From positions 1-35,303 of the forward strand of contig JAUNJS010000001.1 of the NCBI GenBank assembly GCA_030533125.1: 35,303 nt of DNA, written 5' to 3'. Under the pieces are notes generated by a model. It ran no database searches. It was not told the origin of the DNA and saw only the letters and a list, made by a program, of their open reading frames with translations. A program made the translations under genes and the position numbers. The stretch is from Eubacteriales bacterium. Lineage in GTDB: Bacteria > Bacillota > Clostridia > Lachnospirales > Lachnospiraceae. Each line of letters opens with the position of its first letter. The stretch's first letter is position 1. This document shows, one piece after another, positions 1 to 35,303 of this stretch.

Positions 1-661
1 AGAAACTCTGGATAATTGTGTTTTTATTCTCCGCTGCCAGATAAGCATCTGCGTCAATTACCGCGATTGAATGCCGGTCCGCAAAAGTGATTTCCGTCGT
101 TCTGGCTGGTATTTTTGAGTTTCTGAGTTCGGCAACCGTCAGATCACCACCCCAGATCACTCGGACATTACAAATACCGGAAAAGGTATCCGTTATTTCC
201 TGGACAGGGGGAAACCGTACAAAAACAACATAAGGTGACAGCACCTGATGCATTGTCCGCAACAGTTCATCTATAGCCTCGCTGATGATTCTCACCTGTT
301 CGTAGTCTTTACCGGGAAGTCGTACGATATTAGCATTTCCGGCCAAAAGCCCCGCCGCAAAGCTGAATGCAAAGTTCACCGCTACATTGGAAGGTGTACT
401 GTGAAAGACAATCCCTTTTCCGAGTCTTTCTCCAATGTCATCATACTTCGCTTTTTCCTGCAACAGCGCTTGTTTGCGGCACCAGAAACCAAACGTTGCC
501 ACATCTGGATAGGCGCGGTTTTTACGGAGAATTATGGACAAATCATTCAGAAAAGCAATCACTTTATCGTCAAAAGGACGAAGTTCCCTGACATCCTTCA
601 TCGCCTCCACTGTTTCAGGAGTGCCAATGACATACTGTAGATCTTTAAAATTTAACTGCAT
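1..661 (-). CDS. LuxC-family acyl-CoA/acyl-protein reductase, N-terminal part (runs off left edge; absent from the ORF track)
   Basis: Hand translation from ATG at 661: MQLNFKDLQYVIGTPE...YPDVATFGFWCRK...RLGKGIVFHSTPSNVAVNFAFSFAAGLLAGNANIVRLP...VRVIWGGDLTV...EITFADRHSIAVID...QSF. No stop before position 1. The motifs are typical of LuxC-like reductases. The start overlaps the luxE-like stop by 17 nt. Confidence 0.88.
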   Translation of the reverse strand, partial: MQLNFKDLQYVIGTPETVEAMKDVRELRPFDDKVIAFLNDLSIILRKNRAYPDVATFGFWCRKQALLQEKAKYDDIGERLGKGIVFHSTPSNVAVNFAFSFAAGLLAGNANIVRLPGKDYEQVRIISEAIDELLRTMHQVLSPYVVFVRFPPVQEITDTFSGICNVRVIWGGDLTVAELRNSKIPARTTEITFADRHSIAVIDADAYLAAENKNTIIQSF

Positions 662-1733
662 AAGTATCACTGCACCCCCTTATTTCCGCATTTTTAAGAC
701 GGCCACTGATTGCAAAATATTTTCCCTTGCGGCCACACGGACAGTCATCTTCTCCAAGCACAATACCCTCGTCTTCCGTAAGCAGGCTATGACCCGGATA
801 AGACTCCGGAATCGTGCTCACTACCTGGACAATCCCGTTCTCCCCGGGATCTGCCACCGAAAAATCCAGGGGTCTGCGAATAATCACATCCGAGAAATTA
901 CTCGCATGGAGATGCCCGCACTCACATTCCATATAAATGCAGCCGGTCTGTTCTACCATACCATAGTAGTCATGTATATCATGGAGACCGCAGACGTCTT
1001 CCAGACGTTTATGAAAGTCGTCGTGGCTTACTGCTTCGGAAATAAGTTTTTTCCATCCGCCGCCGTGAATAAGGATCCCATTAGATAAATCAAATGTTAT
1101 TCCCTGTTCTTTCAGTCTCAGCAACTCTTTATAAAAGTGCTGCCAGATCATAAACGTGAAGCCAAAAAGCAGGATTTTCCGGCCTTGATATTTCTCCAGA
1201 AAATCCTGTACTCCGGCAATGTCCATTTTCATATCGTCATCCAGCGCATAAATTTTTTTGGAACCAAAGATAGAGAATCCAAGAATTCCGGCACCCCGGG
1301 CAGAGAACATAGCTCTGTTTTTAATTACACCGGGGCAGTCGATAATGATCATCGGCATACGGCCGGAGCCTGTAAACTCGGAAACAATCTTAACCATTGT
1401 CTTCTGCTGATTGGAAGATGTCTCGCGATCCAGATAAATCCTGCTCACAGCCTGCCCTGTTGTCCCAGAGGATGTCATGGTCTTGACTATTTCCTCTTGG
1501 GACACGGAACGTAAATTCATTTCTTTAAAAAGACGAACGGGTAAAAAGGGCAGGTCTTTGCAGGTCCTGATTTCGTTTATATCAAATTGAACGGCTTCCA
1601 GCATCCGCGCGTACTCAGGGCAATTTCTCTGATGAAGTATCGTCAATTCCTTCAGCCGTTCCGTGAGCATCTTCTCCTTTTCCTCTTTGGGAAGGGAATA
1701 AGGAGCTATCTTTAGAATCTCATCAAACGTCAT
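645..1733 (-). CDS. LuxE-family acyl-protein synthetase
   Basis: LPFLPVRLFK, TSSGTTG P-loop, HGGGWKK, DYYGMVEQ, SYPGHSLLTEDEG, CPCGRKG and C-terminal EIRGCSD containing the acylatable Cys. Confidence 0.9.
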   Translation of the reverse strand: MTFDEILKIAPYSLPKEEKEKMLTERLKELTILHQRNCPEYARMLEAVQFDINEIRTCKDLPFLPVRLFKEMNLRSVSQEEIVKTMTSSGTTGQAVSRIYLDRETSSNQQKTMVKIVSEFTGSGRMPMIIIDCPGVIKNRAMFSARGAGILGFSIFGSKKIYALDDDMKMDIAGVQDFLEKYQGRKILLFGFTFMIWQHFYKELLRLKEQGITFDLSNGILIHGGGWKKLISEAVSHDDFHKRLEDVCGLHDIHDYYGMVEQTGCIYMECECGHLHASNFSDVIIRRPLDFSVADPGENGIVQVVSTIPESYPGHSLLTEDEGIVLGEDDCPCGRKGKYFAISGRLKNAEIRGCSDTYAVKF

Positions 1734-1743
1734 ACCTTAAACC

Positions 1744-2454
1744 TCACATAGTCCCAATTATCGTTTCATTAATCACTTCCGCCATTTTGCGGTATAGCTG
1801 ATTGATGAAAAAATGATTCTCTCCAAGTTGATAATACTCAATTTCCCCTTGAATTAACTCTTTCCATTTTACAACATCCAAAAACGCCGTATCCTTCTCG
1901 CTGTAAAATACAGTTGCGTCCACCATAAGTCTGTCAGAATAACCTGGAAATCTGTATTCAAAAAACCGTCGGTAATCATTCAGCATCGGATTGATGTAGA
2001 TTTCACGGAACCGCTGATTCTTCAGCAGTCTCTCATCCAGTCCGCCAAGCTCCGCAACCCTCTGCAGAATTCTTTCTTCTGTTGGATTCGCAACTTTTCT
2101 CAGTTCCAAGGCTCTTTCTTTTGGAGAAACCTCTGCTGCAATAAAGAAATGTCTCAGTTCTCCGGGAATGGCTTTTCGCGCCAGGATCTCATAAGCCAGC
2201 ACACTGCCCATGCTGTACCCCATCATGCAATAGGGAATCTCCTCCCTGCGCTTTTCACGGCAATAATTGACGGCATCCTCAAGCATTTCCTGAAAGCTCA
2301 CAGAAAGCGGCTCTTTTGCACGCGTTCCACGTCCCGGATACTCAACGGCTACAACCTCAATCTCCGCATTTATCAATCCCGTTAGTTTTCCGAATGCTGC
2401 TGCGCTCCCGCCGGCATACGGCAGGATAAACAGTTGGATTTTTTTACTCTGCAT
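1744..2454 (-). CDS. Type II thioesterase (alpha/beta hydrolase)
   Basis: LFILPYAGGSA, EYPGRG, GYSMG nucleophile elbow and C-terminal NHFF. Start moved to ATG 2454, which overlaps the upstream stop by 11 nt. Confidence 0.85.
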   Translation of the reverse strand: MQSKKIQLFILPYAGGSAAAFGKLTGLINAEIEVVAVEYPGRGTRAKEPLSVSFQEMLEDAVNYCREKRREEIPYCMMGYSMGSVLAYEILARKAIPGELRHFFIAAEVSPKERALELRKVANPTEERILQRVAELGGLDERLLKNQRFREIYINPMLNDYRRFFEYRFPGYSDRLMVDATVFYSEKDTAFLDVVKWKELIQGEIEYYQLGENHFFINQLYRKMAEVINETIIGTM

Positions 2455-3862
2455 AATACTTCGTAAGTTCTTTGTATAAAACCTTGCCTGCATCATTTTT
2501 GGGAATTGCGTTTATAACAACCACTTTAAACGCGGCAGGATTCAGTTTTGTCTTTGCAGCCACAAAATCGCGCACAGGCTCACAGTAAATGTTATCCGTC
2601 ACAAAAATATACATGTAGTCGTCCACACCGCCGCTTACTGCCTCAATATTAAACTTCCCTTTCACCAAACGGTCAATTTCATCAAGGTTCACTCTGTTTC
2701 CGTAGATTTTCAGGAACCTTTTTTTCCTGCCGACAATGTAATAGTAGCCATCCGCGTCAAACTGTGCCATATCGCCCGTCTCCAGAAGCCCGTGACGCTC
2801 ATCTCCCCTGCTCAGGTCCTCCCCGCACTCCGCATAACCGAGAGTGACGTTTTTCCCTTCATACACAAGTTCTCCGGTGGTCATCGGCTCTGTGATTTCA
2901 ACACCATCGGCACCGACAAGATGAAAAGCTCCGCCGGGAATAGGAATCCCCATGGAGCCCTTCTTTTCAACAGCCTTCTCCGGCGGAAGATAGCCCATTC
3001 GGGATGTCGCTTCCGCTGCGCCGTACATGACTACAAACTTCCTGCCCCGCTCCTGCGCATATGTGGCAAATTTCTCATGAAGTTCCGGAGTGATCTTCCC
3101 TCCTGCCTGTGTCATTGTCTTGAGACTCGGGAGCTTCATTCGATAAAAACGCAGTTTATCCAGCATTTCATAAGTATACGGAACTCCCCCGAAAGAAGTC
3201 GCTTCGGCTTCTCTGAAAAACTTCCAGAACTCTTTTTGCATCAGGCCCTTATCTGTTAACAATAAAGTCGCACCAACGAGAAAATGAGAATTTATAATGG
3301 ACAGGCCGTATACATAGTTCATGGGAAGCGTTGTAATCGGCCGCTCCGTATCATCCAGCTCCAGATACTGCGCAATCGAACCGGCATTGTCCGCGACATT
3401 TAAATAAGACTGCCGTACAAGCTTCGGGGAACCGGTCGAGCCGGAGGTCGTTATCAGCAAACCAAGTTCATCAAAAAGGGGATACTCTTTGTTATATCCC
3501 GACTTCAAGAGAACATAATCATACGCCTCATATTCCACAGACATATGTGGAAACTGTACCTGTTGATCCTTTGGAACCCAGAGAAACGCAGGCTGATATG
3601 TCTGAAGCAGGTTGTCCAGCAGAGACGCATCAAGATGGCTGTTAACCATAACAGGGACAATGCCGTTATTGATAAATGCCGTATAACCTAACACTGAGCC
3701 AATCTGATTCCGGCATAGAGAAAACACAAGGCATCGACGCCCTATTCTGGCAGCAAGAATACATGACTCAGTGTTTAACAGATCATATGACATTGTGTTC
3801 CCGAATTCATCTAACAGGGCTGTCTTACCTGCATGGTTTTCAAGATTCCAGATCATTCCCAT
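2444..3862 (-). CDS. Stand-alone adenylate-forming enzyme (AMP-binding, acyl-ACP/CoA ligase)
   Basis: TTSGSTGSPK, QAGG, YGAAE, ETGD, GRKKR and PKNDAGK motifs. The ATG overlaps the ACP stop (TAATG). Confidence 0.9.
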   Translation of the reverse strand: MGMIWNLENHAGKTALLDEFGNTMSYDLLNTESCILAARIGRRCLVFSLCRNQIGSVLGYTAFINNGIVPVMVNSHLDASLLDNLLQTYQPAFLWVPKDQQVQFPHMSVEYEAYDYVLLKSGYNKEYPLFDELGLLITTSGSTGSPKLVRQSYLNVADNAGSIAQYLELDDTERPITTLPMNYVYGLSIINSHFLVGATLLLTDKGLMQKEFWKFFREAEATSFGGVPYTYEMLDKLRFYRMKLPSLKTMTQAGGKITPELHEKFATYAQERGRKFVVMYGAAEATSRMGYLPPEKAVEKKGSMGIPIPGGAFHLVGADGVEITEPMTTGELVYEGKNVTLGYAECGEDLSRGDERHGLLETGDMAQFDADGYYYIVGRKKRFLKIYGNRVNLDEIDRLVKGKFNIEAVSGGVDDYMYIFVTDNIYCEPVRDFVAAKTKLNPAAFKVVVINAIPKNDAGKVLYKELTKYYAE

Positions 3863-4104
3863 TAGAATATTACCCCATACTCTTCTTTGGTTAGGATTTC
3901 CTTTCCTTTTTCATAGGAACTCAGATCAATAATATCATCCGTATCCATCATAATGTCAAAAGTCTCTTCCAAGGCCGCAACAAGTCCCATGTGCCCGACA
4001 GAATCCCATGCTTCAATATCTTGGTATTTCAGTCCTGGAAGCCGGTTTTCACCGATCTCAAAAGTCGTTGTAAAAGCCTGATTGTATTTTTCCAGATTGG
4101 TCAT
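3862..4104 (-). CDS. Acyl carrier protein
   Basis: 80 aa acidic protein with WDSVGHM phosphopantetheinylation motif and LEETFDI. AAAGGAG RBS before ATG 4104. Confidence 0.88.
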   Translation of the reverse strand: MTNLEKYNQAFTTTFEIGENRLPGLKYQDIEAWDSVGHMGLVAALEETFDIMMDTDDIIDLSSYEKGKEILTKEEYGVIF

Positions 4105-4276
4105 TTTTTTCTCCTTTCTGAATGATGTAAGGACAGTGTTCCCTGACGTAGTAAGAGCCACCGGATTCCTAAACATATCTTCTCTATTTCTTTATTCATT
4201 CTTATGACTATAGGATTGCGCTCCGAACGTGTATGAATACATTTGCAACCATCCGGCTCGCTGTTTCATTCATAAC

Positions 4277-5023
4277 TTAAACTTGCGCTCCCCCATCAAC
4301 CCCTATAATCTCTCCAGTTACATATCCAGCCAGATCTGACGCCAGAAAAACCAGAACATTCGCAACATCCAAAGGTTCTCCAAGACGACCCATCTTCACA
4401 TTTTTCAGGTTTTCCGCGATCTTTTCATCCCCGATCGCCTGTAGAAGACCTGTGTTAATAAGGCCGGGTGCCACAGCATTTACACGTATCCCATGAGGAG
4501 CCAATTCTTTTGCGGCTGCTTTCGTCAAAGCGGCGACAGCTCCTTTGGACGCGGAATAAACCAGCTGCCCTGCTGCCCCCTCCACTCCAACAATACTTGA
4601 AATATTGATGATACATCCTGATTTCTGCCGAACCATTAATCGGTTGGCCAACTGAATCATATTTATGACAGCAAAAACGTTGATATCGAAGACGTCCTTG
4701 ACAAGTTTCTGACCGATCATCCCTATGACATTATCGCGCATAATGCCCGCATTGTTCACCAGCACATCGAGCCTGCCGTGTCTCTTTTTCACCTCCATGA
4801 TAGCCGCTTTTGCCGCGCGTTCGTCTGTCACGTCAAAATACAGAGGAGTAATATCTGTATGATATTTTTCGGATAATATATCTACCAGACTATCCAGACT
4901 CCCGTCCTGATAATCCGTAACATAAAGAACAGCGCCCTCCTCAGCGAACCTGTATGCTGTCTCTCTGCCGATTCCACGACTGGCGCCTGTAATCATACAT
5001 ACCTTATTGGTAAGCAGCTCCAT
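4277..5023 (-). CDS. SDR oxidoreductase, FabG-like 3-oxoacyl-ACP reductase
   Basis: TGASRGIG, LVNNAG, YSASK, RVNAVAPG and VDGG motifs. GGAGG RBS. Confidence 0.9.
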   Translation of the reverse strand: MELLTNKVCMITGASRGIGRETAYRFAEEGAVLYVTDYQDGSLDSLVDILSEKYHTDITPLYFDVTDERAAKAAIMEVKKRHGRLDVLVNNAGIMRDNVIGMIGQKLVKDVFDINVFAVINMIQLANRLMVRQKSGCIINISSIVGVEGAAGQLVYSASKGAVAALTKAAAKELAPHGIRVNAVAPGLINTGLLQAIGDEKIAENLKNVKMGRLGEPLDVANVLVFLASDLAGYVTGEIIGVDGGAQV

Positions 5024-5065
5024 GGATAACCTCCCACAGTATTCCGTATAGATGATTTTTTATGT

Positions 5066-5788
5066 TTACATATGTTTTACAAGAGAATAAGACATCGCTT
5101 CAACTTTGAATCCCAACAGCTCATGCAATTTCAAAACCGGGATATTGTTTGATGAGACTCCCGTTACTACGGATTTGTTTCCACGATTTTTCTGTTCAAG
5201 AAGTTCCACATACAGAGGAGCAAATCCAAGGCCTTTATTCATATAGTCCGGAAATACACCCCCAATAAAATTTGTACATACACCCTTCTCTTCTGTAAAA
5301 ATCTCAAACCCGATCGGCTTATTCTTATAAGTGGATAATACTGTGATCCCTCCATTATTTAGAATATCTCCCGACCAGTGCGCGTATCTTGCTCCCGACT
5401 GTTTTTTTCCGAAATACGGATCCAGCGCAACCTTGTCTGTCACAAACATATCACCCTGTCGGACTATGTCAATTATGGTTTGAATTTCCTGTTTGTCTGC
5501 ATATCTATGGCCCAATACCTTTTCATAACGTTTAAATACAGCCGGTAAAGCAATCGTATCAAGACTTCGTTTCAGCTGAATATTCATTTCGATTAATCGA
5601 AATCCGTTCTCCTGTGCTTTTATCAATGCAGACGCATTTGCTGAAGCAATATGTAAGACCTGATATACATATTCAGAATTCCAGACGACGTCCAGGTCCT
5701 CAAGCCTGTCGGCCGCGGACACGTAATACTCAATACTCGATATTACGCCCAGGTTTCTGTATTCCCATGGAGTTTCCTTGATCTTCAT
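5066..5788 (-). CDS. GNAT-fold acyltransferase (WecD-like amino-sugar N-acyltransferase, putative)
   Basis: C-terminal GNAT pattern GVFPDYMNKGLG...VVTGVSSNNIPVLKLHELLGF. It lies directly after the aminotransferase and priming transferase. Confidence 0.6.
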   Translation of the reverse strand: MKIKETPWEYRNLGVISSIEYYVSAADRLEDLDVVWNSEYVYQVLHIASANASALIKAQENGFRLIEMNIQLKRSLDTIALPAVFKRYEKVLGHRYADKQEIQTIIDIVRQGDMFVTDKVALDPYFGKKQSGARYAHWSGDILNNGGITVLSTYKNKPIGFEIFTEEKGVCTNFIGGVFPDYMNKGLGFAPLYVELLEQKNRGNKSVVTGVSSNNIPVLKLHELLGFKVEAMSYSLVKHM

Positions 5789-5791
5789 CCC

Positions 5792-6382
5792 TCAATTCCT
5801 ATATACATTTTTCCGTGTAAAAACCGTTTTTATTGTTTTAAGCAATATTTTCAAATCAAGCAAAAAGGACAGGTTCTTCGCATAGAAGACATCCCCGTCA
5901 AACCGTTGATCCAAAGTGGACGAATTGCGGTAATATGCCTGGCTGTATCCCGTGATTCCAGGATTTACTTTTAATTTTTCAATATCTCCGGGACGATATG
6001 TCGTTGTTTCAGAACCCGGGAGATCCGGTCTGGGGCCGATGAAGCTCATTTCACCCTTCAGAACGTTTAAAAGCTGGGGAGTTTCATCGAGACTCGTCTT
6101 TCTTAATATTTTCCCGATTCTGGTGACCCTTGGATCGTCTTCTGAATTATACGTCGTTCCATCTGCATTTCTCAAATCCGGTGCGTTGACCTTCATAGAA
6201 CGGAACTTGAACATCTTAAAAATCTTCCCATTCCGCCCCAGCCGGGGAGCATTGTAGAAGACAGGCCCCTTGTCCTCCATCTTGATCAGAGGCGCAACTA
6301 TAAGATATATGATGAGAAAAAAGGGAAGGCCAATGATGGAGAACACAATACTCAACAACCGTTTTATGTATTTTCTGTACAT
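5792..6382 (-). CDS. Monotopic phosphoglycosyl (priming sugar) transferase
   Basis: KRLLSI, FKMFKFRSM, DPRVTRIGKILRKTSLDETPQ, GPRP and PGITG motifs of bacterial sugar transferases. Confidence 0.93.
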   Translation of the reverse strand: MYRKYIKRLLSIVFSIIGLPFFLIIYLIVAPLIKMEDKGPVFYNAPRLGRNGKIFKMFKFRSMKVNAPDLRNADGTTYNSEDDPRVTRIGKILRKTSLDETPQLLNVLKGEMSFIGPRPDLPGSETTTYRPGDIEKLKVNPGITGYSQAYYRNSSTLDQRFDGDVFYAKNLSFLLDLKILLKTIKTVFTRKNVYRN

Positions 6383-6383
6383 C

Positions 6384-7703
6384 TCAGGCTCTCATTTCTG
6401 TTATAACATTTCTCAGGGTATCACTCACATATTCCACATCCTCATCAGATAGCAGTGTATGGAACGGCAGTGTGACTAAATTATGGTAGTAATCGTATGC
6501 ATTAGGATACGCGGAACAGTCTTTCCCGTACGCAGTCATCATTGGAAGCGGCTTATAGTGGACATTGGCGGCCACACCTCTTTCCGCCAGCATCACGATC
6601 ACCCTGTTTCGAGTCTCCTCGTCGATCCCGGGAATACGAATCGTATAGAGGTGGTTCGATGAATCCATATTATCGGTATGGTGTACCAGATGCTGGATCC
6701 CCAGCTCATCACAAACCTTGTCGTATGCTGTCAGGATCTGTCTTCTGCGCCGCAGCAGTCCCGGATATCGATCCAGCTGGCGAAGGCCTATGGCAGCCAT
6801 GATATCTGTCATATTGCATTTGTACCATGGACCTATGATGTCATATTCCCATGCGCCGACCCTGTTTTTCGTCAAGGCATCTTTGTTCTGTCCATGAAGG
6901 GAGAGCAGCTGATACATTTCATATAATTCACTGTTGTCTATTCCTTCAATCGGCAGCCATGTAGAAGCCCCGCCTTCCGCCGTTGTAAAGTTCTTGACAG
7001 CGTGGAAACTGAACGAAGAAAAATCCGCGATTCTGCCGCAGTACTTTTTTTCATTTCCGGTTATCCTGCTTGCTCCAAGAGAATGCGCGCAGTCCGCTAC
7101 TACTGCCACACGTCCGATCGACTTCTGAATGCGGGACGCGAGATCACCCATGGGAGAGCCATCGGATTCAATGGGTTTAAACAGCCCTTTCTTTTTCTCA
7201 ACGATCTCGTAAATCCGGTCATAGTCCGCGACAATTCCGCCGAGATCCACCGGAACCACAGCCTTTGTCTTCTCCGTGATAGCCTCTTCAAGCTTTTCGT
7301 AATCCATCTCCGGCATGTGCGTAACCGGATCTCCGTCCTTCCGGATATCTACGAACTTTACAGTCGCTCCGCAATGAATAGCAGCCGACGCCGTTGAGGT
7401 ATACGTATATGCAGGGACAATCACTTCATCACCGGGACCGACTCCAATCATTCGGAGATTGAGCTCCTCAGCCGCAGTCGCCGAGTTAAGACAGACAACC
7501 CTATGAGCGTACTTCAAACCAGCTTCCTCTTTACTGCAATCAATATCTGTCCTCCCGGTCTCGATATATGCAGCAAGACGACGCTCCAGCAGTTTAGTCC
7601 TGGGACCCGTTGTAATCCAGCCGCTTCTCAGCGTTTTAGCCACTTCTGCGATCTCAGATTCTGAAATGTCTGGGGGGCTGAAACTGATTGTACGTTTTTC
7701 CAT
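6384..7703 (-). CDS. DegT/DnrJ/EryC1/StrS PLP aminotransferase, AatB/WcfR-like (UDP-AATGal type)
   Basis: FSPPDI..EIAEV..TLRSGWITTGPRTK, SFSFHAVKNFTTAEGG, LSLHGQNKDAL, WEYDI...YKCNMTDIMA and NVHYKPLP match my recollection of the pneumococcal AatB/Bacteroides WcfR subfamily. GAGGA RBS before ATG 7703. Confidence 0.88.
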   Translation of the reverse strand: MEKRTISFSPPDISESEIAEVAKTLRSGWITTGPRTKLLERRLAAYIETGRTDIDCSKEEAGLKYAHRVVCLNSATAAEELNLRMIGVGPGDEVIVPAYTYTSTASAAIHCGATVKFVDIRKDGDPVTHMPEMDYEKLEEAITEKTKAVVPVDLGGIVADYDRIYEIVEKKKGLFKPIESDGSPMGDLASRIQKSIGRVAVVADCAHSLGASRITGNEKKYCGRIADFSSFSFHAVKNFTTAEGGASTWLPIEGIDNSELYEMYQLLSLHGQNKDALTKNRVGAWEYDIIGPWYKCNMTDIMAAIGLRQLDRYPGLLRRRRQILTAYDKVCDELGIQHLVHHTDNMDSSNHLYTIRIPGIDEETRNRVIVMLAERGVAANVHYKPLPMMTAYGKDCSAYPNAYDYYHNLVTLPFHTLLSDEDVEYVSDTLRNVITEMRA

Positions 7704-7799
7704 CTTTTTGTTCCTCAATTATCTATAGAAAACGATCTAAAGAGTTAATCAAATAAGAACCAAATGATTCAACAATACTTGTCCTAGAAAAAGGAGCAT

Positions 7800-9380
7800 T
7801 TACGCGGTCTCCACATATTCTGTTCCGATTACAGAAACCTCATACTGCTGCAGGTCATTCAGTAAATCCACAACCATTCTGCGCGAGGTTTTTTTCGACA
7901 GAAGCGCAATAAAGACAGGCGTCTTTCCGACATATACACGCTCGTCATAAAACATTGTTTTCTTCCCGGCTGTTTTGATCTCTACATCCATTCCGTGTTT
8001 ATCCACAAGGTATTCCCGCTGTTTCTCCAGAAGGAACGCTGCGTCTTCGGATAACTCTCCCGCCGCGATCATGGTGATTTTATCTGCCTTCAAAAGACTG
8101 CTGCGAAACGCGACGGTTTCAGCGATTGTCCTTGTATCCTCCGGTTTCGCGGAGGTACCGTATCTCCGGACATAGATCTTCTTATCATGCAGAAACCGTT
8201 GGAGTGCCGTTCTGTACGGGTACTCATACAGCCCGCCGAAGGAACGAATTCCTGTCAGATCCTGAATCTCCTTTTCGCTGCGGACGTTCTGAGAGGCCAA
8301 CGTGCGGTAGAAAGAGATCAATATGTACAGAATCATACCGATCAGAAATCCCACAATCACATTGCCGATAGAGAAATGTGGAGGCGTAACAACGTCTTCT
8401 TCGCCTTCTTCAGTTTCCGCGAGGGCGATCCCCAGTCGCTCAGCGACCTGATCAATACTCGTTTCTGCTCCTTCTACTGACTGTAATTCACTCAGCCCGG
8501 ACTGAACATATCCCTTCGCGATCATTGCGTCCGCTTCTTCTCTTTCCTCCGGGGTAAGATTTATATACTTCTTTATAAAAGTGCCATAAGCGCTCTTGAC
8601 GTTCTCATAAGCTTTCGTCTGCTGATTCAACCGGTCCGTACTGCTCACCGTGTATTCGCTTGCGTAAACCAGTTCCAGCGTACTCCCCTTTGCAATAGTG
8701 CTGGCTTTCTTCATTTTCTCCAGCTGATCCACAAAGAGTTTCTGAACCTTACTGCCTTCTATATTCCCGGGCAGGATCATCGTAATCTTAAAAGCCAGTG
8801 AAGCTTCCCGCTCAATCTCCTTTTTTTCCCCCGGAACGGATGTCCAGGACAGTTCCCGGACATACATGGGATCCTGTGCGCAGCCCAGGAGCTCTATCAG
8901 CTGTGAGTTAAATGTCTCGTCATTTTTATAGGAATTATACAGGTTTACCAGCGTTCTGGCATCCGCCTGCTCACTTCCCCCCTCTTTGACATAGAAGGTC
9001 ATCTCAAGTCTTCTCTCATTAAAAGGATCCAGGCTCATGATAAGAGAATTATCGTAATAATCCTTTTTTTGTTTGTATTGTAGATAGTAAGTGAGTGTCT
9101 CCGGAACCGGAAGGCCCACGATTCCTTCGATCGCAGGGTTCTTTTCATTTTTGTTCTCTGTCCCTTCTTCTCCGGACTCGACTCCTTCCTCTAATTGGTA
9201 ATTTTGGTAATTGTCCTGCGCCTGATACGCCTTTTTATCTAGATAATACTTTCCCGTGGAAACCAGGATAGCAAAAATGAGCCCAACAACCAGAAGACCG
9301 CGCCACTGCTCCGCCAGATCCCACAGGAAATCCGACAGCACGATTACATGTTCTTCCATTTTCCGTTTCTCTTTCACCAC
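7800..9380 (-). CDS. Polysaccharide co-polymerase / chain-length determinant (Wzz/CpsC-like) with C-terminal extension
   Basis: N-terminal TM (WRGLLVVGLIFAILV), large loop, second TM (VIVGFLIGMILYILISF), then VRSEKEIQDLTGIRSFG. GGAGG RBS before GTG. Confidence 0.6.
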   Translation of the reverse strand: MVKEKRKMEEHVIVLSDFLWDLAEQWRGLLVVGLIFAILVSTGKYYLDKKAYQAQDNYQNYQLEEGVESGEEGTENKNEKNPAIEGIVGLPVPETLTYYLQYKQKKDYYDNSLIMSLDPFNERRLEMTFYVKEGGSEQADARTLVNLYNSYKNDETFNSQLIELLGCAQDPMYVRELSWTSVPGEKKEIEREASLAFKITMILPGNIEGSKVQKLFVDQLEKMKKASTIAKGSTLELVYASEYTVSSTDRLNQQTKAYENVKSAYGTFIKKYINLTPEEREEADAMIAKGYVQSGLSELQSVEGAETSIDQVAERLGIALAETEEGEEDVVTPPHFSIGNVIVGFLIGMILYILISFYRTLASQNVRSEKEIQDLTGIRSFGGLYEYPYRTALQRFLHDKKIYVRRYGTSAKPEDTRTIAETVAFRSSLLKADKITMIAAGELSEDAAFLLEKQREYLVDKHGMDVEIKTAGKKTMFYDERVYVGKTPVFIALLSKKTSRRMVVDLLNDLQQYEVSVIGTEYVETA

Positions 9381-9450
9381 ATACCTCCAACTGTTTTCTT
9401 TTCAGAGAGAATGAATCCGGGTATTCTGCTGCGCTTGGAAAAAACCTGTT

Positions 9451-10119
9451 TTACAGCGGCTTGATCTTCCTTTCCACCAGTTTCGCGGGGTTTCCGTACA
9501 CCATTCCGTGCGCGGGAATGGATTTGATGACGTTGGAGGCCATGCCGATGAAGGCAAATTCTCCGATCTCCGTATAATTGTTCACGGAAGTGTTCAATCC
9601 GAAAAAGCATCCCTGCCCGATGGTATTGTTGCTACCGATCACGGAGTGGGCCGCAAAAAAGCAGTTGTCGCCGACCACGGTATCATGACCGATCAGGGTA
9701 TTGGACTGAATCGTCACATGGTTCCCGATAATCGCGTTGGAATTAATGACCGCATTGGCCATGACAGCTGTCCCGTGCCCGACCTTCGCGGACCGCACGA
9801 CCGTGGCGAGCGGATGGATAAAGGTCGCGTAGCGTTCCTCCGGGATGCCGTACCAGTCCCTCCACCCGATCCTCTCTTCGATCTTGTCGGGACGCCACAT
9901 CTGGAAGATGAATTTGACGTCTTCATATTGTCCGTATTTCGAGAAAACCTCCCTGGATCCGCACAGCAGAGGAAAGCCGTTGATTTCCTTTCCGTAAGTG
10001 GGGTCATCGAATGCGAAGCCCAGAAACTCCACGTCCGCCCCGCGCAGCTGCGCGTCATAGATCTGTTCCCCGATCAACAGTCCCGATCCCTTGCCTCCGA
10101 TAACAATAATCTTATCCAT
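9451..10119 (-). CDS. PglD/NeuD-family sugar acyltransferase (left-handed beta-helix)
   Basis: N-terminal IIVIGGKGSG, ATFIHP, hexapeptide repeats, IGHD and C-terminal VYGNPAK. Confidence 0.88.
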   Translation of the reverse strand: MDKIIVIGGKGSGLLIGEQIYDAQLRGADVEFLGFAFDDPTYGKEINGFPLLCGSREVFSKYGQYEDVKFIFQMWRPDKIEERIGWRDWYGIPEERYATFIHPLATVVRSAKVGHGTAVMANAVINSNAIIGNHVTIQSNTLIGHDTVVGDNCFFAAHSVIGSNNTIGQGCFFGLNTSVNNYTEIGEFAFIGMASNVIKSIPAHGMVYGNPAKLVERKIKPL

Positions 10120-10160
10120 TTTCTTTTCCTTTTTTCTTAAAACAATACTGGTTGTCGTGT

Positions 10161-10199
10161 AAAACTGCAGTGCGAATGATCTCGCAGATCGTTCTGCAG
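10161..10199 (-). terminator. Possible intrinsic terminator/attenuator hairpin
   Basis: Minus strand CTGCA-GAACGATCT-GCG-AGATCATTC-gcac-TGCAG followed by TTTT. One mismatch, one bulge and a short U-tract. Confidence 0.3.
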
Positions 10200-10268
10200 G
10201 CTGTGATTCATATAGTGTGTCCGACGGTTAAACCGGGATGTCAGCCGGAGTGCCGGCCGTCCCCTGTT

Positions 10269-10958
10269 TCAGGATTCTCCCTGTTTCTCCGATTCGTCCG
10301 CCGGCCTTACCGCGCCCTCTTTGGTTCTGGTCCATCCGGCGCGCTCCACATGGAGGCTGGTGGGCATTTCCTCTCCCTGGCCGATCCCCTCGTGGATAAA
10401 CACTTTTTTCACCGTCTTGAACAGAATCTTCAGGTCGCCCGGGAAGGTGATGTGGTCGACATATTCCAGGTCGTAGGCAAACTTTTCCTCCCAGGAGAGG
10501 TTGTTCCTGCCGTTGACCTGGGCCAGACCGGTCAGACCGGGCCGCACGTCGTGGCGGTGCCTCTCCTTTTTGGTATAAAAAGGCAGATAAACGACCGCAA
10601 GGGGCCTCGGCCCCACGATGGAGAGATCCCCCTTCAGAATGTTGAGGAGGGAGGGAAGCTCATCCAGGGAAGTCGCCCGGATAAGGCGCCCGTATTTATT
10701 GAGGCGGTCCTTGTCCGGCAGGAGCTTTCCGTCGGCGTCCTTTTCATTGGTCATGGAGCGGAACTTGATCAGCCGGATGATCTTCTCTCTTCCGGTCTTT
10801 TTGTCCCTCTTGCCGGGTCTTTTCTGCAGATAAAACGGATTGCCTTTCATCTCCACGGCGCCGACGACCGTGAGGAGCAGGAGCGCCGGACTGAGGATGA
10901 CCAGGGCAAACAGAGAAAGCCAGAAATCAATAAAACGTTTAAAAAATCCTGCGTACAT
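10269..10958 (-). CDS. PglC/EpsL-like priming phosphoglycosyl transferase
   Basis: KRFIDF, QKRPG, KFRSM, LLPDKDRL, RATSLDELP, GPRPL, RHDVRPGLTGLAQVNGRN and WEEKFAYDLEY. GAGGA RBS before ATG 10958. Confidence 0.92.
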   Translation of the reverse strand: MYAGFFKRFIDFWLSLFALVILSPALLLLTVVGAVEMKGNPFYLQKRPGKRDKKTGREKIIRLIKFRSMTNEKDADGKLLPDKDRLNKYGRLIRATSLDELPSLLNILKGDLSIVGPRPLAVVYLPFYTKKERHRHDVRPGLTGLAQVNGRNNLSWEEKFAYDLEYVDHITFPGDLKILFKTVKKVFIHEGIGQGEEMPTSLHVERAGWTRTKEGAVRPADESEKQGES

Positions 10959-11054
10959 ATGTATCCTCATGTCTGTGGTTTTGTCCTTTGTCCACAGACC
11001 CCTTTGCATATTGCATAAAGCTGTGCACACGGAAGAATGCAGATGCGCACTGTC

Positions 11055-11984
11055 TTATTTTCGTTTTGCGGTCAGCCCTGCCTGCACCATCACGTTTTCC
11101 GCCCGCTTCCGCATCGGAGGACCCACCATGGTTCCGTTCAGCATGGCAACTCCCGAGGTGCCCTCCCCGGCTGCTTTCTGAATCGCCCCGATGACCCGGC
11201 CGGCGTGATCGATCTGCTCCTCGTCGGGAGAGAACGCCCTGTTTGCCGGCGCGATCTGTCTGGGGTTGATCAGAAGACAGCCGGCGAACCCGTTTTTGTA
11301 GGCCAGTTTCTCGTTTTCCTCAAACCCGCTGACATCCGGGATGTTCAGGTAGGGTGTGTCGATCGGCAGCAGGCCGTTCATGCGGGCGGCGTTGGCCAGT
11401 ACCGCGCGGGGCCAGGCGAGCGCCGTCTGCTGATAGACATAGATTGTGCCGAGATCATTCAGATAGTCCTCCCCGCCGAGACACAGGGCCGTCAGCCTCG
11501 GGCTTGCCTTCGCGATCTCGCAGATATTCGCGATGGCGGCAGTAGTCTCGATGAGCGGAGCCAGCCGGACACTCCCGGCCGGCAGACCGTTTTTGATCTC
11601 AAAAAACTCCAGCAGCCTGTCGATAAAAACAAGGTCCTCCGCAGTCTCGATCTTGGACGGCATCAGCCCGTCGACCCCCGGGAGAATGAGCTCCGAGAAA
11701 TCCCGGACGAAATCCTCCGTCCCGAGATGGTTGATCCGGATGTAAACGGTCTTCCGTTCCAGTTTTCCGCTCTCCGAATACTGCCGCACGATTCCGCGCG
11801 CCTCTTCCCTGCGGGCAGGCGGGACGGCGTCCTCCATATCGAGAATGATCGCGTCCGCCTCGCTCTCCAGCGCCTTATCAATAAACTTCGTATTGTGTGC
11901 GGGCAGGAAGAGGAAACTCCTCATCAGGCGCGGAGCGCTTTCCTGCCGCTCTCTTTGATGCTGTTCTCCTGTATGTCCTGCCAC
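11055..11984 (-). CDS. CitE/malyl-CoA lyase family (HpcH/HpaI aldolase-citrate lyase superfamily)
   Basis: RSFLFLPA, DAIILDMEDAV, YIRIN, PLIET, LGGEDY, PIDTPY, LINPRQI and GTMVGPP. The start is GTG 11984 (AAGGAG upstream) or ATG 11924. Confidence 0.9.
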   Translation of the reverse strand: MAGHTGEQHQRERQESAPRLMRSFLFLPAHNTKFIDKALESEADAIILDMEDAVPPARREEARGIVRQYSESGKLERKTVYIRINHLGTEDFVRDFSELILPGVDGLMPSKIETAEDLVFIDRLLEFFEIKNGLPAGSVRLAPLIETTAAIANICEIAKASPRLTALCLGGEDYLNDLGTIYVYQQTALAWPRAVLANAARMNGLLPIDTPYLNIPDVSGFEENEKLAYKNGFAGCLLINPRQIAPANRAFSPDEEQIDHAGRVIGAIQKAAGEGTSGVAMLNGTMVGPPMRKRAENVMVQAGLTAKRK

Positions 11985-12126
11985 TGCTGTTCATCTCCTT
12001 TTCCATCTGCGCATGCCGTTTCCGGTCTGCCGACAGTCTGCTGCGGGTCACAGAGGAATGTTTTCCGAATGCTTCTGAATGCTCCCCCGCCCGGCACTCC
12101 CTGTCTGAATCCGGCCTGCGGAAAGC

Positions 12127-13677
12127 TCACAGGCTTATGTTCCCGTGTTTTTTCGGGAGGCTGATCTCCGTTTTTTTATTTTCGAGCCCCCGGAATGCCA
12201 GGATCAGTTTTTGCCGGGTCTCCTCGGGGAGGATGATCTCATCGACAAACCCGCAGGAGGCAGCGAAATAGGGGTTCAGGTACTGTTTTTCGTATTCGCT
12301 GATCTGCCGCTCCCGGAAGGCGTCCGGATCCTCCGCGTCCCGGATCTGTTTCTGGAACATCACGTCCACTGCACCGTCCGCGCCCATCACCGCGAGTTCG
12401 CAGATCGGCCAGGCGTAGACGAGATCCCCTCCCATCGCCTTGCTGTTCATGGCGCAGTAGGCGCCGCCATAGGCTTTCCGCATGATCACGGACACCTTTG
12501 GGACCGTCGCCTCTGAGAACGCGTACAGGATCTTGCTGCCGTGCCGGAGAATGCCCTTCATCTCCTGCTGTTTGCCCGGGAAGAATCCGGGCACATCCAC
12601 GAGGACAAGCAGGGGGATCTCGAAGCAGTCGCAGAACCGGACAAACCGGGCGCACTTGTCGCCCGCGTCGCAGTCAAGCGATCCGCCCATATACAGGGCC
12701 TGGTTCGCGACGACCCCGATGCTCTTTCCCTCCAGACGGATAAAGCCCGTGACCAGATTTCTGGCGAAGCCCTCCGAAAACTCATAGAAGTCGCCGTGAT
12801 CGGAAATGCAGCGGATGACCTCGCGGACATCATATGGGTGCCGCTTATTCTCCGGGACGATGTTTTCGATCTTCAGCCCCCTCTTCGTGTAGTCGACCCC
12901 TCTGCGCTTTTTGTGTTCCACCTGCGGCTGTGTGAGGAAGGACAGGACCCTCCGGATCTGGTTGATGCAGTCCTGGTCGTTCTCGCAGACAATGTGAGCC
13001 TGACCGCTGTGTTCGGCGTGAACGCCCGCGCCGCCGAGTTCGTTCATGGAGACGTCCTCGCCTGTGAGCGCCTTGATCACGCGGGGACCGGTAATGAAAA
13101 ACTGCCCTGTCTCCTTCACCATCAGGAGAACATCGCACATAGCCGGGGAATAGGCGGAACCGCCCGCGCAGTTTCCCATGATCGCGGCGATCTGCGGAAT
13201 ATAGCCCGACGCCTGTGTATTGAGGTAGAACAGTCTGCTGTAGGCTGAGAGGGACAGGATCCCTTCCTCGATTCTGGCGCCCCCGCTCTCGCACATCTGG
13301 ACAAACGGGGCGCGCGCCCGGATCGCCATTTCCAGAGTGCGGCTGATCTTGCTGACGTGCGTCTCGCCCCCGGCGCCGCCGCTCACTGTAGTGTCCTGCG
13401 CGGCCGCGTAGACGATTTTGTCATGGACGCGGCCGTATCCGCAGACGACGCCGTCTCCGATATACTGGCGTTTTTCGATCTTCTCCGGGATGATCCGCGT
13501 CTTCGCGTACATTTCTATTTCCGTAAAAATCCCGTCGTCAAACAGCAGCTCCATCCGCTCGCGGGCTGTCAGCTTTCCCCTGGCGTGTTCCCGGTCAATG
13601 CGTTTCTGACCGCCGCCCAGGAGAGCCTCCTCCCGAACGCTCCGGTATTCCTGCCTGTATTTTTCTTCCCATGCCAT
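12127..13677 (-). CDS. Acyl-CoA carboxylase carboxyltransferase subunit (PccB/MmdA-like)
   Basis: GKLTARER, DGVVCGYG, SGGARIEEG, CAGGSAYSPA, DVPGFFPG, RKAYGGAY and terminal KKHGNISL. GGAGG RBS. Confidence 0.93.
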   Translation of the reverse strand: MAWEEKYRQEYRSVREEALLGGGQKRIDREHARGKLTARERMELLFDDGIFTEIEMYAKTRIIPEKIEKRQYIGDGVVCGYGRVHDKIVYAAAQDTTVSGGAGGETHVSKISRTLEMAIRARAPFVQMCESGGARIEEGILSLSAYSRLFYLNTQASGYIPQIAAIMGNCAGGSAYSPAMCDVLLMVKETGQFFITGPRVIKALTGEDVSMNELGGAGVHAEHSGQAHIVCENDQDCINQIRRVLSFLTQPQVEHKKRRGVDYTKRGLKIENIVPENKRHPYDVREVIRCISDHGDFYEFSEGFARNLVTGFIRLEGKSIGVVANQALYMGGSLDCDAGDKCARFVRFCDCFEIPLLVLVDVPGFFPGKQQEMKGILRHGSKILYAFSEATVPKVSVIMRKAYGGAYCAMNSKAMGGDLVYAWPICELAVMGADGAVDVMFQKQIRDAEDPDAFRERQISEYEKQYLNPYFAASCGFVDEIILPEETRQKLILAFRGLENKKTEISLPKKHGNISL

Positions 13678-13762
13678 ACCTGTGGGACAACCTCCAATAC
13701 ACTGTGCCGCGTCCGCTTCGGATAAAACTGTCCGGAGGACAAACTGACGCGGCGAAACAATC

Positions 13763-14227
13763 TCAGGATTCTCTCTTTTTGATCAGGACGTGTCTGCGGA
13801 ACCGGAGTACGTCCTTTCCATCCTGGTTATACCCCGTTGTCTCCACATAGATAATGCCTCTGTCGGGTTTGCTCTTCGATTCCCGGCACTCCAGGATTAC
13901 GGACCGCGCGTAGAGCGTGTCGCCGACAAAAGAGGGACCCAGATGTTCGATCTTTTCGTAATCGAGATTGGCGATCGCCTTGCCGCTGATATCCGGCACC
14001 GTAAAGCCGACCACCAGGCTGAATACCAGCGTGCCGACCACCAGGACGCGGCCGTGCACCTGCTTTTCCGCGTAATCCCGGTTCGTATGCACAGGATGCG
14101 CGTTCATGGTCAGCAGGCAGAACAGATTGTTGTCGCTCTCAAAGATTGTCTTGGACAGGGTATGCTGAATCTCCTGTCCCACGGTGAAATCCTCGAAATA
14201 GTTGCCCATATTGCTCGGTGTGATCAT
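13763..14227 (-). CDS. MaoC-family (hotdog-fold) acyl-CoA dehydratase/hydratase
   Basis: GNYFEDFTVGQ, ESDNNLFCLLTMNAHPVH (D...H catalytic motif), VGDTLYARS and SKSKPDRGII. AGGAGG RBS before ATG 14227. Confidence 0.9.
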   Translation of the reverse strand: MITPSNMGNYFEDFTVGQEIQHTLSKTIFESDNNLFCLLTMNAHPVHTNRDYAEKQVHGRVLVVGTLVFSLVVGFTVPDISGKAIANLDYEKIEHLGPSFVGDTLYARSVILECRESKSKPDRGIIYVETTGYNQDGKDVLRFRRHVLIKKRES

Positions 14228-14345
14228 TCTTTCCTCCTGCCTCCGCGCGCGGAAGCCGTCCTGTTCCGCAGGGGCGGACATTCTCTGCCCGACCGGCTTC
14301 CGGGCCGTCGGATTCTGCCCCGGCATCCCGCGGATGCCCGCAGGC

Positions 14346-15323
14346 TCACAGCCGTCCCCGCTTGAGGAAAAGCTGCAGTTTCCACTTCATCGTATTGATC
14401 GGATTGTAGTTCGCGTATTTTTTCGCGATTCGGGTGAAATCCGCAGATCTGTAGGTCTGCCAGAACTGCTTCCTGTCCGCCGGCGGATCAAAGGGAGCGA
14501 TCAGCGGTTTCTGCAGGCTGTCTTCGACCCTTGTCTTCCTGCAGACCGCCCTGTCCGCGCAGGTTTCAAACAGTTTCTCTCCGCGGGCTGTATTGATCAG
14601 CACCAGGGAAACACCCTTGTTGTCCCAGAACTCCGGCAGCGCCTTTTCGATCCCCCAGTAGTCCGCGATCGTGATGTCCGCGGGGTGGATCGTTTTTTTA
14701 TAAGGACACTGATAACAGGAGGGGCGGAGGATCCGGTGCCCGTAAAACAGCCGGGGGAACACCCTGCTGTCCAGGGTCTTCCCGTCCGCGAAGGTCAGTG
14801 TGGTGACATGTGTCTTCCACCCGAACTTTTTCTTATTGCGGCAGATGACATCCCTGACCGCCTTTTTTTTCCGGCCCGCTTCCCAGGCCAGATAGTCGCG
14901 CCAGACCAGGGGGCTCGGCACGCCGTGGCAGACGATGTCGACCGTATAGAGCCTGTCCATCCTGTCTTCCGGCGTGTTTCTGTACTGCAGGAAAGCGAGC
15001 AGGCCCGCGATCTGACAGGACGTCCCGGAAAAGAGAACGGTCCGTCCGTCCTCCAGGTCCTTCGCGGCATCGAGATAAACCGTCCCCGGACTGCTCTGCA
15101 CATATTTTGAGCCCCGCATCCGGTCGCGCCCCTCGCGGGTTTCGGTCCTCGCATGAACCGCCTCAAACCGGTCATTGAAGACACAGCCGTATACGACACC
15201 GCCCCGGTCCAGGATGGAGTCGGACAGCACGGCAAACATTCCGCCGGACTGGGAGCGGAGCCGCTCCGAATCCTCCCTGTGCTTTGCCGCGTACACAACG
15301 GGCGTCTGAAAATACTGCGTCAT
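14346..15323 (-). CDS. Coenzyme F420 hydrogenase/dehydrogenase beta-subunit (FrhB/FdhB)-like protein
   Basis: SQSGGMF, MRGSKYVQS, VLFSGTSCQIAGL, DIVCHGVPSP, RPSCYQCPY, DITIADYWG and GVSLVLINT. ATGA overlap with the upstream ferredoxin. Confidence 0.88.
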   Translation of the reverse strand: MTQYFQTPVVYAAKHREDSERLRSQSGGMFAVLSDSILDRGGVVYGCVFNDRFEAVHARTETREGRDRMRGSKYVQSSPGTVYLDAAKDLEDGRTVLFSGTSCQIAGLLAFLQYRNTPEDRMDRLYTVDIVCHGVPSPLVWRDYLAWEAGRKKKAVRDVICRNKKKFGWKTHVTTLTFADGKTLDSRVFPRLFYGHRILRPSCYQCPYKKTIHPADITIADYWGIEKALPEFWDNKGVSLVLINTARGEKLFETCADRAVCRKTRVEDSLQKPLIAPFDPPADRKQFWQTYRSADFTRIAKKYANYNPINTMKWKLQLFLKRGRL

Positions 15324-15559
15324 TCAGTGCTCCTCTCCGCGAATCCGCCGGACTGATCCTTTTTAAACGCGCAGACCCGCAGGCACAGTTCACACCGGAT
15401 ACACTTCGTCTCATCCACCTGCGGATACAGAAAGCCCTCTTCGTCGGGTACCATCGCGATGGCGCCCGCAGGGCATATACAGCAGCACGCGGAGCATCCG
15501 CAGCAGCTTCCCTTTCCGTCGTACAGGACCGGACAGGGTTTTTCTGGTGAAGAGGACAT
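15320..15559 (-). CDS. 2x[4Fe-4S] ferredoxin-like protein
   Basis: CCGCSACCCICP and CIRCELCLRVC with linker DEEGFLYPQVD. AGGAGG RBS before ATG 15559. Confidence 0.88.
   Translation of the reverse strand: MSSSPEKPCPVLYDGKGSCCGCSACCCICPAGAIAMVPDEEGFLYPQVDETKCIRCELCLRVCAFKKDQSGGFAERSTE
15352..15368. repeat. 17-bp exact direct repeat, copy 1 (ACTGATCCTTTTTAAAC)
   Basis: Identical to 17143-17159. Confidence 0.8.
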
Positions 15560-15711
15560 CGTCCCGACCTCCTTTTGCGGCACAGAATTCTGTGTCATCC
15601 TGTTTGAAACGCCTTCCGGCTCTGCCTGAATCCTTCTCATCCCCTGTAAAAGCGATTTCCGCCGCCTTTTATCTCTGCCTTACAGACCCCGGTCTGATCC
15701 GCTGTCTCCTT

Positions 15712-17118
15712 CTATCTCCTTCGCATTCCTGCGAGCTTTCGCAGAACCGCACGCAGGAACCCCCTGTTCAGAACGAAAAACAGCGCGACTCCGATCAGGA
15801 TATTCAGCACATTGAACAGCATCCTCTGCCGGAAACACAGAACGCTCTCCAGAGTCATCACGCCCAGGACCAGCAGGACATGGCGCAGATCATACCGGAC
15901 CCTCACGATCTTCTGGACATCCCGGATCCGGAAGAGGAAGAGAAAGATATAGCTGATCAGCGTCGATCCCGACGCGGCATACAGCCCGATCCACCGGATG
16001 GACGCCAGGTCGGTGACCAGATTGATCGCCGCGGCAATCGTGGTCGTAACGCCCACGCTTCTGGACCGCTTGTAGGCGACGTAGATTCCGCCCAGGAACG
16101 TCGACATGCTGAAGAAAAACATCGCCACGAAAAGGATCGGGATCTGGAAATATGCCTCGGCGTAGTCCCCGCGGATCAGGAGCCGGAAGAGCAGGGGCGT
16201 CGCCGCGATGAGGACTCCGAAAAAACCCGCCTGCAGGTCAAACATAGTGCGGAACATGGAGGAATAGTACTCGCTTGCGTCGCTGTCTTTCGAAACAATG
16301 GACGCGTTTTCCTGCCACGCCATCGTAAAGGTGTTCTGCGCGAGGTTCAGCAGGCTCGGAATCTTGTTTGCGACCGCGTAGACAGCATTCGCGGAGATTC
16401 CCATGAAGGCGGTGACGACCAACCTGTCAGACACCCGCATCACCCACGCGGACATGCTGTTGGGCACCATCGGCCAGGAATACCGGAGCATCTCCCGCAG
16501 CTTGTCCGCCCTGAAACAGCGGAGGTCAAAATACCGCAGGAGCCGCACCTTCACCAGAAGGTACAGCAGAGAAAAGGTGGAGGCGGCAAACAGGGAAATC
16601 ACAGTCCCCAGAAGGCCGGCCCGAAGCCACAGGACACAGATCACCGTGAAGATCACCTTGCCCGCCGCGGACAGGACGGCGCTCATGGAATAATCCATGT
16701 TCCGGTTCAGCCCCCTGCAGACCTGTCTAGCCGCGTTCACCACAATATCCGCCAGGAAGTACAGGCAGATGAACACCCGGATCAGCATATTCTGCCCGGT
16801 GAGGATAAAAAACATAATCACCAGGGCAATGAGGGACGTGGGAATGATGAAGCATACGATGTTCGTGATAATTGTCTTGATGCTCTCGTCGTTCTCCCGT
16901 TCGTCGATCAGAAAGCGGAACGCCGCCGCCTGGATCTGCAGGGTCGCCGCCGGCAGAAGCAGGGAGACCAGAACGGCAATCAGGTCATAAGCGCCGTACT
17001 CCTCTTTTGTCAGGCAGCCGGTCAGGATCGGCAGCGTGACGAAGGAAGCCAGTTTGGGCAGAAACGTCCCGATCGCGATGATCATGGTATTTTTGGCAAG
17101 CTTTCCTTCCCTGCTCAT
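15712..17118 (-). CDS. wzx: Wzx flippase (polysaccharide biosynthesis, MOP family)
   Basis: KLAKNT..., LPILTGCLTKEEYGAYD, YSWPMVPN, SDRLVV...NAVYAVANK. About 12 hydrophobic segments. Confidence 0.9.
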   Translation of the reverse strand: MSREGKLAKNTMIIAIGTFLPKLASFVTLPILTGCLTKEEYGAYDLIAVLVSLLLPAATLQIQAAAFRFLIDERENDESIKTIITNIVCFIIPTSLIALVIMFFILTGQNMLIRVFICLYFLADIVVNAARQVCRGLNRNMDYSMSAVLSAAGKVIFTVICVLWLRAGLLGTVISLFAASTFSLLYLLVKVRLLRYFDLRCFRADKLREMLRYSWPMVPNSMSAWVMRVSDRLVVTAFMGISANAVYAVANKIPSLLNLAQNTFTMAWQENASIVSKDSDASEYYSSMFRTMFDLQAGFFGVLIAATPLLFRLLIRGDYAEAYFQIPILFVAMFFFSMSTFLGGIYVAYKRSRSVGVTTTIAAAINLVTDLASIRWIGLYAASGSTLISYIFLFLFRIRDVQKIVRVRYDLRHVLLVLGVMTLESVLCFRQRMLFNVLNILIGVALFFVLNRGFLRAVLRKLAGMRRR

Positions 17119-17142
17119 AAGCAGACGGTTCCCTTTCTATGT

Positions 17143-17159
17143 ACTGATCCTTTTTAAAC
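17143..17159. repeat. 17-bp exact direct repeat, copy 2
   Basis: Identical to 15352-15368; intergenic, upstream of wzx. Confidence 0.8.
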
Positions 17160-17221
17160 AGATCTTTTCGAACCGGCTTCTTCCGGAACGGCCCGTCCTG
17201 CAGGCCTGTTCCGCTGATCTG

Positions 17222-18322
17222 TCATGAACTGATCTCCTCCAGATACCGGACGCTCTCCTGCCGCAGAATGGCGAGCCGCCTTCCGGCCTCCTGATAGTTA
17301 ATTTCCTCGCGGGGAATGGTATCCGGATTCTCCGCCAGCCGGTCTTCCAGCCCCGCCGCTTCCAGCAGGTCCCTGGTTCTCCCGCCTCTCGTCGAGTGCG
17401 CGATCGCGATAAACGGCTTTTCGTAAATGATGGAAAACGCGGTTCCGTGGAAGGAATTCGTCACCACGAACTGCGCGTTCTTCACAAGGGACAAAAACCT
17501 GTCAGGGCCGATGGCGATCTCTTTCCTGGTTCCCCGGACGCGGACAAACGGATTCGGAGAAATATCCACGATGCGGAGGCCTTTTTCCCGCGCGGTCTTT
17601 TTCGCGATCCGGACGGACTGTTCCGAATTCTGGATGTTGTAGAGGAGGAGGTACGGGGCGCCGGCTTTAAAGTCCGTGCTCTCCATATCCCTATAGTCCT
17701 CTTTTCCGAGAAGGAGGGTGCAGTCCAGCACTGCGGGCACTTCGCGGCCGATCGCAAGGGAGAGCTTTTCAGCGGCGGATTTCTCCCGCACGGAGACCCC
17801 TGCGAAACCTTCCGTCAGCGCGGCGAGCTCCGCGGCATTGCCCTCGATATCGTATTCCCCCAGACTGGCGCCGTAGGCGGCTCTCTTCCCGTCCGTAAAC
17901 TGCAGGAAAAACGCCCGGTCCGGCATTCCTCCCGTGAGGGCGGGATTCCAGATCTGGTCGCTGCCGCAGATATACAGATCCGCGCGGGGAGGGTCCTGCA
18001 GGAGGCTCTCATAGGTATGGTAAACCCGCGTAAGCGGAAGATTCTGACGGATGAACCGCTCGAAACACCGGTCTCTTCCGGAAAACTCCCCGGCGTGAGC
18101 GAGGTACGCCGCGCCCTTGATCAGGGCCCTGGCCTTGTTCCGGGCTTTTCCGGCCTTTTTGAGTTCCCTGAAGACGCTCTTTTTATCCAGGACATAATAC
18201 GGGAGGTAATTGATGACCTCGACCTCCTGCCCCATCGACGAGAGCCTTCGCATCAGCGCGGCGCACTGCAGGGTCGCTCCGAAATTGGATGTATTGTGAA
18301 AGGTTATGACCGCTGTTTTCAT
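17222..18322 (-). CDS. Polysaccharide pyruvyl transferase family protein
   Basis: ITFHNTSNFGATLQ, GSDQIWN, SVRE, DCTLLL and TNSFHGTAFS. GGAGG RBS. Confidence 0.88.
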   Translation of the reverse strand: MKTAVITFHNTSNFGATLQCAALMRRLSSMGQEVEVINYLPYYVLDKKSVFRELKKAGKARNKARALIKGAAYLAHAGEFSGRDRCFERFIRQNLPLTRVYHTYESLLQDPPRADLYICGSDQIWNPALTGGMPDRAFFLQFTDGKRAAYGASLGEYDIEGNAAELAALTEGFAGVSVREKSAAEKLSLAIGREVPAVLDCTLLLGKEDYRDMESTDFKAGAPYLLLYNIQNSEQSVRIAKKTAREKGLRIVDISPNPFVRVRGTRKEIAIGPDRFLSLVKNAQFVVTNSFHGTAFSIIYEKPFIAIAHSTRGGRTRDLLEAAGLEDRLAENPDTIPREEINYQEAGRRLAILRQESVRYLEEISS

Positions 18323-18360
18323 CAAAGCCTCCCTGTCCTTCGCCGACCGCCCGGGCTGTT

Positions 18361-19614
18361 CTATCGCAGCTCCACGCGCAGAAGGGATTTTTTCCGGTTC
18401 TTTTCACAGTAGGCAACGGTCACCGCCAGAAACATCCAGACCCATTCCGAGTACACATTGGAGCTGGAGGAGATGGATGTGACGGAGAAAATCAAAAAGC
18501 TCAGGAAAAAACACGTGTGGATGCCGAAAAGCCCGTCTTTTTCCTTCGCGTTCCTGTAGAGCATGACCAGCAGGCTGATGTGCGTCAGCACATAAAACGC
18601 GAAGATAAAAATGCCGAATGTGACGAGGATCTCCGCGTACCAGTTGTGGATGTACAGAAGCTCTCCGATGTGGAAAATCGAGAATTTCTCAAACCACACT
18701 TCGAGGTTTCCCGCGCCGACGCCGATGCCGCAGGTCTCGTACAGAAAATGCAGCCCGTTTTTCAGGAGATTGACCCTGGCTACGTCCTCCCCGGACGTGT
18801 CGATCGAGTTCTCCGAGACAAAAGCAAGCAGCCATTCACGCAGGGCCGGAACCAGAAGGAACGCGGCGGCACACGCGATCAGCAGAGTCGGCGCCACGAT
18901 CGCGATCCGTCTCCTGTCCCTGCACACTGCCAGAAACACCAGCGCAAGGACGGCGAACGCCAGCGCGGCGATACAGGCCCTGGAGGCGGTGACGACGATC
19001 ATGTCGATCGCCCCCGCCGCGAGCGCCAGGTACAGCACTTTGGCGAGGATCCTCCGGGAAGCGAAGACGCGGTAAACCGCGAACGGAACCAGGGTCGTCA
19101 CATACGTCGAATAGTCATTCGGATTGGAGAACATGCTGACTGCTTCTTTGCCGTAGTGCCGGACGCTGAAGCTTCCGACCCGGAAAACATAGGTGTGCGT
19201 CGACACCTCGTAGATCCCGATCACGACCTGGATGAGCAGGGCCAGACAGACCGCCACGGTGATCCCCTCATAGATGGCGTCCTCGTTGTTCGTGATGAGC
19301 GTGTTCATCATCAGGATGCAGATTGTGATGTAATAGATGTAGAACAGCCACCTGTTCAGGTTCATGTTCTGTACAATGCTGACCGCCGCGTGCAGCAGCA
19401 GGACGTAAAAAAACAGCTCCTGCAAATGGACGGAGGGCACCAGCTCCCGCTTCGCGTACAGGATCCAGACCAGTACGACAGTCAATGCGTAGTACGACAC
19501 ATGGATTCCCAGATTAATCTTAAACATAGGAATGAATCTGGGCGTCACACAGGCGAGGAAGGCGGCCAGCCATATTAAGATTTCCTTTGTTCTGATCCTC
19601 ACGACATCATCCAT
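18361..19614 (-). CDS. Wzy polymerase / O-antigen ligase family membrane protein
   Basis: Multi-TM protein with FSNPNDY, TASRAC, GIGVGAG and HNWYAEIL, located inside the operon near wzx. Confidence 0.78.
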   Translation of the reverse strand: MDDVVRIRTKEILIWLAAFLACVTPRFIPMFKINLGIHVSYYALTVVLVWILYAKRELVPSVHLQELFFYVLLLHAAVSIVQNMNLNRWLFYIYYITICILMMNTLITNNEDAIYEGITVAVCLALLIQVVIGIYEVSTHTYVFRVGSFSVRHYGKEAVSMFSNPNDYSTYVTTLVPFAVYRVFASRRILAKVLYLALAAGAIDMIVVTASRACIAALAFAVLALVFLAVCRDRRRIAIVAPTLLIACAAAFLLVPALREWLLAFVSENSIDTSGEDVARVNLLKNGLHFLYETCGIGVGAGNLEVWFEKFSIFHIGELLYIHNWYAEILVTFGIFIFAFYVLTHISLLVMLYRNAKEKDGLFGIHTCFFLSFLIFSVTSISSSSNVYSEWVWMFLAVTVAYCEKNRKKSLLRVELR

Positions 19615-19629
19615 AGCTTCACGTCCGTA

Positions 19630-20658
19630 TTACAACTCAAAACTGCATTTTTCCGGGAAGGTCCTTTCCAGAAGGCCGTTGATTTCCGCCTTCGCCTTCT
19701 CAAAATCTCCCTGAAACTCATCGTCGTTGATACAGATCATGCGGTACTTCTTCTTCTCCACGAACCGGATGATCCTGCGGTTGTCGCCGCTGATTTTAAA
19801 ATAGTGTCCGTGCAGGGTATACGGCGTAAATCTGCCGCTCGCCAGCTGCCAGAAGCGGAAAATATACTGGTTGACATCCCGGTTGTCCCGGAACCGGTGC
19901 CGGCAGGTCTCCGTCAGGATCTCCGGCTCCGCGGCCCAGACTTCGTCCAGCGTGGATTTCAGGTAGGAGAGGGCCACGTGGGGATTGTAAAACCCCGTGT
20001 AATTCCCCCATGGGGCAAACAGCAGCGTCCGGAGCATCCCGGAAGCGCCGTATTGCAGGTTGAAGGTCTTCGCGGGATCCTTCTTCATGCTCTGCCTCTT
20101 GCTGAAATGCCTGTTGATGATCCCCACGGTATTGAACACAATCGGGGAGAAGTTGCTCAGGACAGGCACGATGAGGTTCGGGATGTTGACGTCGCAGGGC
20201 AGGCCGTTCCGGAAAAAATCCTCCGGTTTCACCGGACGGATCAGGAAGATGTCGTCGTTGAAGTAGATAAACTGTTCGCTCAGGCCCTCGATCCGGTTCA
20301 TGTTCAGCTCGATCACATGGGAGCTGAACACCGGCAGGTACTCCGCGGGAATGTAGTCCTCATGCCGGACAATATGCAGCTTCGGACAGTCCGTGTTCAA
20401 CCATTTCGGGAGATGCCCGTAGGTGATGAAATGGACTTTGTTGACCCAGGGGGCATATTTGTCGATGCTCCGGAACACATACTGGAGGTTGTCCCAGTCC
20501 CGGTACCGGATGTCCCGGTCGTCCTCTTCCATGGTGACCGTTCCGCTGTATTTCGCCTTGTCCTTCTGCCAGACGGGGTCGCCCGGATCCACCCACGGAA
20601 TGACAATATCTATTTTCTGTGAGCTGTCCGCTCTTTTTCTTCCCATGCCATTCTCCAT
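19630..20658 (-). CDS. Stealth-family sugar-1-phosphate transferase
   Basis: CR1 IDIVIPWVD; CR2 RYRD..LQYVFRSI..APWV...LPVFSSHVIE...LSEQFIYFNDD; CR3 HRFR; CR4 ICINDD. The start is ATG 20658 or 20646. Confidence 0.92.
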   Translation of the reverse strand: MENGMGRKRADSSQKIDIVIPWVDPGDPVWQKDKAKYSGTVTMEEDDRDIRYRDWDNLQYVFRSIDKYAPWVNKVHFITYGHLPKWLNTDCPKLHIVRHEDYIPAEYLPVFSSHVIELNMNRIEGLSEQFIYFNDDIFLIRPVKPEDFFRNGLPCDVNIPNLIVPVLSNFSPIVFNTVGIINRHFSKRQSMKKDPAKTFNLQYGASGMLRTLLFAPWGNYTGFYNPHVALSYLKSTLDEVWAAEPEILTETCRHRFRDNRDVNQYIFRFWQLASGRFTPYTLHGHYFKISGDNRRIIRFVEKKKYRMICINDDEFQGDFEKAKAEINGLLERTFPEKCSFEL

Positions 20659-20659
20659 G

Positions 20660-21367
20660 TCAGTGCTTCTGCCCCTTCTGCCCGTAATAGGCGTCGGGAC
20701 CGTGTTTTCTGAGATAGTGTTTATCCAGCACATATTGCTGCAGAACCGCCCCGGGATTCAGCATCCGCGTCTCGAAATCCATCCGCGCGACCGTTTCCAT
20801 GACCACGGCGTGATAGACGGAGGCCGCGGCGTCCTTTCCCCACGCGAAGGGGCCGTGGCTCCTGACTACGGTTCCGGGCACCGCCACGGGATCGATTCCG
20901 CGCTCTTTAAAGCATTCCACGATCACCCTGCCGGTGTTGCGCTCGTAGGCCTCCTCCACCTCCTCCCGGGTCAGCTCCCTGGTGCAGGGAATGTCCCCGT
21001 AGAAGTAATCCGCGTGGGTCGTCCCCAGCGCCGGGATGTCCATCCCCGCCTGCGCGTACGCGACCGCGTGCACGGAGTGTGTGTGCGTGACGCCTCCGAT
21101 CGCGGAGAAGTTCCGGTAGAGCTCCAGATGAGTCTCTGTGTCCGAGGACGGGTTCCATCCGCCCTCGACGGTCTTCCCGGTCTCGAGATCCACAACCACC
21201 ATGTCCTCCGCCGTCATGGAGGCATAGTCAACACCGGACGGCTTGATGACCATGAGTCCCCTGCCGCGGTCCAGTCCGCTCACATTTCCCCAGGTATAAA
21301 TCACGACGCCCCGCCTGACGAGTTCCAGATTCGCCTCCAGGACCTGCTGTTTGAGTTCCTCTAACAT
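20660..21367 (-). CDS. araD: L-ribulose-5-phosphate 4-epimerase
   Basis: [56 protein letters not shown] and [15 protein letters not shown]. Confidence 0.95.
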
Positions 21368-21479
21368 GACCGCCTGTCTTTCCTTTCCCGGTCCGGGAAC
21401 GCCTTCCCGCCTCTGCCCGGCCCTGTGTTTTCCGCCGTCATTCCGCCGGCCGCTGCCGTTGTTCCCGGCCGGCCTCTTT

Positions 21480-22541
21480 TTACTCCGCGATCTCCCGCAG
21501 GATCCGCACCGTGTGGGAAAACCCTCTCTTCGCGTCGAAGAGCGCCCTCCATCCGAGCCCCAGCAGTTCCCCGCTGTCCAGGGAGGAGTTGCTCATCGGG
21601 TTGAATCCCTTCCTCTCCGCGTCCGTGGGCAGTTCCATGCGGAAACCGGAATTTCCCTCCGCCGCGATAAACTCGCCCATCTGCCGAATGCTGATAATCG
21701 AGTCCGGATTGGAAATGTTGTAGGCGCGGACGCTTTCTCCCTTTATCATGGCCGTGAGGATGGCGGAGGCGCTGTCCAGGCAGTAGCAGTAGCTCCTGAT
21801 CTGGGCGCCGTCGCTCTTCATCACGATCTCCTCGCCGCGGGCCGCCGCATAGGCCCACGCGGAAGATACATGGCGGTCCTCCGGTCTCGCCGTCGGACCA
21901 TAGATATGTCCCGGCCGGATGATGACCGGTTTCACGCCGTACTCGTCGGCATAAGCCGCGCAGAGCGTCTCCGCCGCGCGCTTTCCGACCGAATAGGAGC
22001 TGCGGCTGTCGAGCAGGTCGATATAACCGTATTCATCCGTTCTGAACGGCCTGTTTCCCTCTTTTTTTCCGTATACCTCCGAAGTGGAAATATACAGGAC
22101 GCATTCCGTTCCACTCTCCTTCGCGTGATCCAGAAGATACTTCAGCCCGGTAAAATTGCTGAGCATGGTCTCGACCGGTTCCCGGACGATCATATGGGGA
22201 GAGGAGTTCCCTGCGCCGTGGATGATATAATCGCAGTCCCCGGAAAGACGGTTGTCCACAGCTGTCGCGTCGTAGGGGACGCAGTGGAACCATTCCTCCC
22301 TGTCATAAGGACTGAAGCGCTCCCTGATTTTTTCGATGCTGCGGCCGGCGGCATAGATCCGGATTTTCCGCGTGTTCGCGCAGTTCCATTGAATCAGAAG
22401 ATCCGCCACCGCCGAGACAATCAGGCCGGTACAGCCCGTGAGCAGCACGCTCCGGTCCGCCAGCGCGTCCAGCTCCGGCAGCGTCCCCAATGTTTCCCTG
22501 ACATCCGCGATCCACAGATCGCTGGCATAGATGCTTTTCAT
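21480..22541 (-). CDS. NAD(P)-dependent epimerase/dehydratase-family extended SDR, putative CDP-pentulose reductase
   Basis: [29 protein letters not shown] and RSYCY. It follows an IspD-like gene. Confidence 0.8.
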
Positions 22542-22641
22542 TGAATCCTTCCGCCTCTTCCTGATGCGTTACTTTATAACTGTATTCTGCCCTGCGAAAA
22601 CGGAGAAAGATATGCCGGACGGAGCATTTATCTGCGCGGCA

Positions 22642-23358
22642 TTAATCCTTCAGCCAGTCGGAGCGTCTGGCGCCGAGCAGGGCCTTGAAGATGTCGATGT
22701 CCTCCACCGTGGTGAGCTTGATGTTCTTTTCGGAGCCGGAGGAGAAATACACCCGCTCACCCATCTCGATCATCAGGGTACAGGACGCGACGGAATTCAC
22801 GATTCCCGCCTCCAGCGCCCTTCTGTGCAGGTCACAGATATCTCCGATGTGGAAGGCCTGCGGGGTCTGCGTCCTCTTGAGGCGGTCCCTCGGATAGCTC
22901 CCGGTGGACGCGACGCCGTCCTCTGTCTCCAGCATCGCTTCCGCGCAGGGAATCACCGTCGTCGCGTTGCCGTACTCGCGCGCGACGCGGATGTTGTCGG
23001 AAATGATCTCCGCGGAGATCATGGGGCGGATCGCGTCGTGAATAAGCACGATGTCATCCGGGGCGAAGTGCTTCTCCAGTTCGAATACGCCGTTCCGGAT
23101 GGAGTCCTGTCCGTTTTTCCCGCCGGGCACGACATACTGGAGTTTCTGTATATTAAACTGTTTCGCGTAAGCCCACAGAACCTGTTCCCAGCCCTGGATG
23201 CAGACGACGGCGATCGCGTCGATCTCCGGGTGTTTTTCAAACGCCTCCAGCGTATATACGATGACCGGCCGCTCATTCACGGTGAGAAACTGTTTGGGGA
23301 TGTCCTGGTGCATTCTGTTGCCGGCCCCGCCGGCAATCAATAACCCGATATTTGCCAT
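22642..23358 (-). CDS. IspD/TarI-family cytidylyltransferase
   Basis: LIAGGAGNRM..DIPKQFL, IHDAIRP, QTPQAF and NIKLTTVEDI. TAATG overlap with licD. Confidence 0.92.
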   Translation of the reverse strand: MANIGLLIAGGAGNRMHQDIPKQFLTVNERPVIVYTLEAFEKHPEIDAIAVVCIQGWEQVLWAYAKQFNIQKLQYVVPGGKNGQDSIRNGVFELEKHFAPDDIVLIHDAIRPMISAEIISDNIRVAREYGNATTVIPCAEAMLETEDGVASTGSYPRDRLKRTQTPQAFHIGDICDLHRRALEAGIVNSVASCTLMIEMGERVYFSSGSEKNIKLTTVEDIDIFKALLGARRSDWLKD

Positions 23359-24251
23359 TATTTTTTCCCTTTCACGCCTTTCACGAAGTATTTTTTTCCT
23401 CTGTATTCCTTATAGGGTGTATTCAGATCCATGAACACGATTTTGTGCTCCGGGTGCCGATCCTTCTCCGGCGGAGGAACCATGTAATCGCCGTACCGTT
23501 TTGTCAGATACTCGCGGCAGCCGGCGGGCAGCGGCAGCTCCGTGTCCTCAAACGGAACCCATACGTCGCTGTCAAACCATTCCTTCGGATAAAGCCAGGT
23601 GATAAAAGGAAACATGGAGAATTCTTTTACATACCTGGCATCCTCGTAATGCTTGTCCGGGATCGTGGCCAGATTCTCCAGGGTGCTCCAGATCAGGTAG
23701 CGGACTTTATCTCCCCGGAAAATCCCCAGAAGGACCTTGGACGCGAGATAGACAGGCCTGCTCTGCCGGTTGGGGAGCCTCCCCGCCTTGAACAGGGAGC
23801 GCCCGCATGCGCACGCGAGCTGGAATTTGCGGCCGATCCCCGTCCGCGCCGCCGCGTGAAGGGCCCCGAAATCGAGCGCGACGCCCTGGTTCGTGTCCGT
23901 GTCGACGGAGGCCGCCGTGATAAAGGTCGTGTTGTTGTCCCGGATCGAGCAGGAGAGGTGGTGGTCATTGTACCCCTTTCCCGGAACGCAGAGGGAGTAG
24001 CGGCTTGTGTCCGCCTCCTTGTCCCAGATCTCCAGAAGGCGGTTGTAGTCCGGGGCCGGCATGATAAGATCGATGTCGTCATCCCAAGGGATGAAGCCTT
24101 TGTGGCGGATGGCGCCCAGACAGGCTCCCGCGAACACATAGACCCGCAGATTGTGGTCTCTGCAGAACTGTGTGAAATACTTCGCAATCTCCAGGTTTTT
24201 ATTCTGTAATGCCCTGAGTTCTTCGTCGGACATTGTGATCAGTTCACTCAT
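23358..24251 (-). CDS. LicD-family CDP-alcohol phosphotransferase
   Basis: AGACLGAIRHKGFIPWDDDIDL, VPFED and YLTKRYGDYMVPPP. GGAG RBS. Confidence 0.92.
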   Translation of the reverse strand: MSELITMSDEELRALQNKNLEIAKYFTQFCRDHNLRVYVFAGACLGAIRHKGFIPWDDDIDLIMPAPDYNRLLEIWDKEADTSRYSLCVPGKGYNDHHLSCSIRDNNTTFITAASVDTDTNQGVALDFGALHAAARTGIGRKFQLACACGRSLFKAGRLPNRQSRPVYLASKVLLGIFRGDKVRYLIWSTLENLATIPDKHYEDARYVKEFSMFPFITWLYPKEWFDSDVWVPFEDTELPLPAGCREYLTKRYGDYMVPPPEKDRHPEHKIVFMDLNTPYKEYRGKKYFVKGVKGKK

Positions 24252-24305
24252 TCTGTATTCTCCCTGCTTTTTCCCTGTCCTGTTCCCTGCGGACGCACGC
24301 CGGTC

Positions 24306-25337
24306 TCATCCGCGGTATTTCGGGAAAAAGTTCTCGTTTTCCGGCTTAACCATCCCGAGCAGATCCTCGTACGCCTCCCGGTTGAAGATCTTTTTTCCGA
24401 TATGGAAGCGGTTCAGATCCCCGCGGTAAAAGGCTCTCTTGAATTTGAACAGGCTGTCTTCGCCGGAACCGACGCCGCCGCCGAGATAGAATGTCTTATA
24501 CCCGTTTTCGCACCCCCACAGAGCCGCTTCATAGAGAAGGAGGTTGGTCGGCGCCAGTGGACTGTACTGCCGCACGCTTCCGGAGAGATGATAATTCATC
24601 CTGCAGTTCGCCGTCAGGATGATCGACGCAGCGATCACCTCCCCCTCCCGCTCAGCGTAGAATACCTGCGCGTTCCTGGGAAGGTCCTCGAGAACGGAGC
24701 GGTAAAACTCCTTCCCGAAATAATAGTATCCGGAGGCCCGGTCCTTATCCATCGTCTCGTTGTAGATCCGCCGGAAGGTTTCGTAAATCGCGGGATACTG
24801 CCCGCGGTAGATCTTTACGTCGTTTTTCACGGCCTTGCGGATCACGTTCCGGTTTTTGCTGGTAAGATTAGCCCAGACCGTATCCGGAGAGGACAGATCC
24901 ATGCAGATGACTTCCCCGAGGGGAATGACTTCGTAAAACGGCGCGCACGCGGAGTGGTTATGAATGACCGGGTGAAACCGCACAAATTCCGAGACAATCC
25001 GGTGTCCGGCCGCCCATTCCCCGTATTCCTGAAACAGGCGGTCCGTGCCGTCCCCCTCGATGATCCACCCGCCGTAGCCGTAGGGAGTGGCAAAGTCAAA
25101 GAGCTGTCCCTCCGCGATCCGCCCCGTAACTCCCGGGGCTCCTGCGATGTCCCGCCGCATGACGACGTTCATGCCTCTCGTCTCCCCGTTCTCATGGAAA
25201 ATCAGAAGAGGCTCGCCGTCTCCGTGAATCCGGAACGCCCTGACATATCCGCTGAGCCAGTAGGTATCATAGTCGGAGAAAGAGCGGACGATCCTGTCCC
25301 ATTGATCGGACTGCTCCAGTGTAAACGTAGTGATCAT
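24306..25337 (-). CDS. FemAB-like GNAT-fold (amino)acyltransferase
   Basis: DFATPYGYGG, SEFVRFHP, RNVIRKA, YHLSGS, PTNLLLY, LGGG and LFKFKRAF. Confidence 0.8.
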   Translation of the reverse strand: MITTFTLEQSDQWDRIVRSFSDYDTYWLSGYVRAFRIHGDGEPLLIFHENGETRGMNVVMRRDIAGAPGVTGRIAEGQLFDFATPYGYGGWIIEGDGTDRLFQEYGEWAAGHRIVSEFVRFHPVIHNHSACAPFYEVIPLGEVICMDLSSPDTVWANLTSKNRNVIRKAVKNDVKIYRGQYPAIYETFRRIYNETMDKDRASGYYYFGKEFYRSVLEDLPRNAQVFYAEREGEVIAASIILTANCRMNYHLSGSVRQYSPLAPTNLLLYEAALWGCENGYKTFYLGGGVGSGEDSLFKFKRAFYRGDLNRFHIGKKIFNREAYEDLLGMVKPENENFFPKYRG

Positions 25338-25355
25338 TTTTATTCCTGATTCTTT

Positions 25356-26468
25356 TTATTCCTGATCCTGTTCTGTTATGTGTCTGACGATCCGCTCCAT
25401 ATCATCCTCCCCGTAGCGCTGGTCAACGGGGATACAGAGGATATGGCTGTAGATTTCCTCCGCCGCTCCGCACACCGGAGGCAGCGTTTCGGGCCTCGGC
25501 CACACCACCGGCGCGTAGATCCGGTGCTCCCGCAGGGAGGACTGCAGGGCCGCCCTGTCCTTCACCCACAGCGGACAGTACAGAGGAACATCCCTGTCCG
25601 TCAGCGCGCCGGTGATCGGCCTGATCCAGGGGAGACCGCGCACGCCCTCGTAAATCACCCGGTAGTTTGCCCTCCGCCTTTTGATCAGGGCGGTTCTGTC
25701 CAGCGCGCGGAAAGCCCGCTCCGAGACCGGGCTGATCCGGTATACTCCATTTTCGGAATCCAGGATGTTCTCCGCCTCCGCGAACAGATCCAGCATGGCC
25801 TGCTTTTCGCCGCGCGCGTGAAAGATGTATTCATATTTGGCGGCGCTCGCCCGGATTGCCGCGGCCGTCAGCGCTTCGTCATAGACATCCGGTTTCTCCG
25901 GGAAAAGGCCCTCCCGGCAGAACACGTATCCTCCGTCCGGCATTCCCGCCCATTTCCGCAGGCTTCCGACGATATAGTCCGCCGGGAGCGCCGGCCAGCC
26001 GCTGAACAGAGACTGGGTCCGGTCCTCGAGGAAGACGACGCCTTTTCCCCGAAGGCTTTCCACCACCCCGCCGCAGCCCGCAAGTGTCTCAAAGCCGAAG
26101 TACCGGTGCAGGAGCACGACATCCGCGCCTGACACCTCGACCGCGTCGCGGAGCGCCTCCGGGGCTGTGCGCAGACTGTCGTCAACCGGACAGGGAAAGA
26201 TTTCGTAGCCGCGGGCCAGAAAAGGTTCGACGACGGTGTGACACGTGAACGGGGGAAGCAGGGCTCTCCTGCCGGCCGCGGGATTTCTCCTGCGTATTTC
26301 GTCGAGCGCCATTCCCTGTGCCGCGCGTCCGGTCGAAAGAAAGACTTCATCCGAACCGGAAATCCCGAATCCGGAGAGCGTCAGCGGAGAGCCGTTCCCC
26401 TCACCCGTTCCCGCCCTGATCCCGACGGCGGGATCCATCCAGAAGCTGCTTCCGATTTCAGGCATCAT
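25356..26468 (-). CDS. Divergent DegT-like PLP-dependent enzyme
   Basis: EIGSSF, STGRAA, LPPFTCHTVVEPF, HRYFGF, EDRTQS, GSLRKW..MPDGG, RRRANY and IPVDQRY. GGAGG RBS before ATG 26468. Confidence 0.7.
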   Translation of the reverse strand: MMPEIGSSFWMDPAVGIRAGTGEGNGSPLTLSGFGISGSDEVFLSTGRAAQGMALDEIRRRNPAAGRRALLPPFTCHTVVEPFLARGYEIFPCPVDDSLRTAPEALRDAVEVSGADVVLLHRYFGFETLAGCGGVVESLRGKGVVFLEDRTQSLFSGWPALPADYIVGSLRKWAGMPDGGYVFCREGLFPEKPDVYDEALTAAAIRASAAKYEYIFHARGEKQAMLDLFAEAENILDSENGVYRISPVSERAFRALDRTALIKRRRANYRVIYEGVRGLPWIRPITGALTDRDVPLYCPLWVKDRAALQSSLREHRIYAPVVWPRPETLPPVCGAAEEIYSHILCIPVDQRYGEDDMERIVRHITEQDQE

Positions 26469-26488
26469 TTTCCCGGTCCTCCGGACGT

Positions 26489-27790
26489 TCACAGAAAACA
26501 TCTGTGAATGATCTCAATAATGCGGTCCTGCTGCTCCGGCGTCATCTTGTTGTCGCTCGGCAGGCACAGGCCCCTGTGGAAGATATCCGCTCCCACGTCA
26601 AAGGCGGGATCCATGCAGAAGCGCGTGCTCCCGCTCTCGCGGGCGAGGCCTTCCCTTGTCACAAAAGCATTTGTCCTGTAAATCGGCTGCAGATGCATGG
26701 GTTTCCAGATCGGGCGTCCCTCCACGTTGTTCGCCGCGAGCGCCTCCAGAATCTCTGTCGGGCAGGTCTTCCCGCTTTCCGGGCTGTACTGCGCGATTTT
26801 GTCTCCGCGGCTCTGTCCGCACATGGCGTCCTCGTCGATGATCATGCAGCTGAGCCAGTAATTGGGCAGGGATTTCTCCCGGTCAAACGGGTTCATCCGG
26901 ACCGGAAGATCCTTCAGGCCCTCCTGATATCTCTCGTAGATCGCTTTTTTCTGGGCGATGTGCTCCGAAATATAGGGTAACTGTCCGCGCACGACGCCCG
27001 CGATCACATTGCTCATGCGGTAATTGTACCCGATTTCCTCGTGCTGGTACCAAGCAGCATCTTCCCGAGACTGCGTGCTCCATTTGCGGACCTTGTCCGC
27101 GTCGTCCAGAGAGTCGGTCAAAAACATTCCCCCGGAACTGCCCGTGATAATCTTGTTTCCGTTGAAGGAGATGCAGTTAAAATCGCCCAGAGAACCCGTT
27201 TCTCTCCACTCTCCGCAGTCCAGATACTTCGCGCCGAGGCTCTCCGCGGCGTCCTCCACAATCAGCGCACCTTGGCGCTCGCAGATCTCCCTGATCTCCC
27301 TGATCTTTCCGGGAGTCCCGTACAGGTGCGCGAGCACCACCAGCTTCGCGTCCGGGTAGAGCGCGAACGCCTGCTCCAGTGCCGCGGGATCCATATTCCA
27401 GGTATCCCGCTCCGTATCGATAAAAACGGCCTCCCCGTCCTCATACGCGATCGGATTGATGGACGCGTCAAAAGTCAGATCGCTGGCAAGAACAACCTTT
27501 CCGCGCAGCGTCCCGTCATTCACTTTCGCCCTTCCGTATATTTTTTCGCCGGCGAGCCTTGTCGCGAGGTGGAGCGCGGCCGTCCCCGAACTGAGAGCAA
27601 CCGCGTATTTCACACCGATGTACTCCGCCATCTGCGCTTCCACCTCGTTGAGGTTTCTGCCCACAGTGCTCATCCAGTTTGTCTCAAAGGCCTCCATCAT
27701 ATAGCGGGCTTCCTCCCCGTGCATGGTAGGGCTGCTGAGATAAATGCGGCTCTCAAAAGGCTTTTTGTCAGGATTGTTCTTGTATGCCAT
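26489..27790 (-). CDS. DegT-family aminotransferase, PglE/EpsN-like
   Basis: IYLSSPTM, SSGTAALHLA, EDAAESLGA, SFNGNKIIT, GYNYRMSN, RPIWKPMHLQP and GLCLPS. GGGAG RBS before ATG 27790. Confidence 0.92.
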   Translation of the reverse strand: MAYKNNPDKKPFESRIYLSSPTMHGEEARYMMEAFETNWMSTVGRNLNEVEAQMAEYIGVKYAVALSSGTAALHLATRLAGEKIYGRAKVNDGTLRGKVVLASDLTFDASINPIAYEDGEAVFIDTERDTWNMDPAALEQAFALYPDAKLVVLAHLYGTPGKIREIREICERQGALIVEDAAESLGAKYLDCGEWRETGSLGDFNCISFNGNKIITGSSGGMFLTDSLDDADKVRKWSTQSREDAAWYQHEEIGYNYRMSNVIAGVVRGQLPYISEHIAQKKAIYERYQEGLKDLPVRMNPFDREKSLPNYWLSCMIIDEDAMCGQSRGDKIAQYSPESGKTCPTEILEALAANNVEGRPIWKPMHLQPIYRTNAFVTREGLARESGSTRFCMDPAFDVGADIFHRGLCLPSDNKMTPEQQDRIIEIIHRCFL

Positions 27791-27886
27791 AATGTCGCTC
27801 CCGGTTTCTCGTCCGGCAGCCCGGATCCCAAGGCTGCCCATACATGAATGACTGCTCCCCGTCTTATTGAATCACAAAAATGCCGG

Positions 27887-30037
27887 TCAGGGCTTTCCAT
27901 CTTCCCCGTCTCCGCGGTCTTCTTCTGTGTCCTGTTCCGTCTCCTGCCGGTCTGCCAGCAGGCTGTCGTAAACCGTATCCTTCTTCGCGCCTTTTCCGGC
28001 GTTCGCGGGATGATAGGTGGAAACTGTCTGCTCGACCAGACTGATGATCTTCTCTTCCTGATTGGCGTAGGAGACTCTCATCAGGTTGTCCAGCTGCCGC
28101 AGAAACACATTGACCTCAAAAGGAATCGGGCAACCGATGTGAATCAGGGCGTTCTCGGTTTTTTTCAGCCCTTCCTCCGCCATCAGCTTCTCCTCATAGA
28201 GCTTTTCGCCCGGGCGAAGGCCGGTGTATTCGATCCGGATATCCACATCCGGCTTGTAACCGGACAGGCGGATCAGGTTCCTCGCGAGGGTATCGATCTT
28301 CACGGGGCTCCCCATATCGAGGACGAAGATCTCTCCGCCCTTCGCGTAGGTCCCCGCAAGCATGACGAGACTGACCGCCTCCGGAATTGTCATGAAATAG
28401 CGGATGATATCAGGGTGCGTGACCGTTACAGGACCGCCCTTCTCGATCTGCTTTTTAAAAATAGGAATCACTGAACCGTTGCTTCCCAGAACATTTCCGA
28501 ACCGGACAGCAACAAATTCAGTGCGGATGTCGCGGAAGATCCTGCCTGTCCCGTCCCGGTCGGCATTCTCCACGCCCTCATGTGTAAACAGCTGAGGAAT
28601 CTCCGAGGCCCTTCCCTCCTTGATTTTCTGATCGAAGCTCTGGATGATCATCTCGCAAAGGCGCTTGCTGGCTCCCATGATGTTCGTGGGATTGACCGCC
28701 TTGTCCGTGGAGATGAGCACGAACCGCTCGCAGCCGTGGACCATGGCCGCGTACGCCGTCTTATACGTCCCGATCGCATTGTTCTTGATCGCCTCGCAGG
28801 GGCTGTCCTCCATCAGGGGAACATGCTTGTGCGCGGCGGCGTGATAGACAATCTGCGGACGGTATTTTTTGAAAATCTCGAAGACGCGCCGGCTGTCCCG
28901 GACAGATCCGATGAGCGTCTCCAGCCGGAGATCAGGATATTTCTCCCGCAGCTCCAGCTGAATATCGTACGCGTTGTTCTCATAGATGTCAAAAATAATC
29001 AGAAGGCTCGGGGAATGCGCGGCGATCTGCCGGCAGAGCTCGCTCCCGATGGAACCTCCCCCGCCGGTGACCATGACGCTCTTGCCGTGGATGAAGCTGA
29101 ACACCTCCTGCATATCCGCCCGGACAGGATCCCTGCCGAGGAGATCCTCCACAGAGACGTCCCGCATAGCGGAAACAGTGAGCTGGCCGGAAATGAACTG
29201 GTACATGCCAGGGAGGTTCTTCAGCTCGCACCCCGTCTCCTGGCAGATCGCCAGAATGTCGCGGCGCTCCGCCGCGGTCGCGCCGGGAATGGCCAGGTAG
29301 ATCTTGTCCACATGATATTTCTCCGCCATCTCCAGGATAGAATCACGGCCGCCGACAATCGGAATTCCGTCTATAAACCGGTGCCATTTATTCGGCTCAT
29401 CGTCAATAATACAGACGACCCGCTCCCCGAAATCATGCGATTTGTTGATGTCCCGCAGGATCATGTTTCCGGCGGCGCCCGCGCCGATCAGCATGACGTT
29501 TTTGACCGGAGGTCCCTGTTCCGCCCGTTTATTCAGGCCGAGCAGGAGCAGGAGCCGGTACGAAAACCTGACTCCGAGGATCAGAATCAGCTGGAACACT
29601 GCTCCCATCGCGTAATAGGATACGGGCATCCGCCTGTAGAAAACCGTAATACCGATAATATGAACCAGCGACGTGAGAATCGCCGCGGCAACCACGCGCA
29701 CAAGCTCGGAATAACTGGCAAATCTCCACACGCTGTTATACAGCCGGAGCCGCCAGAAGATCAGAATGCACAGAAGTGTGTAGATCAGTGTGAAATGAAT
29801 CCAGGCCTGCAGAAACCGGTCCGGAATCACTGAGAAACGGCAGTCGAACCGGAACCAGAGCGCAAGAAAATACGCTGCATTGACTGCAACGATATCATAT
29901 AGAACCAGGATCAGACTGATGACCTGCCAGTGAAGAATGCGTCTTCCTGTTGTATTGACTTGATCTGATTTATTGTCCATGTCCATGAAAATCCATTTTT
30001 CCAGGTTGTTCCGCCTGTCGGATCCGGGCGGAATCAT
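27887..30037 (-). CDS. Membrane-anchored UDP-GlcNAc 4,6-dehydratase (PglF/CapD/EpsC-like)
   Basis: Four N-terminal TMs, IGAGAAG, VEDLLGRD, TGGGGSIGSE, HAAAHKHVPLME, STDKAVNP, VRFGNVLGSNGSV and GLRPGEKLYEE. The exact start is uncertain. Confidence 0.95.
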   Translation of the reverse strand: MIPPGSDRRNNLEKWIFMDMDNKSDQVNTTGRRILHWQVISLILVLYDIVAVNAAYFLALWFRFDCRFSVIPDRFLQAWIHFTLIYTLLCILIFWRLRLYNSVWRFASYSELVRVVAAAILTSLVHIIGITVFYRRMPVSYYAMGAVFQLILILGVRFSYRLLLLLGLNKRAEQGPPVKNVMLIGAGAAGNMILRDINKSHDFGERVVCIIDDEPNKWHRFIDGIPIVGGRDSILEMAEKYHVDKIYLAIPGATAAERRDILAICQETGCELKNLPGMYQFISGQLTVSAMRDVSVEDLLGRDPVRADMQEVFSFIHGKSVMVTGGGGSIGSELCRQIAAHSPSLLIIFDIYENNAYDIQLELREKYPDLRLETLIGSVRDSRRVFEIFKKYRPQIVYHAAAHKHVPLMEDSPCEAIKNNAIGTYKTAYAAMVHGCERFVLISTDKAVNPTNIMGASKRLCEMIIQSFDQKIKEGRASEIPQLFTHEGVENADRDGTGRIFRDIRTEFVAVRFGNVLGSNGSVIPIFKKQIEKGGPVTVTHPDIIRYFMTIPEAVSLVMLAGTYAKGGEIFVLDMGSPVKIDTLARNLIRLSGYKPDVDIRIEYTGLRPGEKLYEEKLMAEEGLKKTENALIHIGCPIPFEVNVFLRQLDNLMRVSYANQEEKIISLVEQTVSTYHPANAGKGAKKDTVYDSLLADRQETEQDTEEDRGDGEDGKP

Positions 30038-30067
30038 CGCCCCTTCCTAACTATCAAACGCAAGAAA

Positions 30068-30096
30068 ATTAAACCACGTTCTACTGTTTTTGTCAA
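30068..30096 (-). promoter_or_regulatory. Sigma-70/sigma-A promoter for the long minus-strand operon
   Basis: Minus strand TTGACA (30096-30091), 17 nt spacer ending TGG, TTTAAT (30073-30068). This is a perfect -35 plus an extended -10. Confidence 0.7.
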
Positions 30097-30097
30097 T

Positions 30098-30126
30098 TTG
30101 ACTTTGTTTCTTTATTCAGATAGAAT
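30098..30126 (+). promoter_or_regulatory. Sigma-70/sigma-A promoter for the ligase-like gene
   Basis: TTGACT (30098-30103), 17 nt spacer, TAGAAT (30121-30126). Confidence 0.7.
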
Positions 30127-30199
30127 TGAAACACTACCTCTCACGGGATATTTTATACGGTGCGATTGCTCTACGATTGATCAGGGAAAGGGTACTTCA

Positions 30200-31924
30200 A
30201 TGGCTCAACGTTTCTTTCAATCTTCTGAAACCGGCTTCCTCTCCGCATCCCGCTTTTCTTCAAATCCGCCCGGACCGTCCGGCCGTCCGGTGCCCCTCCG
30301 GGACAGTATTTCCCGGTCTCCCGCCGTCCGGCTGCTGGATTTCGTCATTATCATCTATCTTTATCTCTGTATTCTCTGGCACACAGGGATTATTCTCCAG
30401 CCCGTGAACACACTGATTACGAAGCCTCCCGTATACAATCTGCAGACACACCTTCTTACGGCGGGAATCGTCCTGGTTCTGGCCGACTGGATCCTTGCCC
30501 GCTCCCTGCGCAGAGGCCCCGGTCTTCTTCTTCTCTACGGGATCTGCGCGTCCGCCGCCGTCTCTTCCTTCCTCCTGCGAAGCTACGGAGTCCAGAAGAA
30601 CCGCACCAGCATTCTCTGGATGGTGGTCGCTGTCACCCTGTTCTACAGCTCTGTATTCCGGATGAAAAAAAAGCTGCTGTCGCGCAGCCTGAAAGTTCTG
30701 TTCGGCACGCTCCTGACCGTGTGGTTCATCGCGTGCTGTCTCTCTCTCTACCAGTTTGTGATGCGCATCGGAGTCTACGGACCGAATTATGCCTCTTCCC
30801 CCTGGCTGGGCGGCAACGGCTTTACCGGCCGCAGACTGATCGGTGTTTTCGCTTTCCCTGAGTACGGCGCCATTCCCGGCGTGATGCTCCTCGTCGGGAG
30901 CGTCTATTATATTCTTACCCTGCGCAGCAGACTGTTGAAGGTCCTGCTTGTGCTGATGTCTTTACCTCTTTTCTGGTACATCGTCCTGAGCGGCTCAAGA
31001 AACGCTGCCGCCGCCATCTACGAAACCGTCTTTGTCGGATTTTTCCTATATATACTGAAGCGTTTCCGGAGGTTTTCTCCCGTAAGTCTCCTCGCCTCCC
31101 TCTGCGCCGCGCTGGCCGTTCTTCTATTGTTCCACGGACTGTTTACGGGAACGATGGAAGCGGCAAAAAAAGTGCCGCGCATGGATACAAAAAATACGTT
31201 CTCCGGTTCTGTTCTCAAATCCGGTGCCGTCAGCCTTGCGGATGCAGGGCAGGTCCTCAAGTCCGGTTCCGCCAGCCTTGCGGATGCAGGGCGTTTCCCT
31301 CTTCGGAAACCGACCGCAGGCGTCCCGGACGGTGCCATGGCCTCCTCTTCTGAGGAAACCGGTACAAACCCGGAGAAGAAAAGCGACGGGAAAACGAAAG
31401 AGAAAAAAAACCAGCTGCTTGAGCGCAAATACAGCGACGGGGATCTCTCAACCGGAAGACTGACCATCTGGAAGGACTATCTGAGTCTGTCCGGAGAAAT
31501 CGGCCTGTTCGGCCTCTCTCCGGAAAATGCCTCGAAATACATTCAGGAGCACAATCCTGATCTCCGTATCGCCACATATATAAAAGAGAATTACCCGGAA
31601 AGCTATGCCGCCGGATATGTATTCCACACACACAGCGGATATTTCAGGGTGTTTGTCTCAGCCGGATTTCTCGGCTTCGGCCTGCTCACGCTCTTTTACA
31701 TATTGTGCGCAGTCAGCGCCGCGCGCTGCGCCGCACGCCCGGGCAAAATCTCCTTCGCGTTTCTGTTTCCGCTGCTGATCGCTCTGGCCGGCGCTTCCTC
31801 TGCCCTGTTTGACAATGAAATCTACTTTAACCAGAATCCGACTTCCTTCCTTTTCTGGATCTGCCTGAGCATCATGCTCCGGTCCGCCGTCAGAACACAT
31901 ACTTCCGCTGCACATAATAGCTGA
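30200..31924 (+). CDS. O-antigen ligase (WaaL/Wzy_C) family membrane protein
   Basis: Multi-TM protein with RLIGVF, LSGSRNA, STGRLTIW and HTHSGY. ATG 30200 follows AAAGGG. The track's TTG start at 30098 coincides with the -35 box. Confidence 0.78.
   Translation: MAQRFFQSSETGFLSASRFSSNPPGPSGRPVPLRDSISRSPAVRLLDFVIIIYLYLCILWHTGIILQPVNTLITKPPVYNLQTHLLTAGIVLVLADWILARSLRRGPGLLLLYGICASAAVSSFLLRSYGVQKNRTSILWMVVAVTLFYSSVFRMKKKLLSRSLKVLFGTLLTVWFIACCLSLYQFVMRIGVYGPNYASSPWLGGNGFTGRRLIGVFAFPEYGAIPGVMLLVGSVYYILTLRSRLLKVLLVLMSLPLFWYIVLSGSRNAAAAIYETVFVGFFLYILKRFRRFSPVSLLASLCAALAVLLLFHGLFTGTMEAAKKVPRMDTKNTFSGSVLKSGAVSLADAGQVLKSGSASLADAGRFPLRKPTAGVPDGAMASSSEETGTNPEKKSDGKTKEKKNQLLERKYSDGDLSTGRLTIWKDYLSLSGEIGLFGLSPENASKYIQEHNPDLRIATYIKENYPESYAAGYVFHTHSGYFRVFVSAGFLGFGLLTLFYILCAVSAARCAARPGKISFAFLFPLLIALAGASSALFDNEIYFNQNPTSFLFWICLSIMLRSAVRTHTSAAHNS
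31211..31292 (+). repeat. In-frame 42-bp-period tandem duplication
   Basis: 31211-31250 vs 31253-31292 match at 36/40 positions and encode VLKSGAVSLADAG / VLKSGSASLADAG. Confidence 0.9.
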
Positions 31925-33143
31925 TCAGGAACAGGACGGTGTCCACCACAGCCTTGACCGCGACCTCGGGGACGGACGGAAGCAGGCCGGTGCCGCCGGT
32001 CACCAAGACCGCGCTCAGGGTCATCTGGATGACAGCGAGGAGAATATAGCGGGCCGCGCTCGCGCCCACGTTCTCCCTGCTGCGGAAGACGACCTTGTAA
32101 TTCATGGAAAAATTGTAAGTCGCGGAGAGAACCCGCGCCAGGACAGTCGCGGCGGCGACGTAAGGGACGCCGCGCAGTGCTTCTATGCCCCCCGTGCCGC
32201 CTCCTTTGAGCAGTCTGCAGAAAAGGGCAAATAAAACCAGGTCGAGAACACTCGAGGAGAGAGATGTAAACAGATATTTTATGAATTTCGCGCCCAGAAT
32301 CCGGTAGATCCGGATCGAGTCCTTCAAGGGATGAAAATGTGTCTGGTGGTTTTCCTTCGAGTCATAGATCGTGCGGATCGGCACCTCCCGGATCTCGACC
32401 GGGGGCTGCAACTTCGTCGTCGCGAGAAGCATCTGGGTCTCGAATTCAAACCTCTCGCCGGGTGTGTCGAGGAGCTCGCGCATAAAACGGCGCGGGATAC
32501 CGCGCAGTCCGGTCTGGGTGTCTGTGACGCGGACGCCGGAAACATAACCCAGGACCTTCATGGTCAGCTTGTTGCCGACGGCACTTTTCCATGGCACATT
32601 CTCTCCGTCAAAGGTCCGGACTCCCAGGACCAGGGCTTCCGGCTCCTCCCGCAGTTTCTCCATGACGGACCGGATGCAGCCGGTATCATGCTGTCCGTCG
32701 GAATCGGCCGTGACCGCCCCGACCGCATCCGGCTCGTGCTCCAGGACATACGCGAATGCCGTCTTCAGAGCGCGTCCCTTGCCGCGGTTCACTTCGTGCG
32801 TAAGCACCGCGCCGCCCAGCCGCGCGATCTTTTCTCCCGCCTCCCGGAAAATCTCCCGATAGGCATCTCCGCTCCCGTCATCCACAAGAACCACGTCCCG
32901 GATTCCCTGTTCCTGAAAACTGTCCAGCAGCTGCAGAAGCCGCTCATCCGGTTCGTAGGCAGGAATGATAACAGGAATCGAGGTGCGCGGGCCGGATTCC
33001 GCAGCCTTCTCCGGGACTTTGAAATCCGTTTCCCCGAATTCTTGTTCCCTGAACTCTTTTTCTTTTAAATCTTTATCGTTCAATTTATATTCTTCGGTCT
33101 GCATTTCCACTGTTCCAAAATCCCTGCATATTCTATGTTTCAC
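31890..33143 (-). CDS. Bifunctional GT2 glycosyltransferase / GtrA-family fusion
   Basis: VIIPAYEP, VDDGS, NRGKGRALK, TADSDGQH, DTQTGLR and SHFHP-like THFHPLKDS, then a four-TM GtrA-like tail ending QRKYVF. The start is uncertain (33143 or 33104). Confidence 0.9.
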   Translation of the reverse strand: MKHRICRDFGTVEMQTEEYKLNDKDLKEKEFREQEFGETDFKVPEKAAESGPRTSIPVIIPAYEPDERLLQLLDSFQEQGIRDVVLVDDGSGDAYREIFREAGEKIARLGGAVLTHEVNRGKGRALKTAFAYVLEHEPDAVGAVTADSDGQHDTGCIRSVMEKLREEPEALVLGVRTFDGENVPWKSAVGNKLTMKVLGYVSGVRVTDTQTGLRGIPRRFMRELLDTPGERFEFETQMLLATTKLQPPVEIREVPIRTIYDSKENHQTHFHPLKDSIRIYRILGAKFIKYLFTSLSSSVLDLVLFALFCRLLKGGGTGGIEALRGVPYVAAATVLARVLSATYNFSMNYKVVFRSRENVGASAARYILLAVIQMTLSAVLVTGGTGLLPSVPEVAVKAVVDTVLFLISYYVQRKYVF

Positions 33144-33164
33144 AGCTTCATGTAAAGTCCTTTT

Positions 33165-35303
33165 TCACCTCGTCAGGCATGCCCGCAGCAGGTAATAGAC
33201 ACCCAGGCAGGAGAGAAAGCAGAACCAGCACATACAGCTTTTCCCTATGGCTTTGACTTCTGATTCAGGGCGGCTGCCGTCATGCAATTTAAATTTCGTG
33301 AAAAGCAGAAAGATGAGGGGGAGAACCGGCAGGTAGTACCGTCCGTGCAGACCTGTAATGGTTCTGGCCCCGATCTTGTTCCAGCTCAGGAGCATCATGG
33401 GAGTTGTGATGATTTCCAGAAAAACCACCGCTTTCATAACCTTCCTGTCTCTTTCAGTAAACTCGAAGCTGTCTTTCTCGAACAGCAGAAATACGACAGC
33501 TATGGACATAAGACCAAACCCGATGAAAAAGGGAAGATCATTTCCTTTTTCATCAATCAGCATCATGCCGCTCATGCGGGAGATCATAATATCCATTTCA
33601 TTCAGATAGGCTCCCGCCATCATATTCAGATACCGGACAGGATGCGCCAGGGCATAAGAGAAGGTAAGATTTCCGCTCCCTTTTGTCCCGAACTGAAACA
33701 ATGCTCCGGAAGGAAGGATGACATCGAAAACAAGCGCGGAACCCCCTCCTGCCGCGATGATTGTCAACGTCCTTCGAATTGTTTTTTCAGCCGCCTCCCT
33801 TCCTTCCCGGGCTGCGTGAAAGACCGGTATGGCGGACAGGGGCAAAAGAATAAGATGTCCACCGCCTTTTACAGCCCCCAGGAGGACTGTCCAGAGAACG
33901 CACTCGATGAAAGCAGCTTTTCCTTCCCTCTCTTCACAAAGGCGGAGTAACGCCCCCAGAAAGCCGAAGGCTGCGATCAGGAGCATCGCGTCATAGGAAA
34001 ATGAACCCGCCAGGATCAACGGAGCCGGAAGAAGTCCGATCGCTGCAAACGCAGCCTTTCCGGCAGGCGTGATCCGGATGGTATGAAGCAAGGCTGCAAT
34101 ATAGGCAGCCAGAGTCAGAAGACGCGCCATCGCCATGGCCTGCGGGGCGCCCATCCCCAGGATTCTCGCCAGGGTGAGCCCAAGCGTCTGCGGCAGGTAA
34201 TTGACCGCGGAATAGAACGTCATTTTTTCATCCTGATATACCTTTACGAGCCTGTTGAGCTCTTTCGCCGCATACTCCGGCGCTTTTCCTTCCTCTGTTG
34301 AAGAAGCTGCCGCAAGGGCAGGGTCCCGGCCTTCAATACTCAAAAGGCGGTAAGGAACAGCTTTCACATCGTATTGATAGGCATAGGCGTAATCCTGCAT
34401 TTTTGGTGTGTAATACGGCTCCGCCTTTTCCGTCGTCCAAGAGGCGGGAAGGTAGGCGGCATCCCGCGCGCGCATCGTCCATTCCTGCGATTCGTCCCCG
34501 CCCAGGACCATATTGGAGAGCCTGTACACAGCCAGAATATGGGATCTTGCATCCGGCGACCTCCACGAAGGAACCAGGATCATATAGATCAGGCCAAGAG
34601 GTATAACAGAAACGACAAAAAACCTGCCTGGAAGGGCTGCATTCCCGATTAAAAGACTGCCGGTCAGAATCATATAGATGCCGAGAATAAGGAAAACAAG
34701 GCACGCAATTCCGTATCCCAGCCCTGACCTGCGTAAAAGCGCGAAATTAAGCGTGCGGGTCACCAGCCGGGAATCCCCGGTCACGGCTGTTTCATCTGAG
34801 ACGTCATCAAGATCTGTGTCCTCCTGGTCGGAAGCATCCTCCGTGTTTTCCCCCCGACTGTCCTCCAGACCATTTTCAGAGATGGATCCCTGATCGCTTC
34901 CAGATGCGGTTTTTTCCTCGAGGACGCTGAGCTTAATGCTTTTTTCCTTGTCCAGATTCGTGACAAAGATGTGATAGACACCGGGCGGAAAGGCCTCGCC
35001 TGTCAGAGAATCCTCTGCGTCGATCCGGATGATTTTTCCCGCCGGCCCGCCGGCAAGAATAGAGCTTCCCGTGAGGTCGCGATCATAGTATTCCTTTTCT
35101 CCGCTTTGCCCGCCGGTTATTCTGACGTGAACGCTGTCAGAACGCCCCTGGCCGCTGCTGATCGACAGTTCAAGTGTATGGAAATCTCCTCTGTCAGCCG
35201 TAAATATCTGTTCCAGAGTGTCGCCGGGCCTGATCGTCTCCTTCACACTTCCGGACACAAAGGGATGTACGGAAATCTCCCTCACAACATGCCGCATAAG
35301 ATC
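33165..35303 (-). CDS. DUF2142-like GT-C-fold membrane protein (probably 5'-truncated by the window edge)
   Basis: PDARSH, YLPQTLG, SYDAM and HGRYYLP motifs with many TMs and a soluble N-terminal region. The frame stays open to the window end (GAT CTT ATG). Confidence 0.65.
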   Translation of the reverse strand, partial: DLMRHVVREISVHPFVSGSVKETIRPGDTLEQIFTADRGDFHTLELSISSGQGRSDSVHVRITGGQSGEKEYYDRDLTGSSILAGGPAGKIIRIDAEDSLTGEAFPPGVYHIFVTNLDKEKSIKLSVLEEKTASGSDQGSISENGLEDSRGENTEDASDQEDTDLDDVSDETAVTGDSRLVTRTLNFALLRRSGLGYGIACLVFLILGIYMILTGSLLIGNAALPGRFFVVSVIPLGLIYMILVPSWRSPDARSHILAVYRLSNMVLGGDESQEWTMRARDAAYLPASWTTEKAEPYYTPKMQDYAYAYQYDVKAVPYRLLSIEGRDPALAAASSTEEGKAPEYAAKELNRLVKVYQDEKMTFYSAVNYLPQTLGLTLARILGMGAPQAMAMARLLTLAAYIAALLHTIRITPAGKAAFAAIGLLPAPLILAGSFSYDAMLLIAAFGFLGALLRLCEEREGKAAFIECVLWTVLLGAVKGGGHLILLPLSAIPVFHAAREGREAAEKTIRRTLTIIAAGGGSALVFDVILPSGALFQFGTKGSGNLTFSYALAHPVRYLNMMAGAYLNEMDIMISRMSGMMLIDEKGNDLPFFIGFGLMSIAVVFLLFEKDSFEFTERDRKVMKAVVFLEIITTPMMLLSWNKIGARTITGLHGRYYLPVLPLIFLLFTKFKLHDGSRPESEVKAIGKSCMCWFCFLSCLGVYYLLRACLTR

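Follow-up and report, generated by a model that had tools for sequence, protein, structure and literature searches.

A MaoC-fold hydratase, a CitE-superfamily enzyme and a left-handed beta-helix acyltransferase, often accompanied by an acyl-CoA carboxyltransferase (CT), form a rare, mobile cassette, which very probably serves as a dedicated acyl donor for a glycan. In the CitE-like enzyme, the lid position that its superfamily fills with Asp is occupied by Gly. Our best overall reading, held with somewhat less than even confidence, is that methylmalonyl-CoA made by the CT enters a decarboxylative CitE condensation with pyruvate or glyoxylate and that the resulting malate-type acyl group is placed on an amino sugar. 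The idea that surface amino sugars have acyl donors of their own is not new. Our literature searches turned up no publication on the present gene set, in line with the preliminary description of this locus, which knew of no described pathway for it.

Gene content of the locus

The window, i.e. the whole stretch of 35,303 nucleotides that was analysed, contains the following genes of interest:

9451..10119, minus strand: PglD/VioB-like left-handed beta-helix N-acyltransferase; TIGR03570 138 bits, below the cut-off of 161
10269..11030 (ORF; likely start 10958), minus strand: PglC-like phosphoglycosyl transferase; Campylobacter PglC is its top PDB match, at E 6e-60; a local partner with inconstant cassette membership
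11055..11984, minus strand: CitE-superfamily enzyme, 309 aa; PF03328 E 2e-35; Mg ligands E146/D173 and R83 kept, Gly288 replaces the lid Asp
12127..13677, minus strand: acyl-CoA carboxyltransferase of the PccB/MmdA/12S subfamily, 516 aa, member of a clade formed by cassette CTs; PF01039 E 5e-166
13763..14227, minus strand: MaoC-fold hydratase of the mesaconyl-CoA hydratase / RipB type, 154 aa; PF19315 E 3e-17, PF01575; Asn-x4-His dyad and malate pocket kept
24306..25337, minus strand: FemAB-type GNAT, candidate amino-acid transferase to an amino sugar
25356..26501, minus strand: divergent DegT-like PLP-fold protein; its gene recurs alongside the cassette with ATP-grasp/WbqC/FemAB genes
26489..27841, minus strand: PglE-like sugar aminotransferase
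27887..30037, minus strand: PglF-like UDP-GlcNAc 4,6-dehydratase

The clustering of three CoA-thioester genes with a priming transferase and a beta-helix acyltransferase, as described earlier, was confirmed: all five genes are intact and co-oriented. They are transcribed in the order MaoC, CT, CitE-like enzyme, phosphoglycosyl transferase and beta-helix acyltransferase, and the MaoC gene starts with the ATG at 14227, with a purine-rich ribosome site. The reported absence of a CoA transferase was borne out among the 31 window ORFs scanned, and no gene for a biotin carrier or biotin carboxylase was found in the window. Promoter and terminator scans gave nothing above chance.

Distribution of the cassette

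We examined 28 related loci with full context, obtained with a 40% identity filter that excluded distant Gly-lid CitEs (L089-L096, L106) and CitE fusions (L100-L104), both of which lie in other genomic contexts. MaoC was present in 27 of these loci, the beta-helix acyltransferase in 25, the CT in 19 and a PglC-type priming transferase in a single one (4 of 49 loci overall). Fourteen GTDB loci that were retrieved with only the CitE protein gave a similar picture, with MaoC in 14, the acyltransferase in 13 and the CT in 8. Since none of 29 ordinary CitE loci of the same phylum contained cassette genes in the 1.5 kb flanks examined, the co-occurrence is above chance. MaoC, CitE and the acyltransferase are the core of the cassette and the CT is optional, so the preliminary description, which had treated MaoC, CT and CitE as a fixed unit linked to PglC, has to be revised on both points: the PglC linkage is local. 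The gene order varies between glycan loci.

Further hosts were rare. A phylum sample yielded 0 of 400 genomes at clade-level score (best other E 7e-74; 29 of 49 matching genomes inspected), an order sample contained no new cassette host among 400 genomes, and a sample of the class of genome G410 added one among 398, with 2 further genomes unscored. For 20 Gly-lid representatives, cluster look-ups gave no names other than Cloacimonadota and Kordiimonas. Cultured carriers include Parablautia muri D42-62 (locus L002) and Alkaliphilus peptidifermentans DSM 18978, whose locus L010 is of the pseudaminic type; at the DNA level, the L010 cassette had no match in the E. coli genomes searched. Plasmid searches returned only ordinary homologues, with at most 38% identity for CitE and 50% for MaoC among the matches listed.

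Closest homologues in catabolic operons unlinked to glycan genes would have spoken against a dedicated acyl-CoA donor as originally proposed. The closest MaoC relatives (58-82% identity) are instead found in glycan loci and the catabolic plasmid homologues reach only 44-50%, which, together with the malate-type pocket kept in the hydratase, supports the proposal. That a catabolic itaconate/mesaconate operon arrived in the glycan locus by chance, next to a plain acetyltransferase, appears very improbable. This explanation can draw on the plasmid homologues, which sit in catabolic operons, and on sub-threshold matches of MaoC and CitE to the NCBIfam RipB and RipC models NF038241 and NF038242 (141/340 and 163/375). 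However, the linkage to the acyltransferase and to glycan genes is near-constant despite the shifting gene order, no transporter or regulator was seen to travel with the cassette among 105 neighbour clusters, the majority of which were scanned, and the loss of the lid Asp is specific to the glycan-linked clade. Itaconate degradation by RipABC / Ict-Ich-Ccl has the MaoC and CitE pair in common with the cassette, and the Asn-x4-His motif as well as the Ser, Asn and Arg of the hydratase recur in RipB. In contrast, RipC retains the Asp, RipB has Asp-Ser where the cassette MaoC has Val64-Gly65, the window contains no CoA transferase, and the scores lie under the NCBIfam cut-offs.

The CitE-like enzyme

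By alignment, the lid Asp corresponds to Gly288 of the query, and Gly occupies this site in 120 of 120 homologues among the matches listed, query included. Ordinary CitE controls have Asp in 28 of 29 cases and Glu in one. Among the 25 best-ranked rows from a profile search, 22 had Gly, one each had Ala and Ser, one had a gap and none had Asp, which indicates that a small residue is under selection at this site. The water-binding Glu-Asp pair, the catalytic Arg and the Mg ligands (E51, D52, R83, E146 and D173) are kept in 51 of 51 CitE sequences. Moreover, the AlphaFold2 model (pLDDT 89) has a TIM barrel with a C-terminal lid and a Foldseek TM of 0.86 to malyl-CoA lyase 4L9Z; in the model, the fold is intact. 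Canonical CitE-type acyl-CoA lyases/synthases (MCL, Ccl, CLYBL) are characterized by the lid Asp (Asp299 of R. sphaeroides MCL), which the query lacks. Assignment to citrate lyase also fails, with 176 of 443 bits for TIGR01588 and no CitD or CitF partner among the window ORFs scanned.

The lid Asp has been described as a conserved feature of the CitE superfamily and of malate synthases, with Glu in one thioesterase group, and was proposed to abstract the alpha proton of acetyl-CoA, i.e. to act as the general base (PMC3832036). Loss of the equivalent Asp abolishes the activity of E. coli malate synthase G, and CLYBL D320A is described as catalytically null (bioRxiv 2024.09.25.614871). By analogy with these two cases, the CitE-like enzyme could be inactive as an aldolase. 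Glu172 is near-invariant (50 of 51 CitE-like sequences) at a site that holds Ala in MCL, where it makes room for an alpha-substituent; this Glu could push away the carboxylate of a malonyl group or take over as the base. We suggest, tentatively, that this multi-phylum clade traded its general base for a (methyl)malonyl-CoA pocket and carries out a decarboxylative aldol condensation, which would give a methyl-branched malate acyl group by way of the cassette's own carboxylase and may also represent the missing route to N-malyl sugars.

Alternatively, the cassette could supply its acyl group through an ordinary CitE aldol reaction on acetyl-CoA or propionyl-CoA, leading to malyl-, citramalyl- or methylmalyl-CoA. 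Glu172, a bound water molecule or a lid contributed by a second CitE subunit would then be the base, the Asp loss would mainly remove thioester hydrolysis, and the CT would supply propionyl-CoA or trim an intermediate. We regard this as rather unlikely, although it agrees with several observations. N-(4-malyl) amino sugars occur in polysaccharides of Pseudoalteromonas rubra, Vibrio vulnificus CECT 5198 and Shewanella algae BrY, which shows that bacterial polysaccharides carry malate-type N-acyl groups (PMC3210612); our literature searches found no genes for them. A cleavage mechanism with barrel residues and water was proposed for Rv2498c (bioRxiv 322404), and 17 of 28 loci encode a second CitE-like protein, which has Glu as its lid residue in all five cases aligned. 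However, no second CitE is encoded in the window or in 11 of 28 loci. A decarboxylating CT would also require a source of methylmalonyl-CoA, and methylmalonyl-CoA mutase was found in none of 9 CT-bearing hosts, compared with 3 of 6 others; besides, the biotin carboxylase of one lineage (see below) favours carboxylation.

The MaoC hydratase

The best PDB matches of the MaoC protein are mesaconyl-CoA hydratases. Six of the eight malate-contact residues of MeMeaC (PMC10164722), mapped by hand to S81, N87, R145, N42, H47 and G65, are kept in 39 of 39 sequences, and the remaining two, MeMeaC Phe71 and Tyr248, are both Val in the cassette MaoC. A malate skeleton in the acyl product, as the 3-hydroxy-dicarboxyl or its enoyl form, is likely. 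The chain is a single domain of 154 aa and not the double hot-dog chain (~350 aa) of MeaC/Mch. The cassette shares the CitE barrel and lid, the Mg ligands, the Arg, the Asn/His dyad and the malate pocket with malyl-CoA/beta-methylmalyl-CoA lyase as well as mesaconyl-CoA hydratase of the ethylmalonyl-CoA pathway and the 3-hydroxypropionate bi-cycle (4L9Z, 4E3E, 8HGN), but differs in the lid Gly, the short hydratase, the glycan locus, the acyltransferase and, often, the CT.

The carboxyltransferase and its hosts

The CT has two full domains and both oxyanion-hole motifs, and its best matches belong to the PccB/MmdA/12S subfamily. In a quick tree, 18 rows form a cassette-only clade (SH-aLRT 100). 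The residue at the PccB Asp422 site is Cys, as in the propionyl-CoA carboxylase AccD5. A Na+-pumping methylmalonyl-CoA decarboxylase is not indicated, with 659 of 999 bits for TIGR01117 and no adjacent delta, biotin-carrier or beta genes in the window.

In M. tuberculosis, MaoC and an AccD1-type carboxyltransferase neighbour Rv2498c, a CitE-family lyase of leucine/itaconate catabolism. A reverse route of this type would lead from HMG-CoA via methylglutaconyl-CoA and methylcrotonyl-CoA to 3-hydroxy-3-methylbutyryl-CoA, the anthrose acyl group, and Rv2498c is indeed an (R)-HMG-CoA lyase (PMC6689899). Nevertheless, such a route is very unlikely here: the CT scores 552 bits against PccB/MmdA types and at most 263 against AccD1/MCC-beta types, the MaoC retains the Ser and Arg binding the malate carboxylate, and 9 of 28 loci do without the CT. 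The M. tuberculosis system is, moreover, catabolic and glycan-unlinked.

In loci L004, L045, L046 and L047 the cassette is followed by genes for a biotin carrier and for a biotin carboxylase of the AccC type, which argues for the carboxylating direction; these loci form a single subclade in the CT tree. We lean towards a CT that carboxylates and feeds CitE. The cassette of genome G404 contains the sole biotin carboxylase match of that genome; in G000 (80% complete), the sole match is a pyruvate-carboxylase-sized ORF. A YdiF-like CoA transferase follows the cassette in L045-L047 and L054.

Among 16 genomes, many of them incomplete MAGs, the CT is inside the cassette in 9 hosts without canonical MmdA and absent from it in 7 hosts with MmdA. 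With a score threshold picked post hoc, all 7 CT-less hosts have MmdA outside the cassette (at least 814 bits), whereas the best such match in the 9 CT-bearing hosts, mostly Lachnospiraceae or rumen Clostridia and so non-independent, reached 744 bits. At 600 bits, two of the nine (G000, two pieces summed, and G402) contain a further full-length CT. AccA was detected in 5 of 9 CT-bearing hosts and in 0 of 6 CT-less hosts tested. Therefore, a malonyl-CoA shortage does not explain the CT, and its role as a patch in AccA-less hosts was rejected.

Methylmalonyl rather than malonyl or another group is only tentatively assigned as the extender. A decarboxylative route with malonyl-CoA, giving malyl or citramalyl, or with a polar extender such as tartronyl-CoA from glycolyl-CoA, is unlikely. 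An MmdA-type enzyme may be the malonyl-CoA source in the six hosts tested that lack both CT and AccA, yet five CT-bearing hosts already have AccA. As for polar extenders, His replaces Tyr in six cassette CTs, of which five have Ser at the second site, and in 7 of 8 sequences of a second clade, at positions which, by spacing alone, equate to His143/Ser100 of an engineered glycolyl-CoA carboxylase (L100S/Y143H; PMC10729300), but the CT of the window has Tyr and Gly there. Isocitrate lyase, which could have supplied glyoxylate, was found in none of the five CT-bearing hosts tested.

Proposed pathway and significance

From the observed gene identities, co-occurrence, residue patterns and host pattern we infer the following reactions. 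The CT would convert propionyl-CoA to methylmalonyl-CoA, which the CitE without lid Asp would condense with pyruvate or glyoxylate under loss of CO2. The MaoC hydratase would interconvert the hydroxy and the unsaturated form, and the beta-helix enzyme would transfer the acyl group to an amine, probably that of an amino-acid spacer on bacillosamine. With pyruvate the predicted acyl group is 2,3-dimethylmalyl, with glyoxylate it is beta-methylmalyl/mesaconyl; none of these methyl-branched malate groups is known to have been reported from a glycan. We know of no glycan structure from any cassette carrier. Non-acetyl N-acyl variants of Pgl-type amino sugars include anthrose, 3-hydroxybutyryl and glyceramido forms, and to our knowledge the known N-acyl donor routes use neither CitE nor a carboxylase. 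If the proposal is true, decarboxylative C-C bond formation by CitE would make unfavourable pyruvate condensations irreversible, which would be useful in synthetic carbon-fixation or C5-dicarboxylate pathways now reliant on malyl-CoA lyase. It would likewise provide a testable route to N-malyl sugars and genetic access to the acidic N-acyl groups on gut-anaerobe capsules and flagellin glycans, which shape phage and antibody recognition.

Acyltransferase and acceptor

The beta-helix acyltransferase has the PglD/VioB fold and the catalytic His motif, and its subfamily adjoins the cassette in 8 other loci. With the Pgl bacillosamine pathway (PglF, PglE, PglD, PglC) the window shares this fold and PglF-, PglE- and PglC-like genes, in keeping with the bacillosamine setting first proposed. 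It differs in a transferase that stays below the TIGR03570 cut-off for PglD and is tied to a CoA-ester cassette, and in the presence of a FemAB gene. All of the 8 loci with an acyltransferase sharing 50% identity or more with that of the window contain an ATP-grasp or WbqC gene, compared with 8 of 23 other loci of at least 12 kb. Because of these genes and the FemAB gene, acyl transfer directly onto N4 of bacillosamine, the second part of that proposal, is doubtful, and the gene context makes an amino-acid spacer the likely attachment point. Thus, of the preliminary interpretation the acyl-donor cassette stands, without the fixed trio, the PglC link and direct N4 acylation; the loss of the lid Asp had been overlooked. 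The acceptor sugar is ambiguous, since there are two priming transferases in the window, along with at least two sugar aminotransferases. At other cassette loci the aminotransferase partners are VioA/DesI-like, PseC or LegC-like.

Cassette composition and distribution

The cassette lies within a Wzx/Wzy polysaccharide locus of the window as part of a five-gene run, transcribed in the following order:

14227-13763, minus strand: MaoC hydratase, first of five
13677-12127, minus strand: carboxyltransferase (CT), second
11984-11055, minus strand: CitE-like enzyme, third
ending at 10269, minus strand: PglC-like phosphoglycosyl transferase, fourth
10119-9451, minus strand: beta-helix acyltransferase, fifth

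All five reading frames are unbroken and their GC3 (0.72-0.78) is close to that of the upstream genes (0.71-0.80). From 9380 downwards GC3 drops to 0.40-0.54, and those genes form a separate cassette. The window corresponds to one complete contig. The genome it comes from measures 3.7 Mb at 80% completeness, and tblastn detected no second copy of CitE or MaoC in it.

A GTDB scan with the CitE protein yielded 14 loci, comprising MaoC in 14, the acyltransferase in 13, CT in 8 and a priming transferase in 1, and a metagenome scan added 63 further loci. Filtering for length (270 aa or more), identity (40% or more) and the Gly lid motif left 49 distinct CitEs, of which the 28 with 3 kb on both sides served for co-occurrence counts. 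MaoC was found near 27 of these 28 and the acyltransferase near 25; 19 were accompanied by CT, 17 by a second CitE-like gene and 1 by a priming transferase. Therefore, MaoC, CitE and the acyltransferase make up the core, with optional CT and a local association with PglC. The preliminary description had regarded MaoC, CT and CitE as a unit next to a PglC/PglD-like pair; the linkage of MaoC and CitE with the acyltransferase was borne out, but CT and the priming transferase do not belong to the constant part. Gene order differs between loci. Judged from 100 scanned proteins that stand for most of 105 neighbour clusters, the surroundings consist of genes for glycans (flippases, glycosyltransferases, pseudaminic-acid genes, flagellin), and the 12 partner aminotransferases scanned scored best as DesI/VioA-like, PseC or LegC-like. 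The cassette is rare: none of 400 other genomes sampled from the order carried it, and a class sample of 398 genomes contained one carrier. Our search of the open literature found no description of it. In four loci (L010, L053, L063, L072) it lies inside pseudaminic-acid gene sets, which suggests an unusual N-acyl pseudaminic acid, flagellin-borne in some hosts.

Among known systems, the cassette belongs neither to the canonical CitE lyases nor to RipABC (itaconate degradation), citrate lyase or the methylmalonyl-CoA decarboxylase (Mmd) operon; it resembles the malyl-CoA lyase (MCL)/mesaconyl-CoA hydratase pair run biosynthetically. Rival explanations draw on studies of Rv2498c (PMC6689899, bioRxiv 322404) and of a glycolyl-CoA carboxylase (PMC10729300).

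The enzymes and their probable substrates

R83, E146, D173, E51 and D52 are retained in all 51 CitE sequences, and in a model comparison the predicted structure resembles malyl-CoA lyase. The lid Asp described by Zarzycki and Kerfeld as superfamily-conserved and proposed as the base for the alpha proton (PMC3832036), Asp299 in R. sphaeroides MCL, corresponds to Gly288 in the alignment. This site is Gly in 120 of the 120 homologues listed, query included, and Asp (28) or Glu (1) in 29 ordinary CitEs used as controls. A profile search with 50% clustering (151 rows, Cloacimonadota and Kordiimonas among the named members) gave Gly 43, Ala 10, Ser 7, Thr 1, Asp 80, Glu 6 and gap 4, with no Asp among the top 25 rows. 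A small lid residue would be expected if the enolate is generated when a malonyl-type thioester, with its carboxylate occupying the space, loses CO2. Against this decarboxylative reading count the abolished activity of related enzymes that lose the lid Asp (PMC3832036; bioRxiv 2024.09.25.614871) and Glu172, which adjoins the alpha-substituent site.

The second CitE-like gene (L001:8922-9695 and 16 other loci) encodes Glu at the lid site where aligned, comparable to the malyl-CoA thioesterase group, and is possibly a proofreading thioesterase or partner subunit. More distant Gly-lid CitEs (L089-L096, L106; 33% identity) have a context not evidently a glycan locus and are flanked by conserved proteins of 440-500 aa and 364-368 aa, for which no Pfam or NCBIfam matches were found. 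Fusion proteins of about 690 aa (L100:7483-9582, L102:215-2281) combine one domain of the CitE type with one resembling mesaconyl-CoA hydratase.

The best PDB matches of MaoC are the mesaconyl-CoA hydratases 4E3E and 8HGN. The malate site of 8HGN was compared at eight positions (PMC10164722). Six of them map to S81, N87, R145, N42, H47 and G65 of MaoC, each retained in all 39 cassette sequences; Val replaces Phe71 and Tyr248, leaving a roomier pocket. A plasmid-encoded RipB shares five of the six, G65 excepted. Since six of eight malate-site residues are kept, the substrate is likely to have a malate skeleton. N-malyl amino sugars are already known (PMC3210612).

CT scores 552-513 bits against PccB, MmdA and transcarboxylase 12S, to whose subfamily it belongs, and at most 263 against MCC-beta/AccD1 and 100 against glutaconyl-CoA decarboxylase. 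A quick tree of 48 rows places it among 18 CTs that form a clade confined to cassettes (SH-aLRT 100). By motif, a Phe of the window CT presumably occupies the four-carbon-limit site. A CT site restricting chains to four carbons has been described (PMC5187497). At the PccB Asp422 specificity site CT carries Cys, as does AccD5 (PMC2886142). One subclade also encodes a YdiF-like CoA transferase, a biotin carrier and a biotin carboxylase that scores above the AccC cut-off, with one member each scanned and the others assigned by BLAST cluster. Two groups of cassette CTs (L004:8423-9964; L068:9656-11173) have His vs Tyr or Phe in housekeeping CTs, and five of these also have Ser at a second site; His and Ser changes, at sites equivalent by spacing, turned PCC into an engineered glycolyl-CoA carboxylase (PMC10729300). 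A relative of the cassette CTs (L119:3321-4865, in genome G402) lies in another small gene cluster.

Proposed source of a carboxylated extender

We compared 16 host genomes, nine with CT in the cassette (G000, the window's genome, and G401-G408) and seven without (G409-G414, G1087). AccA, an acetyl-CoA carboxylase subunit, was present in 5/9 CT-bearing and 0/6 CT-less hosts tested, which rules out malonyl-CoA shortage as the reason for CT. Each of the seven CT-less hosts encodes an MmdA elsewhere in its genome, scoring 814-949 bits and in several cases sharing an operon with biotin-carrier genes, whereas the best match outside the cassette in CT-bearing hosts was 744 bits in G402, two pieces of 335 bits in G000 and at most 431 in the others. 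The host comparison covers few lineages and incomplete genomes, and its score threshold was set post hoc. Thus, the cassette seems to need the product of a PccB/MmdA reaction and to provide the CT itself in hosts that lack one. Methylmalonyl-CoA mutase was found in 0/9 CT-bearing hosts vs 3/6 others; where it is absent, the reaction would only proceed toward methylmalonyl-CoA. No biotin carrier is encoded in the window. A carrier in an Oad-like operon (contig C171) and a pyruvate-carboxylase-sized ORF (contig C358) of the same genome could supply carboxybiotin.

Probable acceptor sugar and neighbouring genes

Because the window encodes PglF-, PglE- and PglC-like proteins, a bacillosamine-type sugar is likely. 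This agrees with the earlier proposal of an acyl group on bacillosamine N4, but its direct placement there is doubtful. All eight loci whose acyltransferase is at least 50% identical to the window's contain an ATP-grasp (6) or WbqC (2) gene vs 8/23 other loci of at least 12 kb, and the window has a FemAB gene; WbqC is a glycine transferase. Judged from these genes, the acyl group may cap an amino acid on N4. Locus L073 repeats the window's set (aminotransferase, PglC-like, DegT-like, FemAB, cassette). Divergent DegT-like proteins of no clear family (window 25356-26501; L082:3114-4070 and relatives) recur near ATP-grasp, WbqC or FemAB genes beside the cassette.

The acceptor is ambiguous, as the lower-GC cassette (645-9380, GC3 0.40-0.54) has its own aminotransferase and priming transferase. 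It also contains FabG, a probable acyl carrier protein, an AMP ligase, a thioesterase, a LuxE-like gene and a weakly matching WecD-like protein, and likely provides the locus with another acyl-donor system, this one carrier-based. At 20660-24251 genes for an AraD epimerase, an NAD-dependent reductase, an IspD-like cytidylyltransferase and LicD are consecutive, with a Stealth gene adjoining, and likely serve to build a phosphodiester-linked polymer by way of a CDP-pentitol. FrhB-like and ferredoxin genes occur with polysaccharide pyruvyl transferase at 14346-15640 and 17222-18325, a pairing that recurs in loci L059 and L077.
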